In this document: piece after piece, positions 1 through 64,000 of the stretch | How positions within the stretch are numbered: the stretch's first letter is position 1 | How the letters are laid out: each line of letters starts with the position of its first letter | Assembly (NCBI GenBank): GCA_017609625.1 | Contig: JAFCDN010000004.1 | Span: 948 to 64,947 of the forward strand | Direction of reading: 5' to 3' | Origin: Candidatus Iainarchaeum sp. | Lineage (GTDB): Archaea; Iainarchaeota; Iainarchaeia; Iainarchaeales; 1-14-0-10-31-34 | DNA: 64,000 nucleotides | Translations under genes and position numbers: made by a program | The notes under the pieces: generated by a model | What the model was told of the DNA's origin: nothing | The model's input: only the letters and a program-made list of their open reading frames with translations | Databases searched by the model: none

Positions 1-8
1 GTAAAAAA

Positions 9-320
9 ATGCAAGCGTATAAAACTGTTTTAATGGAACTCAAAAGAAAAGGGGATTTAGAGAAAGTTAAATGGCTTGAAGGAATGAACAAAAGAATCAC
101 TAAAAGCCAAAAGCAAAGAATAATAGAAAATGACAATGAAGTAATGCAGGAATTGTTTGCGCCAAAATGGGTTTCATGGGATTTAATTTATTCCTGGGCA
201 ACAGAAGGATTAGAAAAAAAGAATTGTGTGCTGTGCGGAAAAAAAGATTCTTTAGGAATGGATTTCAAGGGAAAATTTATGTGTTCAGGCTGTTTTATTG
301 AATTAAAACACAAAATATAG
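9..320 (+). CDS. hypothetical protein with C-terminal CxxC...CxxC zinc ribbon
   Basis: 103-aa ORF; C-terminus has CVLCGKK...CSGC, a four-Cys Zn-ribbon-like motif; no family recognised. Confidence 0.35.
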   Translation: MQAYKTVLMELKRKGDLEKVKWLEGMNKRITKSQKQRIIENDNEVMQELFAPKWVSWDLIYSWATEGLEKKNCVLCGKKDSLGMDFKGKFMCSGCFIELKHKI

Positions 321-386
321 TCTACATAAACCAAAGGGAAAATTTATTAATAAAAAAATACATGTTTTAAAAGAAGTGACTAAAAA

Positions 387-776
387 ATGTTTAAAGTAGA
401 TGAAAAACTAAGAAAAAAACTTCTTCAGGAAGAATTCAAGCTGAGATCAAAACAACCTCCTTCTTGGGCGAAATTTAAATACAGAAAATTTGTCAGACTG
501 CCAAAAGAAGAAAGAGAAAAAGAAAAGGCAAGAAAAGAACTTGAAGAAGAAGAAAGAAAGAAAACAGAAGAAAAAAAGCGCCTAGCAGAAGAAAAGAAAA
601 GAGAGAAAGCAATAAAAATAAAGGAAAGAAAGAATGCAGCAGAAAAAAGGAAAAAAGAAAAAGAAAAAAGAATAAAGAAAAGAAAAAAAGAAATGGAAAG
701 GAAAGAGAAAGAACGAACAAGGAAAAAAAGGCGCTTAAAAGGAAAAAGAAAGCAGTTGAAAAGGCAAAGAAAATGA
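387..776 (+). CDS. K/E/R-rich low-complexity protein (uncertain gene)
   Basis: 129-aa ORF made almost entirely of K/E/R from AAG/AAA/GAA-rich DNA; the same composition continues out of frame to about 895. Confidence 0.2.
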   Translation: MFKVDEKLRKKLLQEEFKLRSKQPPSWAKFKYRKFVRLPKEEREKEKARKELEEEERKKTEEKKRLAEEKKREKAIKIKERKNAAEKRKKEKEKRIKKRKKEMERKEKERTRKKRRLKGKRKQLKRQRK

Positions 777-898
777 AGAAAAAAAAAAGCATTAGAAAAA
801 GTAAAAAAACTCAAGAAGATGAAAGCACTAAAAAAACAAAAAGCTGCTAAAAAATTAAAAAAGAAAACTAAAAAAAAGAAGAAAAAAAGATAACTGAT

Positions 899-1387
899 TT
901 ATTTTTTCTTTAGGACAGATTTTTTTGCCGCAGGCTTTGGAGCGGCTGCAGGTTTTGCTACTGGAGCTTTAGGTTCAGTTGGTTTGATTACTCCTTTTAA
1001 TTCTTTTAATGCTTCTGCTTTCATTTTTTTGTATTCTAAATCTGAAGTAAAATCAGAAGAAAAAACATTTTTTTCTTCTTTTCCTAAAGAAAGGTTTTTT
1101 GGGGAGCTTTTCAGAAAATCATCTAATTTCATTTTGCTTTCAGCTTCTTTTGGAGACTCTTTTATTAATTCACTTACATTTCCTGAAGGAGCATATTCAA
1201 CTTCTGTTTTTGCAGGAACAGCAGAAGAGAAATCATAGTAAATTCTCCAGACCATTATTGCTGCAATAACAAAAATCACTGCAGCAATCACTAAATTGAA
1301 GGGGTCAATTTTTGTTAAGAAAAAAATTGAAGCTATTCCCAAAATTAAAATGATTACCGGAAAAGCATATTTTATTTTAAATTCCAT
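899..1387 (-). CDS. membrane-anchored protein with PA/K-rich C-terminal tail
   Basis: 162 aa; two N-terminal hydrophobic helices (ILILGIASIFFL, VIAAVIFVIAAIMVW); C-terminal KPAAAPKPAAKK low-complexity tail. Confidence 0.4.
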   Translation of the reverse strand: MEFKIKYAFPVIILILGIASIFFLTKIDPFNLVIAAVIFVIAAIMVWRIYYDFSSAVPAKTEVEYAPSGNVSELIKESPKEAESKMKLDDFLKSSPKNLSLGKEEKNVFSSDFTSDLEYKKMKAEALKELKGVIKPTEPKAPVAKPAAAPKPAAKKSVLKKK

Positions 1388-1529
1388 TTAAACCTAAAGT
1401 AATAGAAACTTGAATTATTTAAACATTTCTATAAAAAAAAAAGAAAAGCATAGATTTTAATAGAAAAACAAACAAAACATAATACATAATCAAATGTTAA
1501 AAAAACACAGAGGATCCGGGGATGGATAA

Positions 1530-4500
1530 ATGAAAGGACAAGCTGAATTAATTGCGGTAATTGCAGTAATAGCTATTGCAGTTGCAGCTGTTTTAATTTC
1601 TCAGGGAACCCCAACAGGACTGGCTGTTGGAACTCCAACTGGATTAGATGCAAAACACAATTCAGAAGCAATAAAAGGAACTATTGATTTGGAATGGGAT
1701 ATAGTTTCTGGAGCAGACAATTATGAAATCTATTGGGGCGCAACTTCTACTGCAGACACTTATTTATACACTAAAGCAGGAGCTTCTTATACTCATGCAA
1801 TTCCTTCTCCTCAGGCAATAAAATATTATTATAAAGTCCGTGCATGCAATACTGCTGAAGGCTGCGGAAGCTTTTCTAATGTAGTAAATGAATTTCCAAA
1901 AATCGGGGTGACTGCATTAGGGCCTTTTAATGCAACAATAGGAGAAACAATTACTTTAACCAGTGCAGTAGAATATGCTGCAAGCCCTCCGGTTTTTCCA
2001 ATGCCTCCAATTTATACTTGGACTTATGATTACATAGAATCTAGTGCATTGTGTATTGAACCTGCAGACACAGAAACAACTACAACTTCCTGCTCTACTG
2101 ACGGAACAGCAGTATTTAAGTTATCAGTTTATGCAAACTATAATGACACTGAAGAAGACACTATAACAATAACCATTGGAGATAATACTCCTCCAGAAAT
2201 AACAATTGTAGCTCCAACAGATGGAGAAGGAGTAAGCGGAACAATACAAATTAATGCAAATCCCTATGATCCAAGCGGAATAGATAACACAATTGGAGTG
2301 AAATTTGAAATTGACGGAATACAAAAGTGTGTTAAACACGAAGTAACAGATAATCCAGCTGGCCCAGATTATTACACCTGTGATTGGGATACAACAGAAA
2401 ACACAGATGGAACCCATACAATTACAGTAAGTGCAACAGACACTAAAGGAAATTCCGGCTCTGCTTCAATTACAGTAAATGTAAGCAATACAGATCCAAC
2501 TTATCCTGATGTAACTATAACCCAGCCTGCAGAAATGGAAAAAATAAGCGGAACCTATGCTGTAAAAGTAACTGCTTTAGATTTAGAAAGCGGAATAGAT
2601 AAAGTAAATTTTTATGTTGACGGATTACCAAAAGACAGTGATAATACTCCTCCTGCCCCATTTACTTGGAACTGGGATACAACAATAGGAGAATATCCTG
2701 ACGGACAGTATGAACTTTTAGTTGAAGCAATAAACGGAGCAGGCCTTGCATCAACTGATTCAGTAAATGTTGTTATAGAAAACAATCCAGATTTAACTGA
2801 TCCAGTGGTAAGCTTTCTTAACCCATCAAATGGAGATACTGTAAGAGAAACAACAGATATTATAGTAACTGCTTCAGACCCTGAAAGCATGATTACAGAA
2901 ATAGAAATTTCAATTGATAGCATTGTAAAAAAAACCTGTAGTGAGCCAAGCTCTGCTACTTTATGTTCTTATTCTTGGAATACAACAGCAGAAGCAGATG
3001 GAAGCACGCATACAATTCAGGCAAAAGTTACAAACGGTTATGGAACAACAAAAACAGTTTCTATTGATGTAACAGTAGACAACTCGGTAAACCCTTTAAC
3101 TCCTTTGTGGATTACAGCTGAACCAGGAGATTACGCTGGAACAATAAAAGTTAACTGGGAGCAAGTTCCAGCAGATAATTATATAGTTGAATGGGAAGAA
3201 ACTTTACCCGGAAGACAAATGACTACAAGCCAGGGGCCAATAAATATTAATGTTAATGACCCAAACAAAGAAAGAAAATCTTATACATTTAGAGCCACGG
3301 GCTGCACCACCATTCCACAAGACTGTGGTGATTGGACTGATGAAGTAACTGCTTATCCAAAAATCGGGGCAGCAATGAGTTGCCCAACTGAAGCACAAGT
3401 AAATCAAGAAATAATGATTAATGGATGGGCAGAATATGCTTCAGAGCCGATAACAAAAATATGGAATTTAACTGAAACAACAGGCTGTACTGAAACATAT
3501 TATTTAGAAAATTTAAGATTAACATGTCCTACAGCAAGAACAGTTACAGTTTCATTAACAATTAATGCAAACAGCCAGACAGCAACAACTGACACAGTGG
3601 AAATAAGCATTACAGAAGAAGGCGATTCAACCCCGCCAGAAGTTTCAATCAGTTCTCATGTAACAGGAGACAATGTAAGCAGAGATGTAACAATAACTGC
3701 AACAGCAACAGACGCAGGCGGAATAAAACAAGTGAAGTTTTTTATTGACGGAACAGAAAAAACACCTGCTGATACAACTTTTCCATATGAATATCAGTGG
3801 GACACAACAGGATTAGATGATGGGACAACATATACACTAAAAGCTGAAGCAGAAGACAATTCAGGAAACACAAAAACATCAGATGAAGTTGTAGTAACAG
3901 TAGACAATAGTTCAAGCGATACAATCCCTCCGACAGTAGAAATAACTGCTCCTTTAGACGGAGAAACAAGAGAAGGAACAGTGAATATAACTGCAACAGC
4001 AACAGATTCAGACACTGGAATACAAAATGTGAAATTTTATGTTAATGATATATTAAAAACAACTGATTCAAGTTATCCTTATTCTTATTCTTGGGGAACA
4101 GCACAAACTGCTGATGGAACACTAGTTTCAATTAAAGCAAAAGCAACAGACGGAGCAGGAAATACAGCAGAAGATGAAATAAATGTAACAATAGACAATT
4201 CAGGCGCAGAATGCGGAAACAATGTCTGTGAAACAGGAGAAAACAATTCAAACTGTCCAAACGACTGTCCAGCAACTCCTTCATGCGGAAACGGAACAAT
4301 AGATTTAGGAGAAGACTGCGAAGAAGATGCCGACTGTTCTGCAACAATTTATCCAAGAACAGACTGTGACACACAAAACCAAAAATATGGAACAAGAAGT
4401 ATAACCTGTTCTGCTTGCGATTGCACAGCAGGACAATGGAATTACTCTGAAACAAACTACTGCAATAACTGTGATTCCTGCGGAGACGGAACACAAAACT

Positions 4501-5213
4501 GCAATGAAACATGCGAAACCTGCCCCTCAGATGTAACTGGATGTGTAGATGAACCTCCGGCAAAACCAACAGGATTAGAAATAGTAAGAACAACAGAAGA
4601 CTCAATTATTTTGCAATGGAATCCAAACTCAGAATATGATTTAAGAAGATATATTATTTATTACGGAAAAAGTTCAGGAAACTACACTAAAGAAGAAATT
4701 GCATTGAAAACTGAAACAGAAATAATTATAACTGGATTGCAGGAAGACACAACTTATTATATTGCAATAAAAGCAGAAGATGTAGGAGAACAAAAAAGCT
4801 CTTATTCAGATGAAATTAATGCAACAACAAAAAAGGAACAAATAATAGTTCTGGTTCCAGAAGGATTAACAGCAATACAAGAAGGAGAAAATATTAAGCT
4901 TAAATGGGAGCATACAGATCCAGAACCGGATTATTATATTATTGCAAGAAAAGAAAAAGAAGATTCTTTTGAAGAACTTGGAAACACCACAAACAATGAA
5001 TACACAGATGAAGAAGTGGAAACAGGAAAAACTTATGTGTATAAAGTTGCTTCATTTAAAAACGAAGAAATGAGTGAATACTCTGAAGAAATGGAAATTG
5101 AAGTAAAAGAAAAAGAAGAACCAGAAGACAATATAATTGAATGGGGTATTGCTGCTACAATAGTTGCAATCTCTGCTGCACTGGCTTATGTGTTCTTTGC
5201 ATTTGATATTTAA
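1530..5213 (+). CDS. giant cell-surface protein: pilin-like N-terminus, multiple Ig-like/FN3 domains, Cys-rich module, C-terminal TM anchor
   Basis: 1227 aa. N-terminus MKGQAELIAVIAVIAIAVAAV resembles a class III (type IV pilin-like) signal. Repeated ~90-aa modules of the form 'PPxVxIxxP..G..VsG...I...a.D..G...V.F.iDG' are typical of Ig-like/FN3 surface repeats. A region with more than 30 Cys sits at about aa 870-960. C-terminal hydrophobic anchor WGIAATIVAISAALAYVFFAF. Confidence 0.65.
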   Translation: MKGQAELIAVIAVIAIAVAAVLISQGTPTGLAVGTPTGLDAKHNSEAIKGTIDLEWDIVSGADNYEIYWGATSTADTYLYTKAGASYTHAIPSPQAIKYYYKVRACNTAEGCGSFSNVVNEFPKIGVTALGPFNATIGETITLTSAVEYAASPPVFPMPPIYTWTYDYIESSALCIEPADTETTTTSCSTDGTAVFKLSVYANYNDTEEDTITITIGDNTPPEITIVAPTDGEGVSGTIQINANPYDPSGIDNTIGVKFEIDGIQKCVKHEVTDNPAGPDYYTCDWDTTENTDGTHTITVSATDTKGNSGSASITVNVSNTDPTYPDVTITQPAEMEKISGTYAVKVTALDLESGIDKVNFYVDGLPKDSDNTPPAPFTWNWDTTIGEYPDGQYELLVEAINGAGLASTDSVNVVIENNPDLTDPVVSFLNPSNGDTVRETTDIIVTASDPESMITEIEISIDSIVKKTCSEPSSATLCSYSWNTTAEADGSTHTIQAKVTNGYGTTKTVSIDVTVDNSVNPLTPLWITAEPGDYAGTIKVNWEQVPADNYIVEWEETLPGRQMTTSQGPININVNDPNKERKSYTFRATGCTTIPQDCGDWTDEVTAYPKIGAAMSCPTEAQVNQEIMINGWAEYASEPITKIWNLTETTGCTETYYLENLRLTCPTARTVTVSLTINANSQTATTDTVEISITEEGDSTPPEVSISSHVTGDNVSRDVTITATATDAGGIKQVKFFIDGTEKTPADTTFPYEYQWDTTGLDDGTTYTLKAEAEDNSGNTKTSDEVVVTVDNSSSDTIPPTVEITAPLDGETREGTVNITATATDSDTGIQNVKFYVNDILKTTDSSYPYSYSWGTAQTADGTLVSIKAKATDGAGNTAEDEINVTIDNSGAECGNNVCETGENNSNCPNDCPATPSCGNGTIDLGEDCEEDADCSATIYPRTDCDTQNQKYGTRSITCSACDCTAGQWNYSETNYCNNCDSCGDGTQNCNETCETCPSDVTGCVDEPPAKPTGLEIVRTTEDSIILQWNPNSEYDLRRYIIYYGKSSGNYTKEEIALKTETEIIITGLQEDTTYYIAIKAEDVGEQKSSYSDEINATTKKEQIIVLVPEGLTAIQEGENIKLKWEHTDPEPDYYIIARKEKEDSFEELGNTTNNEYTDEEVETGKTYVYKVASFKNEEMSEYSEEMEIEVKEKEEPEDNIIEWGIAATIVAISAALAYVFFAFDI

Positions 5214-5224
5214 GGTGATTTAAA

Positions 5225-5509
5225 ATGTTTTTGAAAAACAAGCATAATATAAAAATCAGGTTTACTGTGCTTGCTTTGGTTGTAGGGTTTCTTGCAGGTT
5301 TTTTTTCTGTTATTTATTTAAGCAGTACAGGAAACCTTGCTTTAGAATTAAACCAAAAACCCTGCTTTAAGTATACAGGAAAAGACCCTAATGCTTTCTG
5401 TGATGAAAAAGGAAAGTTACATGTTTTTTTTGAAGGAAACAGTGAACTGGAAAAAGGATGGTATGTTACAGACTCAAAGCAGTGTGTTTCATGCAGTAAA
5501 ATAAGGTGA
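5225..5509 (+). CDS. small membrane/secreted Cys-containing protein
   Basis: 94 aa; N-terminal TM/signal; six Cys. Confidence 0.3.
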   Translation: MFLKNKHNIKIRFTVLALVVGFLAGFFSVIYLSSTGNLALELNQKPCFKYTGKDPNAFCDEKGKLHVFFEGNSELEKGWYVTDSKQCVSCSKIR

Positions 5510-5742
5510 AAAAAATGGAAGAAAAACAAAAAAGAATGGCTTTGCTTTTTGCAATGTTTTTTATTGCAAGCTTAAGTGTAATGCTTTTATTCAATGAAGG
5601 AGTTGAAGGACAGGCAATAAAAGAGTTTGATTCCAAAAAAGAAAAAAGTGCCGAATGCACTGAAATATGCGATAAAAAAATGCATGAAGAAACTTTAGCT
5701 TACAATAGCTGGAATCAATGCCACGAAGAATGCATGAAGTAA
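5506..5742 (+). CDS. small secreted protein with twin Cx3C motifs
   Basis: 78 aa; signal-like N-terminus; CTEIC and CHEEC motifs; start overlaps stop of upstream ORF. Confidence 0.3.
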   Translation: MKKMEEKQKRMALLFAMFFIASLSVMLLFNEGVEGQAIKEFDSKKEKSAECTEICDKKMHEETLAYNSWNQCHEECMK

Positions 5743-5776
5743 AAAAAATTCTTTAAAAAAGAAAAAAGCCGTTAAA

Positions 5777-6136
5777 TTACTTTTTTTCTTCTTTTTCGTC
5801 TTTTTTTCCTTCCAGTTTGCTTTTTAGTTTGTTCATTTTGTCTATTGAAATCTCTTCCTGTTTTTGGACTGTTTTAATTCTTAAGTCAACTGCTTCAACC
5901 TGTTTCTCTAAATCTTTTTTTACTTGTTCAACAGGTGTTAAAACCAGGATGTTTCCTACTGCTTTGTATACTTTTTCTTCTTTTGTTTTAGAAACTTCTT
6001 CCAGAGTTTCTTTTAATAGTTTATCTTGAAACTGAAGCTGTTGTTTTTGGTTAGACAACTGCATTAACTGATTTCTTTGCCTTTCAAAATCAACTTTTTC
6101 TTGGTCTATTCCGTTAGTCATTTGTTTTACCTCCAC
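5777..6136 (-). CDS. pfdB: prefoldin beta subunit
   Basis: 119 aa; coiled coil - beta hairpin (VYKAVGNILV) - coiled coil architecture and size typical of prefoldin beta; sits at the end of the exosome superoperon, where pfdB is normally found. Confidence 0.65.
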   Translation of the reverse strand: MEVKQMTNGIDQEKVDFERQRNQLMQLSNQKQQLQFQDKLLKETLEEVSKTKEEKVYKAVGNILVLTPVEQVKKDLEKQVEAVDLRIKTVQKQEEISIDKMNKLKSKLEGKKDEKEEKK

Positions 6137-6371
6137 TTAAATCATTGAATAAAATCAAGGGTTTCATTACAGAATTAAATGAAGCCCTTAAAGCTGTTTT
6201 ATCCTTTGCTTTAATATTAATTGCAAAAACATTCTTTTTAATTGTAATGCTTGTAATGCTTCTTGCCTTTGAATTCATTACATCCTGTGCAATTGCTTTT
6301 AATGCAAGTTCTGCATCTTTTTTTGAATTAAAAAAAACATTTGCATCCAAAAAGTAACTATAATCTTTCAT
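6114..6371 (-). CDS. small conserved superoperon protein, possibly KEOPS Pcc1-like
   Basis: 85 aa; sits between rpoP and pfdB, where small superoperon proteins (Pcc1/COG2892) occur in other archaea; assignment is by size and position only. Confidence 0.3.
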   Translation of the reverse strand: MKDYSYFLDANVFFNSKKDAELALKAIAQDVMNSKARSITSITIKKNVFAINIKAKDKTALRASFNSVMKPLILFNDLSGGKTND

Positions 6372-6379
6372 TCAAATAT

Positions 6380-6538
6380 TCACTCTGCTTTAATTTTTCT
6401 AACTATTGGCTGGTTTAATTTGGTTATTATTTTATATGCACAGCTTGGACAGCGAAAAACTCCTTTTGGAAGTTCATCAAATTTTTCTCCGCATTTAAGG
6501 CACTGGTATTTTCCCTGCTCTTCTTTCTTTTTTGCCAT
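6380..6538 (-). CDS. rpoP: DNA-directed RNA polymerase subunit P (Rpo12/RpoP)
   Basis: 52-aa ORF absent from the track (under 60 aa): MAKKKEEQGKYQCLKCGEKFDELPKGVFRCPSCAYKIITK... CxxC...CxxC with the RCPxCxYKI motif of archaeal RpoP; position between L37ae and the next superoperon gene as in other archaea. Confidence 0.7.
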   Translation of the reverse strand: MAKKKEEQGKYQCLKCGEKFDELPKGVFRCPSCAYKIITKLNQPIVRKIKAE

Positions 6539-6550
6539 TCAACCACCCCT

Positions 6551-7027
6551 CTATTTTTCCTTCTTTTCTTTTTTCTCAGTTTTTTGTTCAACCTTTTGTT
6601 TTGGTAAAGCTTTTTCTAAAAGGTTTAAAGGTTGTTTGTCAATTCCCAAAACGCTTTTTGCTTTTGTAATCAGCTTTTCTTTTTTTGATTCCTTTTTTTC
6701 TTCTTTTTGGTCAAGCTTTTTCTCTGAAAAAGGTTGCTCTAGCCCTTCTTCTAGAACTTCTGGAGTGTATTTTTTCTGCATAACCATTTTTTTGATTAAA
6801 GAGCCAGTCATAGTTTTTGGAACATATGCTCCGCCTGCAAATTCTTTTTTGCATTTAGTGCAAAAATAAACTCCTGCTGCTTTTCTCTTTAAAACCCCTA
6901 AACTGCATTCAGGACAAGAGTGTTTTTCTTTCTGCTGGGTTTCAACTTTTAATACCCTTTTTCTTATTCCTACTCCGTATCTTGAACCAAATCTTCCTGT
7001 TGAATGAACTTTTCTTGTCCTGCCCAT
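6551..7027 (-). CDS. rpl37ae: ribosomal protein L37Ae with K-rich C-terminal extension
   Basis: N-terminus MGRTRKVHSTGRFGSRYGVGIRKRV...CPECS...CTKC is classic L37Ae; it carries an extra ~60-aa lysine-rich tail. Confidence 0.85.
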   Translation of the reverse strand: MGRTRKVHSTGRFGSRYGVGIRKRVLKVETQQKEKHSCPECSLGVLKRKAAGVYFCTKCKKEFAGGAYVPKTMTGSLIKKMVMQKKYTPEVLEEGLEQPFSEKKLDQKEEKKESKKEKLITKAKSVLGIDKQPLNLLEKALPKQKVEQKTEKKEKKEK

Positions 7028-7037
7028 TAAAACACCT

Positions 7038-7820
7038 TTACAACTTTTTTCTTATTTCTTTTGCTGTTTTGAATGCAACATCTATTGCATTGTCTACATC
7101 GTCTTTTTTTATTGAACCGCTTAAGCCTTTCTGGAAAGCAGAAACAAAATTGTCTTCTGTTGTTGCAACAGAAAATCTTGCCTGAGCTGCAGTTTCCTCT
7201 AAAAGTGTAGAGTCTAAAATCATTGTATTACCTATTTTTGAAAAAGTGCTCAGCAAAGGCTTTCTTTTCAGCTTTAATTTTCCACTGTATTCTCCTTTTA
7301 CAATTTTTTCGTCTTCTACTTTTGGCACTTTTGCTTCAGTTAATGCTGCAAGAGCTGCAATTGATCCTGCATCAAAAAGATTTCCATCATGGTTTATTGC
7401 ATACATGTCAATAAATCCAATGAAAACAAATTCTCCTTGTTTAACACAGAGCTTTTCAAAGTCCACTGCTTTTGATTCTCTTATTCCTCTGTCTATTACT
7501 CTTGAGATTTCAATTGAAGCAGTTGAAGGCGGTCCAGATTCAAAATAAGGTGAAGCTAAAGGAATTAATTCCATTCCAGTTGAAATTGTCCCTTCATTTG
7601 GCATGTCTGGATAGGGTGTTCCTAAAAGAAATTTAACTCCTGCAATCACTTCGGTGTTTCCAAGAGTTACTTTAGCTGAACCTTCAGCATTCTGGTAAAT
7701 GTCTTTTTCTATTTTTAGTTCCCTGTATTCATCTACTTTTCTTGCATCCAGTCTTTTTCCTTCTTTTAATGCAGTAACTACTTTTTCTGCTTTAAAATCA
7801 AGTAACATATCTTTTTGCAT
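7038..7820 (-). CDS. rrp42: exosome complex component Rrp42 (RNase PH-like, non-catalytic)
   Basis: RNase PH fold protein following Rrp41. The ORF track starts it at 7874 inside a poly-K run that overlaps the rrp41 3' end. The more likely start is MQKDM at 7820, giving about 260 aa and overlapping the rrp41 stop. Confidence 0.75.
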   Translation of the reverse strand: MQKDMLLDFKAEKVVTALKEGKRLDARKVDEYRELKIEKDIYQNAEGSAKVTLGNTEVIAGVKFLLGTPYPDMPNEGTISTGMELIPLASPYFESGPPSTASIEISRVIDRGIRESKAVDFEKLCVKQGEFVFIGFIDMYAINHDGNLFDAGSIAALAALTEAKVPKVEDEKIVKGEYSGKLKLKRKPLLSTFSKIGNTMILDSTLLEETAAQARFSVATTEDNFVSAFQKGLSGSIKKDDVDNAIDVAFKTAKEIRKKL

Positions 7821-7821
7821 T

Positions 7822-8700
7822 TTATTGCACCTCTGCTTTTTTTTCTTCTTTTTTTTGGCCAGTTTTTTGGTCAACCTTTTGTTTTGGTAAATCTTTTTCT
7901 AAAAGATTTGAAGGTTGTTTTGGCAAAGCTTTTTCTGAAAGCTTTGAAGCCTGTTCAAATTCTTTGCTTTCATACTTTTCTTTCAATGCCTTAATCTGAA
8001 GTTTTTTTATCCCTTCAATTGATTTTACTGCTACTTCAAATGCTTCATCAAATTCTTTTTTTGAAAACAGTCCATCCATTTGAAGCAAAACAATTTCTTT
8101 AGAGTTAGACATTAATGCAATTGGCATGTCAACTGCATCCGGCGCATCTTCTTCGTCTTTGTTTAAGTCAACTATTATTTTTCCGTCAGCTCTTCCAACT
8201 GCAACTGATGTAACCAAATCTTTCATGGGAATTCCTGCATCAGCCAAAGCAACTGAAGCAGCAGTTAAAGCTGCAGCTCTAGAGCCTGCATTGCTGTCTA
8301 AAATCTGCGCCCAGACTTCAATCTGAGAGTTAGGGTATTTTTCAAGAAAAACTGATTTCTCAAGTGCTTCACCGCAGACTTTTGATATTTCAATATCTCT
8401 TCTTCCTGGCTTTGGGTTTTTTCTGTCTGGAACAGAAAACGCAGCCATTCTGTAAGTGAATTTCAATAAAGCCTTTAATGGGTTTGCAGTGTGTTTTGGC
8501 AAAGCTTCTCTTGGGCCTTGAACTGAAACAAGAACTTTGTTTTGACCCCATTCCAGATAACAGGATCCTTTTGCGTTTTTTAATACTCCTGCTGTAATTT
8601 TTATTGGTCTTGTTTCATCAATTTTTCTTCCGTCTAATCTTAATCCTTTTTTGTTTACATAAACTTTCTTTTCTTCTTTTTCTGTCGCCATATTTTTCAC
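7822..8700 (-). CDS. rrp41: exosome complex exonuclease Rrp41 (RNase PH-like, catalytic)
   Basis: 292 aa; RNase PH domain (RLDGRKIDETRPIKI...); canonical position between rrp4 and rrp42. Confidence 0.85.
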   Translation of the reverse strand: MKNMATEKEEKKVYVNKKGLRLDGRKIDETRPIKITAGVLKNAKGSCYLEWGQNKVLVSVQGPREALPKHTANPLKALLKFTYRMAAFSVPDRKNPKPGRRDIEISKVCGEALEKSVFLEKYPNSQIEVWAQILDSNAGSRAAALTAASVALADAGIPMKDLVTSVAVGRADGKIIVDLNKDEEDAPDAVDMPIALMSNSKEIVLLQMDGLFSKKEFDEAFEVAVKSIEGIKKLQIKALKEKYESKEFEQASKLSEKALPKQPSNLLEKDLPKQKVDQKTGQKKEEKKAEVQ

Positions 8701-8710
8701 CTTTTCTTTT

Positions 8711-9322
8711 TTATTTTCTTTCTTTAGCTAAAAATTCTCCAATCTTATTTGTCAAGTTTGGCATGTGCGCTTCTTTTTCAATTTTTTTTAGTGCCCTAAA
8801 CAATAATTCAGTGTCTCCGCCTTTAGCCCAGATTCTTCCATTTCTTCCTATTATAATATTGCAGTTTGTTCCTCTCTTTAAAGCATCAAGCATTGAAGCA
8901 TTTTTTCCGATTACTCTTGGAATTTTTATTGAACAGATTGAAAAAATTTCTCCCCCATAAAAAACCCTTGTGTCCCCTACGTCTGCTTCGTTTAATTCAT
9001 TTACTTTAATTACTTTAACTGAAACAATAGAGCCTCTTTTCAATGGTTCTCTTACAGAATCCTTTGAAAGGAATGAAAGATACAATGAACCAATGTCCAC
9101 TAAAAAACCTGAAAAAAGTTCCTGTGCAATCAAACCAATTACTATATCGTTTTCTTTTGGAATATAAAATCCCTTTAATGCAACAACTGAAGCATTCATT
9201 GATTCAGTGTCAGTTATTCCAATTACATCAGAATAGATTTTTCCATTCTGCAAGTAAACATGTTCTCCTGTTCTTTTTCTTTGTTCTGTTACTATTTCTC
9301 CTGGAACTACAATTTTTTTCAT
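8711..9322 (-). CDS. rrp4: exosome RNA-binding cap subunit Rrp4 (S1 + KH)
   Basis: 203 aa; S1-like core plus a C-terminal KH GxxG motif (IIGRNGRIW); superoperon position. Confidence 0.7.
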   Translation of the reverse strand: MKKIVVPGEIVTEQRKRTGEHVYLQNGKIYSDVIGITDTESMNASVVALKGFYIPKENDIVIGLIAQELFSGFLVDIGSLYLSFLSKDSVREPLKRGSIVSVKVIKVNELNEADVGDTRVFYGGEIFSICSIKIPRVIGKNASMLDALKRGTNCNIIIGRNGRIWAKGGDTELLFRALKKIEKEAHMPNLTNKIGEFLAKERK

Positions 9323-9407
9323 TATTTTTCCTCCTATCTACAACACGACTTTATGTTGTGTTTCGGTGTTAACGGACGAAACCGTTACTAAACTGCCGAA
9401 ACAGTTT

Positions 9408-10097
9408 TTATAGAATTTTTGATTCAATATTTCCTTTGGTTAAATGCGAAAGTTCATTCAATAAATCTTCTTTTGCTCCTGAAGGCAGTTCTAACACAGC
9501 CACTAAAGAACCGTCTGACTGCCATTCTTCATTTTGTATTTCATATTTATGCAAAACATTGCTTGCTTTTGCTGCATGTTCTGCCGGAATTTTGAATGCT
9601 ATCTTTATTTTTTCCAAAGAAATTGGAATCAAAGTTTTAATCTTATTCATTATTTCCGGCAGTTGTTCTTGAACTGTTTTTCCTGCATCCAAATGAACTT
9701 TTGCTTCTTCTAAAACATTTTCAATTCTCTGTGGAGGGTGGGGCGTTTTAGTCTGAGGGTTGATTGCGTTTCTTGAAATAAAATCTATTAATTCTTTTTT
9801 TCTCTGCTCTAAAATCTTTTTCCTCTGCTCTGTTGTTAACTGCACTCTTCCTTCTTTTATTATTTTTTCAGCAACTTTTTCTATTTCTGTTGTTCCAAAA
9901 GCTTTTTTTATTGCTTCAGGCGAAGCTTCAGTTCCTTTATTTGAATCCTTAAATATTGTGTCAATTGCCAAGAGTTCATTAAAGTTTACTGTTTTCCCTT
10001 TTTTTAATTCCATTGAAAGGTCTGGGTCAACCAAAACCTCAAACTTGTCCCCTTCTTTTTCATATCTTGCTATTATTGCTTCACTGACTTTTACCAT
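9408..10097 (-). CDS. sdo1: ribosome maturation protein SBDS (Sdo1)
   Basis: 229 aa; SBDS N-domain (YEKEGDKFEVLVDPD) and overall length match; adjacent to psmA as in other archaea. Confidence 0.85.
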   Translation of the reverse strand: MVKVSEAIIARYEKEGDKFEVLVDPDLSMELKKGKTVNFNELLAIDTIFKDSNKGTEASPEAIKKAFGTTEIEKVAEKIIKEGRVQLTTEQRKKILEQRKKELIDFISRNAINPQTKTPHPPQRIENVLEEAKVHLDAGKTVQEQLPEIMNKIKTLIPISLEKIKIAFKIPAEHAAKASNVLHKYEIQNEEWQSDGSLVAVLELPSGAKEDLLNELSHLTKGNIESKIL

Positions 10098-10151
10098 AAA
10101 AAAAACCTTTGTTTTTTCAGAAATTCAGCTGAAAAGATAAATCAAAAAACA

Positions 10152-10883
10152 TTATTTTTTTGCTGTAAATTTTAAGAGTTCTTCTTTTGAAAGCCTTTTT
10201 AATGCAGTTCCCTGCTCTACAAAAGCAAAATCAACCCTGTTTAAGTCAAATTTCTCGTTTTCCGGCACTCCGGCTTTCAAAGCTTTAATCATTAAATTAA
10301 CTGAATCTGCCTTCAGCATATTATCCTTAAAACCTGCTTCTAATACTTTCATTGCCTCTTTCTTGTTTCTTCCTATTGCTACAGCTTTGTATTCAGCTAA
10401 AGCTCCTGAAGGCTCTGTTTCATACAATTTTTTTTCTCCTGTTGGATCTATTCCTCCAAAAATAAAACTCACTCCAAAAGGACGCATTCCACCGTATTGA
10501 GTGAAAATCTGCATTATTGCTGCAATCCTTTTCGCTAAAGTTTCAACATGAATGTCTTCACCATAATAAGCCTGGTTTTCCTGGCTTTCTTGTCTTGCAA
10601 TCTGCACTAATCTTCTTGCATCTCCAACCAAACCAGAAGAGATTGCAGAAATATGTGAGTCAATTAAAAACAATTTTTCAATTGATTCAGGCAAAATCAA
10701 AGAGCTTGAAGCTTTCTTGTCTACTCCAAATAAAACTCCTTTATCATAAATAAATCCTATTCCTAAAGTTCCCTGCTCTACAATCTTTGAAGCATATTCT
10801 ACCTGATACAGTCTCCCGTCAGGCGAAAACATTGTTGCAGCTCTGTCGTATGCCGCAGTTGAAGCTTTAGAACCAGGATACAA
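10152..10883 (-). CDS. psmA: proteasome alpha subunit
   Basis: 243 aa; YDRAATMFSPDGRLYQVEYA N-terminus and the proteasome alpha signature. Confidence 0.9.
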   Translation of the reverse strand: MYPGSKASTAAYDRAATMFSPDGRLYQVEYASKIVEQGTLGIGFIYDKGVLFGVDKKASSSLILPESIEKLFLIDSHISAISSGLVGDARRLVQIARQESQENQAYYGEDIHVETLAKRIAAIMQIFTQYGGMRPFGVSFIFGGIDPTGEKKLYETEPSGALAEYKAVAIGRNKKEAMKVLEAGFKDNMLKADSVNLMIKALKAGVPENEKFDLNRVDFAFVEQGTALKRLSKEELLKFTAKK

Positions 10884-11014
10884 AAAAAATCACCTAAAAA
10901 AACTTTTGAAAAAAGTTTTATCAAAAAAATACTCCTTTTTTCTTCTTCTTATTTATTTAAAAACGGATAATTATATAAAAGGAACTTTAACAGGAAAAAA
11001 ACCGTTTAAATCGC

Positions 11015-11362
11015 TTAAACAAAGCTTTTTGCTTTTTTCACTGTCCCAGAGGTTTTCAGGGTTTTTGGCACTACACTTGCTGCATTAACTTCCTTCAATA
11101 AAAGAATCCCTGCTTTTAAGTCTTCTACTGCAGTGTGCCTGCATTTTAAAATCCCCCTGGAGCTTTTTGAATTAAACAAAATAAACTGGTAATTCATTTT
11201 TGAAACTCCAAGCTCTCCAAACAGTTTCAAAAACAGTTTTTTCACTGCAAAAGAAACATCTTTTTCTCCTAAAGATTTTTCTGAATCTAACTGAAAAACA
11301 AGATATCTTTTCTTGTCCCTCAAAGAAAGCGGGATTGGATTTAATGATTTCTTTTGTTTCAT
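11015..11362 (-). CDS. rnp2: RNase P protein component 2 (Pop5 family)
   Basis: 115 aa; LRDKKRYLVFQL matches the Pop5 N-terminal motif; upstream of psmA as in the archaeal superoperon. Confidence 0.55.
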   Translation of the reverse strand: MKQKKSLNPIPLSLRDKKRYLVFQLDSEKSLGEKDVSFAVKKLFLKLFGELGVSKMNYQFILFNSKSSRGILKCRHTAVEDLKAGILLLKEVNAASVVPKTLKTSGTVKKAKSFV

Positions 11363-11949
11363 TCAACTACCTTTTCATATTTTTTCTCTAAAAACCCTTT
11401 AAAAGATTCCAGGTCTTTAAGTGAACGCAGTTCACTAATATTTGATGCAAAAGAGATTACTCTTGCATTTAATTTAAACTTTTTCATTAACTTTAAGGAA
11501 AAAGAGTAATTTCTAAGCAAAGAAATATTCAGATAATCTTTTTTCAAAAACTGAGAAAAAGGAATCAATATTTGAGTTTTATTTTCTTTTGCTATCCTTG
11601 CTGTTGCAGTATCAAAAGAAAGCCTTCCTTCAACACAAGGCTTAAACAGAAAATCTATTTTTTTGTTTGAAACAGCAAAATTGTTCAGAAAAACATTTCC
11701 GCCTAAAACTCCAACAAAATCTGTTCTGTTTTTAAATACATTTAGTTCCTTTGAGTTTGCTTTAAGCAATAAGTGACAGGTGAAGAATTTTACTGAGAAT
11801 TTTTTTTCTTCTAGTTCTTTTTTTAATTCATTTAATTCTTTTTCTGAAAAGTTTCTGCACAAAACAACTTCGGCATTCCCTAACTGTTTTTCTTTTTCTG
11901 CCAGCTGTTTTAAATCAAATTTTTCTGAGTAGAAAATAAAGTCTTGCAT
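11359..11949 (-). CDS. rnp3: RNase P protein component 3 (Rpp30 family), probable
   Basis: 196 aa; position upstream of pop5 with a 4-nt overlap; TIM-barrel-like pattern; assignment rests mainly on synteny. Confidence 0.45.
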   Translation of the reverse strand: MQDFIFYSEKFDLKQLAEKEKQLGNAEVVLCRNFSEKELNELKKELEEKKFSVKFFTCHLLLKANSKELNVFKNRTDFVGVLGGNVFLNNFAVSNKKIDFLFKPCVEGRLSFDTATARIAKENKTQILIPFSQFLKKDYLNISLLRNYSFSLKLMKKFKLNARVISFASNISELRSLKDLESFKGFLEKKYEKVVE

Positions 11950-11979
11950 AATAAAAAATAGAATGAAAAAAGTTAATAA

Positions 11980-12579
11980 TTAAGCTTTTCTTTCATTGGC
12001 TCTTCTGCTTGGCCTGTTTTTATGGGTTGTTTTTCTTTTAGATTTTAATCCTCTGGATTTTTTTCCTGCAGAAGTCAAGCCTCTTTCGCTTCTTCCTTTA
12101 TGCTGTTTTTCTGTCATCCACTTTAAGTCTTTGTCTGACTTGATTTCTGGAGCACTGACATCCACTAAAATTACTTCAAAATATTTGTGTTTGCCGTCTT
12201 CTCCAATCCAATAAGAATTCAATACTTCACAGTTAGGGTATTTTTTTGAAGCTCTTGCTTCAGCCATTACCTGAATGCTTTTTCTTCTGGTTAATTTAGT
12301 AAAACCCATTCTTTTTGGCCTTCTTCCTCTTGAAGGCCTTGTTTTTGTTCCAGAGCCTTTTCTTACTCTGACTCTTACAGCAAAAATTCCTTTTTTTGCT
12401 TTATACCCTAAAGTTCTTGCTCTAGGAAGATTAGTTGGTTTTTCCAGACGTACAACAGAATCTTTTTCTTTTCTAAACCCTATTAATCTTTCCTTATTCA
12501 GCCTGTTGTAGTCATATTCTCCTTTTTCTCCAGAGAATTCTTTCTGGAAAGTTTCTTTTACGAACTTACTGTAAGACAT
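11980..12579 (-). CDS. rpl15e: ribosomal protein L15e
   Basis: MSYSKF...GYKAKKGIFAVRVRVRKG... unmistakable L15e; start taken at MSYSKF, three codons inside the track ORF. Confidence 0.85.
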   Translation of the reverse strand: MSYSKFVKETFQKEFSGEKGEYDYNRLNKERLIGFRKEKDSVVRLEKPTNLPRARTLGYKAKKGIFAVRVRVRKGSGTKTRPSRGRRPKRMGFTKLTRRKSIQVMAEARASKKYPNCEVLNSYWIGEDGKHKYFEVILVDVSAPEIKSDKDLKWMTEKQHKGRSERGLTSAGKKSRGLKSKRKTTHKNRPSRRANERKA

Positions 12580-12700
12580 TAAAATCACAAATGAAAAAAT
12601 GGAATAAAATCAGTTTTAATTCCTTAAATAAACCTTAAAGCAAGAGATTTTAAAGCTTACCTTTAATCCTACAATACATAAAAAAACAACCTTTCAGGAA

Positions 12701-13621
12701 TTGATAATGGCTAAATGCGACAAGTGCAGCAAAAAAGCAAAACTGTTTTTAGCGTATGGCCCGCACAATTTTTGTTCAGAACATTTTAATTCTTTTTTTG
12801 AGCAGAGATTCAGGAAAACAATCAGAAGATATAAAATGCTCAAAAAGAATGATACAGTTGTAATAGGAGTTTCAGGAGGAAAAGATTCAGCCGTAACACT
12901 GCATTTGTTGAACAAATTTTATTCAAGGCCTCAGACAATCAAAGCATTAATTATTGACGAAGGTATTCCAAACTACAGGGATAAAGCAATAAAAATTGCA
13001 GTAAAAGAAGTAAAAGAAAAAGGAATTGAATTCAAGATAATGTCATACAAAGAAGAATTAGGAATGCAGATGACTGATGTAATGAAAAAAACAGGAAGAA
13101 AAAAAGTTTTAGGTTCAACCTGTGCTTTTTGCGGGCCTTTCAGGAGAAAATTATTAAATGACGGAGCAATTGAAATGCAGGCAACAAAACTTGCCACAGG
13201 ACATAATTTAGATGATGAAATCCAAAGCATTGCAATGAATTTTTTTGACAATGACTTAAAAAGAATGTCAAGGCTGGGGGCAGTAACAAAAGGAGGAAAA
13301 AAGCTTGTTCCAAGAATAAAGCCATTATGCCTTGCACCAGAAAGAGAAATTATTGCATATACTGAGTTAAATGAAATAAAATACTTTAAAGAGCATTGCT
13401 GTCCTTTTTCCTGGCAGGCAAAAAGAAACGAATTCAGGTCAATGTTAAACAAAATGGAAACAAAATTTCCCGGAACACATTATTCAATCCTTTCAACTTT
13501 TGAAAATCTTAAACCACTAATTAAAAACAGATTTAAAGAAGAAAAATTCTGCAAACAATGCGGTTCTCCTAGCTCAAAAGAATTGTGTTCTGTTTGTGAG
13601 AAACTATTAAAGCTTGCGTAA
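12701..13621 (+). CDS. PP-loop ATPase of the TtcA/TtuA/NcsA family (tRNA 2-thiolation)
   Basis: 306 aa; PP-loop SGGKDS; N-terminal CxxC...C..H and C-terminal CxxC...CxxC zinc fingers typical of TtuA/NcsA. Confidence 0.65.
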   Translation: MIMAKCDKCSKKAKLFLAYGPHNFCSEHFNSFFEQRFRKTIRRYKMLKKNDTVVIGVSGGKDSAVTLHLLNKFYSRPQTIKALIIDEGIPNYRDKAIKIAVKEVKEKGIEFKIMSYKEELGMQMTDVMKKTGRKKVLGSTCAFCGPFRRKLLNDGAIEMQATKLATGHNLDDEIQSIAMNFFDNDLKRMSRLGAVTKGGKKLVPRIKPLCLAPEREIIAYTELNEIKYFKEHCCPFSWQAKRNEFRSMLNKMETKFPGTHYSILSTFENLKPLIKNRFKEEKFCKQCGSPSSKELCSVCEKLLKLA

Positions 13622-13882
13622 TTTTTTTATTGAATCTGTGCGTTCATGAAGAAAATTTAAAAGATTTACTTTAAGTTTTTCTACAAGATAAGTATTTCCT
13701 GCTTTCAAAGCCGTATTAATATCTGAATTTAATTTTGCAATCCTTTTATTAAGTCTTGAAATCTTGTTTTGAACTCCGATAACAGCAGGTTTTTTTGGGT
13801 TTTTTCTTCTTTTGGCCCAATTTTTTGATTTTCTGGAAGCTCCTTTCTTTAGGCGAGACATAATAAAATAAAGCCAAAACAA
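13607..13882 (-). CDS. small basic protein, unknown
   Basis: about 83-91 aa, very basic (K/R-rich N-terminus), not recognised; may be ribosomal-like. Confidence 0.3.
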   Translation of the reverse strand: MFWLYFIMSRLKKGASRKSKNWAKRRKNPKKPAVIGVQNKISRLNKRIAKLNSDINTALKAGNTYLVEKLKVNLLNFLHERTDSIKKLRKL

Positions 13883-14018
13883 CTATTTATGCCTTTTGCA
13901 CTACACAAATAAAAAATTAACTAAATAGAAATGTTAATGCCAAACTAATAATTAACAATTTACGGAGTGTCAGTCCGACTTTATGTCGGACATCGTGCTC
14001 AAACGGCGAAACGTTTGA

Positions 14019-14090
14019 GGACCTGTGGTCTAGTGGTATGACGTCTGCTTGACGTGCAGAAGACTGGCGGTTCGATTCCGCCCAGGTCCA
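14019..14090 (+). tRNA. tRNA-Val (anticodon GAC)
   Basis: GGACCTG acceptor pairs with CAGGTCC; anticodon arm TCTGC-TTGACGT-GCAGA; T arm GGCGG-TTCGATT-CCGCC; no encoded CCA. Confidence 0.85.
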
Positions 14091-14204
14091 TTCGCGGTTC
14101 CGTCCGCGAGCAACGGGGCACGACTTTCAGTCCTGCTTGTTTTCGCAAAGCGAAAACGTTTCTTTTGGGCAACTTGCACTTTTCTTTGTGAAAGAAAAGG
14201 GCAG

Positions 14205-16043
14205 TTAGCGTATTCCGGAGACTCCAGAAACAGCTTTCTTTTTTCCTTTTTTGAATAAAACTTTTTTTGCTTTAATTTTTTTTGTTTTTTTAAATACAGT
14301 TTTTAATGATTTTTTTGCTACTGCAACTTCTTTTTCTCTTAAGTGTTTTTGCTCGTCTAATTCTCTTACTTTTTGCTTTAAAGATTTTGCTTTGTTTAAT
14401 TCCTCTATCTTTAAGCCCATTTCTTTTGCAAAAGCTTTTTCAAATGAATCTAACTCTCTTATTTTTGTATCAATTTCATTTATTCTTTTGTCTATTTCTT
14501 TTTCTTTTGTTTCAGTCATTAATTCCAGTTCTTCTTTTTCTGCTTTCATTGCATCCAGACTGCTTCTTATTGTCTTAACAAACTGTTCTTTGAATTCATC
14601 TAATTCTTTTACTGTCTGGTTTATTTCCTGAAGATTAGTGTTTTTTATTACTTTTTTTTCAAAGCTTTCCAGTTCTTTTTTCCTTTGTTTGAATAATTCT
14701 TCCAGTTGCTGTTCAGATCCTGTTTCTGATTCAGCCAACTGGGCTGCAATAAATCTTTTTAATTCCGATTTAGTGTTTTCCAGCTCTTGTATTGCAAGAT
14801 CCTGTTCTTTCTGCAGACTTAATTTAAATGCACTTACCTGTGCATTAAGTTTTTCTTCCAGTTTTTTTGCACTGGAATCTTCTTCTGCTTTTCTTTTTAT
14901 TTCTTCTATTTCCTGAACTTTTGATTCAAGTAATTCATCTATTTCTTCTTCTTTTTTTCTTATTATTCCGGTTATTTTCAACTCAAACTCTACTGAAAGT
15001 TTTTTTATGTTTTCTTCTGTTCTTTTTGGGTCAAGTTTTCTTGCCAGTTCTCCAAATAATGCGAGTTTTTTTGCAAGCTTGTCTGAAACTTCCTGTGTTT
15101 TTTCCAAGGCAATCTCTTCAACTTTTTTTTCTGTATTGGCTACTAATCCTTCAGTTATTTTTGATTCCAGCTCCAAAGCCTTGTTTACCCTGTCATCTAA
15201 CTCTTCTAATTGTTTTGTTGAATCAGCCATAAAATCTTTTGATTCATTCTTTGTTTCTTCTAATTCGTTTTTCAAAGCTTTAACCAAATCTGCTTTTGAT
15301 TTGTCCATTTCTCCCATTTTTATTTGAACTTCTTCTAACAGCTCTCTGTTTTGTTTTTCTTTTGCTTCTGCTTTCTTGCTTGTTTCAGAAACAGCAATTT
15401 TTATTTCTTTTAATGCTGCAAGCTTTAAGTCTATCTCTGAAGTCATTTCTTTTACTTTTGCATCAAGCGAGGAATTGATTTCTTCAATTAGTTTTTCTCT
15501 TTCGGCTTCAAGCTCTAATTTCATTTCTTCTGATTCTTTTTTTAATTGTTCTTCAACTTTTGAATCAATTATTTGATTAATATTATCTCTTATATCTTCA
15601 ATTTCATCCAGCCTTTCATTTATTACTGTAAGAATTCCTTTTTCCCATACCTCGTTTTTTTCTGCGTGAAGCTTTGTTTTGGATTTAACCAAAGGCTTTT
15701 GCTGTTCGTTTAATTTAAGTTTTTTGGTTTTAATTTTCGGCTTTTTTATGGAAGGCGTTGGGATGGGTTTTTCTTTTGTTTTTAGAACAGACAATTTTGG
15801 AGCAGACTGTTCTGCTAATGCTTTCTGAATTTTTTCTTTTACCAAAGATTTTTCTGCTTCTGTTTCTTTTGGCTTTTGCGACACAGGTTTGGTTGCTGTC
15901 TCGCCTTTAGCTTCTATTAAAAGCATCTTTGCTTCTTGTTTGTCTATTCCTACTTCTGACAAATTACTAATTATTTCGTCTTCTGAAACTCCTAAAGACA
16001 TTAATTTCTTTATGCTTGAAATTACAGTTTCCCTATCAACCAT
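14205..16043 (-). CDS. large coiled-coil protein, K/E-rich
   Basis: 612 aa with heptad-rich low-complexity sequence over most of its length; small N-terminal domain; basic C-terminus; no ATPase motifs seen. Confidence 0.45.
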   Translation of the reverse strand: MVDRETVISSIKKLMSLGVSEDEIISNLSEVGIDKQEAKMLLIEAKGETATKPVSQKPKETEAEKSLVKEKIQKALAEQSAPKLSVLKTKEKPIPTPSIKKPKIKTKKLKLNEQQKPLVKSKTKLHAEKNEVWEKGILTVINERLDEIEDIRDNINQIIDSKVEEQLKKESEEMKLELEAEREKLIEEINSSLDAKVKEMTSEIDLKLAALKEIKIAVSETSKKAEAKEKQNRELLEEVQIKMGEMDKSKADLVKALKNELEETKNESKDFMADSTKQLEELDDRVNKALELESKITEGLVANTEKKVEEIALEKTQEVSDKLAKKLALFGELARKLDPKRTEENIKKLSVEFELKITGIIRKKEEEIDELLESKVQEIEEIKRKAEEDSSAKKLEEKLNAQVSAFKLSLQKEQDLAIQELENTKSELKRFIAAQLAESETGSEQQLEELFKQRKKELESFEKKVIKNTNLQEINQTVKELDEFKEQFVKTIRSSLDAMKAEKEELELMTETKEKEIDKRINEIDTKIRELDSFEKAFAKEMGLKIEELNKAKSLKQKVRELDEQKHLREKEVAVAKKSLKTVFKKTKKIKAKKVLFKKGKKKAVSGVSGIR

Positions 16044-16213
16044 ATTCTCACTTTTTGTTCATAAGAATTAGAATACTAGAGAATAAAAAGATTTCTGCAA
16101 ACTGTTTCGGCAGTTTAGTACGAGGCACTATCTTCGCTTTGCTCGATAGAGCTGTCAAGCGAAGCCAGTACAACCTTGTGTTGTACGCTCTACTCCCGCG
16201 AGCAGGCGGGAAA

Positions 16214-16357
16214 TGGACCCTGCGGGACTCGAACCCGCGGCCTCCACAAATTAAGCTCTGCCAAAATATCAACTTTTAGAAAAGTTGCCAATGTGGCGCT
16301 TTCTGGGTTGCAAAACAAAAATTGTTTCCCAACTCTACCAGGCTGAGCTAAGGGCCC
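16214..16357 (-). tRNA. tRNA-Ala (anticodon GGC) with two introns
   Basis: GGGCCCT acceptor pairs with AGGGTCC with a G3:U70 pair. Exon 1 is GGGCCCTTAGCTCAGCCTGGTAGAG. A ~34-nt intron in the D arm (about 24/25) precedes CGCCACATTGGCA(A). A ~36-nt intron lies at 37/38. The gene ends TGTGGAGGCCGCGGGTTCGAGTCCCGCAGGGTCCA. Confidence 0.65.
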
Positions 16358-17475
16358 ATAAAGTTACTTTCAAAATCTTCTAATGAAGTATAGAAATCAT
16401 CAACATAAGCTTTTAATAAAATATTCTGAAGTTTAGTTGCGAGTGTTTTCTTTGTTTTCTTTGATATCACTGCAACTGTTCTTATATCTAGAGAAACAAA
16501 TTCTTTCACAAGTGCTGCAGAACCTATAAGACTATTTATATCTCCTTTACTAACAAAAAAAACTATTCGTTTTCCGTTTATTCTGCAATAATTATCAGGA
16601 ACAACAAAAGTTTTGTATTCTGTTTCTAGTAACTTTTTTCCTTCAGGGCTTAGACCTAAATCCACAAGTATTTTGTTTAATTTTTGCTCTAATTCGTCAA
16701 AATATTGCTTTGACTGAATAGCTGCTCCTTTTTCCAGTAAATTTTTTCTCTCATTTAGTTTCATTTTTAAATACTTGTCTAAATTTGAGGAGTTAAAACT
16801 TCGGTTATTCAAACATGCTGTCCTAACATCATTGAAAACATCTGAATCCATTAAAACAGGAATCATTCCTTTTTCCAAAGACCAAATAAGTAATTCTAAC
16901 GGAAATCTTTCAATTTTATAGTTCAAATCAACTTCATACCATGTTGAAACAAAGAATGGCACTTTATGATGCTGTTTTAAAACTTTATATTTTTCATACA
17001 AAGATAAAACCTCAAAAAATATTGAAGATTTTTTCTTTTTGAATCCAAGAACTTCTTCAATTGCCTTTATCTTGCCATTTTCTCTATAAACAAAATCAAA
17101 ATTAAATTCAAAAAGTGTTTTGTGACAAGCTATATTTAAGCCTAACTTGCGTGTTGTTTCTAAAACTAATTCTTCTCTTTTAGTCATCGACTTATTGGAA
17201 GCACCATTTAATCCAAGTAAAGAGAAATAGTTTTGTCCATATTTTTCTTTTAAGGATTTAACCGCTTTTTTTCTTTTTTCCTTGCTTCCCCAAATTTTTA
17301 ACAGATTAAGCCACCTCTTTCTTTGGATTTTAGAATAAAGTTCTGGATTTTCAGTTTTCATTTTATTGTGCCATCCCGAAAGACCTGAATTTCCCCTGAT
17401 TTTTTTCATTAGCTTGAAAAATCCCTCTTCTCCTAACTTGTTTCTTCTGTTTTCAACAGATTGTTTTCCTCCCAA
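16348..17475 (-). CDS. hypothetical protein
   Basis: 375 aa, no recognised motifs; its 3' end overlaps the 5' end of tRNA-Ala by about 10 nt. Confidence 0.4.
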   Translation of the reverse strand: MGGKQSVENRRNKLGEEGFFKLMKKIRGNSGLSGWHNKMKTENPELYSKIQRKRWLNLLKIWGSKEKRKKAVKSLKEKYGQNYFSLLGLNGASNKSMTKREELVLETTRKLGLNIACHKTLFEFNFDFVYRENGKIKAIEEVLGFKKKKSSIFFEVLSLYEKYKVLKQHHKVPFFVSTWYEVDLNYKIERFPLELLIWSLEKGMIPVLMDSDVFNDVRTACLNNRSFNSSNLDKYLKMKLNERKNLLEKGAAIQSKQYFDELEQKLNKILVDLGLSPEGKKLLETEYKTFVVPDNYCRINGKRIVFFVSKGDINSLIGSAALVKEFVSLDIRTVAVISKKTKKTLATKLQNILLKAYVDDFYTSLEDFESNFMGP

Positions 17476-17484
17476 CTTTGTTCC

Positions 17485-17745
17485 TCAATTCTCTTCTAAA
17501 AGAACAGCTTTTTGTAAAAAATTTTTTCTGCTAGCTTTGTCTAAGTACTTAAGCAATTTTTCAAAGACTTCTCCTTTAAAAGCTCTTTTTCCAGCTCTGT
17601 ATGATTTTAAAGTGGTGTTGCCACAGCCAATTGATTCAACCAAATTTTTCCAAGAAAAATATTCAGAAGATTTTTTGACTGCATAAAAAAGTTCTTGAGG
17701 ATTCTCTAACTTAACTCTCTTTCCAAAAACATCATTCTCTCGCAT
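17485..17745 (-). CDS. hypothetical small protein
   Basis: 86 aa, tightly linked upstream of the 375-aa ORF. Confidence 0.3.
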   Translation of the reverse strand: MRENDVFGKRVKLENPQELFYAVKKSSEYFSWKNLVESIGCGNTTLKSYRAGKRAFKGEVFEKLLKYLDKASRKNFLQKAVLLEEN

Positions 17746-17818
17746 AAAACAAATTAGATTTTCAGATTTTTAATTAATATGGAAGTAAGTTGCCGGTGAT
17801 ACTAAAACAAAAAAAGGT

Positions 17819-18046
17819 TCAGGGACTAATCAGAATTACGGTATCGCCGCGTAAAATCAGTTTGCCGTATTTTTTCTTTGTTTCCCCGTTTTCGAGTTCT
17901 TCTGCATTTTCTAATACAATGTTCATGTGAACATCAAAAGCTTTTAGTGTTCCGCGGAAATTAATGTTTCCTTTTATTACTACTAAAACTTCTTTTCCTA
18001 CTGATTCGTTTAATAAATCAAATGGTCTGCTTGTCATAAAAATCAC
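17819..18046 (-). CDS. Sm-like archaeal protein (SmAP/LSm)
   Basis: 75 aa; Sm1 and Sm2 motifs (VVIKGNINFRGTLKAFDVHMNIVLENAEE ... RGDTVILI). Confidence 0.85.
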   Translation of the reverse strand: MIFMTSRPFDLLNESVGKEVLVVIKGNINFRGTLKAFDVHMNIVLENAEELENGETKKKYGKLILRGDTVILISP

Positions 18047-18942
18047 TCTTCTACTTCAATGCTGTCCTCACTTATTTCTGGTAAATCCTCATCTATTTCT
18101 GGAACTGATTTTGTTTTTTCTTTTACCTCTTCTCTTAATGTTTTTTCTTTTGGTTTCCTTTTAAAGATAGAAGACAACTTATTTAAAAATCTTGTTATAA
18201 TTCCTTGTTTTTTGATTCTGATTGTTGAACTTACTCCGGTTAGTTTTTCTGCTATCTGGTTGATTGCTTCAACTCCCTTAGAGTTTGGTTTGAATAAAAT
18301 TGTGGGCATTATTTTTTCTCTCATAAAAGATTTTCTTATGTCCTGATCATAAGGTATTAAACCATAAATTGGCAGTTCAAGCATTTTCATTATGTCATCT
18401 GGCATTATTTCTCCTTTTTCGTTTCTTACAAAGTTTACTATTACTCCAATTGGTTTTGCGTTTAATCTTTCTGCAACGATTTTTGTTTTCAGTACATCTG
18501 CAATTGAAGGAGAAATAGGCATTGTTACAAGCAAGACATTGTCTGCTGCGCTTAAAGCAGACATTACATTTGTTTCAATTCCTGCCGGCGCATCAAGAAG
18601 AATGTAATCAAAGTCTTCTTTTACCGAAGCAATTACTCCTGCTAATCTTGCAGAATCAACTCTTCTATAGCTTTCAAAACTTAACCCTGAAGGAACAAAA
18701 GAAACTCCCCCTGGGCCGTCGTAAATTGCATCCTGCAAAGAACTTTCTCCCAACAAAACATCATGCAATGTGATTGGAGAAGAATGCATTCCTAATAATA
18801 AGCTTAAATTGGCCATTGCAATATCTGAATCAACCAATAAAACTTTTTTTCCTTTTTGGGATAATGCAATACCCAAATTTGCGGTTATAGTTGTTTTTCC
18901 GACTCCGCCTTTTCCTGAAACCAAAGCATAAACTGTTCCCAT
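18043..18942 (-). CDS. minD: MinD/ParA-family ATPase
   Basis: deviant Walker A SGKGGVGKTT near the N-terminus; 299 aa; acidic C-terminal tail. Confidence 0.8.
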   Translation of the reverse strand: MGTVYALVSGKGGVGKTTITANLGIALSQKGKKVLLVDSDIAMANLSLLLGMHSSPITLHDVLLGESSLQDAIYDGPGGVSFVPSGLSFESYRRVDSARLAGVIASVKEDFDYILLDAPAGIETNVMSALSAADNVLLVTMPISPSIADVLKTKIVAERLNAKPIGVIVNFVRNEKGEIMPDDIMKMLELPIYGLIPYDQDIRKSFMREKIMPTILFKPNSKGVEAINQIAEKLTGVSSTIRIKKQGIITRFLNKLSSIFKRKPKEKTLREEVKEKTKSVPEIDEDLPEISEDSIEVEE

Positions 18943-18985
18943 ACTTAATCAATCAATCCAATATAATTAAAGAAATTGTTTGTTA

Positions 18986-19435
18986 TTAAAAGCTTTTTCC
19001 TTTAGTTAATTTTCCTTCAACCTCTTTTGCCAAAGCATTAAATTCCACTGTTGAAAGGCTTGCAGGCGCTCTGACAATAAAAATTTTGTTTTTATACGGC
19101 ATCAGCATATACCATTCATTTGATTTAATCAGAATTGTTTCAGACTTTGGAATTTCTGATTTAATATAATTAAACATTGCTGTTCCAATTACTGCTTCTT
19201 TTAGGCTGTTGCCGTTTGAAGTTGAAGCAATAACCGACCCGTTTTTGCTTGCAACACAAATATTGTCCACTAAATGCTTTTTCCTTAAAGTTTTCAAAAG
19301 CTTTCTTAAATCCTTGGAATTTGTATTGAAATGAAATTTTGAAAGGATTTCAGAAATTGCATTTAACTGTTCTTTTGGAATTTCAGTGTTATCCAAACCC
19401 AAAAGTTTTCCTGCAAAATTTCTAACTGATTTCAT
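18986..19435 (-). CDS. hypothetical protein, possibly roadblock/LC7-like
   Basis: 149 aa; weak resemblance to roadblock folds (ICVASKNGSVIAST...AVIGTAMFNY); low confidence. Confidence 0.25.
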   Translation of the reverse strand: MKSVRNFAGKLLGLDNTEIPKEQLNAISEILSKFHFNTNSKDLRKLLKTLRKKHLVDNICVASKNGSVIASTSNGNSLKEAVIGTAMFNYIKSEIPKSETILIKSNEWYMLMPYKNKIFIVRAPASLSTVEFNALAKEVEGKLTKGKSF

Positions 19436-19480
19436 AAAAAACCTTAAATAAAGAAGAACAGAAAAAGCTTTTATTGCTTT

Positions 19481-19972
19481 CTAGCCCATTGAACCTAAGC
19501 CTAGTTTCTTCATTATCTCTGTTTTATGAGAAGAAGTTTTCATTACCATTGAAAGTACTTTTCTTGCATAAGCTGTATTGAATTTCTTTTTTGTTAATTT
19601 GTTTATGTCTCCTGGAGAAACACTCACATCAATTCTTACTTTAGGGTTAACTGCAATGGTTAATTCTGCATCAGTTGAACGGAAAGAAACAACATCAAAT
19701 ACCCCAAATTCAGATGAACCTGCATTAAATACCTGTGCAATCGCTGGATTGCCGTTTACTACCACGCCATATTTGAGGTATTCATAAGATGCAGCAATTA
19801 CTTTTCCTGAACGAAAAATTAAAGTGCCTTCTTCTAAACCATCAAATCCTTCAATTGTCAAAGCAGCATAACCGCTGAATTTTTCTTTAATTAAATTAAC
19901 AACTTTTTGGCTGAACTTATGTTCTTTCAAATCCAAAGCCTGTTCTTGAATTCTTCCTTCAATTAACTTCAT
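19481..19972 (-). CDS. hypothetical protein
   Basis: 163 aa, no family recognised. Confidence 0.35.
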   Translation of the reverse strand: MKLIEGRIQEQALDLKEHKFSQKVVNLIKEKFSGYAALTIEGFDGLEEGTLIFRSGKVIAASYEYLKYGVVVNGNPAIAQVFNAGSSEFGVFDVVSFRSTDAELTIAVNPKVRIDVSVSPGDINKLTKKKFNTAYARKVLSMVMKTSSHKTEIMKKLGLGSMG

Positions 19973-19976
19973 TTAA

Positions 19977-20432
19977 TCACTTTCTTCCCAAAACAATTAC
20001 ATGGTCTGCAGTGTTTTTTAGTGCAGCAGCAGAAGCTTCTTCTGCTAAAATAACTATAGTATCTTTTCCATATCTTTTTGCTTTAACTAAAACAGGCAAA
20101 AAATCTGAGTCTCTTGTAACAAAAGCAATTGACTGGATTGAATCATTAAAAATTGTTTCTGTTGCATCCACTGCCATATAAACATCTACATCCCCTACAG
20201 TGATAATTGACTCAAAACCCTGATTTACTACTGCTTCAACTAATTTGTCTGAAGCGTACTGGTTCAAAAAAACTTTTCCAATCTTTACCTGGCCAAACTT
20301 TTCTAAAGATTTTTTTATTTCCTCCAAGTCAATGTTTAACTCTTTTCTCAGAATGTTTGGCCCGTCAACAAAAACAGCAATGTTTTTTTGTGAAACAGTT
20401 TTTTTTCCGCCAAAAATATCTCTTAAAGCCAT
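19977..20432 (-). CDS. NYN/LabA-like domain protein
   Basis: 151 aa; IAVFVDGPNI ... VTRDSDF motif layout typical of the LabA/NYN (DUF88) nuclease-like fold. Confidence 0.55.
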   Translation of the reverse strand: MALRDIFGGKKTVSQKNIAVFVDGPNILRKELNIDLEEIKKSLEKFGQVKIGKVFLNQYASDKLVEAVVNQGFESIITVGDVDVYMAVDATETIFNDSIQSIAFVTRDSDFLPVLVKAKRYGKDTIVILAEEASAAALKNTADHVIVLGRK

Positions 20433-20536
20433 TAAAATCCAACTCTCAAATTATGTAGTTTAAGTAATAAAATGACAGCATAAAATTATTAAGATATCCG
20501 TCCTATTTTTTTAAGCTATTAGAAAGGGGTGTTTTT

Positions 20537-20935
20537 TTGGAGGAAAAGAAGTTTGTCAAAGTAAGCCAGCTTAAAGAAGGCGGTTTTGTCTTAATTGAAG
20601 GAATTGTCTGCAAAATCAGCACAATAGATAAATCAAAACCTGGAAAACATGGTTCAACCAAAGCAAGAGTTGTTGCAATAGGAGTGTTTCAGAACACCAA
20701 AAAAAATTTACTGCAGCCAACTTCTGCTGATGCACAAATTCCAATAATTGAAAAAGGAGTTGCACAGGTTGTTGCAGTAATGGGAAACACCCTTCAGTTA
20801 ATGGACACAACTTCTTATGCTACTTTTACTTCAGATTTGCCTGCAGAACTAAAAGGACTCAAATCAGGGGACGAAATAGAGTTTATGAAATACGGCGAAA
20901 ACGCAAAAGTTTTAAGGAAAAAACAGGTTGAATAA
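20537..20935 (+). CDS. eif5a: translation initiation factor 5A (aIF5A)
   Basis: 132 aa; hypusine-loop region KSKPGKHGSTKAR; SH3-like plus OB fold length. Confidence 0.85.
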   Translation: MEEKKFVKVSQLKEGGFVLIEGIVCKISTIDKSKPGKHGSTKARVVAIGVFQNTKKNLLQPTSADAQIPIIEKGVAQVVAVMGNTLQLMDTTSYATFTSDLPAELKGLKSGDEIEFMKYGENAKVLRKKQVE

Positions 20936-21207
20936 TCAATCAACTTTCACTCCCAAAAAATCAGAAATGATTTGTTTTGTCTCTCTAGCTTTTTTGTGGT
21001 TAAGAGAAACATGCAAACCATAGCCAGTAGGTTTCTTAAACAAAAAATTTTCTTTAATGAGTTTTTCAGCAACTTCTTTAATCAAAGAACGATCTTTAGG
21101 TTTAAAACCTTTCTTTAAATTATCAAAAGCAGTGTGGCTGTTTCCCCAGTTTCTTCTCCTCGCAAGCTTGAATAAAATTTTGGCTTTAATCAACTCTTCT
21201 TTGCCCA
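20936..21207 (-). CDS. hypothetical small protein
   Basis: track ORF is 130 aa; probable start is MGKEEL (about 90 aa), which removes the overlap with the divergent wHTH gene. Confidence 0.3.
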
Positions 21208-21272
21208 TATAAAAAGACTTTGAAAGTATTATTTTATAAACCTTTATCTTTGTTAATTGTTTAAGTGGTTTT

Positions 21273-21590
21273 ATGGAAGAAGAAACAAATTTGGTGAAAT
21301 TTTTCGGAGACAACCCTTTTATTCGCATATTAGATGCATTGATTGATAATATTGGAGAAGACTACTCTAAAAAAGAACTTCAGGAACTTGCAGGAATAAG
21401 CAAAGCTGCATTTTTCAATCACTGGCACAAAATAGAGGAGTTAGGTTTAGTTAGAGTAACAAGGGTTTTTGGAAAAACAAAATTATATACTTTAAACAAG
21501 AAAAGCAATTTAGTTAAAGACATTCTGAAATTTGAAACAAGAATGATAGAAGAAACAATGCCAAAAGAGAAAATTGCTGTAAAAGCTTAA
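21273..21590 (+). CDS. winged-helix transcriptional regulator (putative)
   Basis: 105 aa; HTH-like segment SKKELQELAGISKAAFFNHWHKIEELGLV. Confidence 0.4.
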   Translation: MEEETNLVKFFGDNPFIRILDALIDNIGEDYSKKELQELAGISKAAFFNHWHKIEELGLVRVTRVFGKTKLYTLNKKSNLVKDILKFETRMIEETMPKEKIAVKA

Positions 21591-23152
21591 GTGGACTCCT
21601 TTTCTTTTTTTTCTTTTCCAGCTTTTTCTAGCTCAACTTTTCTAAAAAGAATCTCTGCTTTGCCTGTTTTTGTTCCTTTCTGAATCAGATTCCATTTAAA
21701 TGCTTCATCAAATTTTTTAACTTCAATCCCTAATTGTTTCTGAATTTTTTCTGAAGTTTCTGGAATAAACGGAGCAAGCAAAATGCTTGTAATTCTCAGG
21801 GATTCTGAAAGCGAAGCCAGAACATTTCCTAACTCTTCTTTTTTGTCTGCTTTTGCCAGTTCCCAGGGTTTCTGGTCATTAATGTATTTGTTTGAAGCAT
21901 TAATTATTTCCCAGATGCTTGATAAAGCCCTGTGGAATTCTAAAGCTTCAATTAATTTGTCTGTTTCTTCACTCTTTTTTAAAGTAAAATCCCGCAGTTC
22001 TTTATCTTGTTTGGAAATGTTTACTGCATGAGGAATTTTTCCTTCAAAATATTTTTCTACCATTACAACAGTCCTGTTCAATAAATTTCCCAAACCATCT
22101 GCTAACTCTGAATTGATTCTCTGAACTAAAGCTTTCTCTGAATAATCTCCGTCAGAACCAAAAGGGATTTCTCTGAACAAAAAATATCTAAAAGCATCAA
22201 CAGAATATTTTTCTGTAACTTCTATTGGATCAATAAAGTTTCCTTTAGATTTAGACATTTTTTCTCCTTCAACTGTAAGCCAGCCATGGCCAAAAACTTT
22301 TTTTGGCAGGTCTAATCCTGCAGCTAAAAGCATTGCAGGCCAGATTACTGCATGAAACCTTACAATTTCTTTTCCCATTAAATGCACGTCTGCAGGCCAG
22401 ATGCTTTTGAATTGCTTTGAGTTAGAACCATAGCCTATTCCAGTAATATAATTCAGCAAAGCATCAAACCAGACATAAATTACATGGCTTTTATCCATTG
22501 GAACTGGAATACCCCATTTAATTGAAGTTCTGGAAATTGAAAGATCCTGCAAGCCTTGTTTTATAAAATTCACTATCTCGTTTTTTCTGCTTTCAGGCAA
22601 AACAAAATCAGTACTTTCAATATATCCAAGCAATGCCTGCTCGTATTTGCTTAACTTGAAAAAATAAGACTGCTCGCGCATTAACTGGGTTTTTTTTCCG
22701 CAGGAAGGGCAGTTTTTTTCTCCCTGCAGTTGTGTTTCAGAATAATATGTTTCACACGGCACACAATAATAGCCTTCATATTCCCCTAAATAAATGTCGC
22801 CGTTTTCATAAACTTTTTTGAAAAACTTTATTACAGCTTTTTCGTGCATTAAATCAGTTGTTCTGATAAAACCGTCATAAGAAATATTTAATTTCTTCCA
22901 GTAATCAGTGTAAAACGGAACTAATTCATCCAAAAATTCTTTTGGCTGTTTTCCTTTTTCTTCTGCTGCTTTTGAAATCTTTTCTCCGTGCTCGTCTGTT
23001 CCAGTAAGAAAAAACACTTTTTTTCCTTTTAATCTCTGAAATCTTGCGATAATGTCTGCAGCTAAAGTAGTGTAAGCTGAACCTATATGAGGTTTTGCAT
23101 TAACATAATACAACGGAGTTGTAACATAATATGTGTTCTTTACTGTAACCAC
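21587..23152 (-). CDS. metG: methionyl-tRNA synthetase
   Basis: HIGS-type motif (PHIGSAYT), KMSKS motif, Zn knuckles CxxC...CxxC; 521 aa. Confidence 0.9.
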   Translation of the reverse strand: MVTVKNTYYVTTPLYYVNAKPHIGSAYTTLAADIIARFQRLKGKKVFFLTGTDEHGEKISKAAEEKGKQPKEFLDELVPFYTDYWKKLNISYDGFIRTTDLMHEKAVIKFFKKVYENGDIYLGEYEGYYCVPCETYYSETQLQGEKNCPSCGKKTQLMREQSYFFKLSKYEQALLGYIESTDFVLPESRKNEIVNFIKQGLQDLSISRTSIKWGIPVPMDKSHVIYVWFDALLNYITGIGYGSNSKQFKSIWPADVHLMGKEIVRFHAVIWPAMLLAAGLDLPKKVFGHGWLTVEGEKMSKSKGNFIDPIEVTEKYSVDAFRYFLFREIPFGSDGDYSEKALVQRINSELADGLGNLLNRTVVMVEKYFEGKIPHAVNISKQDKELRDFTLKKSEETDKLIEALEFHRALSSIWEIINASNKYINDQKPWELAKADKKEELGNVLASLSESLRITSILLAPFIPETSEKIQKQLGIEVKKFDEAFKWNLIQKGTKTGKAEILFRKVELEKAGKEKKEKEST

Positions 23153-23224
23153 CTGAAAAAATAAATAAAAGAGAGAAAGTTATATTATTTTAAAAGTTAA
23201 ACTATTTAAAAAGGAGACGCCAAA

Positions 23225-23806
23225 CTATAATATTCTTTTCTGCATTTTCCTCTTGTTTAATGCCTTTCTTTTTCTGCTTCTTGCTTTTCTTCTGTCGCTG
23301 CGAATTTTGTTTCTCAATCTTTTTTTTGCTGTTTCATAAGAATAAATCCAAACAAAAGGATTCTTAGACGTAATTCCCCTGCCTTCAAGCTGAACTATTC
23401 TTGCTGGTTCCTGCGGAGGTTCTCTAAAGCTCTTTATAGAAGGAAATCTTCTCTTCATTTCTTTTACAAGTTTTGATTCAAGCAGTTGTGCAATTCCTTT
23501 CCCAAACAAAGGTTTCTTGCCTTCAGAATACAAAAGCCCAAAAAACCCAACGTCAAATGGATCGTAAACCTGAAATATTCCGCTGTTTAATTTTGAGTCA
23601 AATCTCAACAAAATTTTTCCTAGCCTGCCCCCAGAATCTGACAATCCTTTTTCTCTGAATTCGTGTATAGCTCTCCTTATTGTAGAATTAGAAATAAAAG
23701 TTCTGGATTTGGCTTCTCTTGCAATATGAAACCTGGCTTCAAGTTCATTTGTCTTTGGGTTATAAGAATATTTAATCTTTATTCCCATAACTTTTCTTTT
23801 CGCCAT
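23225..23806 (-). CDS. hypothetical protein with basic C-terminal tail
   Basis: 193 aa; no family recognised. Confidence 0.35.
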   Translation of the reverse strand: MAKRKVMGIKIKYSYNPKTNELEARFHIAREAKSRTFISNSTIRRAIHEFREKGLSDSGGRLGKILLRFDSKLNSGIFQVYDPFDVGFFGLLYSEGKKPLFGKGIAQLLESKLVKEMKRRFPSIKSFREPPQEPARIVQLEGRGITSKNPFVWIYSYETAKKRLRNKIRSDRRKARSRKRKALNKRKMQKRIL

Positions 23807-23830
23807 GAAAGAATTAAAAGCAGGTTAAAT

Positions 23831-24526
23831 TTAAAGGTTTCTTATTTCGACTTTTTCAAAAAACGGCTCTAAAAGTTTTTTTAATTCCAGCAATTCTTCA
23901 GAAGAATAAGGTTTTTTGTTTTCAAATTCTGGATCAACTAAAGGGCCTTTATTGCTGTACTGCTGTAAAGCAAAAAGTTTTGAAGAATTCAGCCATTCAC
24001 CGATTTTTACTGCATCTTCTTTGGAAAAAAACTCTGGAATAACTGTACAGCGGAATTCATATTCCAAGCCTGAATTTTTTATTAATTCAACGCTTTGTTT
24101 TATTTTTTCTAAATCAATTTCCACTCCGCAGATTTCAGAATACTTTTCTAAAGAAGTTTTGATGTCCATTGCAATATAATCCACAAGTTTTTTTTGGATT
24201 AATTCTTTCAGCATTAAAGGATTGCTTCCATTAGTATCAAGCTTTACTTCAAATCCAAAGGATTTGATTTTTGCACAAAATTCTGGAAGGTCTTTCTGTA
24301 AAGTAGGTTCCCCGCCTGTAATGCATACTCCATTCAGCCATTTTTTTCTTGATTCAAGGAAAGAAAAAAATTCTTCTTCTGCAACTGCGTTTTCTGAATC
24401 AAAAGAAATCAAAGAAGGATTCTGGCAGAAACCACAGCGGAAATTACAGCCTGCAGTAAATACAGTGCACCCAACTCTTTTTGGAAAATCAATTAAAGTT
24501 GTTTTTTGAATTCCTTTTAAAATCAT
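23831..24526 (-). CDS. nrdG: anaerobic ribonucleotide reductase activating protein (radical SAM)
   Basis: CNFRCGFCQN CxxxCxxC radical-SAM cluster motif near the N-terminus; adjacent to nrdD; start placed at MILKG, with the track ORF extending to 24565. Confidence 0.75.
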   Translation of the reverse strand: MILKGIQKTTLIDFPKRVGCTVFTAGCNFRCGFCQNPSLISFDSENAVAEEEFFSFLESRKKWLNGVCITGGEPTLQKDLPEFCAKIKSFGFEVKLDTNGSNPLMLKELIQKKLVDYIAMDIKTSLEKYSEICGVEIDLEKIKQSVELIKNSGLEYEFRCTVIPEFFSKEDAVKIGEWLNSSKLFALQQYSNKGPLVDPEFENKKPYSSEELLELKKLLEPFFEKVEIRNL

Positions 24527-24571
24527 AAAAAAAACCTGAGAAAAATAGAAAGAAAAAAAGTCCAAAGGACT

Positions 24572-24606
24572 GTTTTTGGCAACTTGCCTTTTGAAAAAAG
24601 GCAGTC
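24572..24606. promoter_or_regulatory. conserved motif GTTTTTGGCAACTTGCCTTT plus palindrome TGCCTTTT-gaa-AAAAGGCA
   Basis: lies between the nrdD 3' end and the nrdG start; a near-identical 20/21 copy is at 35892-35912. Confidence 0.4.
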
Positions 24607-24775
24607 AGCAGTCACATTCAGCCTGGTTTTTGAAAGAGCTTTTCATTGTTTTTTCTTCGTTGTATGCTACTCTATCTTTAAATTCTTCTTTTTTTCCTAT
24701 ATTCCAGTTCTGAACCGGCCTGAAATAGCCGACAATTCTGGAATAGGTTTCACATTCTGCATTGCATTTAGTCAT
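24605..24775 (-). CDS. glycyl-radical C-terminal domain of NrdD as a separate +1-frame ORF
   Basis: 56-aa ORF MTKCNAECETYSRIVGYFRPVQNWNIGKKEEFKDRV has the NrdD C-terminal signature: Cys pair, RxxGY glycyl-radical motif, and NxGKxxEFxDR. Its ATG overlaps the nrdD TGA stop in an ATGA arrangement. Confidence 0.6.
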   Translation of the reverse strand: MTKCNAECETYSRIVGYFRPVQNWNIGKKEEFKDRVAYNEEKTMKSSFKNQAECDC

Positions 24776-27700
24776 TTTACCACCTCTTTTACTTCAATTT
24801 TTTCATTACTTTGAGAAGAAGATTCTGCTATCTCATGGGGACATTGGAAATGTTCTCCTTTAACATAACCATGAACTGGACAAACACTAAAAGTCGGAGT
24901 AATAGAATAATAAGGCAATTTTGTATTTTCTGCAATTTTTTTCACTAATTGTTTGCATGCTTCTCCGTCAGAAACTTTTTCTCCTAAAAAAGTATGAAAG
25001 ATTGTTCCTCCAGTATATAAAGGCTGAATCTCATTTTGGTGCATTATTGCTGTAATTGCATCTTCTGTATGGCCTACAGGCAATTGAGAAGAGTTTGTTA
25101 AATATGGATTATCTTTTCCTGCAGTGTAAATTTCCGGGTGAAACTTTTTGTCTAACCTTGCCAGTCTGTAAGAAGCAGACTCTGCTGGAGTTGCTTCCAA
25201 ATTATATAAATTCTTAGTTTCTTTCTGGAACTCAAAACATTTGTTTCTCATAAAAGTCAAAACTTCTATTGCAAAGTTTTTTCCTTCTTCTGAAGCAATG
25301 TCTTTTCCTAAAAAGTTTACGCAAGCTTCATTCATTCCGCATAAACCTATAGTGGAAAAGTGATTGTCAAAAGTTCCTAAATAAGCTTTAGTAAAAGGCA
25401 TTAAATTGTTTTTCAGATTTTTGTTTATTATTTTTCTTTTAATCTCTAAAGAAGTTTTTGCTAAATTCATATAATATTCTAGTTTTTCAAAAAACTCTTC
25501 TTTTGCGTCTTTCTGGTTTTTGCTCAAACTTTTCTCAAAAGTTTGTTTTGCTTCAAACCCAATTCTATTCATGTTAATTGTTATTACTCCAATTGAACCA
25601 GTTGCGTCTCCCGGACCCCACATTCCTCCAGGTCTGTTGATTAACTGGGAAGTGTCCATATTTAGTCTGCAGCAGTTGTGGGTTATTGTTCCAAGCGAAT
25701 GAACAAAACGATGATTTTCTTCCAGTTCAATATCAAAGAAAAATATTTCATCTGAAAACATGACTTTCTCTACATTAGTTATTTCAATTGGATAAACATT
25801 ACTATCCCCAAGCTTTTTTGTCAGTTCTGTGTGAGCACCATAATACTGTAAAGTCATTAATCCTACTTTACGGGTATTGTATAATCCAGGAACTTTATAA
25901 GTATTAACTTCCCATGAAGGCACTTTTTCATAAAGAGGAGGACTTCCAAGCCGGTTGTCGAGCATTCTTTCCTTGCCGTGTTGAACAGTTATTACTTGGG
26001 AATTTTCTCTTTCTCTGAATGTCACTGGTTTTCCAATCAAGTGGTAAAGCAATACAAGCTCTCTTGCCAGCATAGGGTCATTTATGTGTATTTCTCCACG
26101 CTTTTCATAACCATCCCCAAGGAAAAAACCATTCAAAAAAGATTCTATTATGTATTTTGGAGAATTCCATATCTGTGGCGGTATTTTGCCATACTTTTTA
26201 AGACCTGCTTTTGCCAGTTCTCTGGAAATCTGCGAATTATAAAAATATGCATAAAATGCATTATATCTCGGGTCTTTTCTGGTTTTTGCATTTACTCCAA
26301 ACTTTTTTTCTGCAAGCGTTATTATTTCATCTGCATAATAATTTTTGTTGCTTGGGAACGTGAACTGCATTCCTTTTTCCAAACCAAAAGTTGAAATGTT
26401 TTTTCTGTTTTCATAAAGAAAATTTCCATCTGCAATAAAAAAACCAAGAAGCTTTGCCATTTCTTCATCAATTTCCTGCAACCCAATCTTTTGCTGTTCA
26501 GATGAAAGGCATGTTTCTGCTGACTTCACACTAAATAAAAATTCGCCACTAGAAAGGGACACAGCAGGTTTTTCTGTTATTCCCTGTGGCGTGAGAACTG
26601 ATACAGGGTGTGTTGGAGTCACTCTTATTGACTTGCCATCTCTTGTTTTAATCACTACCATTTCATTCCCAGCAGTCTTTACAATATTTTTTATTGGTTT
26701 CCACTCAAGTTTCAATGTTTTTTGATTCAAAGACATTACTTTAATTTCTGCGCTTAACTCACTCCATCCATCAAAATCAAATTTTAAGGCATAATTTGAT
26801 GATAATTCTCCAATAGAAGTTTTTTCAATAATTCCGTCTTTTTTGATTAAAAGTTCTTCTTCAGGATGCAAGCACATTGCTCTAATGCTTTTTGGATCTA
26901 AATCAGAGCCAACATAATTCTGGAAATAAGGAATTCCATATTTTGCTGTTACATCAAACAATAGTTTTGCGTTTTCTGAATCCCAATTAAAACTTTTTGT
27001 TAGGTTGTATGTTGGGATTGGAAAAGTAAATATTCTTCCATTTGCATCTCCATCCTGCATTACTTCCAAAAAAGCTTTATTAACCATGTCAACTTCTTTT
27101 TGTAAATCTCCATAAGTGAATTCCTGTTCTTTTCCTCCGACAATTGCTTTTTCTTCTCTCATGTCTTCTGGAACAGTCCAATCAAATGTAAGGTTAGAAA
27201 ATGGATATTGACTTCCCCATCTGCTTGGAATGTTTAAAGAATAAACTAATTCCTGCATGCATTGTTTGACTTGTTTGTAATCCAGATTGTCTGTTCTGAC
27301 AAAAGGAGCAAGTAAAGTATCAGTAGAAGAAAATGCCTGTGCACCTGCAAACTCCATCTGTAGGCATCCAATAAAATTCACCATCTGATGAACAACCACC
27401 CCTAAATGTTTTGCTGGTTTTGCATCAACTTTGTTTGCCACTCCGCCAAAACCTCTAATTAGCAAGTCTTTCAAAGACCAGCCTGCACAATATCCAATAA
27501 ACCCATGGCTTAAATCATGGATATGAATATGCCCTTTTCTATATGCATCGCTTACTTCCTGAGGATAGATTTGAGTTAAAGCATAGTTTGCAATAACTTT
27601 TCCTGCAGTATGCAACAACAAGCCAGAAAAAGAATATGCTTCATTAGAGTTTTCATTTACTCTCCAGTCATCTTGTCTTAAATATTCATTGATTGTGTGT

Positions 27701-28029
27701 TCTACATCAATAAAAGTGTCTTTCATTTCTCTTATTTTTGCCTGCTGCTGCCTGTACAAAATATAAGCTTTTGCAGTTTTTGCATGGCCTTCTTCTATTA
27801 GAACTTTTTCTACTATGTCTTGGATTTGTTCAACTGAAGGAATATCAGATGCAGAATCAAACTTAATTCTTACAACAAAAACAACTTTTTTTGCAATCTT
27901 TCTTGCTGTTTCAATATCACTGCCTCCAACGCTTTGGGCAGCCTTAAAAATAGCTTGTGCAATCTTTTCTTCATCAAAAGAAACAGTCTGCCCGTTTCTT
28001 TTTTTTATTGACTTAAAATATTCTGCCAT
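24772..28029 (-). CDS. nrdD: anaerobic ribonucleoside-triphosphate reductase (class III) with intein
   Basis: 1085 aa; N-terminal ATP-cone-like region, class III RNR core, C-terminal CPVHG...CPHE; LAGLIDADG intein inserted in the core. Confidence 0.85.
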   Translation of the reverse strand: MAEYFKSIKKRNGQTVSFDEEKIAQAIFKAAQSVGGSDIETARKIAKKVVFVVRIKFDSASDIPSVEQIQDIVEKVLIEEGHAKTAKAYILYRQQQAKIREMKDTFIDVEHTINEYLRQDDWRVNENSNEAYSFSGLLLHTAGKVIANYALTQIYPQEVSDAYRKGHIHIHDLSHGFIGYCAGWSLKDLLIRGFGGVANKVDAKPAKHLGVVVHQMVNFIGCLQMEFAGAQAFSSTDTLLAPFVRTDNLDYKQVKQCMQELVYSLNIPSRWGSQYPFSNLTFDWTVPEDMREEKAIVGGKEQEFTYGDLQKEVDMVNKAFLEVMQDGDANGRIFTFPIPTYNLTKSFNWDSENAKLLFDVTAKYGIPYFQNYVGSDLDPKSIRAMCLHPEEELLIKKDGIIEKTSIGELSSNYALKFDFDGWSELSAEIKVMSLNQKTLKLEWKPIKNIVKTAGNEMVVIKTRDGKSIRVTPTHPVSVLTPQGITEKPAVSLSSGEFLFSVKSAETCLSSEQQKIGLQEIDEEMAKLLGFFIADGNFLYENRKNISTFGLEKGMQFTFPSNKNYYADEIITLAEKKFGVNAKTRKDPRYNAFYAYFYNSQISRELAKAGLKKYGKIPPQIWNSPKYIIESFLNGFFLGDGYEKRGEIHINDPMLARELVLLYHLIGKPVTFRERENSQVITVQHGKERMLDNRLGSPPLYEKVPSWEVNTYKVPGLYNTRKVGLMTLQYYGAHTELTKKLGDSNVYPIEITNVEKVMFSDEIFFFDIELEENHRFVHSLGTITHNCCRLNMDTSQLINRPGGMWGPGDATGSIGVITINMNRIGFEAKQTFEKSLSKNQKDAKEEFFEKLEYYMNLAKTSLEIKRKIINKNLKNNLMPFTKAYLGTFDNHFSTIGLCGMNEACVNFLGKDIASEEGKNFAIEVLTFMRNKCFEFQKETKNLYNLEATPAESASYRLARLDKKFHPEIYTAGKDNPYLTNSSQLPVGHTEDAITAIMHQNEIQPLYTGGTIFHTFLGEKVSDGEACKQLVKKIAENTKLPYYSITPTFSVCPVHGYVKGEHFQCPHEIAESSSQSNEKIEVKEVVK
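25675..26873 (-). mobile_element. intein with LAGLIDADG homing endonuclease domain in NrdD (boundaries +/- 2 nt)
   Basis: begins at the Cys in IRAM|CLHPEEELL (block A); TPTHP block B; LAGLIDADG-like motifs LLGFFIADGNF and LNGFFLGDGY; ends ...SLGTITHN|C. Confidence 0.75.
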
Positions 28030-28283
28030 TATTCCACTTTCTCTTTTCCTTTAAAAAAAAGCCAATGAAAGTATTTAAACCTTTACTTCAAAAACAAAAC
28101 AGTTTCTTTTCCAAACTTTTTTTTATTTTTCTTTCGTTTTTCTAACAAGGTTTTTTTCTGTTTTTCACTTTACTTAGTTTTTTGAACCGTTTTCTTTGAT
28201 TTTCTTCAACATAACACTGTTTTTGCCTTTTACTATTAAAATAAGTAGAAAATAGTTAAAAATACAAATATGTTAAATCATTA

Positions 28284-28760
28284 GTGAAGAAGATGCCTGC
28301 ACAAAGAGAAAGAGCTCTTGATAGAAAAAGATTTGAAAGGCTTAGGACCAGATTATTTAAAAAAAAAAAAAAAAAAAAGAATGCTACTGGGGAAAGAACT
28401 ATTAAAAGCTTCTTGCAGAGTCCAAGAGGGAAGACCTTTCTTAGAGGATTTAAAAGCAGTTTGCAAAGAAAAAAGAAGAAACTTCAAACAGAGAAACGTA
28501 AACTTGAAGAAGAATTAGCTCAATTATCTAAAAGACAGGGCGCATTAGAAGTTAGTAGAAACCTTCAGGATTCCGCTAAAAGGATTTCAGCAGATTTAAT
28601 ACAGCATCAAATAAAGATTTATGTTGTGGAAAGGAATTTTGCTTTAGTTAAAGGAAACCTGCCTGCTACAATGTCATATGAAATGCTTGCAAATGGATTA
28701 ATTGGCAGTCTCAAAGAAAAGGATCTTTTAAGGTTTCTTCCAAAAAGAAAGAGCAAATAA
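28284..28760 (+). CDS. hypothetical basic protein
   Basis: 158 aa; contains an A21 homopolymer (28360-28380) encoding KKKKKKK. Confidence 0.3.
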   Translation: MKKMPAQRERALDRKRFERLRTRLFKKKKKKKNATGERTIKSFLQSPRGKTFLRGFKSSLQRKKKKLQTEKRKLEEELAQLSKRQGALEVSRNLQDSAKRISADLIQHQIKIYVVERNFALVKGNLPATMSYEMLANGLIGSLKEKDLLRFLPKRKSK

Positions 28761-28932
28761 AGCGAAGTTTGGTTTCCAAACCCTAAAAGATTTTATTAAT
28801 CGAACGCGTAATAGATATAACAAAAAAATCCCAGATTTTTTTGCAGAATTTTCCCAATACCTAATTTTTCAGGGGCAGTGACCTCTATTAAAGTTTTTTA
28901 AGGCAAAAAAAGAGTATTATTAAGGGGAGTAA

Positions 28933-31900
28933 ATGGAAAAAACAGAATCTGTATTGGAAATGGAAGAAAATCCTTTTGTTTCAAAGTTTGAACAGTTTTT
29001 TTCACAGCAGTATAAGAAAAAAATTGAAAGATTAGCAGCAGCTTTTCCGGAAAAAAAATCTCTTGAAATAAATTTCAAAGACTTGGAAGAGTTTGATTTT
29101 GAACTTGCAGATTCTTTATTGGAAAAACCTGATTATATTATTGAAGCAGCAGAACTGGCTGTAAAAAATATTGATGTTCCGATTTTAGAGGAAGAAAAAT
29201 TCACTCCATTTGTAAGATTTTATAATTTACCAAAAGACAGCCAGCCTTTGCTTAGAGACATTGGTTCAGCGCATTTAGGAAAACTTATTTCAGTTGAAGG
29301 AGTTATAAGGCAAATCACAGAAGTTCTGCCAAGGCTGAGAGTAGCAAAATGGGAATGCAAAAGCTGCAGCAATACATATAAAATTTTTCAGGCTGGCTCT
29401 GTTCCAAGACCTCCGACAATCTGTGAATGCAAGCACAGAGATTTTCGTTTGATTGCAGAGTCAAGTGAATTCATTGACAGCCAAAAAATTGAGATTCAAG
29501 AACCATTAGAACATCTTAGAGGATCAGAACAGGCAGTGAATTTAGAGATTCATGCAACAAATGATTTAGTAAATAAAGTTTCTGCTGGAGACAGGACAAG
29601 AATCACCGGAATGCTTAGATTAAGAGCGCCAAAAGACAAGAAACTGGTTTTTACAAGATTTTTGGAAACAATTCATTTAGAGGAAACTGCAAGGGAATTT
29701 GAAGAAGTTGAAATAACAAAAGAAGAAGAAGGAGAAATAAGAGAACTTGCAGCAAATCCAAAAATTTATGATATGTTAACTCAAAGCATTGCGCCAGCAA
29801 TTTATGGTCATGAAAGAGTAAAAGAAGCAATTGTACTGCAGTTGTTTGGAGGAGTGAAAAAAAATCTTCCAGGAAAAGCAACTGTAAGAGGAAACATTCA
29901 TGTTCTTTTGGTAGGAGATCCAGGTGTTGCAAAATCTCAAATCTTAATGGCAGTGAATAACATTGCACCAAAATCAATTTATGTTGCAGGAAAAACTTCT
30001 TCTGGAGTTGGATTATGCGTTTCACCTGATTCAATGATTTTAAATGATAATGGATTCAAAGAGATTGGAAAGTTTGTAGAGGAAAGATTTGATGAAAGTA
30101 AAGCAATCAAAGAACATAAAGGAATACGCTACAATGAAATTTCTTTGGAAACAACTGCATTAAGTAATTCATTTAAAACAGAAAAAAAAGCTCTTTCAAA
30201 AATCTGGAGAATTAAAGCACCAAAAAAAATGGCAAAAATTTCTTTGCAGAGCGGAAAAACAATTGAATTAACTCCAAACACAAAGTTACTTAGAATAAAA
30301 AATGGAAAAGTTGAATGGATTAAATCAATAGAAATAGAAGAAGGAGATTTTGTTGCAAGCACAAGGAAACTTCCAGAAGGCTTAAATAAACCGCTTTATT
30401 CAGTTGAGATTTTAAAAGAAGACAAAAATGTCAGAATAAAAGATAATATTGCAGAATTTTTTACAAAAATAACAGACAAATTAAGCGAAAAACATGGAAG
30501 TATTCAGAATGTTGCAAAAAATTATAATCTGAAAAGAGACAATCTTTATTTCTGGCGCTCAAAAAAGCTTTACAAAGGAATTCCCCTGCATTTATTCTTC
30601 AAAATGGGTTCAGATGCAGGTTTTGAAACAAAACATCTTGCAAAACAGGTGAAAAATGTTTTCAACAGGTTTGGAAAAAATATTAAAATTCCAGAAACAT
30701 TAAACAACCAAAAACTTGCTTACCTTGCAGGACTTGTTTTTGGAGATGGAAGTGTTTATTTAACAAAAGAAAACCAAACAGGAATAAGATTTTATAATTC
30801 AGATAAAGAGTTGCTGAAAGAGTTTGATGAAATCATTTATGAATTGTTTGGATTGAAAGCAGAAAAGTTAAGTGAAGAAGGAAAAGTTCCAGGAAGAAGA
30901 ATAAATTCAATTGTTGTCTGGAAACTGTTAAGGGAATTTGGTTTAAGCAACAAAAAAACTGAAAATAAATTATCTCATTTCTGTACAGAACAAAGCAATG
31001 AATTAATAGCAGAAGTGTTAAAAGGATTGTTTGATACTGACGGATATACTTCAAAAAGCACTTCCCCGCATGTTGGCTTAACAACAGTAAGCAAAAAGCT
31101 TGCCCAAACAATCCATTTATCTTTGCTCAAATTTGGAATACAACCAAAATTAAGGGAAAGAAAAGTAAAAGGAAGAATATGCAAAGGAAAAAATATAACA
31201 GTAAAAAGCAAGCACAATCAATTTTTTGTAGAAATTCGAGGCAAGAATAATTTGGAATTGTTCAGTAAAGCAATAGGCTTTAAACTTGAAAGAAAAAATA
31301 ACACATTAAAAGAGATTATCGAGAAAATTCCAAAAAGCAACCCAAATATTGATATTGTCCCTGAAATTTCTCCACTGCTTAAGGAAATAAAAGCTAAATG
31401 GAGCTGGGCTTCTGGAAAAGTAAATCCAACACAAAAAATGCTGAAAAAACTTATTGAAAACAAAAACAACCCTTTACTTAAATCGCTTGCAGAAGCAAAT
31501 GTTGTGTGGGAAAAAGTGAAATTAAAAGAATACTTTAAACCAGAATATGAATTTGTTTATGATTTTACTGTTGAAAAATCACATAATTTTATTGCAAATG
31601 GAATTATTGTCCATAATACTGCAAGCGCACAAAAAGATGATTTTGGAGAAGGAGGCTGGACACTAAAAGCAGGCGCATTAGTTTTAGCAAGTGGAGGTTT
31701 GGCAAACATTGATGAATTTGATAAAATGGATAAAGACGACAGAAGCGCAATGCATGAAGCAATGGAACAGCAAATGGTTTCAGTTGCAAAAGCAGGAATT
31801 GTAACAAGATTTAAAACTGAAACTTCAATTCTTGCAGCTGCAAACCCAAAGTTTTCAAGGTTTGATCCATATGAACCTTTTATCAACCAGATTGATTTGC

Positions 31901-32631
31901 CTTCAACTCTTATTTCAAGGTTTGATTTGTTCTTCATGATCAAAGATGTGTTGGACAGAGTAAGAGATGAAGAAATCACTTCAAGCATTCTGAAAACCCA
32001 TAAAGCTGGAGAATTAATGATTCAGGAAAAAAACGCAGGAAAAAAAGAAACACAAGAAACAAAAGAACTAAAAGAATTAATCACTCCAGTAATTGATAAC
32101 GAACTGCTGAAAAAATATCTTTCTCTTGCAAGACAAAAAGTTTCTCCGGTTTTAAGTGAAGAAGCAATCAAAACTTTAACAGAATTTTATCTGAACTTAA
32201 GGGAAATGGGAAAAAAAGAAGGAAGCTATGCAGCTACCCATAGACAGCTTGAAGGGCTTATTAGAATGAGCGAAGCCAGTGCAAGAGTAAGGTTAAGCGA
32301 TAACGTGGAAAAAAGCGATGCAGAAAGAGCAACAAGACTGCTGAAAAACTCTTTGCAGGACGTAGTGACTGACCCTGAAACCGGAAGGATTGACATGGAC
32401 ATAATTGCAACAGGAACAACTCACTCTCATAGAACTGCAATAAGGAATGTCTTGAATATGATTAAACAGAAATCAAAAGAACAAGATTTAGTTCCAATCA
32501 TCGAAGTAATAGAAGAAGCAAAAACAATTGGACTGGAAAGAGACAAAGTCAGTGAAATAATTTCTGAATTGAAAAGAAAAGGAGAAATCTACGAAAAAAA
32601 GCACGGGTTTGTTTCTCCGGTGGAAAAGTAA
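28933..32631 (+). CDS. mcm: MCM replicative helicase with intein
   Basis: N-terminal Zn finger (CKSC...CECKHRD), Walker A GDPGVAKSQ, Walker B/arginine finger region (ALVLASGGLANIDEFDKMD...), winged-helix C-terminus; extein about 698 aa. Confidence 0.9.
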   Translation: MEKTESVLEMEENPFVSKFEQFFSQQYKKKIERLAAAFPEKKSLEINFKDLEEFDFELADSLLEKPDYIIEAAELAVKNIDVPILEEEKFTPFVRFYNLPKDSQPLLRDIGSAHLGKLISVEGVIRQITEVLPRLRVAKWECKSCSNTYKIFQAGSVPRPPTICECKHRDFRLIAESSEFIDSQKIEIQEPLEHLRGSEQAVNLEIHATNDLVNKVSAGDRTRITGMLRLRAPKDKKLVFTRFLETIHLEETAREFEEVEITKEEEGEIRELAANPKIYDMLTQSIAPAIYGHERVKEAIVLQLFGGVKKNLPGKATVRGNIHVLLVGDPGVAKSQILMAVNNIAPKSIYVAGKTSSGVGLCVSPDSMILNDNGFKEIGKFVEERFDESKAIKEHKGIRYNEISLETTALSNSFKTEKKALSKIWRIKAPKKMAKISLQSGKTIELTPNTKLLRIKNGKVEWIKSIEIEEGDFVASTRKLPEGLNKPLYSVEILKEDKNVRIKDNIAEFFTKITDKLSEKHGSIQNVAKNYNLKRDNLYFWRSKKLYKGIPLHLFFKMGSDAGFETKHLAKQVKNVFNRFGKNIKIPETLNNQKLAYLAGLVFGDGSVYLTKENQTGIRFYNSDKELLKEFDEIIYELFGLKAEKLSEEGKVPGRRINSIVVWKLLREFGLSNKKTENKLSHFCTEQSNELIAEVLKGLFDTDGYTSKSTSPHVGLTTVSKKLAQTIHLSLLKFGIQPKLRERKVKGRICKGKNITVKSKHNQFFVEIRGKNNLELFSKAIGFKLERKNNTLKEIIEKIPKSNPNIDIVPEISPLLKEIKAKWSWASGKVNPTQKMLKKLIENKNNPLLKSLAEANVVWEKVKLKEYFKPEYEFVYDFTVEKSHNFIANGIIVHNTASAQKDDFGEGGWTLKAGALVLASGGLANIDEFDKMDKDDRSAMHEAMEQQMVSVAKAGIVTRFKTETSILAAANPKFSRFDPYEPFINQIDLPSTLISRFDLFFMIKDVLDRVRDEEITSSILKTHKAGELMIQEKNAGKKETQETKELKELITPVIDNELLKKYLSLARQKVSPVLSEEAIKTLTEFYLNLREMGKKEGSYAATHRQLEGLIRMSEASARVRLSDNVEKSDAERATRLLKNSLQDVVTDPETGRIDMDIIATGTTHSHRTAIRNVLNMIKQKSKEQDLVPIIEVIEEAKTIGLERDKVSEIISELKRKGEIYEKKHGFVSPVEK
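30016..31617 (+). mobile_element. intein (534 aa) with LAGLIDADG homing endonuclease domain in MCM
   Basis: inserted after VAGKTSSGVGL|C; starts CVSPDSMILNDNG; LAGLIDADG-like motifs LAGLVFGDGSV and LKGLFDTDGY; ends IIVHN|T. Confidence 0.8.
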
Positions 32632-33360
32632 TTAGTTCAATAAATAGTCGCAAAAAAATTCTGGTTTTTTTAAAGCAAATATTTTGATTGAAGTAATGCC
32701 AGACCCTCTAACCGCTATAGCATTAATTTTATTACTTGGCTCGCACTGATAAAGAACCAAAAAATGTTGGTCTTCAGTGTTGTTTACTATTTTATTTCCT
32801 TTAACAAAGTCTTTGCATTTAAGTTCTGGTGGAAAGCTATCCTTCATAATGTGTGGAATCGAAGGTTCAGAATCAGCGAAATAAAGCGCAGAAGCTGGAG
32901 GGACAGCAGATAAATACGAAGAATCAGAAGGAGCTGAAGCTATTTTAGAATTTGAAATACAAGAAAAAGTATATTTTGATGATTCAAAATAACCATCTGG
33001 CATTAAAGTCACTCCTTGAAGAATAGGGGAATCTACTACTTTATTTTCAATTTGCCTGTAAAGAACTTCATCTGTTAAAATTCCTGGCCCAGCACAAGTA
33101 ACACCCCCCATTATTATAAAAACAATTGCAAGTAAACCAAAATAAGCAACTAACAAACCAAAAAGCAAGAGACTAATTTTATCCAAAACGGAAAAAAGGA
33201 GATGACTTTTGCTTTTGAGTTTTTCTCTAACAGATTTGATTCTAATAACTATAAACAATAAAACAATAGCAACTGCTATGAAAATCCACAAATTTTCAAT
33301 CAGCATTTCCATTGGCGGTTCTATTCTATACCACATATATGCTGCATCGCAACTTGTCAT
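32632..33360 (-). CDS. membrane/secreted hypothetical protein
   Basis: 242 aa; two N-terminal TM helices, then a Cys-containing extracellular-looking domain. Confidence 0.35.
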   Translation of the reverse strand: MTSCDAAYMWYRIEPPMEMLIENLWIFIAVAIVLLFIVIRIKSVREKLKSKSHLLFSVLDKISLLLFGLLVAYFGLLAIVFIIMGGVTCAGPGILTDEVLYRQIENKVVDSPILQGVTLMPDGYFESSKYTFSCISNSKIASAPSDSSYLSAVPPASALYFADSEPSIPHIMKDSFPPELKCKDFVKGNKIVNNTEDQHFLVLYQCEPSNKINAIAVRGSGITSIKIFALKKPEFFCDYLLN

Positions 33361-33420
33361 AGCAAAAATACTACTCTTAACTTAATAAAACTTACTAAGG
33401 TTTATTTTATGAGTGATTAA

Positions 33421-34254
33421 ATGAACAAAAATCTTCTCTTGCAGGTTCTGGCGATTTTTCTCGTAACACAAGTTATAGGATTATATGTTGGAACTGAATT
33501 GATTTCAATTGAATTAGAAAGACAAGGAATTGTAAATGACAATCCAGATGATCCGGTTAATTCAGTCGGATTGTTTGTTTATATCCTTGCTTTCACTGCA
33601 GTTTTATTAATAATACTGAAATTCTATAAAGGAGATTTATTATTTAAAGTTCTTGAATCCATTCTTGTTTTCCTGACATCATTGATTGTTTTTGGTTTTG
33701 TTTTTCCAGAAGAATTTGGTTTAATTGCATTGATTTTACCAGTGATTCTGGTTGTATCAAGATGGATTTTCAGAAAAAATTTATTGTTAAGAAATACTGC
33801 TTCAGTTTTAGCTGCAGCCGGAGCAGGGCCTTTAATTGGATATAATCTAGGAATAATTCCTGTTGCGTTGTTTTTGGTGATTCTTGCAGGCTATGATATT
33901 ATTGCAGTTTTTTACACCAAGCACATGGTTTCTCTGGCAAAAGGAATTACAAAAAAAAATCTTGCGTTTACTTTTGCTTTGCCAACAAAAGAACACCAGT
34001 TTGAATTAGGAACAGGCGACATGGTTATTCCTTTAGTGTTTGCAGTAAGCATTTTAGTTGAAACAACAAAAAACTTTTCTTTGGATTTTGCTTTAATTTC
34101 TCCTGCAATGGTTTTATGGGGCTCTTTGGTTGGACTGCTTTTAACAATTCATTACAGCTCAAAAAATGTCGGAAAAGCTCTTCCGGCTTTGCCTTTGCAG
34201 ACTGTGATAATGTTTGTAATGTTAGGGCTTTGTGTGCTGCTTGGGGTTTTTTAA
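33421..34254 (+). CDS. presenilin/signal-peptide-peptidase-like intramembrane aspartyl protease (putative)
   Basis: polytopic, 277 aa; YD motif (ILAGYDIIAVF), GxGD motif (LGTGDMVIP) and PAL motif (ALPALPL) in the order expected for the presenilin/SPP family. Confidence 0.55.
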   Translation: MNKNLLLQVLAIFLVTQVIGLYVGTELISIELERQGIVNDNPDDPVNSVGLFVYILAFTAVLLIILKFYKGDLLFKVLESILVFLTSLIVFGFVFPEEFGLIALILPVILVVSRWIFRKNLLLRNTASVLAAAGAGPLIGYNLGIIPVALFLVILAGYDIIAVFYTKHMVSLAKGITKKNLAFTFALPTKEHQFELGTGDMVIPLVFAVSILVETTKNFSLDFALISPAMVLWGSLVGLLLTIHYSSKNVGKALPALPLQTVIMFVMLGLCVLLGVF

Positions 34255-34742
34255 ATTAGCGAAGAAAAAAATTCCACTACTGTAACCCCTGCAAAAGCTA
34301 AAATTGAATATCGAAAAAATCTTCCAATAAAAACTGCTGGATAGAATTTTTTCAAATCATATTCCATCATGCCTGCAATAATTGAAATCAAATCAAAAGC
34401 AAAAGGAACAAAAGACATTAAGACAATAAAAGGAAAGCCCCATTGGGATATTTTTTTTGCAGAATCATCCACTTTATCCAATTGATTTCCAAACTTTTTT
34501 TCTACAACACTTCTTCCCCCTCTCCCCACAAAATATCCTGTGCTTTCTCCTATTGCTGCACCTAAAGCAGCAAAAAAAGCAATCAAAAAAGGATTAAATA
34601 TTCCAGTGGAAGAAACCAATATAATAACTGCATCCATTGGCAAAGGAAACAAAATTGTTGCATTTGCAATCAAAGAAGCAAGAAAAATTCCGATTAAACC
34701 ATAAGAATTAATCAAAGAATTGAAAACTGCTGTTAAATCCAT
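34251..34742 (-). CDS. DedA/TVP38-family membrane protein
   Basis: 163 aa; N-terminal pattern YGLIGIFLASLIANATILFPLPMDAVII typical of DedA/SNARE-associated proteins. Confidence 0.5.
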   Translation of the reverse strand: MDLTAVFNSLINSYGLIGIFLASLIANATILFPLPMDAVIILVSSTGIFNPFLIAFFAALGAAIGESTGYFVGRGGRSVVEKKFGNQLDKVDDSAKKISQWGFPFIVLMSFVPFAFDLISIIAGMMEYDLKKFYPAVFIGRFFRYSILAFAGVTVVEFFSSLI

Positions 34743-34797
34743 CTAAAACACTCTTTTCTACAAAGTATTAATATACTTTATTTTATTTAAATATTAG

Positions 34798-35220
34798 ATG
34801 GTTGAAGATACAATGAAATACGAAAAAATGCTTGACAGACTTTATTTAAGCCTTCCAGAGCAGACTAAAACAAAAGAAAGGTTTGAAATGCCTGAAGTAC
34901 ACAGCCATATTCAGGGTTCAAAAACTTTTATTAAAAACATTCAAACAGTGTTGAAATTAGTTCACAGGGAAACGCCTCATTTTGTGAAGTTCATTACAAA
35001 AGAACTTGCTGTTCCAGTAAGTGTAACAAAAGAAGGAACAATAGATATTACAGGAAAGTTTTCTGAAAGCAAAATCAGAAGCCTAACAGAAAATTATGTT
35101 AAACAATTTGTTTTATGCAAGGAATGCAGAAAACCCGATACAAAATTTATTGAAATGCACGGAGTTAAAATGCTGAAATGCGATGCCTGCGGAGCAGTTA
35201 CTCCATTAAAACAATTATAG
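34798..35220 (+). CDS. eif2b: translation initiation factor 2 beta subunit (aIF2-beta)
   Basis: 140 aa; core eIF2-beta/eIF5 domain and C-terminal Zn ribbon CKECRK...CDACG. Confidence 0.85.
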   Translation: MVEDTMKYEKMLDRLYLSLPEQTKTKERFEMPEVHSHIQGSKTFIKNIQTVLKLVHRETPHFVKFITKELAVPVSVTKEGTIDITGKFSESKIRSLTENYVKQFVLCKECRKPDTKFIEMHGVKMLKCDACGAVTPLKQL

Positions 35221-35228
35221 AGTGATGA

Positions 35229-35534
35229 ACTATTTTTTATAAAATCCATTCAATAAACCAGCAAAAAGTTCTTGCTGTATGTGATAAAGAACTTTTAGGA
35301 AAAGAAATAAGCAAAGAAATCGGATTTAAAGTCAGCCCTGAATTTTACGGAACAGAAAGAATAACTGAAGAAGAACTAAAAAAACTTTTCAAAGAAGTTG
35401 ATTCAGCAAACCTTGTCGGAGAAAAAAGTGTTTCAGTTGCACTTGAAGAAAAATTAGTTAAAGAAGAAAACATTACAAAAATAAATGATATTCCGCATAT
35501 TCAAATATATTTTATTAAAGGAGGGAATGAATGA
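35229..35534 (+). CDS. open reading frame (~100 codons) without canonical start, coupled to aIF1A
   Basis: stop-free frame from 35229 to a TGA at 35532-35534 that overlaps the aIF1A ATG (ATGA); no ATG/GTG/TTG in the first ~70 codons; encodes ...GKEISKEIGFKVSPEFYGTERITEEELKKLF... Confidence 0.3.
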   Translation, partial: TIFYKIHSINQQKVLAVCDKELLGKEISKEIGFKVSPEFYGTERITEEELKKLFKEVDSANLVGEKSVSVALEEKLVKEENITKINDIPHIQIYFIKGGNE

Positions 35535-35860
35535 AACCAGCACGATATCAAATGACTGAAGAAGAAGCAATAAGCAGGATTAGAATGCCAAAAAGAAAGG
35601 AATTAGAAATGTTTGCTATTGCAAGCCAAATGGTTGGCGGAGACAAAATAAAAGCAATAGCAGAAGACGGAATAGAAAGAGTCTGCAGAATTCCAGGAAA
35701 GTTAAGAAAAAGAGTATGGATCAGAGAAGGCGATTTGGTTATAATCAAATTATGGGATTTCCAGCCAAGTAAAGCAGACGTAATCTGGAGATATATTAAA
35801 GTCCAGACAAACCATCTAAGAAGAAAAGGTTTATTAGAAAAACTACAATTTGAAGACTGA
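35531..35860 (+). CDS. eif1a: translation initiation factor 1A (aIF1A)
   Basis: 109 aa; RIPGKLRKRVWIREGDLVII...KADVIWRY S1-like OB-fold signature. Confidence 0.9.
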   Translation: MKPARYQMTEEEAISRIRMPKRKELEMFAIASQMVGGDKIKAIAEDGIERVCRIPGKLRKRVWIREGDLVIIKLWDFQPSKADVIWRYIKVQTNHLRRKGLLEKLQFED

Positions 35861-35891
35861 TTACAACTTTTTAAGAAAAGGTTGAACAAAA

Positions 35892-35934
35892 GTTTTTGGC
35901 AACCTGCCTTTCAACCTTTTAAAAAAAGGTTGAA
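35892..35934. promoter_or_regulatory. conserved motif GTTTTTGGCAACCTGCCTTT plus 11-bp-arm palindrome TTCAACCTTTT-aaa-AAAAGGTTGAA
   Basis: intergenic between eif1a and rio1; flanked by direct repeats AAAAGGTTGAACAAAA (35877 and 35925). Confidence 0.4.
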
Positions 35935-35997
35935 CAAAATTTGGTTCAGCCCTTTTCCAAAGGGTTGTTTTAAAAAGGGCGGAAAAAGTGATTCTTA

Positions 35998-36771
35998 ATG
36001 CAAGAAGAAAATGATGAAGAAAAAAGACTGAAAAGGTTTCCTCAAAAAAAAGTTTCAAAAACTTTTGATAAAGTGTTTGACGAAGAAACACTTAACACAA
36101 TCCATAAAATAGCTACAGCCGGATTGATTGATTCTTTGGAGTATACAATTTCAACAGGAAAAGAAGCTTATGTTTTCCTTGCATTGGATAAAGCAGGAAA
36201 TTTTAGGGCAGTAAAAACATACAAAACACTTACATCCAAATTTCATAACATGCAGAAATACATTGAAGGAGATAAAAGATTCAAGAATGTGCCAAGAGAA
36301 AAAAAAGAAATCGTAAGGGAATGGACAAAAAAAGAATTCAAAAATTTAGAGAAGCTTTCAAATGCAAATGCTTCAGTTCCTTTTCCAATTGGATACAAAA
36401 ACAATGTTTTGGTTATGGAATTCATAGGAGAAAAAGGAAAAGCCTCAAAAACACTCAAAGAAGTCGGGGTGAAAAACCTTCAGCAGGCTTATGAAGAAAT
36501 TACGGAATTTATTGCAAAAAGCTTTTATCTTTCAGGACTTATTCATGCTGATTTAAGCGAATACAATATTTTAGTAAAAAAAGAGCAGGGAAAAGAAAAG
36601 CTTGTAGTGATTGATGTAGGGCAGGCAGTATTGAAATCTCATCCAAAAGCAGAAGAGTTTTTGAAAAGAGATTTACAGAACATCTCAAATTATTTCACAA
36701 AAAAAGGACTTGAAAAAAGCGAAGAAGAGCTGAGAAAAGACATCAGAAAGTGGAAAGAAAAACTTCTGTAA
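35998..36771 (+). CDS. rio1: RIO-type serine/threonine kinase (Rio1-like)
   Basis: ISTGKEAYVF glycine loop, LIHADLSEYNIL catalytic loop, VIDVGQAV metal-binding loop; 257 aa without the N-terminal wHTH of Rio2. Confidence 0.8.
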   Translation: MQEENDEEKRLKRFPQKKVSKTFDKVFDEETLNTIHKIATAGLIDSLEYTISTGKEAYVFLALDKAGNFRAVKTYKTLTSKFHNMQKYIEGDKRFKNVPREKKEIVREWTKKEFKNLEKLSNANASVPFPIGYKNNVLVMEFIGEKGKASKTLKEVGVKNLQQAYEEITEFIAKSFYLSGLIHADLSEYNILVKKEQGKEKLVVIDVGQAVLKSHPKAEEFLKRDLQNISNYFTKKGLEKSEEELRKDIRKWKEKLL

Positions 36772-36870
36772 AAGCAATGAGAATTAGAATAAAAAGCTTT
36801 CCAAACATAAATTATTAGAGGAAAAAACTGATTTCTAGTCCTATTTTAACAGAATTTTCAGGTTTTTAAC

Positions 36871-37389
36871 ATGCAAGAATACTTAAAGATTCCAAAGGAA
36901 AGAATCGCTGTTTTGATTGGAAAAAACGGCGAAACAAGAAAAGAAATTGAAAAGCTTACAAAAACAAAAATAGAAGTTGATTCAAAAACAGGCGATGTTG
37001 ATTTACAGGGAGAAAATGCAATAACTTTTTATATTTCACTTAACATAATTAAAGCTATTGCTCGGGGGTTTTCTCCGGCGCATGCTTTTACACTAAAAAA
37101 TGAAGATTATTTCTTTGAATCAATTGACTTAAAAGAAATGCTTGGAAAAAACGATAATTTAATCCAGCAAAAAAAAGGAAGAGTAATTGGAAGAAACGGA
37201 AAAACAAGAAAAGATATAGAAGAAAAAACAAATACTTTTGTTTCTGTTTATGGGAAAACAGTGAGCATCATAGGAAAAGCAGAAGAAATGGAAAAAGCAA
37301 AAAAAGTAATCGAAATGCTTTTAGAAGGGGCATCTCATTCAACAGCAGAAGCAGTATTAAAAGAAGGAGAAAAAGAAATTGAAATTTAA
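36871..37389 (+). CDS. double KH-domain RNA-binding protein (Dim2/Pno1-like)
   Basis: two KH GxxG motifs (IGKNGETRKEIE, IGRNGKTRKDIE); common neighbour of rio1 and eif1a in archaea. Confidence 0.7.
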   Translation: MQEYLKIPKERIAVLIGKNGETRKEIEKLTKTKIEVDSKTGDVDLQGENAITFYISLNIIKAIARGFSPAHAFTLKNEDYFFESIDLKEMLGKNDNLIQQKKGRVIGRNGKTRKDIEEKTNTFVSVYGKTVSIIGKAEEMEKAKKVIEMLLEGASHSTAEAVLKEGEKEIEI

Positions 37390-37400
37390 AAAGTGAGAGA

Positions 37401-40400
37401 ATGGCTGGAACAAAAGAAACACAAATCCAAAAAAATCAGGAAAAATCTGTAATGCCAAAAACAAAAGAAACATCAGCAAAACAGATTTCAGCTGAAACTC
37501 TGGCAAAAGAATTCAAAGAACACTCTGTAGCAGAATTCTTCAAAAAAAACAGGCAAATGCTTGGATTAACAGGAAAAATCAGAACACTAACAACTATTGT
37601 GCACGAATATGTAACTAACAGCGTAACAGCTGATACCCCAACAGTAATAAGAGAAACTGGAGAAATGAAAATTGAAAGAATAGGAAAAATAGTTGACAAT
37701 TTGATGGAAAAAAATGGCTTTGAATGTTCCCAAAAACAAGAACTTGAATCTTTAAGAGATTTTAAGAAATTTGAGGTTTTATGTTTTGACAAAAAAACAA
37801 ACAAATTAAATTTCAAACCAGTAAAATCTATTCACAGACACCAAATGGGTTTAGAAGAAAAAATCTTTAAAATAAAAACTGTAGGGAACAGAACAGTTGA
37901 AGCAACAAAACACCACGGATTATTTACTCTAAGAGAAGGAAAGGTAACCGAAATAAAAGCAGAAGAACTATCAATTGGAGATTATTTAGTAGTTCCAAGA
38001 AAGAGTTGGATCGAAGAAACAAAAAAAGAAATAAACCTTTTAGAAGAAGCTTTAAAGTTGAGTGCTGAAGAATTAAAAGAGTTTAGTATTTTTGGAATAA
38101 AAGAAATTCTCTACAAAAATGAAGAACTTAAAAACAAAATAAAATCTCAATTAACAAAAAAACAAAGACATTATGATTTTTACAGAAATTATATGAAATG
38201 CAATAGATTGCCTATTAGGCTGTTAAAAATACTAAATGAAGAAGAAATAAAATATTTCTGTAACTGCTATATTGGAGCAAGACATTGCAAATACAAATTG
38301 CCAACAAAAATGCCGATAACAAAAGAACTAATGCATTTTTTGGGTTTGTATGCAGCTGAAGGAAGTACAAGAAAAACAATTGCAAATCCTTCACTATCTT
38401 TCGGTTCTCATGAAAAAGAACTAATTGAATACAGCTCTTTCTTAATCAAACACTTATTTGGATTTAACCCCCCACAAAGAAAAGCACACAACACAGCAGT
38501 CAATGTTGAAATGCCTTCAAAAACTGTATCCTTTATTTTAACAAAAATATTTAAATGTGGTTTTGGAGCCAGAGAAAAGAAAATTCCGGGAATTGTTTTT
38601 AGCACTTCAAAAGAACTTGCAAAAGAATTCCTGTTTGCATATTTAGCAGGAGATGGTTATCCCTCAGCAAAGATTTTTAGGAAACTGTTAAACGGAGATT
38701 TTAATTTAAAAGAAAAAATTGTTTTGGTTACAGGAAGCAAAGAATTCTCTATTGAAATTCAGTACCTCTTATCAGGCACAGGTTATTCATACAGTTTCAG
38801 TGAAAAAGAAGCAGAACAAAGAATTGTTGCAGGGAAAAAAGCTAATTTTGGAAAAGCCTACAAAATAGAATTTTACACAAATCAGAAAAATTCTCCATTA
38901 AGCTTTTTCCCACTTGAAATTGGAGGAATTCAAGCAGTAATTGAACCAAAACTTAAATGGGCAATAAACAAAAGAGGACAACAAACAGCCAGTTATGAAA
39001 AAATTGCTTCATTGAAACTAAACCAAGCAAAGGTTTCAGAAGAAACAGTGAATTTTATCGGAGGAGATTTAGGGTTATTGCAAATAAGTGAAATAGAAGA
39101 AAGAATTCCAAAAGAAAAAGAATATGTTTATGATTATTCAGTTGAAAACGACGAAAACTTTGTTGGGGGCTATGGAGCAATTTGCTTGCATAATTCAATT
39201 GATGCATGCGAATCTGCAAACATTCTTCCAGAGATTGAAATAAAAATCCAGGAATTAGGAAGTGAATCCTATGAAGTAACAATCAAAGACAATGGCCCTG
39301 GACTGACTAAAGATACTGTAGGAAAAGCTTTAGGGCAGTTGTTGGCAGGAACAAAATTCCACAGAATGATTCAGTCAAGAGGACAGCAGGGAATTGGAGC
39401 GGCAGGAGCAACAATGTATTCTCAGACAACAACAGGAAAACCAGTTAAAGTTATTTCAGGAACAGGAAAAGGAAAAGCTTTTTCTCTTGAATTAACAATT
39501 GACCCGAAAAAGAACCAGCCAAAAATAGAAAATTTCCAGGAGTTAGATAAAGAATTCAAAGGCCTGGCAATAAAAGCAAAAGTAAAAGATGTATTATATA
39601 GAATTTCAGAGCAGGGGCCTTTAGAATACGTCAGAAGAACTGCAATTGCAAACCCTCATGTTCAAATCAGCTTAATTGATCCAATAGGGCAAAAAACTTT
39701 ATTCAAAAGAAGCTCTAACAAGATTCCAAGGGCTCCAAAAGAAATTAAGCCTCATCCAAAAGGAATTACAGTAGATGAATTAGTTACAATGGCAAAATAT
39801 TCTGATGCAAGAAAAGTAGGCTCTTTTTTGAAAAACTCTTTTGACAGAATGGGAGACAACGCAATACAGGGAATAACCAAAATGGTTTCTTTTGATATGA
39901 ACATGGATCCAAAAAAAATGGAATGGAGTGATGCAGAAGAAATAATCAAAGCAATAAAACAGATTAATTTTATTGCTCCAACAACAGAAGGTTTAAGCCC
40001 GATAGGAGATGCACAAATTGAAACTTCACTTAAATCAATTGTCCAGCCAGAATTTTTAAAAGTTATTACAAGAAAAGCGCAGGTTTACAGCGGAGGATTT
40101 CCTTTCCAAGTGGAGGTTGCAGTTGCATTTGGAGGCAATGCAGGAAGAAGCTCTGGAAACGGAAACTCAGAAGAACATTTAAAGAGAATGGAAACAATGC
40201 GTTTTGCAAACAAAGTTCCATTGCTTTTTGATTCTGGAGGCTGTGCAATAACAAAAGCAGTGCAGACAATTGACTGGAAAAGATATGGAATACAAAATAT
40301 TGATGAAGCTCCATTAACTGTTTTTATTAATGTAATTTCAGTTCATATTCCTTATACTTCAGCAGGAAAACAGGCAATCTCAGATGAAGTTGAAGTACTG

Positions 40401-40754
40401 GAAGAAATCAGACTTGCATTGATGGATTCCGGCAGAAGAATTGCAAGGCATATTATCGGAAAAAAAAGAGAAAAAGAAAAACAAGCAAAGAAAAAAATGT
40501 ATATGAAATACGCAGTTGAAGTTGCAATTGCTTTAAGCGAATTAACAGGAAAAAACAAGCAGGAAATAGAGAAAAAATTATTAAATACTGTTTTGAAAAG
40601 ACTTAAAATGGAAGAACAAGAAGAAAAAAAAGAATTAAGTGATGAACAAATAGAAAAAGAAGTTGAAAAAGAAGCAAAGAAAAAAGAAAAAGCAGAAGAA
40701 AAAAAGAAAGGCAAAAAAACAGCAAAAATAAAAGGATTAAAGAAAGTAAAATAA
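37401..40754 (+). CDS. top6B: DNA topoisomerase VI subunit B with intein
   Basis: Bergerat ATP-binding fold (EYVTN[S...intein...]IDACE, IKDNGPGL, GQQGIGAAGA), transducer domain, K/E-rich C-terminal tail; extein about 592 aa. Confidence 0.85.
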   Translation: MAGTKETQIQKNQEKSVMPKTKETSAKQISAETLAKEFKEHSVAEFFKKNRQMLGLTGKIRTLTTIVHEYVTNSVTADTPTVIRETGEMKIERIGKIVDNLMEKNGFECSQKQELESLRDFKKFEVLCFDKKTNKLNFKPVKSIHRHQMGLEEKIFKIKTVGNRTVEATKHHGLFTLREGKVTEIKAEELSIGDYLVVPRKSWIEETKKEINLLEEALKLSAEELKEFSIFGIKEILYKNEELKNKIKSQLTKKQRHYDFYRNYMKCNRLPIRLLKILNEEEIKYFCNCYIGARHCKYKLPTKMPITKELMHFLGLYAAEGSTRKTIANPSLSFGSHEKELIEYSSFLIKHLFGFNPPQRKAHNTAVNVEMPSKTVSFILTKIFKCGFGAREKKIPGIVFSTSKELAKEFLFAYLAGDGYPSAKIFRKLLNGDFNLKEKIVLVTGSKEFSIEIQYLLSGTGYSYSFSEKEAEQRIVAGKKANFGKAYKIEFYTNQKNSPLSFFPLEIGGIQAVIEPKLKWAINKRGQQTASYEKIASLKLNQAKVSEETVNFIGGDLGLLQISEIEERIPKEKEYVYDYSVENDENFVGGYGAICLHNSIDACESANILPEIEIKIQELGSESYEVTIKDNGPGLTKDTVGKALGQLLAGTKFHRMIQSRGQQGIGAAGATMYSQTTTGKPVKVISGTGKGKAFSLELTIDPKKNQPKIENFQELDKEFKGLAIKAKVKDVLYRISEQGPLEYVRRTAIANPHVQISLIDPIGQKTLFKRSSNKIPRAPKEIKPHPKGITVDELVTMAKYSDARKVGSFLKNSFDRMGDNAIQGITKMVSFDMNMDPKKMEWSDAEEIIKAIKQINFIAPTTEGLSPIGDAQIETSLKSIVQPEFLKVITRKAQVYSGGFPFQVEVAVAFGGNAGRSSGNGNSEEHLKRMETMRFANKVPLLFDSGGCAITKAVQTIDWKRYGIQNIDEAPLTVFINVISVHIPYTSAGKQAISDEVEVLEEIRLALMDSGRRIARHIIGKKREKEKQAKKKMYMKYAVEVAIALSELTGKNKQEIEKKLLNTVLKRLKMEEQEEKKELSDEQIEKEVEKEAKKKEKAEEKKKGKKTAKIKGLKKVK
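37620..39194 (+). mobile_element. intein (525 aa) with LAGLIDADG homing endonuclease domain in Top6B
   Basis: inserted within the conserved NSxDA motif; starts SVTADTPTVIRETGE (Ser1); TKHHG block B; LAGLIDADG-like motifs FLGLYAAEGS and LFAYLAGDGY; ends ICLHN|S. Confidence 0.75.
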
Positions 40755-40827
40755 AAAAAAGGAGAAAAATAAAATAATTAAAAAAATTAAAGAAAAAAAA
40801 TTAAATTAAGAAAACGGTGTGTTGTAA

Positions 40828-41922
40828 ATGAGCAAAAAAGACAAAGAAGTAATTCAAAAACTAAAAGAAGTAGGAATAGACATTACAAAACAGATAGAAA
40901 AAGGAAATGACCCTTCTTATGAACTGCCTGTAAGAACTCTGAATAATGTTTTCTTTGACAAGAAAACAAAAACAATCAGATTAGGAGACAGGAAAAGCAC
41001 CAGACAGTTTTTGAATATTGCCCACACAAGAAAATTCATGCAGACAATGCTTGTAACCTCTGAAATAAGAAAAATAATAGAACAAGAAGCAACAATTTCT
41101 ATCAGAGATTTGTATTATGCTTTAAAGCACACAATTGAAGGAACAGAAGAAAACAGCTTTGAAGACCAGTCAGAATCCGATCCAATAATTGAGGATTTAG
41201 AATGTTCTTTAAATTTATTAAGAGAAGAACTTCATTTGGCTGCTTCAAGCAAAGGAGTTATTACAGGAAAACTAAAAATCAAAGACGGAAAAGACACAAT
41301 TGATTTAACCAAAATGGGTTCAGGAGGATGGGGGGTTCCATCAAATGTTGAGCCGGAAAAAATTGAAATAAAAGATTTAGATGCAGAATATGTTTTGTTT
41401 ATAGAAAAAGATGCTGTATGGAAAAGATTCAACGAAGACCAGTACTGGAAAAAACACAAATGCATTATTATAACAGGAAGAGGCCAGCCTTCTAGAGCAG
41501 AAAGAAGATTTGTGCAGAGATTAAATAAAGAGCATAAGCTTCCTGTTTTTGCTTTAATGGATGCAGACCCTTGGGGGATGTATATTTATTCTGTAATAAA
41601 ACAAGGTTCAATTTCTTTAAGTTATTCAGAAGAAAAACTTGCAACTCCAGCAACAAAATACATTGGCTTAACAGTTTCAGATGTTGAAACTTTTAAGATT
41701 CCAAAAGAAGTTACAATTAAATTAAACAAGCTTGATGTAAAAAGATTAAATGAAATGAAAAAATATGAATGGTTTAAGAAAAAAGAATGGCAGGATGAAT
41801 TTGATTTAATGAAAGAAAAAGCAATCAAGCTAGAATTGGAAGCTTTAAGCAAAAAAGGCATTCGATTTATCACAGAAAAATATTTACCGCAAAAAATCAA
41901 ATCAAATGATTTTTTGCCTTAA
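40828..41922 (+). CDS. top6A: DNA topoisomerase VI subunit A (Spo11 homolog)
   Basis: 364 aa; winged-helix with catalytic Tyr region; Toprim domain (LMDADPWGMYI); follows top6B. Confidence 0.85.
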   Translation: MSKKDKEVIQKLKEVGIDITKQIEKGNDPSYELPVRTLNNVFFDKKTKTIRLGDRKSTRQFLNIAHTRKFMQTMLVTSEIRKIIEQEATISIRDLYYALKHTIEGTEENSFEDQSESDPIIEDLECSLNLLREELHLAASSKGVITGKLKIKDGKDTIDLTKMGSGGWGVPSNVEPEKIEIKDLDAEYVLFIEKDAVWKRFNEDQYWKKHKCIIITGRGQPSRAERRFVQRLNKEHKLPVFALMDADPWGMYIYSVIKQGSISLSYSEEKLATPATKYIGLTVSDVETFKIPKEVTIKLNKLDVKRLNEMKKYEWFKKKEWQDEFDLMKEKAIKLELEALSKKGIRFITEKYLPQKIKSNDFLP

Positions 41923-41988
41923 TTCCTTTAAAAGCCTTTTTTCGGGTAAAAGTTAAATAAAGGGTTAAACATAATTTTTCTGATTTAA

Positions 41989-42594
41989 ATGCGTTTAAGA
42001 ACTCTTTTCAGAATCTCGGATGTAAGACTATTATTAACAGTTTTAATACTGATAATTTTTTATGTTTACGACAAGCTTAATGTGCAGAATCTTCCCTTGC
42101 TTATTGCAATTCTAATTGCCACGTACTTGCTTTCTTCCTTTATTGTGATTTATGCAAGAAGATTCAGAAAATTCTATAAAGGAACTGCAATTGCTTTTGA
42201 TATGGGGGGAGTGTTAACTAAAGGAGAATATTTTACTGAACAGATAGAAGAAATTCCTGGAATGAAAGATTTAATGAAAGAACTAAAAAAACACCATTTG
42301 ATTGCAATCTGTTCAAACAACAACTGGGAAGCATATTTAGCTCATGAAAAAAAATACGGCTGGGATGAGATATTTGATGTAGAAGTTTTATCAGGAAAAT
42401 ACGGAATACAAAAACCAGATCAAAGAATCTACAAGATTTTGTTGAAAGAGTTGGGGGTTAAACCTCAAAACTGTGTTTTTGTTGACGACAGAGAAGAAAA
42501 TGTCAATACTGCAATCAAATTAGGAATGAAAGGAGTTCTTTTTACTTCCCGCGCAGATTTAATTCAAAAACTTAGAAAATGGAATTACTTATAA
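41989..42594 (+). CDS. HAD-superfamily hydrolase with N-terminal TM helices
   Basis: motif I FDMGGVL, motif IV VFVDDREENV; 201 aa. Confidence 0.55.
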   Translation: MRLRTLFRISDVRLLLTVLILIIFYVYDKLNVQNLPLLIAILIATYLLSSFIVIYARRFRKFYKGTAIAFDMGGVLTKGEYFTEQIEEIPGMKDLMKELKKHHLIAICSNNNWEAYLAHEKKYGWDEIFDVEVLSGKYGIQKPDQRIYKILLKELGVKPQNCVFVDDREENVNTAIKLGMKGVLFTSRADLIQKLRKWNYL

Positions 42595-43527
42595 AGTAGT
42601 AATCGGCCTTGTCTGAAGAATAAATAATTTGTCTTTTTCTAATCCAAACTCTATATCCTGCGGAAAATTATAATGTGCTTCAATTTTTTTGCATAGCCCT
42701 GCTAACTCAATTATTTTTTGTCCTGAAAGTTTCTGGTTTTCCTGTTCTGAAGTTTTAACTTTCACTTTCTGTGTTTTTCCTGCTTTCAAAGTCAGCAGGT
42801 GTTCCTGCTGGTTTACTTCAATATTTTCAATAAACATTTCTTTTTTGTTTACAACGTATTTATCCGGAGTGACTGCGCCGGAAACAACGCTTTCACCTAA
42901 ACCAAAAGCGGCTTCAATTATTATTTCTTCTCTGTTTTTTGTTATTGGATTTACTGTAAATACTACCCCGCTTGATTCTGATTCAACCATTTTTTGCACT
43001 ACTACTGCTACAGCAACTTTTTTTGAACTAAGTTTTTTTTCTATTCTGTAAAAAATCGCTCTAGGGGTAAACAAAGAACTCCAGCATTTTTTTACTGCTT
43101 GTATCAGCCCTTTTTTTTGGATATGCGTGTATGTTTCTAATTCTCCTGCCCATGAAGCATCTTTTGCATCTTCTGCTGTAGCAGAGCTTCTTACAGCAAC
43201 ATAATTTGCTTTCAGTGAAGAGAATTCTTTTAGAATTGATTTTTCTATTTCTGCAGGAACTTTTCCTTTTCCAATCTGTTTTCTAATATTCTCTGAAGCT
43301 TTGTTTACTGAATCAGTTTTTTTTGGATTAACTTTTTTTAATTCAGCTTTAATCACTTTTTCCAATTGATTTGCTTCTATAAAGTAGTTGAATGAATCCA
43401 CTAAAACAACAAAACCATCTGGAACAGGAATTTTTGAATTAAACATTTCTCCTAACTGCGCTCCTTTGCCTCCAGCAATTGAAACGCTTTTTTTATTGAG
43501 TTTTTTGAAAGGCTGAACAAAATTCAT
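42589..43527 (-). CDS. stand-alone PEP-synthase/PPDK-type ATP-grasp nucleotide-binding domain protein (PPDK_N)
   Basis: 312 aa; N-terminal SIAGGKGAQLGEM...IPVPDGFVV is the hallmark of the PEP synthase / pyruvate phosphate dikinase / rifampin phosphotransferase ATP-binding domain; ends ...ILQTRPIT with no His or TIM-barrel domains. Confidence 0.75.
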   Translation of the reverse strand: MNFVQPFKKLNKKSVSIAGGKGAQLGEMFNSKIPVPDGFVVLVDSFNYFIEANQLEKVIKAELKKVNPKKTDSVNKASENIRKQIGKGKVPAEIEKSILKEFSSLKANYVAVRSSATAEDAKDASWAGELETYTHIQKKGLIQAVKKCWSSLFTPRAIFYRIEKKLSSKKVAVAVVVQKMVESESSGVVFTVNPITKNREEIIIEAAFGLGESVVSGAVTPDKYVVNKKEMFIENIEVNQQEHLLTLKAGKTQKVKVKTSEQENQKLSGQKIIELAGLCKKIEAHYNFPQDIEFGLEKDKLFILQTRPITTL

Positions 43528-43549
43528 TTTCTCAACTCCATTTATTAAC

Positions 43550-44992
43550 TCACTTGAGTTTTTTAATTATTCCTTTTTTTGCATCAACTTCAATTAAATC
43601 ATTATCTTTAAGCAAATCTGTTGCGTGTTGGGTTCCAATAATACAAGGAATCCCAAATTCTCTGCTTATAATTGCAGCATGAGAAGTCATTCCTCCAGTA
43701 TCAGTTACTATTGCTGCAGCTTTTTTTATTGCTGGAACTAAATCAGGAGTAGTCATTGGAGAAACCAAAATGTTTCCTTTCTTCATTTTTGAAAGGTCTG
43801 ATGGCTTGAAAATTATCTTTACTTTTCCTGAAACTTTTCCCATGCAGGCTATTGTTCCTTTAATTTCGGCTTCAGGTTTTTCAAAATTCAGATTTTTCAT
43901 GAATTTTTTTCCTTTTAATCCAACATAAATAAACTGTTTTTTTCCTTTTTGAACATAAACCGAGTAATTCCATCTTTTCTTTAATTCTTTTCTCCATTTT
44001 TTAGGATTGCTTAAGGCTTTTTCTAATTCTTCTGCAAACAGATATCTGCTTTCTTTTAATTTAACTCCAATTCTTTTTGAAATCTCTTTTAATAAAGGTT
44101 CCATTAAATAAAGTGATTTAGACATCAAGCCTTTTCTGTATTCTTTAAAATAAGCTAATTCTCCTAACAGCAAAGCCATTTTCACTCCTTTAGTTTTTTT
44201 TGCTTTCTTTCTTGTTTTTTGAACTTTTATTTTCTCAGAGTTTATGGCTTTAATTATTTTTTCAGGTTTTTTTAGGCATTCTTTCAGAATTTTTTCAAAT
44301 TCTTTTTTTTCTAATTGATTTCCTTCATAATCATATGGAAGCCATTTCCATTCTTTAATATGTTTTTCAAAGTCTTTCCAGAACTTGCTTTTTTTGAATT
44401 CTTTGAATAAAGTGATTTTTTTCTTTTTTGCTTTTAATGCCAGCTTTGTCAATTCAAGTTTGTTTTTTGTTTCCCAAGAAAAACCCGCTGGAACAGATAA
44501 AACAGTAATAAGTTTTGTTGCTTTTTCAAACCCAAACTCTTTTTTTAATTGTTTTGAAGCCATTTTTTCCAAAGAAAAATCACACATAAAAGGAATTGCT
44601 GCAGGAATATAAGCATCAGAATAAGCTTTGCAGTATGCTTTGAATAATTTATTTAATCCTAAATTAGTTGTTTTTTTGTTAACTTTATTTGCTTTTCTTG
44701 CAACCTTAAGCAATTTTTTATTTCTTTTTTCAAAATCTTTCAACACTTTTTTTAATAAAAGTTTTTTTGAAACAATTTTTTCTGCTATTTTGTTTCCGCT
44801 GGAATGAAAATCTTCTCTGACAAAATAGCCTTTACTTTTTCCTTTTTCAAAATCAGTTAAAACGATTTTTTGTGAAGTTCCTGCATAACTTTTAATTCTA
44901 TTTGTAAAAACATCAAACAACAAATTGATTGGAAACAGACTGAGCTTTAGAGTGTATTGTTTATAGAACCCAGCTGAAGGCGTTTTTTTCAT
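43550..44992 (-). CDS. paralog 5 of 5: novel N-terminal domain + C-terminal PEP-utilizing phosphohistidine swivel domain
   Basis: 480 aa; C-terminus GNILVSPMTTPDLVPAIKKAAAIVTDTGGMTSHAAIISREFGIPCIIGT matches the PEP-utilizers mobile domain with the catalytic His; 4-nt overlap with the upstream paralog. Confidence 0.7.
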   Translation of the reverse strand: MKKTPSAGFYKQYTLKLSLFPINLLFDVFTNRIKSYAGTSQKIVLTDFEKGKSKGYFVREDFHSSGNKIAEKIVSKKLLLKKVLKDFEKRNKKLLKVARKANKVNKKTTNLGLNKLFKAYCKAYSDAYIPAAIPFMCDFSLEKMASKQLKKEFGFEKATKLITVLSVPAGFSWETKNKLELTKLALKAKKKKITLFKEFKKSKFWKDFEKHIKEWKWLPYDYEGNQLEKKEFEKILKECLKKPEKIIKAINSEKIKVQKTRKKAKKTKGVKMALLLGELAYFKEYRKGLMSKSLYLMEPLLKEISKRIGVKLKESRYLFAEELEKALSNPKKWRKELKKRWNYSVYVQKGKKQFIYVGLKGKKFMKNLNFEKPEAEIKGTIACMGKVSGKVKIIFKPSDLSKMKKGNILVSPMTTPDLVPAIKKAAAIVTDTGGMTSHAAIISREFGIPCIIGTQHATDLLKDNDLIEVDAKKGIIKKLK

Positions 44993-46476
44993 TTTTTCGC
45001 CCTCTTTAGTATTCTGATTATTCCATGATATGCGTCTAATTCTATTAGGTCGTTATCCTTTAAATATTCTGTTGCTTTTTGAACCCCAACAACACATGGT
45101 TTGTTTAATTCCCTTGAAACAATTGCTGCATGACATGTCATTCCACCCTGCTCTGTAACTATTCCTGCCGACCTTTTCATTGCAGGAACTAATTCAGGCT
45201 GGGTTGCAAGAGAAACCAGTATTTCTCCTTCAAATAATTTATCCATTTCTTCAATGCTGTTAACTATTTTTACTTTTCCTTTAATCAACCCAGGAGAAGC
45301 AATCTGGCCATTTAACTGGTTTTTCTTTTTTGAAACTTTTTCTCTTACAACCAGTTCATGGAATTTTTTTCTGGCTTTTTCTCCGAAAAAAACCTTGTCT
45401 CCGTTAACATCTGAAACCACAGTCATTAATTTGCTTCTTTTAAGCAGTTCTTTTTGGTTAAAAGGAATTTTTTTCATCAAATGTTCTCTTAATTCTCTTC
45501 TGGTTAAAAATCCCAAAAGGTTTTTTGGGATAAAATGTTTTTTTGAAACTACTTTGCATAACTTTGAGATTAAATAAAAAGAGCAAACCATAATTTCTTT
45601 TCTAAATCCTTTCAAAAAAATTATTTCCCTAGCTAAATCAAAAAAATATTCATCTTCTCTGCTTAACTTTAATTTTTTTTTTGCTTTTCTTATTTTTTTC
45701 TTTAATTCTTTTTTTTCTGTTTTGATTTTTTTTAGGTTGTATTCCAGTTCACTGCTTTTAATCAAATCCTTTATTTCTTCTTTATAGAATTCAATTGAAG
45801 CTTCAGGCCCGTTAAAACCAAAAGTTATCCACCCAAAGTTTTTTCTGTGCGCTTCCAATAATTTGTTTTTTTGCTTTTCTCTTAATTTTTTTGTTTTGAA
45901 TTTTTTTGAGATTAAAAGCAGTGCTTTTCTTTCTTTTGAAGAGAAAGTGTCATCTAACGGAGCAGTCAAAACTGAAAAATAATCTGCGCTTCTTTTGCTT
46001 AACTGTCTTTCTGAAATCAGCTTAATAAGTTTTTTGTTTAAATGATTTGTTAGAAGGTTGTTCCAGAAATCTATCCCAACAAAAGTCCAGCCGCTGTAAG
46101 TAACGTTTTTGTCGTATTTGTAAATCAAATCAAGGTATTTTACAATCTGCTTGTCTGAAAGAGAGTTTAAATCCATTGAATTGAATTTTTTCAGCAGATT
46201 AACCATTTTTTCTGCATAAAAAAAATGAATCTTTTTTTCTTTCCAGATTTTTTTCCTGTTTTTTTTGTATAACTTAAACTGGTGTTTTCCTACTTTAGCC
46301 CACCAATTAACATCCTGAGCCCATTCAATATGGCCTTTCTCCAATCTTATTACAGTGCACGGAGAAACACTTCCAAAAGGCTTTTTTGCGGTTTTTTCAT
46401 TCCATTCATCACAGTTAAAAGAATAGGCAAAGTAATTTGCATCAAATTCATGGATTGTAATCTGCAGTTTTTTCAT
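44989..46476 (-). CDS. paralog 4 of 5: N-terminal domain + PEP-utilizing phosphohistidine domain
   Basis: 495 aa; C-terminus ...GGMTCHAAIVSRELNKPCVVG; shared internal motifs (FxxLTxP, GWxxFGxxGP, LKGxRKE) with the other paralogs. Confidence 0.7.
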   Translation of the reverse strand: MKKLQITIHEFDANYFAYSFNCDEWNEKTAKKPFGSVSPCTVIRLEKGHIEWAQDVNWWAKVGKHQFKLYKKNRKKIWKEKKIHFFYAEKMVNLLKKFNSMDLNSLSDKQIVKYLDLIYKYDKNVTYSGWTFVGIDFWNNLLTNHLNKKLIKLISERQLSKRSADYFSVLTAPLDDTFSSKERKALLLISKKFKTKKLREKQKNKLLEAHRKNFGWITFGFNGPEASIEFYKEEIKDLIKSSELEYNLKKIKTEKKELKKKIRKAKKKLKLSREDEYFFDLAREIIFLKGFRKEIMVCSFYLISKLCKVVSKKHFIPKNLLGFLTRRELREHLMKKIPFNQKELLKRSKLMTVVSDVNGDKVFFGEKARKKFHELVVREKVSKKKNQLNGQIASPGLIKGKVKIVNSIEEMDKLFEGEILVSLATQPELVPAMKRSAGIVTEQGGMTCHAAIVSRELNKPCVVGVQKATEYLKDNDLIELDAYHGIIRILKRAKK

Positions 46477-48008
46477 TCTTTTCCGCTCTTTAATTTTTTA
46501 ACTATTCCGTGGTTTGCATTAACATTAATCAAATCTCCGTCTTCGAATACTTTTGTAGCAATTTTTGTTCCGATAACACAAGGTGTGTTTAATTCTCTGC
46601 TTACTATTGCAGCGTGGCATGTTACTCCTCCGATATCTGTTACTATCGCAGAAGCTTTTTTCATTGCAGGGACAAGGTTTGGATTGGTTGCATGAGAGAC
46701 AAGAATGTCCCCTTCATTCATTTTCTTCATTTCTTCCGGAAGGTTGATTATTTTTGCAATTCCTTTAACCATTCCAGGAACTGCAGTACTTCCCTCCAGT
46801 TTGGTTATCTTGTATTCTTTTGGACTCGGAACCTGCTTAGCATAAAATTCTGCTTTTTTCCCCGTCAATGTCTTGCTTTTCCCATTAATGCAGATATAAA
46901 CGCTAAACCTGAATCTCTCATTCAATTCTTGCGGATTAAAAGCATTCTTCAGAATTGCGTTTTTGAATTCGCTTGGCCAAATACATCTTAATTGATTAAG
47001 TGAAAGCCCAAGTCTTTTTCCTACTTCTCTTAAAAAAGGCTCATAAGAAAAAAAAGAATAGTAAAGTGAATCTTTTCTCAAACCTTTCAGGTAAATAATC
47101 TGCCTTGAAATATTTAATAACTTCTGGTGTTTAACATCAACTGAAAGTTTTTGAACAAGTTCTTTTTGTTTTTCTTTAACTTTAACAATCCGCTCACTCA
47201 TTTTTTCCAAAAGCAAGGCAAGATTTTCTTCTGATTTAATTAAGCCTTTAATCTGTTGGATAAAATAATCTTTTTCCCAAGCAGGGCCAATATACATATA
47301 AGGAAGCCATCTGAAATTAATGTAATGATTTTCAATTTTTTTGCTGATTTTTTTATTTATTAAAGGAAGCAGTTTAATGATTTCCTCTGGTTCTTTTTCA
47401 AGAAAAAGTTTTCTTGTTTCAGTATCATTTAACACAATTAAAGAAAGCTCTATGATTTGTTTTTCCTGTTTAAGCTGAAAAGATTCATTGTGAGGGGTTG
47501 TCAGCAGGCTGAACACTTCTGCAACTCTTAAAGAAAGTTTTTTTTCCTCAATTTTTTGTTTTAAATATTTTTTTAAGTAATTTGAAAGGAGTTCATGGTC
47601 CCATTCAATCATTGTGGGAAGCATTCCAAAAACATGGCATTTACTGTGAATTTGCATATGTTTGGAAAAAACTTTTTCCAGCTCTTTTTTTGACATCACA
47701 GAAAAATCTGTTTTTTTCATTTTTTTTGAGCTTTCAATTAATTTGCCTGCTGTCTTTTCCAAGAGTCTATTTATTTTAATCAGCCAATCTGGATTGCTTA
47801 AAGTTTTTTCAAAAGTTTTTTTTCCCGCTGCAGTAAACTTTTTTCTTGGCCAACAAAAAAATACGTTTCCTTTCTCAAACACAGACAAAACATCAATTGT
47901 CATACCAATATCTTTTTTCATTCCTTTCCCCCAATATTCGTAAACAGGTTCAAGCAAATGAAAATGTGTTTTTGGAATCTCTTCTGCAATAAACCAGTCT
48001 TTTTTCAT
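46473..48008 (-). CDS. paralog 3 of 5: N-terminal domain + PEP-utilizing phosphohistidine domain
   Basis: 511 aa; C-terminus ...GGVTCHAAIVSRELNTPCVIG; clear similarity to paralog 2 throughout. Confidence 0.7.
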   Translation of the reverse strand: MKKDWFIAEEIPKTHFHLLEPVYEYWGKGMKKDIGMTIDVLSVFEKGNVFFCWPRKKFTAAGKKTFEKTLSNPDWLIKINRLLEKTAGKLIESSKKMKKTDFSVMSKKELEKVFSKHMQIHSKCHVFGMLPTMIEWDHELLSNYLKKYLKQKIEEKKLSLRVAEVFSLLTTPHNESFQLKQEKQIIELSLIVLNDTETRKLFLEKEPEEIIKLLPLINKKISKKIENHYINFRWLPYMYIGPAWEKDYFIQQIKGLIKSEENLALLLEKMSERIVKVKEKQKELVQKLSVDVKHQKLLNISRQIIYLKGLRKDSLYYSFFSYEPFLREVGKRLGLSLNQLRCIWPSEFKNAILKNAFNPQELNERFRFSVYICINGKSKTLTGKKAEFYAKQVPSPKEYKITKLEGSTAVPGMVKGIAKIINLPEEMKKMNEGDILVSHATNPNLVPAMKKASAIVTDIGGVTCHAAIVSRELNTPCVIGTKIATKVFEDGDLINVNANHGIVKKLKSGKE

Positions 48009-49528
48009 TTTTTCAGCCTCTTAATTACTCCTTTTGTTGCATCAACCTCTACTTTTTCGCTGTCTTTTAGGATTTTTGTTGCAACTTTTGTGCCAATAAC
48101 ACAAGGAATATTCAATTCACGAGAAACAATTGCCGCATGGCATGTAATTCCCCCTATATCAGTTATTATTGCCCCTGCTTTTTTCATTGCTGGAACCAAA
48201 TTCGGATTGGTTGAATGAGAAACCATTACATCTCCTTGATTCATCTTAAAGATTTCGTTTGGATGGTTTACTACTTTCACTCTGCCTTTAACAAAGCCAG
48301 GAACTGCAGTGCTTCCAAACAATTTGTTTGTTTTTTTTATTTTTATTGACTTGAAAACTTTATTGAAAAAAGCTCTTGCTTTTTTTCCTGACAAAATTTC
48401 TTCTTTTTTATTAATCCATTTAACTATAACAAAATCTATTCTGCTGTTCAACTCTTTTTCAGAAAAATTTTTGTAAAGTAAAGCAGGCTTTAATTCTTCT
48501 GGAAGAAAAAATCTTGCCTGAGTTAAAGAAAGATGCAGTCTTCTTCCAATTTCCCTAAAAAGTTTTTCTGAGACAAAACAGGAAAAATACATTGCATCTT
48601 TTCTATAGGCTTTCAAGTAAACTGAATCAGACAATATTTTGAAGTAAAGTTTTTCTTTTTCAGCTAAAGGCAGTTTTTTCATGAAATTCTTTTTTTTCTT
48701 TATTAAGCTTTTTGGCTCTCCTTTCCTTAATTTTATTTCTTCTTTTGTTAAGTATTGTTTTGCCATAGAAGACAAAATTTCAATAAAATAAGCTTTATTC
48801 CACGCAGGGCCTTCATACATAAAAGGCAGCCACAGCCATTTATTATAGTGCTTGTTTAATTTTTTTGAAAAAACAGGAAAATTTGAAAGTTGTTTTTCTA
48901 TTTCTTTTTCTGATTTCTTTCTGAACAAATTAAATAAGTTTGGTTTTGAAAGCAGTTCTAAATACAGATTAAAAATTTCTTTTTCCTGTTTTTGCATATT
49001 GGAGAGTTTTTCAGGAGTTGAAACCAAAGAAAAAGCTTCTGCAAGAGATTCATTTAAATCATATCTTTCAATTTTTTTCTTTAAAACTGACTGAATGAAC
49101 TTAGTGTACAATTCATTTTCCCATTCAGTTAACTGCAAAACATGCCCTCCATTGCTGTGCGAAAGAGCATAACTTTTAATGTATTCTGCAGCCAAATCTG
49201 CAAGTTTTTTGTCTGAAATTTTTTTCAGGTTTGTTTTAAGGATTTTCTGGGAAACTTTTTTGTATTTTCTTGCAAACTTCAGCAGATTCTTGTGTTCTTC
49301 TTCAACTAGTTCAGGGTTTTTTACTATTTTTTTTATTAAGCTTTTCGCGGCTTTATCAAATTGTTTTCTGTCAAACAAAATTTCAGTATTTTTTGAATGA
49401 AAAGAACATGCTCCGTCAATTCTTATCCCGTACTTTTCTTTTAATTCAACACAAACATATCTCTGAAATGCAAGCATGTGAGCAGGATGAAGTTTTCTGA
49501 TGGATTCCATTGAAAACCATCTGCTCAT
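48005..49528 (-). CDS. paralog 2 of 5: N-terminal domain + PEP-utilizing phosphohistidine domain
   Basis: 507 aa; C-terminus ...GGITCHAAIVSRELNIPCVIG. Confidence 0.7.
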   Translation of the reverse strand: MSRWFSMESIRKLHPAHMLAFQRYVCVELKEKYGIRIDGACSFHSKNTEILFDRKQFDKAAKSLIKKIVKNPELVEEEHKNLLKFARKYKKVSQKILKTNLKKISDKKLADLAAEYIKSYALSHSNGGHVLQLTEWENELYTKFIQSVLKKKIERYDLNESLAEAFSLVSTPEKLSNMQKQEKEIFNLYLELLSKPNLFNLFRKKSEKEIEKQLSNFPVFSKKLNKHYNKWLWLPFMYEGPAWNKAYFIEILSSMAKQYLTKEEIKLRKGEPKSLIKKKKNFMKKLPLAEKEKLYFKILSDSVYLKAYRKDAMYFSCFVSEKLFREIGRRLHLSLTQARFFLPEELKPALLYKNFSEKELNSRIDFVIVKWINKKEEILSGKKARAFFNKVFKSIKIKKTNKLFGSTAVPGFVKGRVKVVNHPNEIFKMNQGDVMVSHSTNPNLVPAMKKAGAIITDIGGITCHAAIVSRELNIPCVIGTKVATKILKDSEKVEVDATKGVIKRLKK

Positions 49529-51012
49529 GCTTTCACCTTTCTTATAATTCCTTTTCCTGCGTCTATTTCAATTAGTTCATTATTCTTTAAAACTCTTGTA
49601 GCAATTTTGGTTCCAATCACACACGGCTTTTTAAATTCCCTGCTCATTATTGCAGCATGAGAAAGCATTCCTCCTTCGTCAGTTATTATTGCAACAGCTT
49701 TTTTCATTGCAGGAACAAACTGAGGCAAAGTAGTTCCTGCAACTAAAACATAGCCTTTTGGGAAGGAAGGTAAATCATTCATTGAATTAACTAACTTAAC
49801 TTTTCCTTTAACTTTTCCAGGAAAACCTGTTTCTCCTTGAATCTCAATCATTTCCTGGATTTTTTTCAATTCAGCCAAATAAGGTTCAGAATATTCTTTC
49901 AGTTCTCTTCCAACCAAAACCCTGACTTTTCCTTTCTCAAAAATTAATGCATGACCTTCTTCTCTTGCATTTATTTCATCCAAATGTTTTTTAGTTAAAG
50001 GTTTTTCAAAAAGAGAAAGAAGCTCTTTATTCTGCATTTCAACTATTTGGTTAAAGGAAAGAGAAAATCTTTTTGCTGTTTCAATCATAAAAGGTCTCAT
50101 CTTAAAGGCAACAAAAGAATAGTATTCATCACAAAGAGTTGAAGCATATAAAGCAAAACGAATATTCTTTATTTTTTGTTTTTCTTTTTCTGAAAGATTC
50201 AGCTTAAGCACCATTTCTTTTACTTGTTCTCTGTTTCTCTTGAAACGGTTCTTTTCTTCAAAAAGCTCTTTTTCCAACTTTGAAACTGGTTTTCTGATCA
50301 GCTTTTCCATTTTTTTTTCAAAATCTTTTTCGGTTAAAGGCTCGCCGTCATACATGTACACTCCAAAAAAACCAAATTTTCCAGCATGCTTTTTCAGTTC
50401 TTTGTTAAACAATCCTTTGCTTAATCCTTTCCTCTTTTTTACAGCGATTTTAAGCAAATTAATTTTCTCTTTATGCATTTCAATAGGTTTATACAAACTC
50501 AGTATTGTTTCCATATAATTGTTTAATTTTTTAGGGTTGCTGACTTTTTCTTTCAGAAAAGCAATTATTTCTTGAGGGTAATATTCCTGCAAAACTCTGT
50601 AATCATAAGTAAAGGCAAAAACCTTCACATATAAATCAAAATACTTTTTAAACAGACTTTTAAGTTCTTTATTTGATTTTTTCTCTAGATTCATTCTGTT
50701 TAGCTTTTCAGAAAACTTTTTTGCTTTAATGAATTCATTAAACCAGGACTGCATCCAAGGAATAATTTTGTCTTCATTTTTTTTGCACATTTGAATATAA
50801 TTTTTCCAGTCTTCTGTGGAAACTCCCCTTCCACCAAAAGCCTGTCTGTAAGTTTTTATTTTAGTTTTTTTGTCATGGAATTCAGTGAAATGGTCTTTTA
50901 GTCCGTAAGCAACTGCATCCACAACCAAAATATTAACAGGTTTTCCTTTTCTGCTGAACTCTATCCAATCCATAATTAAACCTTTTTTGGCTTTGCTTTT
51001 TTTTGGATTCAT
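49525..51012 (-). CDS. paralog 1 of 5: N-terminal domain + PEP-utilizing phosphohistidine domain
   Basis: 495 aa; C-terminus ...GGMLSHAAIMSREFKKPCVIG; most divergent N-terminal region; first gene of the operon. Confidence 0.7.
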   Translation of the reverse strand: MNPKKSKAKKGLIMDWIEFSRKGKPVNILVVDAVAYGLKDHFTEFHDKKTKIKTYRQAFGGRGVSTEDWKNYIQMCKKNEDKIIPWMQSWFNEFIKAKKFSEKLNRMNLEKKSNKELKSLFKKYFDLYVKVFAFTYDYRVLQEYYPQEIIAFLKEKVSNPKKLNNYMETILSLYKPIEMHKEKINLLKIAVKKRKGLSKGLFNKELKKHAGKFGFFGVYMYDGEPLTEKDFEKKMEKLIRKPVSKLEKELFEEKNRFKRNREQVKEMVLKLNLSEKEKQKIKNIRFALYASTLCDEYYSFVAFKMRPFMIETAKRFSLSFNQIVEMQNKELLSLFEKPLTKKHLDEINAREEGHALIFEKGKVRVLVGRELKEYSEPYLAELKKIQEMIEIQGETGFPGKVKGKVKLVNSMNDLPSFPKGYVLVAGTTLPQFVPAMKKAVAIITDEGGMLSHAAIMSREFKKPCVIGTKIATRVLKNNELIEIDAGKGIIRKVKA

Positions 51013-51045
51013 TCCACTGTATATGGAAATTCAAATAAATAAAGC

Positions 51046-51063
51046 TTGCCTTTTGAAAGGCAA
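51046..51063. promoter_or_regulatory. palindrome TTGCCTTT-tg-AAAGGCAA upstream of the five-paralog operon
   Basis: perfect 8-bp arms located 34-51 nt upstream of the paralog-1 start codon (51012). Confidence 0.35.
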
Positions 51064-51066
51064 ACT

Positions 51067-51453
51067 TTAGATTCCGCCTCTGACACCTTTTAATCTGCAC
51101 CAAGGCATCTTAGGGCCAACAATAACCGGATCCTGTTTTTTTGGATCCATTATTACAACGTTTTTTCTTGCGTATTTATTCCATCTGCTCCAGCTCTTTA
51201 AATAATTAAAATGAGTTCTGATCATAAAAAAGAAAAGCAAACCAGCAACAATAACTAAAGCATTATTGAATAAAGACTGCCATAAGAAAAGCAAAAAAAC
51301 AAGAGTAAAAATCCAGAACATAATCCAGTAATAAAGTTCAGAGGTTTTATGGGAAAAATATTTTCTTCCAACTTCATCTCTTTTTTCTCTAGGCAAAGTT
51401 TTAGGGTCAATATTCATGTCAGTTGCATGACCTCTAATCATTTTCAAACTCAT
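51067..51453 (-). CDS. small membrane protein
   Basis: 128 aa; two TM helices. Confidence 0.35.
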   Translation of the reverse strand: MSLKMIRGHATDMNIDPKTLPREKRDEVGRKYFSHKTSELYYWIMFWIFTLVFLLFLWQSLFNNALVIVAGLLFFFMIRTHFNYLKSWSRWNKYARKNVVIMDPKKQDPVIVGPKMPWCRLKGVRGGI

Positions 51454-51478
51454 AATTTCACCTCCAAAACTCTGCTAG

Positions 51479-51820
51479 TCAGTTTCTTCCTCCGACTCCG
51501 TCTACTCTTGTAACAAACTTTGACTCCCAAATCTGCTTGTCATCCAGCTTGTCTCCATAATCAAACTGGGCTTTTAAAGTTAAAGGCAGTAAAGGAACCA
51601 AAAACAACAAAAACAACGGATTAAATAAAATACTTGAAACAACAACAACTCCATCCAAACCCATAAAAGCAAAATATTTTCCTTTCAATGATTCAACTAA
51701 AAAAAACCAGTCAAAGTATTCTTTTACAATTCTTTTTCTGGTTTTATATTCCAAATCTTTAGGGTTAACTGTAACCTCAAAATTTTCAGATTCAATTAAT
51801 CTTAAAGGAACTTCTTTCAT
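51479..51820 (-). CDS. small membrane protein
   Basis: 113 aa; hydrophobic central segment. Confidence 0.3.
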   Translation of the reverse strand: MKEVPLRLIESENFEVTVNPKDLEYKTRKRIVKEYFDWFFLVESLKGKYFAFMGLDGVVVVSSILFNPLFLLFLVPLLPLTLKAQFDYGDKLDDKQIWESKFVTRVDGVGGRN

Positions 51821-51844
51821 ACTCCCACCAAAAACTCCCTTTTA

Positions 51845-52065
51845 TACATAATAGCGCAGGCAGGCTTAAAAGAAATTTACCCGATTTATAACGGGTTTAA
51901 AACCAGTGCAAAAAGCCGTTATATAACGGCTTTCGCCAGTTTTGGTTGGCAGGTACTAGACACCACGCTTTGCATGGGGCTAGCACGGCTGAAAGCCGTC
52001 ACCGTTACACCCACACGGAAGCGGGTCATGCGTCGGTACTCGCGCTCAAAAGCGCGATGATAAAA
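51845..52065. ncRNA. candidate structured ncRNA (class unassigned)
   Basis: about 220-nt GC-rich island (about 50% GC in 30% GC DNA) with multiple perfect hairpins (CCCGATTTATAACGGG, GCCGTTATATAACGGC, GCGCTCAAAAGCGCGC, GGCTGAAAGCC); no ORF. Confidence 0.3.
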
Positions 52066-52068
52066 CTA

Positions 52069-52734
52069 TTACCTTCCAAACGTGTTTTCCAGAATAAAAG
52101 GCATTAATTTTTCTTCTGCTTTTCTTAAGTGCTCCTGAAAGGTTGAAGGAGATACTTTCATTGTTTTGCTAAGTCTTTCTATGTTTGTTTTTCTTGGATA
52201 TTCATAATAGCCTTGTTGATAGGCTATTGAAACAGCGTTTTTTTGCTTTTCTGTGAGCTTTGGCATTAAATGAGGCAGGTAGATATCTGTTACTTTGTCT
52301 TTTTTTATGCTGAAATCATATATCTTTAGCCATTTCTTTACTTTTTTCATGAAATTTGTAAGGTTTTTTTTGTCCCAAGAACCAAACTCTATATACTCAT
52401 AGCCGTCTGGTTTTACTGTAACCGGCTTAATGAAAAAAATCTCTGGAGTGAAATACATCTGCAAATGAGTTTCTTTTACAGGAGCTTCATAAGCATAAAC
52501 TACAAAATCTCCTTCTATTTCTACGTTTTTGTATTTGGGTTGTTTTTTTACAAATTGAAAGTATTTTTCTTTTCCTTTTTTGTCTCCAATCACTAAATGC
52601 CCTGCAGTTAAGTGAACTGTTTTTTCATCTATAACAGTATTTAACGGAAAAGCTAAAATCGTTACATTAAATTTTTTGGCTGCCTCTATTGCTAAAGAGT
52701 TCTTATGCCAGAACTTCATTTTTGCTACCCACAT
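52069..52734 (-). CDS. HTH_10 (Bat-like) domain transcriptional regulator, putative
   Basis: 221 aa; C-terminal YYEYPRKTNIERLSKTMKVSPSTFQEHLRKAEEKLM resembles the HTH_10/Bat DNA-binding domain. Confidence 0.4.
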   Translation of the reverse strand: MWVAKMKFWHKNSLAIEAAKKFNVTILAFPLNTVIDEKTVHLTAGHLVIGDKKGKEKYFQFVKKQPKYKNVEIEGDFVVYAYEAPVKETHLQMYFTPEIFFIKPVTVKPDGYEYIEFGSWDKKNLTNFMKKVKKWLKIYDFSIKKDKVTDIYLPHLMPKLTEKQKNAVSIAYQQGYYEYPRKTNIERLSKTMKVSPSTFQEHLRKAEEKLMPFILENTFGR

Positions 52735-52785
52735 GAAGAATAAATAGTGCTTTGGAAAATAAAAGGCTTTTGTTAAAGAGGATTA

Positions 52786-53328
52786 TTACTGTCCTCGTCT
52801 GATTCTATTGCGAGTGGATTCCAACTCGTCCAAAGACATTATACCACAGTCTGGAAACTTAAATCTAGCATAGTTATGATACTTTGTAGCATAAATTATT
52901 TGGGCATGAACATTGTGCCTAAGCATTTCTTCTGTTTCTCCTAAAACTCCTTTTGAGCCAACCAATATCATGCGTGCATCCATGCAAAGAGAGTTTAATC
53001 TTTGCATAGTGAGATTTACTTTTTTTATTTGTGCAGGAGACGGAGGTTTGTCACTTTTAAAAATAGCTTTAAACTGGGCATTAAGCTTTGGACCTACAAT
53101 AAGAATTACCTTAAATTTCCTGATAAAATCTCTTTTAGGAATAAAAGTAGGAGAATAAAATGGTTTCTTTGCAGTTTTCTTTCTTGCAGTTTTCTTTCTT
53201 GCAGTTTTCTTTCTTGCAGTTTTCTTTCTTGCAGTTTTCTTTCTTGCAGTTTTCTTTCTTGCAGTTTTCTTTCTTGCAGTTTTTTTCTTTGCAGTTTTTC
53301 GTACAAGTATTTTTTTTGACCCAGGCAT
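52786..53328 (-). CDS. protein with N-terminal (KTARK)8 basic repeat tail and unassigned C-terminal domain
   Basis: 180 aa; eight tandem KTARK pentapeptides encoded by a perfect 15-bp DNA repeat; C-terminal ~120-aa domain unrecognised (faint LOG/SLOG-like GxxGxLGETEE). Confidence 0.45.
   Translation of the reverse strand: MPGSKKILVRKTAKKKTARKKTARKKTARKKTARKKTARKKTARKKTARKKTAKKPFYSPTFIPKRDFIRKFKVILIVGPKLNAQFKAIFKSDKPPSPAQIKKVNLTMQRLNSLCMDARMILVGSKGVLGETEEMLRHNVHAQIIYATKYHNYARFKFPDCGIMSLDELESTRNRIRRGQ
53171..53290. repeat. 15-bp tandem repeat x8 (unit GCAGTTTTCTTTCTT) inside a CDS
   Basis: seven perfect units plus a degenerate flanking copy, read directly from the sequence. Confidence 0.9.
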
Positions 53329-53390
53329 AGATATTCTATAGAACCATCAAGCTTTTAAATTTCGGTTGCCTAATAGAAAAGGGAAAAGAA

Positions 53391-53720
53391 ATGAGCGAAG
53401 TTTTGTTAGGTTATGTTCCATGCAAAAATAAAAAGCAGGCAGAAAAGATTGCAAATGCATTGCTTGAAAGAAGACTGATTGCTTGCGCAAATATTGTTCC
53501 AGCAGTAAATTCCTGCTACAGATGGGAAGGGGAAATCTGCAGCGAAGAAGAATCATTATTGCTGGTTAAAACAATTAAATCAAAAAGAAAGTTAGTGGAA
53601 AAAGTAGTGAAAAGAGAACACTCATACAAAATTCCTTGCATTGGCTTTTTGAAGTTTGAAGACATAAACAAAGAATATGAATTATGGGTAAAAAAAGAAA
53701 CAGTAAGGGGATTAATGTGA
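53391..53720 (+). CDS. cutA: divalent-cation tolerance protein CutA
   Basis: 109 aa; conserved CutA1 pattern (LIACANIVP...YRWEGEI...HSYKIPCI). Confidence 0.7.
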   Translation: MSEVLLGYVPCKNKKQAEKIANALLERRLIACANIVPAVNSCYRWEGEICSEEESLLLVKTIKSKRKLVEKVVKREHSYKIPCIGFLKFEDINKEYELWVKKETVRGLM

Positions 53721-55096
53721 AAGACTTGGATTATTTTTTCTATCCAAAAAGTGTTGCAGTAATCGGCGCTTCAGGAAAAAAAAATAAAATAGGAAATGTG
53801 ATAATGCAGAATATGGTTAAAGCAGGGTATAAAGGAAAACTGATTCCGGTTAATCTGCATGAAAAAAAAATCCTTGGAAGAAAATGTTTTTCTTCTATAA
53901 AGAAGGCGCCGAAAACTGATATGGCTATTATTGCTATTCCTGCAAGGTTTGTTCCAAAAACAATAATTGAATGCGCTAAAGCAAAAGTAAAAGCAGTAAT
54001 AATTGTTTCAGCTGGATTTAATGAAGTTGGAAACACTGCAATAACAAAAGAATTGTTTCAGGCAATGCAAAAATATCCAGAGATGAGAGTATTAGGGCCA
54101 AACTGCCTTGGAGTATTGCACGTAAAACAAGGAGTAGACACAATGTTTTTGCCAAGAGAAAGGCTTGGAAGAACACCAGATGGGAGGATTTCTTTTGCAA
54201 GCCAATCAGGCGCAGTTGGAAGCACTTTGATTGACTGGGCCGCAATGAAATTTTATGGGATAAACAAATTCATTTCTTTTGGAAATGCACTGGATATAAC
54301 AGTAACAGATTTACTTGAATATTTGAATAAAGATGAAAAAACCAAAGTAATTTGTTTGTATATTGAAGGATTAGAAGAAGGACGGACTTTTTTGGAAACC
54401 GCAAAAAAAGTCAGCAAAACAACTCCAATTGTAGTGTTAAAAGGAGGCACAACAGAACCAGGAAAAAAAGCAGCAGTATCGCATACTGGAAGTATTGCAG
54501 GAGAAGCAAGAGTAATAAAAGCTGCATTCAAACAGGGCCATATGATTGAAGCAAAAACTTTTGAGCATTTATTTAATTTTGCAAGAGTGCTTTCAAACGA
54601 ACCTTTAACAAAAGGAAAAAAAGTGCAGATAATAACTGACGGAGGAGGCTATGCAGTTTTAGCAGCAGACACTGTAATCAAAAGCGGGTTAGAACTTGCA
54701 AGAATGAGCAAAAAAAGTTTTAATAAACTCAGAAAAGTAGTTCCGCCTCACGCAGAACTAAAAGAAGTAATTGATTTAACCGGAGACGCAACAAAAGAAA
54801 TGTATAAAGTTGCAACACAAGCTGCTCTTAAAGACAAAAATGTTGACATGATTTTATTGATTGTATTATTCCCGCCTCCGTTATTAGAGAAAGAAGTTGT
54901 ATATGAAATAATTAAACTGCATAAAAAACAAAAAAAACCAATTATTGTTGTTTCTGCAAGCGGACATTATACTGAAGAACAGAAAAGTATTCTGGAAAAA
55001 GAATTTGTCCCGACATTTACTTTTCCAGAAGATGCAGCAGAAGCTTTGAAGGCATTATATGATTATTCTTTGTTCAGGGGAAAAATTAAGAGGTGA
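53684..55096 (+). CDS. acetyl-CoA synthetase (ADP-forming) alpha-subunit-like CoA-binding protein
   Basis: 470 aa; succinyl-CoA synthetase-like CoA-binding domain (VAVIGASGKKNKIGN) and CoA-ligase domain; no fused beta ATP-grasp. Confidence 0.55.
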   Translation: MGKKRNSKGINVKDLDYFFYPKSVAVIGASGKKNKIGNVIMQNMVKAGYKGKLIPVNLHEKKILGRKCFSSIKKAPKTDMAIIAIPARFVPKTIIECAKAKVKAVIIVSAGFNEVGNTAITKELFQAMQKYPEMRVLGPNCLGVLHVKQGVDTMFLPRERLGRTPDGRISFASQSGAVGSTLIDWAAMKFYGINKFISFGNALDITVTDLLEYLNKDEKTKVICLYIEGLEEGRTFLETAKKVSKTTPIVVLKGGTTEPGKKAAVSHTGSIAGEARVIKAAFKQGHMIEAKTFEHLFNFARVLSNEPLTKGKKVQIITDGGGYAVLAADTVIKSGLELARMSKKSFNKLRKVVPPHAELKEVIDLTGDATKEMYKVATQAALKDKNVDMILLIVLFPPPLLEKEVVYEIIKLHKKQKKPIIVVSASGHYTEEQKSILEKEFVPTFTFPEDAAEALKALYDYSLFRGKIKR

Positions 55097-55101
55097 ATTA
55101 A

Positions 55102-57048
55102 ATGGAAAAAAATCTTCTGGTTTTATTAAAAGAAAAAAGGGTTTTTGAACCGCCGAAAAAATTGGTGCAGGAAGCTAATGTAACTAAATGGATGAAAAAA
55201 AAGAAAATAAAAAACTATGAAGACTTGCTGAAAAAAGCAAAAGATTCTGAATGGTTTTGGAAAGAAGCAGCAAAAGAAATTGTTTCATGGAAAAAACCTT
55301 ACAAAAAAGTTTTGGAATGGAAAAACCATTATGCAAAATGGTTTGTCGGAGCAAAATACAATATAGTGTTTGATGCTTTAGAAAAACACAAAAACAAGAA
55401 AAAAATAGCTTATATCTGGGAAGGCGAACCAGAAGGAGAAATAAAAAAAATCTCTTATAAAGAATTAAATGTTCAGGTAAATAAATTAGCAAATGCATTG
55501 AAAAAGCTGGGAATAAAAAAAGGCGACAGGATTGGAATTTATTTGCCGATGATTCCGGAACTGCCTGTTGCAATGCTTGCATGCGCAAAGCTTGGCGCAG
55601 TGCATTCAGTTGTTTTTTCCGGCTTTAGCGCAAATGCTTTTGAGGAAAGGATTAACGACGAGCAGGCAAATCTGGTCATAACCTGTGACAGTTTTTACAG
55701 AAAAGGAAAAACAATTCCACTAAAAAAGCAGACAGATGAAGCTTTGCTTGAAGCTCCAAGCGTGAAAAATTGTATTGTAATTAAAAGAACAGGGGAAGAA
55801 GTTCCTTGGAATAAAAAAATGGATTTATGGTGGCATGAAATAACAGAAAAAGAATCTTCAAACTGTAAAACAGAAATTTTGGATGCAAATGATCCGCTTT
55901 TTATTTTATACACTTCAGGCACTACCGGAAAACCTAAAGGAATAATTCATGCTCACGGAGGATATGCAGTTGGAACAGGAATAACATTAAAATGGGTTTT
56001 TGATTTAAAAGAAAAAGATATATGGTGGTGTGCTGCAGATGTTGGATGGATTACAGGGCACAGCTATATTGTATATGCTCCGCTTATTTTAGGAGCGACT
56101 TCAGTGATGTATGAAGGCGCACCAAATTTTCCAGAACCAGACAGATGGTGGGAAATAGTTGACAGACACAAAGTAAGCGTACTTTATACCTCGCCAACAG
56201 CAATCAGAATGTTTATGCATTTTGGAGATGAATGGCTGGAAAAACATTCACTGAAATCTTTGAGGTTGCTTGGTTCTGTTGGAGAGCCAATTAATCCTGA
56301 AGCATGGATTTGGTATCACGAAAAAATAGGAAAAGGAAAATGCCCTATAATGGATACCTGGTGGCAGACTGAAACAGGAAGCCATTGCATTACCCCATTG
56401 CCAATAACTCCATTAAAACCTGGTTCTGCAACAAAACCTTTTCCTGGAATTCAGGCAGATGTGTATGACAAAAAAGGAAAGCCAATAACAAATGCAGGCG
56501 GAGAATTAGTTTTGTTAAATCCCTGGCCTGGAATGCTACAAGGCATTTACAAAAATCCAGAAAAATATCAGAAAACTTACTGGGAAATGTATCCAGAAGT
56601 TTATTTAGCAGGAGATGTTGCAAGAAAAGATAAAGACGGCTATTTTTGGGTGCAGGGAAGAGATTCAGATGTATTAAAGGTTGCCGGCCATAGAATTGGA
56701 AACTCTGAAATTGAATCTGCTTTGGTTTCTCATGCTTGTGTTGCAGAAGCAGCTGTAATTGGAAAACCAGATGAAATTAAAGGAGAAAAGATTGCCGCAT
56801 ATGTAATTCTGAGAAAAGGAACTGAAGTTTCAGATGAGCTGAAAAAAGAATTAGCAAAACATGTTGGAAAAGAAATCGGAAAACTTGCAAGGCCAAGCGA
56901 AATCTGGTTTGTGGATGATCTGCCAAAAACCCGAAGCGGAAAAATAATGAGAAGAATAATCAAAGCAAAAGTTTTAGGGCAGGATACAGGAAATATCTCT
57001 ACTTTAAGCAATCCAGAAGCTGTGGAAGAATTATTAGATGCAAAATAG
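55102..57048 (+). CDS. acs: acetyl-CoA synthetase (AMP-forming)
   Basis: 648 aa; YTSGTTGKPKG AMP-binding motif, C-terminal catalytic Lys region (PKTRSGKIMRR). Confidence 0.9.
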   Translation: MEKNLLVLLKEKRVFEPPKKLVQEANVTKWMKKKKIKNYEDLLKKAKDSEWFWKEAAKEIVSWKKPYKKVLEWKNHYAKWFVGAKYNIVFDALEKHKNKKKIAYIWEGEPEGEIKKISYKELNVQVNKLANALKKLGIKKGDRIGIYLPMIPELPVAMLACAKLGAVHSVVFSGFSANAFEERINDEQANLVITCDSFYRKGKTIPLKKQTDEALLEAPSVKNCIVIKRTGEEVPWNKKMDLWWHEITEKESSNCKTEILDANDPLFILYTSGTTGKPKGIIHAHGGYAVGTGITLKWVFDLKEKDIWWCAADVGWITGHSYIVYAPLILGATSVMYEGAPNFPEPDRWWEIVDRHKVSVLYTSPTAIRMFMHFGDEWLEKHSLKSLRLLGSVGEPINPEAWIWYHEKIGKGKCPIMDTWWQTETGSHCITPLPITPLKPGSATKPFPGIQADVYDKKGKPITNAGGELVLLNPWPGMLQGIYKNPEKYQKTYWEMYPEVYLAGDVARKDKDGYFWVQGRDSDVLKVAGHRIGNSEIESALVSHACVAEAAVIGKPDEIKGEKIAAYVILRKGTEVSDELKKELAKHVGKEIGKLARPSEIWFVDDLPKTRSGKIMRRIIKAKVLGQDTGNISTLSNPEAVEELLDAK

Positions 57049-57054
57049 TTAGTT

Positions 57055-58281
57055 TTACTTTTCTTCTTTTTTTTCTAGAAAGGCTATAGCTTTATCCACA
57101 TCCTCTTCTGCAAGGAGTTCAAAAAACCTTCTGACATCAAAAGCAGAATCAAAAGCAGTTTCAGAAAGGTTTTTTACTAAAAGCTCAATTCCCAAAGCAG
57201 AAACTGATTTTTTTGTTTTATGCAGTTCACGCAGTTCCTGAATTTTTTTCTTGAAAGAATCAGAAGAAAAATCTTTTTGAATGGAAAAAATTGCTTTTCC
57301 TTCAAATTCCTGCAGAACTTTCTGTAAATCAACATCTGCTTGGGTTAAGCCTTTAGCCAAAGTACCTTTTAATCTTATTCTAATTAAAGGAATCAAATCA
57401 GAAGAGTTTTCTGAAAGAAAAGACTGGATTTTTTCTCTGAATTTTGAAAGGATTTCATCAGGAAAAGCTTCATTAAAAGAAATTTTTTCATAAAACAGTT
57501 TTCTTTGCTTTGAAAGAGGCAGAAAAGCGGTCAGCATTGTTAAAGAGTTAATTAAAACAATGCCTTTTTGTTTTTCTGATTCAAATTTTTTCATCTGGGT
57601 TACAATAGTAGAGCCAGGCATTAACAATCTTCCTCCCTCAAAGAGTTTTTCTGCAAACCAATGCAAATGACCATTAATAACTAAATCAAAATCTTTTGGA
57701 AGGTTAGACATTGAAATAGTTACAGCCATTTCATCATCTGTCGGAAGGAATTCTTTAATGGATTGATGCATTAAAAAAATATTTTTTGTATCAGGAAGAG
57801 GTTGGGGGTTATAAACTTTCAAAACATCTAATGCTTTTTGTTCCGGCACTCCACCAAAACCGTGAATTGCAACTTTTTCTGAATCTTTTTCTGCAATCAA
57901 ATAATTTGCGTGAATATAAAAAAGAAATCCTGCACTCTGCAATACTTCCAAAGGATTTCGAAAATCTTTGGTGCGGATTTCATGTGTGCCATGGATTGCA
58001 ATAACTGGAATTCCGTCAAAATCCAGTTCTCTTCCTTCCTGTAAAATTTTTATTTCAGGTTTTTTTGCTTTTCTGGAAAGATTAAATAAATAAAATACTT
58101 TGCTCCAGGTTTCCAGAGAAGGAATCTTTGAATCAAAAACATCTCCAGGCAGTAAAATCAAATCTGCATTGTTTTCTATTGCCAAAGAAAAAGCTTCTAA
58201 TGCATTATTTAATGCTTCATCTTTTCTGGCATTTTTCTCTGAAAAACCCAAATGAGTGTCAGAGATTACAGCTATCTTCAT
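57055..58281 (-). CDS. mre11: Mre11-type DNA repair phosphoesterase
   Basis: calcineurin-like motifs DTHLG, GDVFD, HGTHE, GHLH in Mre11/SbcD order; 408 aa; no rad50 adjacent. Confidence 0.65.
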   Translation of the reverse strand: MKIAVISDTHLGFSEKNARKDEALNNALEAFSLAIENNADLILLPGDVFDSKIPSLETWSKVFYLFNLSRKAKKPEIKILQEGRELDFDGIPVIAIHGTHEIRTKDFRNPLEVLQSAGFLFYIHANYLIAEKDSEKVAIHGFGGVPEQKALDVLKVYNPQPLPDTKNIFLMHQSIKEFLPTDDEMAVTISMSNLPKDFDLVINGHLHWFAEKLFEGGRLLMPGSTIVTQMKKFESEKQKGIVLINSLTMLTAFLPLSKQRKLFYEKISFNEAFPDEILSKFREKIQSFLSENSSDLIPLIRIRLKGTLAKGLTQADVDLQKVLQEFEGKAIFSIQKDFSSDSFKKKIQELRELHKTKKSVSALGIELLVKNLSETAFDSAFDVRRFFELLAEEDVDKAIAFLEKKEEK

Positions 58282-59171
58282 TTTTCCACCAGCTCAAGAG
58301 TTTCTTTAAAAAGTTCTTTTGGATAAAAAGTTAAAGGAGAAAAAACAACAAACGATGTTTGATTCTGCAGTTCCTGAATTTTTTTTAATGAATCTTCTTC
58401 TTTTGCTGTGCTTAAAACTAAAGCAGAAAGAAAATCCTTTTCTTTTTTCAGTTCAGAAAAAAGAACTGGTCTGAATTCTTGAAAAGAATTCCACGGAGAA
58501 AGTAGTTCAAGATTTTTTTCTATTTTCTGGTTTGTTTTCTGGATTACAGGAAAAATATTACAGCCTCTTTTCAGCATTAAAAAACCTGAAACAAGCTCTT
58601 CTTTTTTTCCTTCCATCAATAAACCGACTTTTCCTTCTACCCCAACCGGAAGGCCTTTAACTCCTGAAATTTTTTCTGAATACAAAAAGACTTTTTTTCC
58701 TATAATGTCAGCAAAGATTTCTTTTTTTGGAGAAGAAAGGTTTACACTCAAAGATTCTATTGAATCCATTATTTTTTGGCCGCATTGAATTGCAACATCC
58801 TGTGAAGAAAAAGAGTGTTTTCCGTTTCTGGAAATGCGCAGAGCAAAAGAATCGTTTTTTGAAAGGGTTTTCTCTGCAAATTTCAGGAACAGGTTCTGCA
58901 AATCCAAAAGAGAAGAAAAAGAATGCTGTTCTGCTAAAGAAAAAGCATGGATTCCAAAAAATTTTTTCATCAAAAAAACTGCTTTTTTGCTGTCATCCGT
59001 TGAAAGTATTAATATGCCTGAAAACTTGCCTAAAACTTTTACATCTATTTTATTTTTTTTGAAACTGTTCTTTAGATTTGAAATAAGTTTTTTCAGGAAA
59101 AACTGTTTAACAAAATAGGTTTTTAAGTGAACCTCAGAAGCAGTTCTTAAAACAAAAACAGTTTTATCCAT
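58278..59171 (-). CDS. ThiI-like protein: N-terminal ferredoxin-like/THUMP domains + degenerate PP-loop region
   Basis: 297 aa; the N-terminus aligns with ThiI; C-terminal KVGLLMEGKKEELVSGFLMLKRGCNIF is the ThiI PP-loop start with SGGIDS replaced by EGKKEE. Confidence 0.55.
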   Translation of the reverse strand: MDKTVFVLRTASEVHLKTYFVKQFFLKKLISNLKNSFKKNKIDVKVLGKFSGILILSTDDSKKAVFLMKKFFGIHAFSLAEQHSFSSLLDLQNLFLKFAEKTLSKNDSFALRISRNGKHSFSSQDVAIQCGQKIMDSIESLSVNLSSPKKEIFADIIGKKVFLYSEKISGVKGLPVGVEGKVGLLMEGKKEELVSGFLMLKRGCNIFPVIQKTNQKIEKNLELLSPWNSFQEFRPVLFSELKKEKDFLSALVLSTAKEEDSLKKIQELQNQTSFVVFSPLTFYPKELFKETLELVEK

Positions 59172-59243
59172 AAAAGAAAATAAAAGAGAAAAAGTTAAAA
59201 CACTAAATTAACTTATACATAATATATGTGCTTGATTCAAAAT

Positions 59244-59408
59244 TTAACTGTATTTTGATGCACTATATCCTAGTGCGCCAATTCCAAACCACATTATTGC
59301 CAAAGCTCCCCAATTTGCAGCATAAGGACTCCAGGCCCATGCTACGCCTATTGCAAAAAGGATTAAGCCAAAAACAATGCTTCCTTTTTTTATAAATTCA
59401 CTCATCAA
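59244..59408 (-). CDS. small hydrophobic protein (54 aa)
   Basis: MSEFIKKGSIVFGLILFAIGVAWAWSPYAANWGALAIMWFGIGALGYSASKYS; sits between the two ThiI-like genes; under 60 aa so absent from the track. Confidence 0.25.
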   Translation of the reverse strand: MMSEFIKKGSIVFGLILFAIGVAWAWSPYAANWGALAIMWFGIGALGYSASKYS

Positions 59409-59469
59409 ATCCCTCCGAAAATCAAAACAATGATATAAATAATAGTCTTTAATTAATAAACTTTGCGTT

Positions 59470-60096
59470 TTAAGCCTGAGTTTTTGCTGTTTTTGTTTGT
59501 TTTTCGAACTGTAAGAAAAGGTTTTGTATTAATTCAGTGAATTCTGCTTTTTCTTCTTCTTCTGACACTCTGAATTGAATAGATTTTGTTGCAGGCTTTT
59601 CTGGACCTAAAGCATCACAGGTTTCCGGACCGACAGAAAACTCATAAAAACCGAGTTTTTTTGATAAATCAATTATTTCCTGTTTATCAAAACAAAGTAA
59701 AGGCCTTAAAACTGGTTTTTTTATTCCAAAAGAGATTGAAACAAGGTTTGAAAGAGTCTGGGAAGACACTTGCCCAATATTTTCTCCTGTAACAATAAAA
59801 TCAAACTTTCTTTTTTCACAGATTTTTTCTGCAACCTTTAACATTAAGCGTTTCATTAAAACAAAATAAAACTTTCTTTTGGTTTTCTGCACGATTTTTT
59901 CCAATGCATCAGAGTAATCCAAAACAAATAGTTCTGAATTCAGTTTTTCTGCTGCTTTCTTTGATTTTTCTATTGACTGGGCCCCAGTAATCTTTGTAGA
60001 AGAAAAATGCAGGCAATACAATTCATTTTTTTCTTTTGCCAGAAAGCCTGCAACTGGGCTGTCAATTCCTCCGCTTAAAAGAAGCAATGCTTTCAT
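59470..60096 (-). CDS. stand-alone ThiI-type PP-loop ATPase domain (tRNA 4-thiouridine synthase catalytic domain)
   Basis: 208 aa; LLLSGGIDSPVAGFL PP-loop; ThiI-specific IVTGENIGQVSSQTLSNL and RPLLCFDKQEII motifs; no THUMP. Confidence 0.7.
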   Translation of the reverse strand: MKALLLLSGGIDSPVAGFLAKEKNELYCLHFSSTKITGAQSIEKSKKAAEKLNSELFVLDYSDALEKIVQKTKRKFYFVLMKRLMLKVAEKICEKRKFDFIVTGENIGQVSSQTLSNLVSISFGIKKPVLRPLLCFDKQEIIDLSKKLGFYEFSVGPETCDALGPEKPATKSIQFRVSEEEEKAEFTELIQNLFLQFEKQTKTAKTQA

Positions 60097-60149
60097 AAAA
60101 AGATTTTGATTAGATTGAATTAAAAAACCAACGAAAGAAAAAAATATTA

Positions 60150-61322
60150 ATGGAAGAAATTTTTGATGTAATTATAGTTGGCGCAGGACCTGCAGGATGT
60201 TCTGCTGCATTAGAAACAAGGAAAAGAAAACTAAAAACACTTGTTTTAGAAGAAAACTCTGTAATTGGAGAGCCTGTTCATTGTGGGGAATGCTTATCTG
60301 AATTAGCAGTGAAAAGACTTGGATTAAAGATTCCGGAAAAAGTTGTTTCAGTTAAAGTAAAGGGGGTCAGAGTGATTTTTCCAAACAGAAAAAGCGCTTA
60401 CATAAAAGAACCAGGATTTGTGCTGGAAAAAGAAAAATTTGAGCAATGGTTAGGAGAAGAAGCAGAAAAAAATGGAGCAAAAATTCTTTTGAATGAAAAA
60501 GCAACAGAAATAAAAAAAGAAAAAAACTGGAAAATTAAAACTGCAGGCGGAAAAGAATTTACAGGGAAAATTCTGATTGATGCTTCAGGAACAGCTTATT
60601 TGCTTTCAAAAAAACTGAACTTAAACCAGAAATTTGAAACAGTTATTGGAATACAGCACAGAATGAAAGAAATTCCTAATAGCGGTTTTTTGGATTTTTA
60701 TTTATGGCCTGAACTTGCGCCAAAAGGGTATTTGTGGAGCATTCCAAAAGCAGGCAAAAGATCCAACGTTGGCTTGGTTACAAACCAAAAAACAAAAGCA
60801 AATGATTTTTTAAAAGAATTTTTGAAAAAAGAAAAATGGGAAAACAAAAAAACAGAAAAAACTTTTGGGGGATTAGTTTCCAGTTCAGGGCCTTTGAAAA
60901 AAACTTTTGATGATGGAATTATGTTAATTGGAGATGCAGCAGGGTTTACTTCTCCTTTATTTGAAGGAGGAACTTCTTTAGCAATGGCTTCAGGAAAATT
61001 TGCCGCTGAAGTTGCGGCAAAAGCAGTGGAAAAAAAAGATTACTCTAAAGAGGTTTTAAAAGAATACAAAAGTTTGTGGAAAAAAGAGTTTCCTGATTAC
61101 AATAAAATAATAAAAGGAAAAAAAGCGCTTTATAATCTGACAGAAGATGAACTGAATTTTTTTGCTAGCATTATTCCAGAAGATTTAGGAAACATAACCT
61201 TGCTTGAGAGAATAAAAATCGGTTTTAAAATCTGGTTTACCAAGCCTCAGTTAATATGGAAAGGAGTCACTTCTGTTGCAAAAGGGTTTAGCTACAGCAA
61301 GGCGAAAAATTATGGATGGTAA
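60150..61322 (+). CDS. geranylgeranyl reductase-family FAD-dependent oxidoreductase
   Basis: FAD dinucleotide-binding motif DVIIVGAGPAG; 390 aa; GGR-like layout. Confidence 0.6.
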   Translation: MEEIFDVIIVGAGPAGCSAALETRKRKLKTLVLEENSVIGEPVHCGECLSELAVKRLGLKIPEKVVSVKVKGVRVIFPNRKSAYIKEPGFVLEKEKFEQWLGEEAEKNGAKILLNEKATEIKKEKNWKIKTAGGKEFTGKILIDASGTAYLLSKKLNLNQKFETVIGIQHRMKEIPNSGFLDFYLWPELAPKGYLWSIPKAGKRSNVGLVTNQKTKANDFLKEFLKKEKWENKKTEKTFGGLVSSSGPLKKTFDDGIMLIGDAAGFTSPLFEGGTSLAMASGKFAAEVAAKAVEKKDYSKEVLKEYKSLWKKEFPDYNKIIKGKKALYNLTEDELNFFASIIPEDLGNITLLERIKIGFKIWFTKPQLIWKGVTSVAKGFSYSKAKNYGW

Positions 61323-61992
61323 AGTAAAAGAAATTCTGAAAGAATTAAAAAGCAATGGAAAAAAAAAGAATAGAGAAGGAATGGCAAAGTTTGGGATTAA
61401 CACTTCAACTGCTTTTGGCGTTAATGTCTATATTGTAAGGGATTTAGCAAAAAAATACCGAAAAAACCATTCTCTTGCTTTGGATTTATGGAAAACTAAT
61501 ATACATGAAGCAAGAATGCTTGCGTGCTTTATTGATGATTCTGAAAAAGTTTCAGAAAAGCAGATGGAATCTTGGGTTAAAGATTTTAATTCCTGGGATT
61601 TATGCGATCAAACCTGTTCAAATTTGTTTGATAAAACTCCTTTTGCCTGGAAAAAAGCAGTTAAATGGTGTGCAAGAAAAGAAGAGTTTGTTAAAAGATC
61701 AGGATTTGTTTTAATGTGTGCTTTGGCAGTGCATGACAAAAAAGCAAAAGATAAGGAATTTGAAAAGTTTTTTCCGCTCATAAAAAAGCATTCAGTGGAT
61801 GAAAGAAATTTTGTTAAAAAAGCAGTTAACTGGAGTTTAAGGCAGATTGGAAAAAGAAACAAAAAACTAAACAAAAAAGCAATTAGAATCGGAAAAGAAA
61901 TCAGAAAAATTGAATCAAACTCTGCTAAATGGATTGCTGGAGATGCTTTAAGAGAACTGGAAAGCGAAAAGATTCAGGAAAGATTGAAGTGA
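61312..61992 (+). CDS. DNA alkylation repair enzyme (AlkC/AlkD HEAT-like repeat family)
   Basis: WDLCDQ...KRSGFVLMCALA...VNWSLRQIGKRN match the AlkD family; start taken at MDGKVK overlapping the upstream stop (the track starts at 61276). Confidence 0.6.
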   Translation: MDGKVKEILKELKSNGKKKNREGMAKFGINTSTAFGVNVYIVRDLAKKYRKNHSLALDLWKTNIHEARMLACFIDDSEKVSEKQMESWVKDFNSWDLCDQTCSNLFDKTPFAWKKAVKWCARKEEFVKRSGFVLMCALAVHDKKAKDKEFEKFFPLIKKHSVDERNFVKKAVNWSLRQIGKRNKKLNKKAIRIGKEIRKIESNSAKWIAGDALRELESEKIQERLK

Positions 61993-61996
61993 AAAG

Positions 61997-62368
61997 ATGT
62001 TTGTGAAAAGGTTTGAAAATCTGGAGGAGTTTGTTTCAGGAGACAATTGCGTGCTGAGAGAGTATTTTAATCCATTAAAAGAAAAAATGGAACTGAATTA
62101 CAGCTTGGCTCATGCAGTGGTTAAATCAGGGGAAACCACTTTTAAGCATAAACTGAAAAGCTCTGAAGTCTATTTTATTTTAAAAGGAAAAGGAACAATG
62201 CACATTGATGAAGAAGAAAAATAAGTGCAGGAAAATGATGTAGTTTATATTCCTCCAAATTCTATTCAGAGCATAAAAAATTCTGGAGAAGAGGATTTGG
62301 TTTTTTTGTGTATTGTAGAGCCTACATGGAAGCCAGAAGACGAAGAAATCCAAAAAGAAAAAGATTAA
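61997..62368 (+). pseudogene. cupin-domain protein interrupted by an in-frame TAA
   Basis: the 75-aa track ORF ends at TAA 62222-62224; the same frame continues VQENDVVYIPPNSIQSIKNSGEEDLVFLCIVEP..., the second half of the cupin beta-barrel (conserved PxG.xHxxxN-like strand). Confidence 0.5.
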
Positions 62369-62395
62369 ATATCTGCTTCTACTTTTCTATTTAAT

Positions 62396-63109
62396 ATGGG
62401 AAAAGTTTTAAACAAAGAAAGAGTGAGAAGCCTGAACTATTTCAGAGGAAGAATGAAAAAAGCAGTTCAGGAAATGATTAAAATAGAAAAAAATCCTACT
62501 CTAAAAGCTGCTTATGAAAGAGCGTTAACTAATTTAGAGACTGTTCCAATAAAATTTTATCCAAAAGACACGCTTATGAGGGCTGTATTCAAAATAGGAA
62601 AGCATTTTGTTGCTTCAGAAGTTTTAGGACAGCATGAACAAAAAATCAGAATAAAAAGAGAAGGCGGAATTATTAAAGTTGTTCCAGATGGAAGGTTAAT
62701 TGAACTGCCTGCAGACCACTTTTTTCATGGAGACAAATTAAACTGGAAAGGAGTTCATACTTTAATGCATGAAATCTGCCATGACCCGACAAGAAATGTT
62801 TTTGATTTTTCAAGGGAAGCACAGTTAACCCCAAATCAGACAGAAGAATTGATTGCAGATCTGATGAGTGCAAAGATTGCAATAAAAATGGGGTTCAAAA
62901 GAGAAAGCGTTTTAGGGTTATATCATGGAAGAGAAGCAATTTATGGAAGATTTCCCTTTAGAGAATATTTAGAAAGAGCAACTGAATCAAAAACAAAAAG
63001 AGTTTTAAGGAAAACAAAAGAACTGCCAAAAAAGTGGAAAGAACGAAAAAGAAAAAAGGAAAGAAAGCCCAGCGCTATTTACAACAGGCCTAGAGTTAGA
63101 TTTGCGTAA
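62396..63109 (+). CDS. hypothetical protein with HExxH motif (putative metallopeptidase)
   Basis: 237 aa; HEICHD zinc-binding-like motif; basic C-terminus. Confidence 0.35.
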   Translation: MGKVLNKERVRSLNYFRGRMKKAVQEMIKIEKNPTLKAAYERALTNLETVPIKFYPKDTLMRAVFKIGKHFVASEVLGQHEQKIRIKREGGIIKVVPDGRLIELPADHFFHGDKLNWKGVHTLMHEICHDPTRNVFDFSREAQLTPNQTEELIADLMSAKIAIKMGFKRESVLGLYHGREAIYGRFPFREYLERATESKTKRVLRKTKELPKKWKERKRKKERKPSAIYNRPRVRFA

Positions 63110-63112
63110 TTA

Positions 63113-63397
63113 TTATTCTTTAGAACACAAAGATTCTTCGCAGATTGCATCACAGTCTACATCCACGCAATTTGGCGCTCTTCCTTTAACCTCTCCAGCA
63201 GAACCGCAAGAACAGGTAAAAGAATAGTCTGTTCCGTTAAACTGGCAAAGTTTTGTTGCAGACTTGAAAAGGCATTTTTTGTTTAAGTCAATTGCCCTTC
63301 CAGCAGCATCATTTTCTAAAGGTTGGAGCACAACCATTGCAACAACTATAATAAAAGGAATAATAAAATAAATCAAATGTTTTCTGTTAAACTCCAT
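63113..63397 (-). CDS. small secreted Cys-rich protein
   Basis: 94 aa; N-terminal TM/signal; eight Cys. Confidence 0.3.
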   Translation of the reverse strand: MEFNRKHLIYFIIPFIIVVAMVVLQPLENDAAGRAIDLNKKCLFKSATKLCQFNGTDYSFTCSCGSAGEVKGRAPNCVDVDCDAICEESLCSKE

Positions 63398-63529
63398 TTT
63401 ATCACTTTTCTCATCTATTTATGTACTTCTTTATATTTAAAAGTTTGCAAGCTGAGAGAGGGAAGAGAAGTTCAAGTTAGAAGCTGTCGTAGTAATTGAA
63501 AGAAAGCTTAATGTTAAAAGAATGAATAA

Positions 63530-63784
63530 TTATTTATTTTTTCTTTTTAAGAGCATAAGCAAATCTTCTTTAGTTAATCCACAATCATTTAATATTCCTT
63601 TAAGAGTTCCAATAGGAAGCGATTCATTAGTGTGATAAGGGACAGTAGTATGCCTAAATTCCCCCTGATAAATTCCTTTCAATTGAATGTGACTTCCTTT
63701 TTGTCGAACAGGAAAAATTTCAATCGTTGATAAAGCCTTAATTAAATCTTTTGCTTTAACTACAGGCAATTTTTTACTGGCCAT
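63530..63784 (-). CDS. hicA: HicA-family toxin (YcfA-like mRNA interferase)
   Basis: 84 aa; LIKALSTIEIFPVRQKGSHIQL...VPYHTNESLPIGTLKGIL matches the HicA consensus. Confidence 0.6.
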   Translation of the reverse strand: MASKKLPVVKAKDLIKALSTIEIFPVRQKGSHIQLKGIYQGEFRHTTVPYHTNESLPIGTLKGILNDCGLTKEDLLMLLKRKNK

Positions 63785-63802
63785 AAATAAAAAATAAGAG
63801 TA

Positions 63803-63997
63803 CTACACACAAGATACTTTTTGAGGAATTTGATTAGAAAAACATTGGTCAATAACAAGTGTGGGGTATTTTTGAACAGTCTGATTTTGTTCATGTATTT
63901 CTTCAGTCACCAACAATAAAGCTTCTTGAAAATTTTTTAATGCATCTTCCAAATTTTTTCCATAAGTGTTTATGTGGTATTCATCATTTCTAACCAA
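63803..63997 (-). CDS. hicB: HicB-like antitoxin (possibly N-terminally truncated by window edge)
   Basis: 64 aa; immediately upstream of hicA; EDALKNFQEALLL resembles the HicB/UPF0150 fold; the window ends 3 nt beyond the ATG. Confidence 0.35.
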   Translation of the reverse strand: MVRNDEYHINTYGKNLEDALKNFQEALLLVTEEIHEQNQTVQKYPTLVIDQCFSNQIPQKVSCV

Positions 63998-64000
63998 AAC

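Follow-up and report, generated by a model that had tools for sequence, protein, structure and literature searches.

A class III ribonucleotide reductase that very probably carries its radical glycine on a separate 56-residue protein

Introduction

Class III ribonucleotide reductases (RNRs) consist canonically of NrdD and its activase NrdG, as known from phage T4, Thermotoga maritima (4COI/4U3E) and Prevotella copri (8P23). In NrdD structures, the glycyl radical domain (GRD) comprises a structural Zn2+ site, a buried glycine loop and a surface tail (PMC11226230), and it is highly mobile, moving roughly as a rigid body (PMC11226230), so that a detachable GRD is physically plausible. The locus described here resembles the canonical system in its homologous barrel, its ATP-cone, its cysteine loop, its C-terminal elements (metal site, RxxGY loop and NWNxGKxEEF tail) and its adjacent NrdG, and its chemistry is presumably the same. 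It differs in that a distinct chain of 56 residues bears the radical glycine together with the fourth ligand and the C-terminal tail, with the break lying within the second metal-binding knuckle. To our knowledge, every characterised glycyl radical enzyme (GRE) has its radical glycine on the catalytic chain. How this glycine, buried in the barrel, is yet reached by a separate activase is a long-standing question.

YfiD/GrcA is likewise a small stand-alone protein consisting essentially of one GRD; it is activated by the cognate activase and works docked on a large GRE body (PMC8683613). However, the enzyme served by GrcA already has a GRD, of which GrcA is a duplicate that acts only after damage, whereas the large subunit considered here is without a GRD. 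Moreover, the small protein of this locus is NrdD-derived (PF13597) and is encoded directly downstream of its partner, with which it overlaps. The initial annotation of the locus had suggested, among other explanations, a "GrcA-like spare part": a free GRD protein is indeed encoded, but the role of a spare part does not hold, as the large subunit has no glycine to be replaced.

Other reductases are also divided, in different ways. In one subclass of class II RNR, NrdJa + NrdJb, a neighbouring gene of its own encodes the C-terminal domain, which is Cys-rich and binds metal, whereas relatives have it fused (PMC5704485, PMC3653736); this class is B12-dependent, and the detached domain handles reducing equivalents, not the radical cofactor. 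The nrdA gene of Aeromonas phage Aeh1 is in two pieces, whose polypeptides reassemble into an active enzyme (PMC2988022), and interruptions of phage nrdD come from introns, inteins or homing endonucleases (PMC3653736). These phage splits are sporadic and caused by mobile elements, in contrast with the present one, which has no such element at its junction, occupies a fixed structural position and occurs in hundreds of cellular lineages. Small subunits of GREs are reported in a 2026 review for HPAD, BSS and MASS only, and none of them bears the glycine (PMC13450708). HPAD gamma, BSS beta/gamma and MASS beta/gamma/delta are comparable as small Cys-rich metal-binding partners of a GRE catalytic subunit (PMC13450708), but they bind Fe-S clusters or Fe, unlike the radical-bearing small NrdD subunit. 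No description of a class III RNR with its glycine in trans was found in the searchable full-text literature, a scope outside which most subscription journals and RNRdb fall. The two-gene class III RNR could therefore not be found described and is apparently a new variant of an enzyme class that is itself well known.

Organization of the locus

The window is the whole 64-kb stretch of DNA that was analysed. ORF calling across it places the large nrdD ORF and the small ORF on the minus strand, where the initial annotation had put them; the 1085-aa ORF with its TGA stop, the 56-aa ORF and the ATGA overlap were all recovered. The features of the locus are the following.

24772..28029, minus strand: nrdD large (catalytic) subunit gene, an ORF for a 1085-aa precursor, with its TGA stop at 24772-24774
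24605..24775, minus strand: nrdD small subunit gene, 56 aa, about 6.6 kDa
24772..24775, minus strand: ATGA overlap in the sequence, large-ORF TGA with small-ORF ATG
24780..24786, minus strand: Shine-Dalgarno-like GAGGTGG, 4 nt (TAAA) 5' of the small-ORF ATG, inside the end of the large ORF
24775..24837, minus strand: C-terminal tail of the large subunit, HEIAESSSQSNEKIEVKEVVK, variable and hydrophilic, which houses the ribosome-binding site of the small gene
24841..24882, minus strand: half metal site of the large subunit, Cys1050-x2-His1053-x9-Cys1063 (C-P-V-H-G-Y-V-K-G-E-H-F-Q-C)
25675..26874, minus strand: intein with LAGLIDADG homing-endonuclease domain, 400 aa, residues 386-785
27739-28011, minus strand: N-terminal ATP-cone of the large subunit, about residues 7-97 (Pfam ATP-cone, 81 bits)
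23831..24526, minus strand: nrdG activase gene (radical SAM; TIGR02495 NrdG2), likely start ATG 24526, 231 aa
24559..24571, minus strand: terminator-like element (hairpin AGTCC-TTT-GGACT, then T7) in the gap between the small gene and nrdG

The large ORF ends in ...CPHEIAESSSQSNEKIEVKEVVK (in longer form ...FSVCPVHGYVKGEHFQCPHEIAESSSQSNEKIEVKEVVK) followed by TGA. The small ORF begins with MTKCNAECETYSRIVGYFRPVQNWNIGKKEEFKDRV... (complete sequence MTKCNAECETYSRIVGYFRPVQNWNIGKKEEFKDRVAYNEEKTMKSSFKNQAECDC), and the predicted N-terminal peptide of the free small subunit is (M)TKCNAECETYSR. Because its ATG begins one base 5' of the TGA, the frame of the small ORF with respect to the large one is -1 (or, equivalently, +2), and not +1 as had been assigned.

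Directly 3' of the small gene lies nrdG. The mechanical ORF call for this gene begins at TTG 24565, and a start at ATG 24526 gives a length that matches relatives (231-232 aa). Its product scores 224 bits against TIGR02495 NrdG2, for an equivalog cut-off of 131, and also matches Radical_SAM and Fer4_12. The hairpin between the small gene and nrdG is one of four terminator-like sites in the scanned region, where 2.7 are expected, and is therefore not significant by itself; partial termination at this site is possible, with uncertain significance. The window has an archaeal character. It is syntenic with the DPANN-type metagenome-assembled genome L001, in which MCM, MetRS and aIF5A surround the same operon. 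An aIF5A gene, recognized from its translation (IF5A-like_N is annotated on the syntenic L001 gene), and a probable intron-containing tRNA are also present in the window.

The two gene products

Together, the two ORFs tile the NRDD profile (PF13597, 562 positions) with nothing missing or duplicated, the large ORF covering it up to position 526 and the small ORF from 526 to 562 (E = 5e-11), and NF006126 is tiled likewise. The large ORF scores 542 bits against Pfam NRDD (PF13597), 965 bits against NCBIfam NF006126 (cut-off 548) and 461 bits against TIGR02487 (cut-off 326), and by these models it contains the NrdD-homologous catalytic alpha/beta-barrel domain. The 400-aa intein, which adds to the initial annotation, matches Intein_splicing, LAGLIDADG_3 and TIGR01445/TIGR01443, and its boundaries are C386 on one side and HN785 followed by C786 on the other. 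It is inserted between SIRAM and CCRL, in the active-site cysteine loop, whose cysteine has an established catalytic role. Removal of the intein gives an extein of 685 aa, the spliced junction of which, SIRAMCCRLNMDTSQLINRP (also written as SIRAM followed by CCRLNMDTSQLINRP), is exactly that of the intein-free relative L002 (82% identical overall). Since the spliced junction equals an uninterrupted sequence, the catalytic subunit looks intact.

The RxxGY loop is not on this barrel polypeptide, on which the profile match ends at position 526 of 562. It is found in the small subunit as R13-I-V-G16-Y17, with the Gly16 codon at 24728-24730 and Cys4 at 24764-24766; an NWNxGKxEEFxDR segment and a C-terminal tail ending in C-D-C are also present. 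The loop and the NxGKxxEFxDR tail that the initial annotation had read in the small ORF are thus confirmed, as is its placing of the radical glycine outside the main ORF. In a six-frame scan of the 64-kb window, the small ORF was found to hold the sole instance of the R-x-x-G-[YF] motif, so that NrdD can get its radical glycine only from this ORF. As the large subunit has no glycine of its own, the small protein is expected to be an obligate subunit. In a Pfam scan at E <= 0.01, the small ORF matched PF13597 alone, with no match to Gly_radical (PF01228). No family model dedicated to the small protein was found in Pfam or NCBIfam, and it matches only the last ~38 positions of full-length NrdD models.

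The break point and the metal site

A query made of the small ORF fused to the C-terminal 250 residues of the large ORF sorted the relatives into two shells. Nearest are split large subunits (65-87% identity), which span only about 75% of this query and end in C-P-x-H-G-Y-x2-G-E-H-x2-C-P followed by a short, variable and hydrophilic tail (2-40 residues in relatives, not conserved in sequence). The next shell (52-67% identity) covers 92-100% of the query and consists of fused NrdDs from Aenigmarchaeota, Woesearchaeota, Nanoarchaeota, Hadarchaeota and various bacteria, which read P-T-F-S-x-C-x2-H-G-Y-x2-G-E-x3-C-P-x-C-G-x2-[C/T/A/S]-E-V-Y-S-R-I-V-G-Y. In the alignment, split large subunits stop after C-P and small subunits start at x-C, with Cys4 facing the last Cys of the second CPxC knuckle of the fused relatives. 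This places the fission after the third metal ligand and before the fourth.

The half-site of the large subunit aligns with C-x2-[H/C]-x9-C-P-x-C of fused relatives and is kept in all split large subunits examined. The four-ligand site is consequently not on one chain, C1050, H1053 and C1063 being on the large subunit and the fourth-ligand equivalent, Cys4, on the small one. These four residues would be metal ligands, as judged from their homology to the structural Zn site in NrdD GRDs (PMC11226230). Some fused relatives, such as those of Omnitrophota with CPNCGY, have Cys instead of His at the second position, and this interchange supports the ligand role of the His. The C-x3-C of the small ORF had initially been taken for a second Cys pair; of its two Cys, Cys4 is the only one to align with a metal ligand, and the position of the second Cys is occupied by C, T, A, S or N in relatives, which makes this reading wrong. 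A full CPxC is retained on the large subunit in L003, L030, L062 and P0161, in which the conserved Cys of the small subunit comes four residues later, so that completion of the metal site in trans cannot be universal.

Some fused relatives carry insertions exactly at the break point, of 6-12 residues in P0123, P0125, P0142, P0143, P0158 and P0219, and much longer in L024, L070 and L076. From their position, these insertions could be fission precursors or re-fusion products. How easily re-fusion could happen is shown by L001, in which a lone in-frame TAA stands between the two ORFs.

Proposed function of the two subunits

Altogether, the locus very probably encodes a functional two-subunit class III RNR in which the radical glycine is on the separate 56-aa protein. 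The ORFs, the tiling of the profiles, the conserved split, the variable junctions, the ribosome-binding sites, the purifying selection, the large extein and the synteny with nrdG, all of which were computed or observed, are consistent with such an enzyme. All of the relatives come from metagenome assemblies. After the intein has spliced itself out, the product of the large gene would supply the ATP-cone, the catalytic barrel and the first three ligands (Cys, His, Cys). The small gene is a cistron in its own right, with an ATG and a Shine-Dalgarno sequence in front of it, and, because its start overlaps the stop of the large gene (ATGA), it is probably translationally coupled to it, so that both products would be made in similar amounts.

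The small protein would contribute Cys4 as fourth ligand, the buried RIVGY loop and the surface tail. From the alignment, it is proposed that docking would occur through a shared metal site, the Cys-His-Cys half-site of the large subunit being completed in trans by Cys4 and the RIVGY loop entering the barrel beside the CCRL cysteine loop. NrdG would make the glycyl radical on Gly16 of the small subunit, and catalysis would then proceed as in a single-chain NrdD.

Distribution and origin of the split

An exact look-up of the window's own 56-aa protein in the contig index gave no match, and relatives were used for comparison. Its homologues number 340, far more than chance would give. Each of the 120 listed is a free-standing protein (41-86 aa, 52-96% identity); their sources are named as Micrarchaeota, Diapherotrites and unclassified archaea, and several of these 120 are on contigs of 100-526 kb. 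P0001 is an independent copy, 96% identical. Nearly all small homologues start 1-4 residues before a C-x3-C-E-[VT]-Y-S-R-[IV]-V-G-Y-F-R-P-V-x-N-W-N-x-G-K-x-E-E-F core. About 20 further split loci were obtained from a scan of species-representative genomes, among at least 80 loci; this sample is biased and therefore gives no prevalence of split versus fused forms. Hosts of the split form include Lentisphaeria/Victivallales, Thermoguttaceae, Desulfuromonadales, Anaerolineae and Muiribacteriota among bacteria, and Nanoarchaeia, Woesearchaeota and Micrarchaeota (DPANN) among archaea. Hundreds of archaeal and bacterial lineages have the two-gene layout.

In a neighbour-joining tree of ~286 aligned catalytic-subunit residues 5' of the break, split forms are scattered, and monophyly of all of them was recovered in 0/100 bootstraps. 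The Lentisphaerae/Thermoguttaceae and Desulfuromonadales split clades each have 100/100 support, the union of any two split groups was never recovered, and the window's clade has 53/100, the deep nodes being weak. A sister relationship between the window's clade and L024, which is fused with an insertion, appeared in the first neighbour-joining tree and was set aside, with a bootstrap of only 7/100. According to these trees, transitions between fused and split forms occurred more than once at one position, their direction not being concluded.

Oxygen damage to GREs cleaves the chain at the radical glycine, and the spare GRD protein YfiD/GrcA can restore PFL (PMC8683613). By analogy, it could be hypothesized that fission was repeatedly selected because the small subunit is an exchangeable cartridge: a consumable protein of 5-7 kDa that would be activated by NrdG, possibly off the enzyme, docked by the trans-completed metal site and swapped after oxygen cleavage, sparing the large subunit. 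This hypothesis extends the two-subunit explanation and is not an alternative to it; it is considered possible, but rather doubtful. The split recurs at the same site in unrelated lineages, although this recurrence could equally mean that the loop is structurally permissive. Three tandem small genes (206-nt units) follow the large gene on one Lentisphaeria chromosome, which has another copy elsewhere, but the array comes from a long-read assembly in which the large gene shows apparent frameshifts, and the window holds a single copy of the small gene. In five Lentisphaeria loci, the small gene is an orphan, with neither a large subunit nor nrdG nearby, and in one of the five it lies between AAA_24 and DUF669 genes of phage type. 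Sequenced phages yielded no stand-alone GRD minigenes, only ordinary fused NrdDs such as that of MT835493.1 (802-aa NrdD). The evidence for a cartridge is in this sense purely circumstantial.

The junction and its alternative explanations

The order large nrdD - small ORF - nrdG is kept in the three relatives that were fetched with flanks (L001, L002 and L003). Comparison of nrdD 3' ends in related genomes, which had been proposed as a check, shows that the split recurs and that the junctions differ. In the window the overlap is 4 nt, in the -1 frame; L001 has a TAA and one further codon, in frame; in L002 the ORFs overlap by 8 nt, the small one being in +1; and in L003 they are 47 nt apart, a stop immediately preceding the ATG. 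Across split loci, the stop-to-start distance ranges from -20 to +169 nt and all three relative frames are represented. Of 26 split loci, from archaea and bacteria, 25 have a GGAG/GAGG core between -20 and -3 relative to the small ATG, whereas 10.6% of random 18-nt windows contain one.

These junctions bear first on a programmed -1 ribosomal frameshift on A_AAA_T, which would give a single-chain NrdD with a 20-residue linker. The last codons of the large ORF are GTA AAA TGA, and a -1 slip of tRNA-Lys onto A-AA would put the ATG in the A site, the slipped product being equal to a plain concatenation of the large and small ORFs. Such a chain would probably fold, since fused relatives exist with insertions of 6-12 residues or more at the same position. 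However, the slippery context is not conserved, nor is the relation between the two frames: the downstream ORF is in frame 0 behind a TAA in L001, in +1 with an overlap in L002 and 47 nt away in L003, and it has its own initiation signals, an ATG and the GGAG/GAGG core, in 25 of the 26 loci. Moreover, small ORFs start within 1-4 residues of one position, which fits initiation and not slippage. A frameshift is for these reasons very unlikely to account for the locus. In the window, A_AAA_TGA would in principle allow an occasional -1 slip, giving a fused chain beside the separate product.

A decaying or pseudogenised nrdD, of which the small ORF would be a non-functional remnant, could be considered in view of the L001 large gene, which was called in two pieces, and of the reduced genomes of DPANN. 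Yet purifying selection on the small ORF is strong, its core having a pN/pS of 0.10-0.25 (Nei-Gojobori), with synonymous sites near saturation, and a start codon with the ribosome-binding core precedes the small ORF in all but one of the 26 loci. Added to an intact large extein, a retained nrdG and a window in which no other GRD was found, these values make decay exceedingly unlikely.

The third alternative, a sequencing or assembly indel in an ordinary single-chain nrdD, was suggested by the overlap itself, which a one-base indel would produce, and by the A4 run adjoining the junction. However, the split is common to independent assemblies from different studies and phyla, with varied junctions and frames and with gaps that contain stops, and P0001 is a second, independently obtained copy of the small protein. 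When 1.84 billion 50%-identity representatives were searched exhaustively with a profile, 4845 matched at E <= 1e-3; 136 of the best 150 are clean Met-initiated proteins of at most 120 aa without any remnant of the large subunit, that is, 136 distinct 50%-identity clusters of small proteins. Furthermore, restoring the frame in the window would leave a 20-residue insert that is non-homologous to the canonical fused relatives. An indel is hence scarcely conceivable. Finally, ligation of the two products by a split intein has a practically negligible probability, even though the gene hosts a conventional intein and intein activity thus exists in the lineage, because intein matches (Pfam, NCBIfam) are confined to residues 383-786 with no intein motif at the junction, the tail of the large subunit is hydrophilic, not conserved and only 2-40 residues long, and conserved NrdD sequence begins 3 residues into the small protein, too early to accommodate intein halves.

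The split is thus real and conserved, and is neither an assembly indel, nor a conserved programmed frameshift, nor a pseudogene, as follows from the variation of junction geometry across independent assemblies, the ribosome-binding sites, the pN/pS values and the clean small representatives. Among the three explanations offered by the initial annotation, a genuinely split RNR, with a glycyl-radical segment from a coupled downstream cistron, is strongly supported by the conserved split, the ribosome-binding site and the family of small proteins, whereas the variable junctions of independent assemblies refute a programmed frameshift, and the presence of the same split in these assemblies refutes an indel.

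Significance

A natural enzyme with its GRD in trans would surprise specialists of GREs. Since the glycine loop is here part of a free 56-residue protein, the question of how the activase gains access to it becomes directly testable. A split enzyme would also allow tests of whether the activase acts on the free peptide or on the complex, of radical-subunit exchange and of the role of the metal site in docking. The small gene is annotated merely as an NrdD fragment and, given this naming and the lack of a family model, the nrdD of such genomes may be scored as truncated or pseudogenised by annotation pipelines.

The two-subunit enzyme also has a bearing on the repair of oxygen damage, as a built-in analogue of YfiD/GrcA. 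If the small subunit did act as a cartridge, it would provide anaerobes, and perhaps their prophages, with cheap upkeep of an oxygen-sensitive RNR. Independently of this, the family is a clean case in which gene fission (or re-fusion) has recurred at a single structural position, within a metal-binding knuckle.

The large nrdD gene and its insertions

The catalytic-subunit gene of the window is interrupted by an intein, whose insertion point lies exactly in the active-site cysteine loop, at SIRAM|CCRL.

25675-26874 (-): intein of 400 aa with a LAGLIDADG homing-endonuclease domain, within nrdD

Among the relatives' loci, nrdD of L002 has no insertion, and in that of L003 ~300 aa are inserted elsewhere, between residues ~272 and 273 of the extein. 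The large nrdD of the closest long-contig relative (L001:3952-5997; GCA_024277355.1) was called as two ORFs of 582 and 91 aa, both upstream of the small gene; either the gene is broken at a further point, or the assembly contains a frameshift.

The nrdG start, the spacer and a tRNA

The activase gene nrdG probably begins at ATG 24526 rather than at the mechanically called TTG 24565; the resulting 231-aa product matches the length in relatives. The spacer behind the small ORF contains a terminator-like hairpin which, taken alone, has no statistical distinction.

within 24526-24604 (-): spacer of 78 nt between the small ORF and nrdG
24559-24571 (-): terminator-like hairpin followed by T7, inside this spacer

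Elsewhere in the window, an Rfam match absent from the ARAGORN calls is probably an intron-containing archaeal tRNA.

16214-16357 (-): tRNA match, 41 bits, 144 nt

Extra, orphan and duplicated small genes

Small glycyl-radical (GRD) genes are also seen in an apparent tandem array, or apart from the large gene. At L045:3487-4104, on a Lentisphaeria chromosome (CP091727.1), three 206-nt units stand in tandem between large nrdD and nrdG, each with one 41-aa small GRD gene and its own RBS; units 2 and 3 are 98% and 76% identical to unit 1. This array comes from a long-read assembly in which the large nrdD has apparent frameshifts, and is thus provisional. Within a single small-protein representative (P0243), the EVYSRVVGYLSPVSHWNEGKKEEW segment is duplicated internally, so that the 66-aa protein has two Gly loops. 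Orphan small GRD genes occur in Lentisphaeria/Victivallaceae (L027, L042, L053, L059 and L083), where neither an NrdD large subunit nor NrdG was found within about 3.5 kb. The L042 gene lies in a phage-like neighbourhood, flanked by AAA_24 (Sak4-like) and DUF669 genes. At L083, a second locus of CP091727.1, a small-like N-terminus continues into a 155-aa ORF.

C-terminal cysteines

The small subunit of the window ends in cysteines.

24608-24616 (-): C-terminal Cys end, …AECDC

Cys, CxC or CxxC likewise forms the extreme C-terminus of many small subunits and fused relatives among the proteins compared, and some fused relatives (P0128, P0130, P0151, P0190, P0235) have an additional C-terminal redoxin-like domain with CxxC. 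Together, these endings and domains hint that reductant may be delivered through thiols, with the mobile tail as the electron shuttle.

What the first reader, a model, noticed from the sequence alone, without database searches (positions are those of the whole stretch)
42589..51063. Split, paralog-expanded PEP-synthase / rifampin-phosphotransferase-like phosphotransfer system
The locus reads as a six-gene operon on the minus strand.

- **Paralogs.** Five consecutive genes of about 480-510 aa overlap start to stop by 4 nt (ATGA junctions at 44989, 46473, 48005, 49525). Each ends in a PEP-utilizing mobile phosphohistidine domain (GGMTSHAAI.SRE...PC.IG) with the catalytic His conserved in all five. 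The five are clearly paralogous along their whole length, sharing motifs such as AE.FSL.TP, W.PF.Y.GP and YLKG.RKD, but their ~400-aa N-terminal regions are strongly diverged.
- **ATP-grasp subunit.** The operon ends with a separate 312-aa protein that is only the PEP-synthase/PPDK N-terminal ATP-grasp nucleotide-binding domain (GGKGAQLGEM...PVPDGF).
- **Comparison.** In PEP synthase, PPDK and rifampin phosphotransferase the ATP-grasp, a substrate-binding domain and the swivel His domain are fused in one polypeptide. Here the ATP-binding module is a single stand-alone subunit, and the N-terminal domain plus His-domain half is expanded to five variants. No PEP/pyruvate TIM-barrel domain is present.
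- **Inferred function.** One ATP-grasp subunit probably charges five alternative His-domain carriers, each targeting a different substrate. This could be xenobiotic or antibiotic phosphorylation, or regulatory phosphotransfer.
- **Novelty.** This architecture is not described in the literature I know of.
Basis: partly seen in the sequence, partly recalled or inferred. Interest (0 to 1): 0.85.

Follow-up and report, generated by a model that had tools for sequence, protein, structure and literature searches.

The report
One ATP subunit, five phosphate-carrier paralogs
A tiny symbiotic archaeon encodes one ATP-binding subunit next to five diverged partner enzymes that probably each phosphorylate a different, unknown molecule; the split enzyme type is already known, but this one-to-many layout is common in ultra-small microbes, undescribed, and often mislabelled as PEP synthase.

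Summary
Six minus-strand genes (42589-51012) encode a stand-alone PPDK_N ATP-grasp protein and five colinear paralogs that each end in a PEP-utilizers swivel-His domain. They are joined by four ATGA overlaps.

The locus is therefore a two-component RPH-type small-molecule dikinase.

What I did not find described is the one-to-many layout. Arrays of 2-9 carriers with one ATP-grasp gene recur in DPANN archaea and CPR bacteria, and the N-domain family has about 4,000 clusters at 50% identity. Paralogs form conserved orthogroups: N-domains are 52-77% identical between orthologs but 23% between paralogs, while His domains are about 55% identical.

Paralog 5 belongs to a conserved subfamily lacking the catalytic basic motif. 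An HTH_10 regulator, two small membrane proteins and a candidate operator also belong to the locus.

Substrates are unknown. Verdict: new variant of a known kind, moderately interesting.

The parts
42589..43527 (-). Stand-alone ATP-grasp (nucleotide-binding) subunit 'G', 312 aa; last gene of the operon
   Evidence: PF01326, E=2.9e-97. 210 bits to the RPH ATP-grasp domain and 233 bits to P. furiosus PEP synthase. The RPH ATP-site residues K22, R117 and T136 are conserved as K21, R113 and T132 (residues from PMC4844700). All 120 best homologs are 212-347 aa (the shortest annotated as partial) with PF01326 only.
43550..44992 (-). Carrier paralog 1 (480 aa): RPH-type substrate-binding N-domain plus swivel-His domain. 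Its motif FKEYRKG retains the Glu of RPH R666-E667
   Evidence: PF00391, E=2.1e-27. Residues 229-479 align to RPH-like model PRK06241.1-3 positions 640-889. No ortholog above about 37% identity in the fetched loci.
44989..46476 (-). Carrier paralog 2 (495 aa), motif FLKGFRKE
   Evidence: PF00391, E=1e-25. Best relative 42% identical, in L013. ATGA overlap with paralog 1.
46473..48008 (-). Carrier paralog 3 (511 aa), motif YLKGLRKD; the modelled reference
48005..49528 (-). Carrier paralog 4 (507 aa), motif YLKAYRKD
   Evidence: PF00391, E=1e-23. Orthologs 68-71% identical in L001 and L005-L007.
49525..51012 (-). Carrier paralog 5 (495 aa), an active-site variant. It has S-x-x-C-D-E in place of K-x-x-R-K, GGMLSHAAI in place of GGxTCHAAI, and a subfamily motif YRQAFGGRG
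51013..51066 (-). Spacer holding a hairpin (TTGCCTTT-CAAA-AGGCAA) followed by TTTATTTATTT; possibly a terminator for the upstream genes and/or a TATA-like internal promoter
   Evidence: Sequence read directly. A TTTATTTAT-like element is also present in the equivalent spacers of L001 and L005. Function is inferred only.
51067..51453 (-). Small membrane protein (128 aa, two predicted TM segments), paralogous to the next gene
   Evidence: Conserved at the same position in L001, L005 and L013, E 1e-22 to 3e-68. Hydropathy. An analogous pair of small paralogous membrane proteins lies upstream of the L002 array.
51479..51820 (-). Small membrane protein (113 aa); probably the first gene of the operon
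   Evidence: Conserved in L001, L005 and L013, E 4e-27 to 1e-55. A promoter-like TATTATGTATA plus GGTGG is conserved upstream in L001.
51881..51929 (.). Candidate operator: two copies of CCG-(AT-rich 8)-CGG, namely CCGATTTATAACGG at 51881 and CCGTTATATAACGG at 51916
   Evidence: The motif occurs once per locus, only in the spacer between the HTH_10 gene and the first membrane-protein gene, in L001 (7533), L005 (4554) and L013 (6919).
52069..52734 (-). HTH_10 transcription regulator (221 aa); the likely local regulator
   Evidence: PF04967, E=3.6e-21. Homologs lie directly upstream, on the same strand, of carrier genes in L001, L005, L009 (twice), L010, L011, L012, L013 and L014.
41989..42594 (+). 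Membrane-anchored HAD-IA hydrolase, convergent with and overlapping the ATP-grasp gene by 6 nt; a possible but weakly supported accessory phosphatase
   Evidence: PF00702. Conserved in the syntenic loci L001 and L005. A HAD gene is co-directional within a Patescibacteria system (L025), but the two HADs are only 21% identical.

Best explanation
The locus encodes a 'hub-and-spoke' version of the two-component RPH-type small-molecule dikinase.

1. The single ATP-grasp subunit binds ATP and transfers its beta-phosphate to the swivel-domain histidine (His465 in paralog 3) of any of the five carrier proteins, releasing AMP and Pi. This step is inferred from the HpeHI, PpsAB and RPH precedents.
2. 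Each phospho-carrier swings its His domain back onto its own N-terminal domain, which has the fold of the RPH rifampin-binding domain. There a basic motif (K308, R311 and K312, aligned with RPH R666 and K670) helps pass the phosphate to a bound acceptor. This step is also inferred.
3. The five N-domains are only about 24% identical to one another but 52-77% identical to their orthologs in other genomes. Each is therefore maintained for a different acceptor.
4. Paralog 5 has lost the basic motif in a conserved way. It probably performs different chemistry or acts as a non-catalytic phospho-carrier or regulator.
5. The adjacent HTH_10 protein, with its conserved upstream motif, probably controls transcription. 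The two small membrane proteins may tether the system to, or couple it with, the membrane.

The acceptors are unknown. Scavenged host metabolites and xenobiotics or antibiotics are the leading candidates.
For: Shown:
- Domain content.
- Profile alignment to RPH residues 613-866 places K308 and K312 on catalytic R666 and K670, and H465 on H825.
- The ATP-site residues are conserved in the ATP-grasp subunit.
- The T/SxxGGxxxH motif of two-component dikinases is present in all five paralogs.
- His is conserved in 59 of 59 array members across 22 distinct sequences, the window plus 21 loci.
- Same-strand arrays of 2-9 carriers with one ATP-grasp gene occur in L001, L003, L005-L007, L009, L010, L012, L015, L016, L025 and L026.
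- In three genomes His domains are 54-56% identical between paralogs against 23% for N-domains, while orthologs keep 52-77% N-domain identity.

Precedent:
- HpeHI needs both components, its His mutant is dead, and HpeH alone transfers phosphate between substrates (PMC12167813).
Against: - There is no direct evidence that the ATP-grasp subunit phosphorylates any of the carriers, let alone all five. A complex could not be modelled with the tools available.
- Some genomes carry more than one ATP-grasp gene: the MAG behind L006 and L007 has at least two.
- Some carriers have no ATP-grasp gene within 10 kb: L002, L017-L020 and L023.
- RPH Glu667, which is critical for the second transfer, is replaced by Gly or Ala in paralogs 2-4.
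- A dikinase spends two ATP equivalents per phosphorylation, which is costly for an energy-poor symbiont.
- No acceptor can be named from sequence.
Confidence: 0.6

Rival explanations
1. The system is regulatory or a phosphorelay rather than metabolic. The carriers would be ligand- or DNA-binding regulators whose His phosphorylation state, set by the ATP-grasp subunit, controls gene expression or other proteins, as in PspR or PTS-regulated transcription factors.
For: - PspR of Haloferax mediterranei is an RPH-like protein shown by ChIP and EMSA to act as a repressor (PMC10948481).
- About 600-aa CPR family members carry an N-terminal HTH_20/MarR-like domain fused to the carrier: P0087 and P0101.
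- An HTH_10 regulator is tightly linked to the arrays in Micrarchaeota.
- Paralog 5 lacks the catalytic basic motif but keeps the His.
Against: - Four of the five window paralogs keep the basic motif aligned to the RPH phosphotransfer residues.
- None of the window paralogs has a recognisable DNA-binding domain.
- An adjacent regulator is just as well explained as an ordinary operon regulator.
- Five to ten regulators of one type is a lot for a genome of about 1 Mb.
Confidence: 0.15
2. The system is a resistance or detoxification battery. The carriers would inactivate different antibiotics or toxins by phosphorylation, as RPH does for rifamycins. This is a specific sub-case of the dikinase model.
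For: - RPH is the closest solved structure.
- Stogios et al. predict that distant clades phosphorylate other small molecules.
- rph-like genes have been counted as resistance genes in CPR genomes (PMC8651080).
- Paralog expansion is typical of detoxification families.
Against: - The scores are far below the RPH equivalog cut-off: 40-70 bits for the carriers and 280 bits for the ATP-grasp subunit, against 999.
- The rifampin-binding part of the domain is not alignable at sequence level.
- The paralogs are stable orthogroups under purifying selection, not rapidly turning-over copies.
- The loci show no mobile-element or defence-island context, no PADLOC hit and no viral copies.
Confidence: 0.15
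3. It is a genuine but split, or a degraded, PEP synthase (pyruvate, water dikinase) for gluconeogenesis, as automatic annotation suggests.
For: - The best NCBIfam hits by name are PEP synthase models.
- JGI labels homologs 'pyruvate, water dikinase'.
Against: - There is no PEP/pyruvate-binding TIM barrel (PF02896) in any of the six proteins or elsewhere in the window.
- Scores are 92-330 bits, against cut-offs of 598 and 740.
- The carrier N-domain has the RPH fold, not the PEPS fold.
- There are five complete His domains, not colinear fragments.
Confidence: 0.02

Closest known systems
Two-component small-molecule dikinases HpeHI, CreHI and PpsAB (phenylphosphate synthase)
   Same: Both have a separate ATP-grasp subunit plus a subunit carrying an RPH-type substrate domain and a C-terminal swivel His. 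Both have the T/SxxGGxxxH motif and lack a PEP/pyruvate domain.
   Different: - The known systems are 1:1 pairs in aromatic-catabolism operons of ordinary bacteria. Here the ratio is 1:5, and up to 1:9 elsewhere, in DPANN/CPR.
- The known carriers are PRK08296-type, whereas the window N-domain matches those models only in the His domain, and hhalign probability to such carriers is at most 3.5%.
- The window ATP-grasp subunit is closer to RPH and PEPS than to the stand-alone chain 9goj_A, which is probably HpeI.
- The window His domains keep the PEPS-type Thr at position H-2.
Rifampin phosphotransferase (RPH, PDB 5HV1/5FBS)
   Same: - The ATP-site residues are conserved.
- The K/R...K catalytic block and the His align.
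- Some members of this same N-domain family are fused in the RPH order, e.g. P0199, 829 aa.
   Different: - RPH is a single polypeptide.
- Identity is only 16-17%.
- Glu667 is not conserved in most paralogs.
- The rifampin-binding region is not alignable at sequence level.
PEP synthase / PPDK
   Same: The ATP-grasp and swivel-His domains are most similar in sequence to archaeal PEP synthase: 233 bits for the ATP-grasp subunit and 157 bits for the carrier-family profile A3, which matches through its His domain, both against 8a8e. The dikinase chemistry is the same.
   Different: There is no PEP/pyruvate TIM barrel, the domain order differs and the proteins are separate.
PspR, the RPH-like repressor of Haloferax mediterranei
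   Same: It is an archaeal member of the RPH superfamily with a non-enzymatic regulatory role, and the systems here are linked to HTH regulators.
   Different: PspR is a fused three-domain protein whose ligand domain binds DNA. The window carriers have no demonstrated or predicted DNA binding.
Bacterial PTS (Enzyme I, HPr, many Enzyme II)
   Same: The logic is similar: one general energy-coupling protein with a swivel-His mechanism serves many substrate-specific components. The His domains are homologous.
   Different: The donor is ATP rather than PEP. There is no HPr, EIIB or EIIC, and no transporter is identified.

Membership tests
Two-component small-molecule dikinases (HpeHI/CreHI/PpsAB) | Stand-alone ATP-grasp component homologous to the RPH ATP-grasp domain | tested here: met
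   PF01326, E=3e-97. 210 bits to RPH residues 4-316. K21, R113 and T132 are conserved.
Two-component small-molecule dikinases (HpeHI/CreHI/PpsAB) | Second component made of an RPH-type substrate-binding domain followed by a C-terminal swivel-His domain with T/SxxGGxxxH | tested here: met
   [not shown]
Two-component small-molecule dikinases (HpeHI/CreHI/PpsAB) | Sequence-level kinship of the carrier with HpeH, CreH and PpsA (about 45% identity among themselves; PRK08296-type) | tested here: not met
   PRK08296 models match only the last ~105-130 residues of the window paralogs, but match the full length of the Thermomicrobium carrier and the C-terminal ~300 residues of the B. cereus carrier. 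hhalign of the N-domain profile against those carriers gives probabilities of 3.5% and 0.6%. HpeH, CreH and PpsA themselves were not available for direct comparison.
Two-component small-molecule dikinases (HpeHI/CreHI/PpsAB) | One carrier gene per ATP-grasp gene | tested here: not met
   Five carriers to one ATP-grasp gene here, and 2-9 to one in related loci.
Two-component small-molecule dikinases (HpeHI/CreHI/PpsAB) | Both components required for ATP-dependent phosphorylation, with AMP and Pi as products | not testable with these tools
   This needs biochemistry.
Rifampin phosphotransferase (RPH) | ATP-grasp, RIF-binding and swivel domains in one polypeptide, scoring above the equivalog cut-off | tested here: not met
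   The proteins are separate. NF041857 scores are 280 bits (ATP-grasp subunit) and 40-70 bits (carriers), against a cut-off of 999.
Rifampin phosphotransferase (RPH) | Catalytic block R666-E667...K670 plus H825 | tested here: inconclusive
   K308 aligns with R666, K312 with K670 and H465 with H825. The Glu is present only in paralog 1 (FKEYRKG). The whole block is absent from paralog 5.
PEP synthase (pyruvate, water dikinase, TIGR01418/K01007) | C-terminal PEP/pyruvate-binding TIM barrel (PF02896) and a score above the equivalog cut-off | tested here: not met
   No PF02896. TIGR01418 scores are 312 bits (ATP-grasp subunit) and 92-124 bits (carriers), against a cut-off of 739.75.
PspR-type RPH-like transcription regulators | Promoter DNA binding by the ligand domain | not testable with these tools
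   No DNA-binding domain was detected in the window paralogs. HTH-fused relatives exist in CPR.
Known anti-phage defence systems (PADLOC) | A match to any defence-system protein model | tested here: not met
   No hits for any of the eight proteins.

The most novel reading that the evidence does not exclude
The array is a general ATP-driven, PTS-like 'one hub, many spokes' phosphotransfer network characteristic of ultra-small symbionts (DPANN archaea and CPR bacteria). One conserved ATP-grasp subunit energises a changeable set of carriers. Each carrier irreversibly traps a different metabolite scavenged from the host, possibly at the membrane through the two small membrane proteins. Variant spokes such as paralog 5 and the HTH-fused forms would act as regulators. 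If this is right, many 'PEP synthase (K01007)' calls in genomes that lack glycolysis, such as 54 of 54 Pacearchaeales, are really this system, and it is a core part of the symbiotic lifestyle.
Probability: 0.2. Interest if true: 0.8.

Novelty: new variant of a known kind. Interest (0 to 1): 0.55.

Why it matters
**Scale and investment.** The carrier N-domain defines a large family with no Pfam model: 3,986 clusters at 50% identity score E<=1e-3. In the hits that carry names, it is concentrated in DPANN and CPR. Genomes of about 1 Mb devote 5-10 genes to it, so it is probably important for their lifestyle.

**Annotation risk.** The proteins are routinely labelled PEP synthase or 'pyruvate, water dikinase'. 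That label can create false gluconeogenesis calls. It may also explain the puzzling retention of 'PEP synthase' in genomes that have no glycolysis.

**Mechanism.** A single ATP-grasp subunit serving many carriers would extend the two-component dikinase concept to a modular network, and it would give a defined set of proteins for substrate discovery.

**Evolution.** The ATP-grasp subunit is 55% identical between an archaeon and a Patescibacteria bacterium. This points to exchange of the module between the two radiations.

Tried and rejected
- **N-domain sequence searches.** A profile of the five N-domains against PDB sequences gave nothing above noise, and Pfam has no family for it.
- **Failed or unavailable tool runs.** The degenerate-pattern scan with the five-paralog alignment failed for lack of a conserved stretch, so I built a closer alignment, A4. 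The resulting genome scan used a narrow pattern and returned only 19 loci, mostly Micrarchaeota, so it is not a census. The window's own contig was not retrievable by exact protein look-up. The AFDB Foldseek library was unavailable.
- **Defence or viral origin.** There were no PADLOC hits and no relatives on viral contigs.
- **A phosphohistidine phosphatase as a constant partner.** His_Phos_1 genes flank the arrays only in L002 and L003 and are barely similar to each other. The small proteins next to the ATP-grasp gene in L026 and L027 have no such match. Rejected as a general component.
- **The HAD hydrolase as a co-transferred partner.** The window HAD and the L025 HAD are 21% identical and generic HAD-IA. 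Weak.
- **GC-rich spacer as a known RNA.** No Rfam family reached threshold, and the best E-value was 0.06, a chance-level match. It is absent from the L001 spacer and not repeated elsewhere.
- **Fragmented ppsA.** Rejected.
- **Literature.** Searches for any description of multi-paralog arrays in CPR or DPANN found none. The library is incomplete, so this is absence of evidence only.


Full report
**1. The observation**

The stated region holds six tightly packed minus-strand ORFs. They are a 312-aa protein (42589-43527) and five proteins of 480-511 aa (43550-44992, 44989-46476, 46473-48008, 48005-49528, 49525-51012).

The four junctions between the five larger genes each read ATGA, a 4-nt stop/start overlap. 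A 22-nt gap separates the last paralog from the 312-aa gene.

Pfam finds PPDK_N (PF01326, E=2.9e-97) across the whole 312-aa protein. It finds the PEP-utilizers mobile domain (PF00391, E=1e-22 to 2e-27) in the last ~70 residues of each paralog, and nothing in their first ~400 residues. No PEP/pyruvate TIM barrel is present.

The five paralogs align colinearly at 28-33% identity to paralog 1, and each has the catalytic His in GG..[SC]HAAI. Each carries a full His domain, so they are not pieces of one ppsA gene. The only corrections concern the end coordinate, and the quoted N-terminal motifs, which are not shared by all five.

**2. What the proteins are**

*Sequence level.* A profile of the five N-domains hits nothing in PDB.

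*Structure level.* An AlphaFold2 model of paralog 3, built on 86 homologs, is confident (pLDDT 93, pTM 0.87).

*Catalytic residues.* A family profile aligns to RPH residues 613-866. In native 5FBS numbering:

| This family (paralog 3 numbering) | RPH residue |
|---|---|
| K308 | R666 |
| K312 | K670 |
| H465 | H825 |

Stogios et al. identify these as the residues of the second phosphotransfer (PMC4844700). RPH Glu667 is matched by Glu only in paralog 1 (FKEYRKG against RPH YREYPKY).

*ATP-grasp subunit.* The stand-alone subunit keeps the three RPH ATP-site residues shown by mutagenesis to be essential: K22, R117 and T136 correspond to K21, R113 and T132.

The six genes therefore encode the three RPH domains split over two kinds of polypeptide, with ATP-grasp alone in one and substrate-domain plus swivel-His in the other.

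**3. The split is already known**

Dexter et al. (JBC 2025, PMC12167813) describe HpeHI. [quoted passage not shown]
- HpeI is a crystallised stand-alone ATP-grasp protein.
- HpeH combines the RPH-type substrate domain and the swivel domain.
- Both components are required, the His mutant is inactive, and the motif T/SxxGGxxxH is conserved.

All five window paralogs carry that motif (TD.GG...H).

I also found ordinary 1:1 pairs in annotated plasmid records. One sits in an aromatic-catabolism-like cluster of Thermomicrobium roseum. The other lies inside an NRPS cluster of Bacillus cereus.

**4. What differs from the known systems**

*(a) Stoichiometry.* My own HMM census of the window and 26 distinct fetched loci (27 locus ids; L004 duplicates L001) shows same-strand arrays of carriers with a single ATP-grasp gene:

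| Locus | Source | Carriers | ATP-grasp genes |
|---|---|---|---|
| window | this archaeon | 5 | 1 |
| L001 | syntenic relative | 2 | 1 |
| L005 | archaeon MAG | 5 | 1 |
| L006 | Micrarchaeota MAG | 4 | 1 |
| L007 | same MAG as L006 | 5 | 1 |
| L009 | Micrarchaeota MAG | 3 | 1 |
| L015 | bin labelled Gammaproteobacteria | 9 | 1 |
| L003 | CPR 'Kazan' bacterium | 8 or more | 1 |
| L026 | 1.03-Mb CPR contig | 4 | 1 |

One Micrarchaeota MAG (L006, L007 and L008) has at least 10 carriers and at least 2 ATP-grasp genes.

*(b) Sequence family.*
- The window paralogs match the PRK08296 models only in the His domain. Those models match the full length of the Thermomicrobium carrier and the C-terminal ~300 residues of the B. 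cereus carrier.
- Profile comparison of the N-domain with those carriers is insignificant: hhalign probability 3.5% and 0.6%.
- An exhaustive profile search finds 3,986 cluster representatives at 50% identity with E<=1e-3, and 2,439 with E<=1e-10.
- Named hits are Micrarchaeota, Diapherotrites, Woesearchaeota and Patescibacteria.

*(c) Fission and fusion within the family.*
- P0199 (829 aa) has the order ATP-grasp, N-domain, His, as in RPH.
- P0122 (2,309 aa) carries four His domains and one ATP-grasp domain.
- CPR forms of about 600 aa carry an N-terminal HTH.

*(d) The ATP-grasp subunit.* It is a tight family. All 120 best hits are 212-347 aa (the shortest annotated as partial) with PF01326 only, and they are 54-84% identical. 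One example is 55% identical between this archaeon and a Patescibacteria bacterium.

**5. Evidence that the paralogs are functionally distinct and share one partner**

- Within the window, N-domains average 24% identity and His domains 56%. L005 and L007 give the same figures, 23% and 56%.
- Paralogs 3, 4 and 5 have orthologs in L001 and L005-L008 with 52-77% N-domain identity. The duplications therefore predate these lineages, and each N-domain is kept under its own constraint.
- Paralogs 1 and 2 have no close ortholog among the fetched loci.
- This pattern is what one expects if all carriers must dock on the same ATP-grasp surface but bind different acceptors. It is indirect evidence, because trans-phosphorylation was not tested and a complex could not be modelled.

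**6. Paralog 5**

- In the window, paralog 5 alone replaces K-x-x-R-K with S-x-x-C-D-E and GGxTCHAAI with GGMLSHAAI. Its orthologs in L005, L006 and L007 show the same replacements.
- Its subfamily is small, with eight relatives at 53-68% identity plus one distant member. It is strongly conserved and has its own N-terminal motif, YRQAFGGRG.
- It is not a decaying copy. It either uses different chemistry or acts as a phospho-carrier or regulator.
- A few other array members also lack the basic motif: L007_1662, L009_8296, L011_3788 and L015_9987.

**7. The locus is larger than reported**

- Two small paralogous membrane proteins (51479-51820 and 51067-51453) lie upstream on the same strand. Beyond a 248-nt spacer lies an HTH_10 regulator (52069-52734).
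- The membrane proteins recur in L001, L005 and L013. The regulator lies directly upstream of carrier genes in at least eight Micrarchaeota loci.
- A distant archaeal array (L002) also begins with a pair of small paralogous membrane proteins.
- A motif CCG-(8 AT-rich)-CGG occurs once per locus, always in the spacer between the regulator gene and the first membrane-protein gene, and twice in the window. It is a candidate operator.
- Promoter-like TATTATGTATA and GGTGG elements before the first membrane-protein gene are conserved in L001.

**8. Function**

No acceptor can be inferred. Accessory phosphohydrolases appear near some arrays but not consistently:
- HAD in the window, L001, L005 and L025.
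- His_Phos_1 in L002 and L003.
- HD in L003.

There is no defence-system signature and no viral copy.

Three facts bear on the biological role:
- HpeHI has sub-micromolar Km values, and its authors interpret it as a scavenging enzyme.
- PspR shows that an RPH-like protein can become a repressor.
- RPH-like genes in CPR genomes have been counted as resistance genes.

I favour a multi-acceptor dikinase. Metabolite trapping and detoxification are the candidate roles, and a regulatory role is plausible for variant members.

**9. Annotation consequence**

JGI names the 312-aa homologs 'pyruvate, water dikinase' and names the carriers 'phosphoenolpyruvate synthase/pyruvate phosphate dikinase'.

A 2026 preprint reports 'PEP synthase (K01007)' in 54 of 54 Pacearchaeales genomes that lack glycolysis, and calls its role uncharacterised. 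Those calls may correspond to this system. I could not test that.

**10. Verdict**

- The one-to-many arrangement, the distinct N-domain family, its abundance in DPANN and CPR, and the conserved active-site variant are, as far as the searchable literature shows, undescribed.
- I rate it a new variant of a known kind, with interest 0.55.

Noticed in passing
window 51900-52060 (spacer between the HTH_10 gene and the first small membrane gene): A ~150-nt island of 51-60% GC in a ~32% GC genome, made of several strong hairpins (z about -3.7 on both strands). It is absent from the equivalent spacer of the syntenic locus L001, is not repeated in the window, and matches no Rfam family. It could be a small RNA gene, an inserted element or a terminator cluster.
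   Followed up: partly
window 51881-51894 and 51916-51929; L001 7533, L005 4554, L013 6919: The motif CCG-(8 AT-rich)-CGG (CCGTTAT-N3-ATCGG) occurs only in the spacer upstream of the operon in four related loci. It is a candidate binding site for the adjacent HTH_10 regulator.
   Followed up: partly
window 52786-53328 (-): A 180-aa protein with eight consecutive KKTAR repeats at its N-terminus, giving a weak, sub-threshold match to the histone H1-like HC2 family. It is possibly a chromatin or nucleic-acid-binding protein. A homolog of similar size (168 aa) lies at the same position in L001.
   Followed up: no
window 37401-40754 (+), 28933-32631 (+), 24772-28029 (-): Three essential genes each carry an intein: topoisomerase VI subunit B, MCM helicase and anaerobic ribonucleotide reductase NrdD. 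Two of the inteins have LAGLIDADG endonuclease domains. That is an unusually high intein load for a 64-kb stretch.
   Followed up: no
window 16214-16357 (-): Rfam reports a 144-nt tRNA match (41 bits) that ARAGORN did not report. It is probably an intron-containing archaeal tRNA.
   Followed up: no
P0122 (2,309 aa), P0123 (1,500 aa), L016 8471-11482: Some family members are single chains holding 2-4 complete carrier units, and in P0122 an ATP-grasp domain as well, as if a whole operon were fused. They could be real polyproteins or gene-calling artefacts.
   Followed up: partly
L003 13683-15895, L015 3140-4228 and 7282-8367, L002 5643-6713, L024 12198-13376: CPR and DPANN arrays also contain shorter (350-390 aa) His-domain proteins whose N-terminal region is not detected by the N-domain HMM, or is only partly detected. 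This is a second carrier type that is absent from the window.
   Followed up: no
L029 (Bacillus cereus plasmid p1) 4941-7545: A 1:1 two-component dikinase pair sits between an NRPS gene and thioesterase and PPTase genes. This suggests phosphorylation of a non-ribosomal peptide product or precursor.
   Followed up: no
window 41989-42594 (+): The HAD hydrolase convergent with the operon has two N-terminal transmembrane segments. Its motif I reads FDMGG, so it lacks the second Asp typical of HAD phosphatases.
   Followed up: partly
window 42589-43527 vs L025 13239-14177: The ATP-grasp subunit is 55% identical between this archaeon and a Patescibacteria bacterium. That is much higher than expected across domains and suggests DPANN-CPR gene exchange.
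   Followed up: partly

What the first reader, a model, noticed from the sequence alone, without database searches (positions are those of the whole stretch)
58278..60096. ThiI function split into a THUMP protein with a dead PP-loop and a stand-alone live PP-loop protein, in permuted order
The 59470..60096 gene is a complete ThiI-type PP-loop ATPase domain (SGGIDS, IVTGENIGQVSSQTL, RPLLCFDKQEII) with no THUMP RNA-binding domain. The 58278..59171 gene aligns to full-length ThiI over its N-terminal ferredoxin-like and THUMP domains and continues into the PP-loop region. There the ATP-binding signature has degenerated: KVGLLMEGKKEEL stands where kALLLLSGGIDSPV would be, and the protein ends about 120 aa into the domain. 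The catalytic gene comes first and the RNA-binding gene second, with a 54-aa hydrophobic ORF between them. This suggests a heteromeric tRNA s4U synthetase in which RNA recognition and catalysis sit on different chains, or a decaying duplicate.
Basis: partly seen in the sequence, partly recalled or inferred. Interest (0 to 1): 0.55.

Follow-up and report, generated by a model that had tools for sequence, protein, structure and literature searches.

The report
Two-gene (split) tRNA thiouridine synthetase candidate
In this small archaeal (DPANN-type) genome, the tRNA 4-thiouridine enzyme ThiI appears as two separate conserved proteins, an RNA-binding half with an inactive ATP-site domain and a stand-alone catalytic half, which probably pair up; this would also assign a function to the orphan crystal structure PH1313.

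Summary
The 208-aa gene is a complete ThiI-type PP-loop ATPase domain. All catalytic motifs are conserved and it has no RNA-binding domain. The 297-aa gene has the ferredoxin-like and THUMP domains plus a shortened PP-loop-like domain. That domain lacks SGGxDS, the ATP/dimer loop and the catalytic cysteine.

It is not a decaying duplicate. It belongs to a large, well-conserved family whose solved member is PH1313 (1VBK), a "ThiI-like" protein of untested function. The loss of the PP-loop is shared by the whole family.

The stand-alone catalytic protein also belongs to a large family, and databases often misname it QueC.

The two genes are adjacent only in the window's own clade (the window plus five species). 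Elsewhere they are dispersed. Each is separately found next to ThiF/ThiS/TtuA sulfur-relay genes.

Canonical ThiI works in trans across a homodimer held together by its ATPase domains. The best reading is therefore a heterodimeric ThiI, with confidence about 0.5.

Not tested: physical pairing, co-occurrence in the same genomes, and absence of a full-length thiI.

Verdict: a new variant of a known kind, of moderate interest.

The parts
59470..60096 (-). Stand-alone ThiI-type PP-loop ATP pyrophosphatase (208 aa), the proposed catalytic subunit
   Evidence: PF02568 165.4 bits over profile positions 5-197/197, and TIGR00342 positions 174-369. AF2 model pLDDT 91.8. Foldseek match to T. maritima ThiI 4KR6/4KR7: TMq 0.88, rmsd 1.8-1.9 A, 35-36% identity.
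60058..60075 (-). PP-loop ATP-binding motif SGGIDS (aa 8-13 of the 208-aa protein)
   Evidence: S8, G9, G10, D12 and S13 are 100% conserved in 118 stand-alone family members.
59617..59619 (-). Cys160 codon of the 208-aa protein, in the same column as the Cys of three full-length ThiI references
   Evidence: Cys is present in 118 of 118 stand-alone family members. It aligns with Cys in three of the four full-length ThiI references used. The equivalence to E. coli Cys344 is inferred from the papers read.
59244..59408 (-). Conserved 54-aa ORF with two hydrophobic segments, lying between the two ThiI-related genes. A GGAGG lies upstream, and the likely start is the ATG at 59405.
   Evidence: 72-89% identical in L011-L015 and 40% in L016, which is more conserved than either flanking gene. 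No family match.
58278..59171 (-). PH1313-type 'ThiI-like' protein (297 aa) with NFLD, THUMP and pseudo-PPase domains, the proposed tRNA-binding subunit
   Evidence: PF22025 and PF02926 hits. 1VBK by sequence: E 2.6e-18. Family profile to 1VBK: E 5.6e-63. AF2 pLDDT 95.4. Foldseek to 1VBK: TM 0.85/0.82.
58938..59138 (-). N-terminal ferredoxin-like domain (aa 12-78)
   Evidence: PF22025 ThiI_fer, 27.8 bits against a cutoff of 25.
58677..58910 (-). THUMP domain (aa 88-165)
   Evidence: PF02926, 39.1 bits against a cutoff of 20.6. F109, R115, S123 and G131 are invariant in the family. They fall in the strand and helix that form the 3'-CCA groove in T. maritima ThiI.
58281..58643 (-). Pseudo-PPase domain (aa 177-297): Rossmann-like, with no PP-loop, no GQVxSQT loop and no catalytic Cys
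   Evidence: Alignments A1 and A3. [quoted passage not shown]
58596..58613 (-). EGKKEE (aa 187-192), the position homologous to SGGIDS
   Evidence: Column-by-column alignment with full-length ThiI proteins P0021, P0022 and P0025.
57055..58281 (-). Mre11 homologue (408 aa). Its start overlaps the stop of the THUMP gene (ATGA). It is a context gene, probably co-transcribed.
   Evidence: Metallophos hit. Mre11 NCBIfam hits. All solved-structure hits are Mre11. The pairing with the THUMP gene is kept down to 34% identity.

Best explanation
The two genes encode the two subunits of a heteromeric ThiI/TtuI-type tRNA 4-thiouridine (s4U8) synthetase.

The 297-aa PH1313-type chain would bind the tRNA acceptor stem and 3'-CCA end with its NFLD and THUMP domains. 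It would use its catalytically dead but conserved pseudo-PPase domain as a docking module. The 208-aa chain is a complete PPase domain. It would dock onto that module through the same PPase-PPase interface that holds the canonical ThiI homodimer together. It would then adenylate U8 with ATP at its PP-loop and replace the activated oxygen with sulfur, using the invariant Cys160. This rebuilds one of the two composite active sites of canonical ThiI, in which the RNA-binding domains of one subunit feed the catalytic domain of the other.

The sulfur donor is probably a thiocarboxylated ThiS/SAMP-like protein or a persulfide, not an Fe-S cluster.

Shown here: domain content, motif status, folds, family sizes and gene neighbourhoods. 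Inferred: the physical pairing, the substrate (U8 of tRNA) and the sulfur donor.
For: 1. Exact complementarity. The two proteins tile TIGR00342 (positions 6-205 and 174-369). One has RNA-binding domains without catalytic motifs and the other has all catalytic motifs without RNA-binding domains.
2. Both are under strong constraint, so both are functional. In the 208-aa family SGGxDS, QVSSQT, K138 and C160 are 98-100% conserved, and R131 and L133 are 96-97% conserved, across 118 sequences. The pseudo-PPase domain is as conserved as the THUMP domain. The models are confident, with pLDDT 95.4 and 91.8.
3. Folds. The 297-aa model matches PH1313 at TM 0.85/0.82 and ThiI at TMq 0.77. The 208-aa model matches the ThiI PPase domain at TMq 0.88 and 1.8-1.9 A.
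4. Mechanistic precedent. ThiI is an obligate homodimer joined mainly by its PPase domains. The NFLD and THUMP domains of one subunit present U8 to the PPase of the other (PMC4041423). PH1313 crystallised as a dimer (PMC9957541).
5. Gene order. The block PP-loop gene, 54-aa ORF, THUMP gene is conserved in the window and five further species at 63-67% identity. Because both families are otherwise dispersed, this adjacency looks like a secondary arrangement that has been retained.
6. Both families separately sit next to sulfur-relay genes. Stand-alone PP-loop genes lie directly downstream of ThiF in L092, L093, L105 and L136; in L092 a Gly-Gly-ending ThiS follows, and TtuA is nearby. THUMP-only genes abut ThiS-TtuA-ThiF or cysteine desulfurase/NifU/TtuA genes in L008-L010, and ThiF in L174.
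7. No other ThiI or THUMP homologue is present in the 64-kb window.
8. The substrate feature is present: the window's tRNA-Val has U at position 8.
Against: - Adjacency is confined to one clade. THUMP-only loci at 48%, 41% and 34% identity, and the Woesearchaeota-type loci, have no ThiI-type PP-loop gene in the DNA held, which reaches up to about 10 kb each side.
- None of about 17 stand-alone PP-loop loci outside the clade has a THUMP-only neighbour.
- Named hits suggest partly different taxonomic centres. The PP-loop family is labelled Diapherotrites, Aenigmatarchaeota and Micrarchaeota. The THUMP-only family is labelled Woesearchaeota and Nanoarchaeota. Universal co-occurrence is therefore unproven.
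- The dimer-interface/ATP loop (GENxGQVxSQ) is deleted in the pseudo-PPase domain, so the interface cannot be identical to the canonical one.
- The AT-rich spacers with TATA-like boxes, and a T-tract before the THUMP start codon, allow separate transcription.
- No complex model could be made.
- The presence of a full-length thiI elsewhere in the genome is untested.
Confidence: 0.5

Rival explanations
1. The two proteins work independently and their adjacency in this clade is incidental. The 208-aa protein would be a self-sufficient PP-loop sulfurtransferase, acting on tRNA with another RNA-binding partner or on another substrate. The PH1313-type protein would be a non-catalytic tRNA-binding factor that serves a different enzyme, for example the TtuA/NcsA-type thiolase, or acts as a tRNA chaperone.
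For: Both families are mostly found apart. In Woesearchaeota-type loci the THUMP-only gene overlaps or abuts a TtuA/NcsA-type PP-loop gene rather than a ThiI-type one. The stand-alone PP-loop gene forms its own tight operon with ThiF and ThiS and no THUMP gene. The window also encodes a TtuA/NcsA-like protein at 12701..13621.
Against: A ThiI PPase domain has no known way to select U8 without the NFLD and THUMP domains; the CCA 'molecular ruler' resides in THUMP. The retained pseudo-PPase domain is most simply explained as a docking surface for a PPase partner. The adjacency is retained across six species-level lineages in genomes that otherwise shuffle these genes.
Confidence: 0.3
2. The PH1313-type protein is functionally tied to the downstream Mre11 homologue rather than to the PP-loop protein. 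It could be a nucleic-acid-end-binding accessory, or part of a UV/damage-response operon in which s4U acts as a sensor.
For: The THUMP-to-Mre11 gene pair overlaps by ATGA in the window. It is conserved at 63-67%, 48%, 41% and 34% identity, far beyond the PP-loop adjacency. No Rad50-like gene lies next to this Mre11.
Against: Woesearchaeota-type and other members of the family, and the loci holding them, have no Mre11 neighbour. The neighbour is an ordinary Mre11 homologue by every match. Compact DPANN genomes often keep operons of unrelated genes. The NFLD and THUMP invariants match the tRNA CCA groove.
Confidence: 0.05
3. The 297-aa gene is a decaying duplicate of thiI that is on its way to becoming a pseudogene.
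For: It lacks the PP-loop, the ATP/dimer loop and the catalytic Cys, and it is C-terminally truncated relative to ThiI.
Against: The same architecture occurs in at least 150 clusters at 50% identity and in a crystallised Pyrococcus protein. The 'dead' domain is as conserved as the THUMP domain. The ORF is intact in every orthologue examined. The AF2 model has pLDDT 95.4.
Confidence: 0.02

Closest known systems
[quoted passage not shown]
   Same: Same three-domain architecture of NFLD, THUMP and a shortened PP-loop-like domain. Same degenerate segment in place of SGGxDS. Similar length (307 versus 297 aa). The family profile matches it at E 5.6e-63 over full length, and the model superposes at TM 0.85/0.82.
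   Different: Only 24% identical, and from a hyperthermophilic euryarchaeon rather than a DPANN-type genome. Its partner and activity are unknown; the literature states that its activity is unconfirmed. Whether a stand-alone PP-loop gene accompanies it in Pyrococcus was not testable here.
Canonical single-chain ThiI/TtuI (B. anthracis 2C5S, T. maritima 4KR6), the class without a rhodanese domain
   Same: Together the two window proteins contain every domain and motif of this class: NFLD, THUMP, PP-loop, the GENxGQVxSQT loop, the RPL..K segment and the catalytic Cys. The expected chemistry is ATP-dependent adenylation of U8 followed by sulfur substitution. The trans-acting dimer logic is also shared.
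   Different: The functions lie on two chains. The RNA-binding chain carries an extra dead PPase domain. The gene order is reversed relative to the domain order. The result would be one composite active site per heterodimer rather than two.
[4Fe-4S]-dependent archaeal TtuI (M. maripaludis, P. furiosus)
   Same: An archaeal s4U8 enzyme without a rhodanese domain, with the conserved catalytic-domain cysteine.
   Different: The CxxC pair that ligates the cluster is absent from all 120 stand-alone proteins examined, so an Fe-S mechanism is unlikely here.
Ncs6/Ncs2 (Ctu1/Ctu2) tRNA 2-thiolation heterodimer
   Same: As recalled from general knowledge, an active PP-loop subunit pairs with a paralogue that has lost the PP-loop signature, and sulfur comes from a ubiquitin-like thiocarboxylate (Urm1). 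The review read here says only that the role of Ncs2 in the complex is still unclear.
   Different: It belongs to a different PP-loop family (PF01171 type), has no THUMP domain, targets U34 and is eukaryotic. This is an analogy, not homology of the pairing.
Tan1/THUMPD1 with Kre33/NAT10 (THUMP 'partner proteins')
   Same: A THUMP protein with no catalytic activity of its own acts as a tRNA adaptor for a separate enzyme. The 'partner protein' class is listed in the THUMP review.
   Different: The partner is an acetyltransferase, Tan1 has no pseudo-PPase domain, and the modification made is ac4C12.
Two-subunit archaeal GMP synthetase (a separate ATPPase subunit, e.g. M. jannaschii 6JP9)
   Same: Precedent for an archaeal PP-loop enzyme whose ATP-pyrophosphatase domain is a separate polypeptide. 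It appears among the hits of the 208-aa protein.
   Different: Different reaction and a different partner (a glutamine amidotransferase), and no pseudo-enzyme domain is involved.

Membership tests
ThiI/TtuI tRNA uracil 4-sulfurtransferase (TIGR00342), as a single protein | One polypeptide that scores above the equivalog cutoff (264.5 bits) and covers NFLD, THUMP and PPase | tested here: not met
   The 297-aa protein scores 108.7 bits over positions 6-205 and the 208-aa protein 161.7 bits over positions 174-369. Neither passes alone. Together they tile the model.
ThiI/TtuI (function reconstituted by the pair) | NFLD and THUMP RNA-binding module | tested here: met
   PF22025 and PF02926 are above cutoff in the 297-aa protein. 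The fold matches 1VBK, 2C5S and 4KR7.
ThiI/TtuI (function reconstituted by the pair) | PP-loop SGGxDS, the GENxGQVxSQT ATP/dimer loop and a conserved catalytic-domain Cys | tested here: met
   All are present in the 208-aa protein and 98-100% conserved in its family. All are absent from the 297-aa protein.
ThiI/TtuI (function reconstituted by the pair) | Dimer through PPase domains, with catalysis in trans | not testable with these tools
There is only a literature precedent for the homodimer.
ThiI/TtuI (function reconstituted by the pair) | s4U8 formation on tRNA | not testable with these tools
   Requires biochemistry or complementation.
ThiI class with a rhodanese domain (E. coli type) | C-terminal rhodanese domain carrying the persulfide Cys | tested here: not met
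   Neither protein has a rhodanese hit.
[4Fe-4S] TtuI subclass | CxxC plus a third Cys to ligate the cluster | tested here: not met
   None of the 120 stand-alone family proteins has CxxC. The query has FVLMKR where the Fe-S-type reference P0203 has CVLCKS.
PH1313-type ThiI-like proteins (NFLD, THUMP, pseudo-PPase) | About 260-310 aa, three domains, PP-loop signature absent, C-terminal part of the PPase domain deleted | tested here: met
   Sequence match to 1VBK at E 2.6e-18. Profile match at E 5.6e-63. TM 0.85/0.82. None of 46 members has SGGxDS.
Stand-alone ThiI-type PP-loop proteins (PF02568 only; related to NF006222/PRK08349) | About 200 aa, with a full PF02568 domain and nothing else | tested here: met
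   PF02568 covers positions 5-197/197. The top 120 homologues are 117-229 aa, nearly all about 200 aa.
Stand-alone ThiI-type PP-loop proteins (PF02568 only; related to NF006222/PRK08349) | Score above the NF006222 subfamily cutoff (251 bits) | tested here: not met
   133.9 bits. The protein is related to that curated subfamily but is not a member of it.
Tan1/THUMPD1-like adaptor | THUMP protein without a PPase-like domain, partner of an acetyltransferase | tested here: not met
   The best matches are ThiI and PH1313. The C-terminal domain is PPase-like. The solution structure of the THUMPD1 THUMP domain is only a weak partial hit (rank 39).

The most novel reading that the evidence does not exclude
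PH1313-type proteins could be a general class of pseudo-enzyme tRNA adaptors. Their dead PPase domain would recruit, in trans, whichever stand-alone PP-loop sulfurtransferase the lineage has: a ThiI-type PPase in this clade, or a TtuA/NcsA-type enzyme in Woesearchaeota. Sulfur would be delivered by a ThiS/ThiF ubiquitin-like relay. This would amount to a modular, multi-subunit tRNA thiolation system across DPANN archaea and Thermococcales. It would finally assign a function to the 2005 orphan structure 1VBK, and it would bear on the open question of how ThiI enzymes lacking both a rhodanese domain and an Fe-S cluster obtain sulfur.
Probability: 0.3. Interest if true: 0.65.

Novelty: new variant of a known kind. 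Interest (0 to 1): 0.5.

Why it matters
- **An orphan structure.** PH1313 has been a solved structure without a function since 2005, and reviews still list its activity as unconfirmed. A partner subunit would explain why it looks like ThiI yet cannot bind ATP.
- **A natural dissection of ThiI.** A two-chain ThiI would separate RNA recognition from catalysis. It would give a heterodimer with a single composite active site, which is convenient for structural and mechanistic work on trans catalysis.
- **The sulfur donor.** The tight ThiF, PP-loop, ThiS operons of the catalytic half suggest a testable sulfur donor for ThiI enzymes that have neither a rhodanese domain nor an Fe-S cluster. The literature read here describes that mechanism as unclear.
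- **Annotation.** At least 13 of the 120 closest stand-alone ThiI-type proteins are named "7-cyano-7-deazaguanine synthase" by NCBI, and the THUMP-only proteins are labelled "hypothetical". tRNA-modification inventories of DPANN archaea are therefore probably wrong on s4U.

Tried and rejected
- **Modelling the pair.** I built a linker fusion of the two chains with eight paired orthologues plus unpaired family members.
- **Reference-genome scan with the THUMP-only family.** The single peptide pattern used also occurs in ordinary ThiI. About 70 of the 80 loci were therefore canonical fused thiI genes, and only about 10 were informative.
- **Metagenome scan from the PP-loop side.** About 13 stand-alone loci were usable.
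- **Same-genome co-occurrence.** I compared contig lengths between the two hit lists. They match only for the window's own clade, and the lists are truncated at 120, so this is inconclusive.
- **Literature.** Searches for a described split ThiI or a DPANN ThiI found nothing.
- **Sulfur-relay genes in the window.** I found no ThiF, no ThiS and no small Gly-Gly-ending protein, only a TtuA/NcsA-like gene 45 kb away.
- **Two unannotated ORFs in L174.** I tested them as possible hidden PP-loop proteins. They match neither profile and their sequences are strongly hydrophobic.
- **Promoter and terminator scan.** It was uninformative: it uses bacterial consensus sequences and the counts were at the shuffle level.
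- **Pseudogene reading.** Rejected because of the family-wide conservation.


Full report
**Observation.** The minus strand carries, in order of transcription, a 208-aa ORF (59470..60096), a 54-aa hydrophobic ORF (59244..59408), a 297-aa ORF (58278..59171) and a 408-aa ORF (57055..58281). The last one's start overlaps the 297-aa stop codon by ATGA.

The 208-aa protein matches PF02568 (ThiI PP-loop domain) end to end, at 165.4 bits over positions 5-197/197, and has no RNA-binding domain. The 297-aa protein matches ThiI_fer (PF22025) and THUMP (PF02926) above their cutoffs. It has only a sub-threshold match to the first third of PF02568.

Against the ThiI equivalog model TIGR00342 the two proteins tile the 373 positions (6-205 and 174-369). 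Neither reaches the cutoff alone. No other ThiI, THUMP or ThiI-type PP-loop ORF exists in the 64-kb window.

**The 297-aa protein.** Its best solved relative is PH1313 of Pyrococcus horikoshii (1VBK, 307 aa), not a canonical ThiI.
- A profile of 46 family members hits 1VBK at E 5.6e-63 over full length, against 5e-50 and 1.7e-47 for the full-length ThiI structures. PH1313 shows the same degenerate segment where SGGxDS should be.
- The AlphaFold2 model is very confident (pLDDT 95.4, pTM 0.89). It superposes on 1VBK at TM 0.85/0.82 over the whole chain, ahead of 2C5S and 4KR7 at TMq 0.77.
- In alignment with full-length archaeal ThiI, SGGIDS is replaced by EGKKEE, the GENxGQVxSQT loop is deleted or replaced, and the chain stops before the catalytic cysteine. 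The KRGC and (F/R)PL elements are kept.

This is a family property, not a local decay:
- None of 46 members has a PP-loop.
- The pseudo-PPase domain is as conserved as the NFLD and THUMP domains. Mean top-residue frequency is 0.56 versus 0.54 and 0.50. Identity to distant members is 34% versus 26% and 22%.
- The exhaustive search of 1.84 billion representatives returns at least 150 clusters at 50% identity. All are 214-343 aa long, cover the full profile and score above 247 bits.
- Where a source names the hits, the names are Woesearchaeota, Nanoarchaeota, Diapherotrites and Micrarchaeota.

The literature calls PH1313 a "ThiI-like protein" or a "truncated form of a TtuI", states that its activity has never been confirmed, and notes that it crystallised as a dimer. 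The family-invariant THUMP residues (F109, R115, S123, G131) fall in the strand and helix that form the 3'-CCA groove of T. maritima ThiI.

**The 208-aa protein.** It is a complete, apparently live ThiI PPase domain. The model has pLDDT 91.8. It matches T. maritima ThiI at TMq 0.88 and 1.8-1.9 A over 205 columns, with 35-36% identity.

It belongs to a large family of stand-alone proteins. There are 3402 hits at E <= 1e-10, and the best 120 are 117-229 aa, nearly all about 200 aa. Where a source names them, the names are Diapherotrites, Micrarchaeota and Aenigmatarchaeota, and the protein name given is frequently "7-cyano-7-deazaguanine synthase".

Across 118 members, S8, G9, G10, D12, S13, G104, Q109-T114, P132, K138 and C160 are 98-100% conserved, and R131 and L133 are 96-97% conserved. 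Cys160 sits in the same column as the Cys of three of the four full-length ThiI references. None of the 120 has the CxxC of the [4Fe-4S] subclass, and there is no rhodanese domain. It is related to the curated stand-alone subfamily NF006222 but scores below its cutoff (133.9 versus 251 bits).

**Gene neighbourhoods.** The block GGR-like gene (divergent), PP-loop gene, 54-aa ORF, THUMP gene, mre11, then convergent acs and acd genes is kept in five further species-level genomes at 63-67% identity of the THUMP protein (L011-L015).

The 54-aa ORF is 72-89% identical in those genomes. That is more conserved than either neighbour, so it is a real small membrane-protein gene.

Beyond that clade the PP-loop gene is not nearby:
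- At 48% identity (L016) only the 54-aa ORF, the THUMP gene and mre11 remain.
- At 41% (L001/L017) and 34% (L173) only the THUMP gene and mre11 remain.
- Other THUMP-only loci (L020, L044, L073, L008-L010, L174) have no ThiI-type PP-loop gene in the DNA held, up to about 10 kb each side.
- None of about 17 stand-alone PP-loop loci outside the clade has a THUMP-only neighbour. These genes sit among translation genes instead, for example inside the ribosomal-protein cluster in L172.

Both families nevertheless associate independently with the ubiquitin-like sulfur relay:
- Stand-alone PP-loop genes lie directly downstream of a ThiF/E1 gene in L092, L093, L105 and L136.
- In L092 the arrangement is ThiF, then the PP-loop gene with overlapping stop and start, then a 71-aa ThiS-like protein ending in Gly-Gly. 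A TtuA/NcsA-like gene lies about 0.7 kb further on.
- THUMP-only genes of the Woesearchaeota type are convergent with a ThiS-TtuA/NcsA-ThiF operon (L008, L010).
- In L009 the THUMP-only gene overlaps a co-directional 288-aa TtuA-like gene, with cysteine desulfurase and NifU genes upstream. In L174 a ThiF gene is nearby.
- An association between E1-like genes and ThiI in archaea was noted in 2010 (PMC2948915).

**Mechanism.** Canonical ThiI is an obligate homodimer. Its interface (about 3720 A^2) is formed mainly by the PPase domains. The NFLD and THUMP domains of one subunit hold the acceptor stem and 3'-CCA end, and they place U8 at the PPase active site of the other subunit (PMC4041423).

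A chain with NFLD, THUMP and a dead PPase-like domain, paired with a free live PPase domain, is exactly what is needed to rebuild one such composite site. This explains why the dead domain is kept under selection, as a docking module.

The reversed gene order and the pseudo-PPase domain retained on the THUMP chain argue against a simple fission. They favour duplication followed by complementary loss, with the adjacency in this clade arising secondarily.

What is shown: domains, motifs, folds, family conservation and neighbourhoods. What is inferred: heterodimerisation, U8 as the target, and the sulfur donor. The ThiS-type thiocarboxylate is suggested by operons in other lineages. The window itself has no ThiF or ThiS.

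**Weaknesses.**
- The adjacency is clade-restricted.
- The named taxa of the two families only partly overlap.
- The canonical dimer-interface loop is missing from the pseudo-domain.
- The spacers between the genes contain TATA-like boxes and a T-tract, so they may be separately transcribed.
- I could not model the complex.
- I could not test genome-wide co-occurrence or the absence of a full-length thiI.

I therefore give the heteromer reading about 0.5. The "independent functions" rival gets about 0.3. It includes the possibility that PH1313-type proteins serve TtuA-type enzymes. A functional tie to Mre11 gets about 0.05. The pseudogene reading gets about 0.02.

**Comparison with known systems.** The 297-aa protein is a member of the PH1313 family, and the 208-aa protein is a stand-alone PF02568 protein. 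Neither is, by itself, a ThiI by the curated cutoff.

Functionally, the pair would work like the ThiI class without a rhodanese domain (2C5S, 4KR6), but on two chains. Three analogies exist:
- Ncs6/Ncs2, an active PP-loop subunit with a dead paralogue; the review read here says only that the role of Ncs2 is still unclear, and the rest is from general knowledge.
- Tan1/THUMPD1 with Kre33/NAT10, a THUMP adaptor for a separate enzyme.
- The two-subunit archaeal GMP synthetase, which has a separate ATPPase subunit.

I found no paper describing a split ThiI.

**Verdict.** The pair is best described as a candidate two-subunit variant of ThiI built from two large, poorly annotated archaeal families, one of which contains the orphan structure PH1313. 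It is a new variant of a known kind, of moderate interest (0.5), and it is readily testable.

Noticed in passing
window 57055..58281 (-) with 58278..59171 (-); also L001, L011-L017, L173: The THUMP-only gene followed by an Mre11 homologue (ATGA overlap in the window) is conserved at 63-67%, 48%, 41% and 34% identity. That is much further than the PP-loop adjacency. No Rad50-like gene lies next to this Mre11. In L001 a 106-aa ORF with no family match sits between the two genes.
   Followed up: partly
window 59244..59408 (-): A 54-aa ORF with two hydrophobic segments and a GGAGG upstream. It is 72-89% identical in five related species and 40% in L016, which is more conserved than either flanking gene. 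It matches no known family.
   Followed up: partly
window 42589..51012 (-): Five tandem genes of about 480-511 aa (43550..51012). The three that were scanned each end in a PEP-utilizers mobile domain (PF00391) and have no hit for their N-terminal 400 aa. They are followed by a separate 312-aa PPDK_N (ATP-binding) gene at 42589..43527. This is an unusual split and amplified PEP-synthase/PPDK-like arrangement.
   Followed up: partly
L008 8001..10675, L010 8001..10734, L009 5371..9687: In Woesearchaeota-type contigs the THUMP-only gene abuts a ThiS-TtuA/NcsA-ThiF operon. In L009 it overlaps a co-directional 288-aa TtuA-like gene whose match starts at profile position 23 (the N-terminal part is missing), with cysteine desulfurase and NifU genes upstream. 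The THUMP-only protein may serve a different PP-loop enzyme there.
   Followed up: partly
L092 94..3450; also L093, L105, L136: A stand-alone ThiI-type PP-loop gene in a tight operon: a ThiF/E1-like gene (stop overlaps the PP-loop start), the PP-loop gene, then a 71-aa ThiS-like protein ending in Gly-Gly, with a TtuA/NcsA-like gene nearby. This suggests a ubiquitin-like thiocarboxylate as the sulfur donor for this family.
   Followed up: partly
window 12701..13621 (+): A TtuA/NcsA-like PP-loop protein (PF01171, with a C-terminal Cys4 zinc-finger-like hit). It lies beside the L15e, RNase P p30, Rpp14 and proteasome alpha genes. The same TtuA and RNase P p30 proximity is seen in L008-L010.
   Followed up: partly
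protein P0020 (406 aa): A full-length ThiI-like protein whose PP-loop is degenerate (SINIGRTTD instead of SGGIDS) but which carries CxxC-type cysteine motifs (YYCSLCN, CPFCP). It may be another pseudo-enzyme or an altered-chemistry variant.
   Followed up: no
one search hit list (P0028, P0056, P0058, P0067, P0073 and others): Stand-alone ThiI-type PP-loop proteins are named '7-cyano-7-deazaguanine synthase' (QueC) in NCBI records, although PF02568 is by far their best match. This looks like a systematic annotation error in DPANN genomes.
   Followed up: partly
window 14019..14090 (+): The only tRNA in the window, tRNA-Val(GAC), has T (U) at position 8, so the presumed substrate position is present.
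   Followed up: yes
L158 913..2097: A ThiI gene that appears broken into an 80-aa N-terminal ORF and a 314-aa ORF. It is probably a frameshift or an assembly error in a canonical thiI, not a true split.
   Followed up: no
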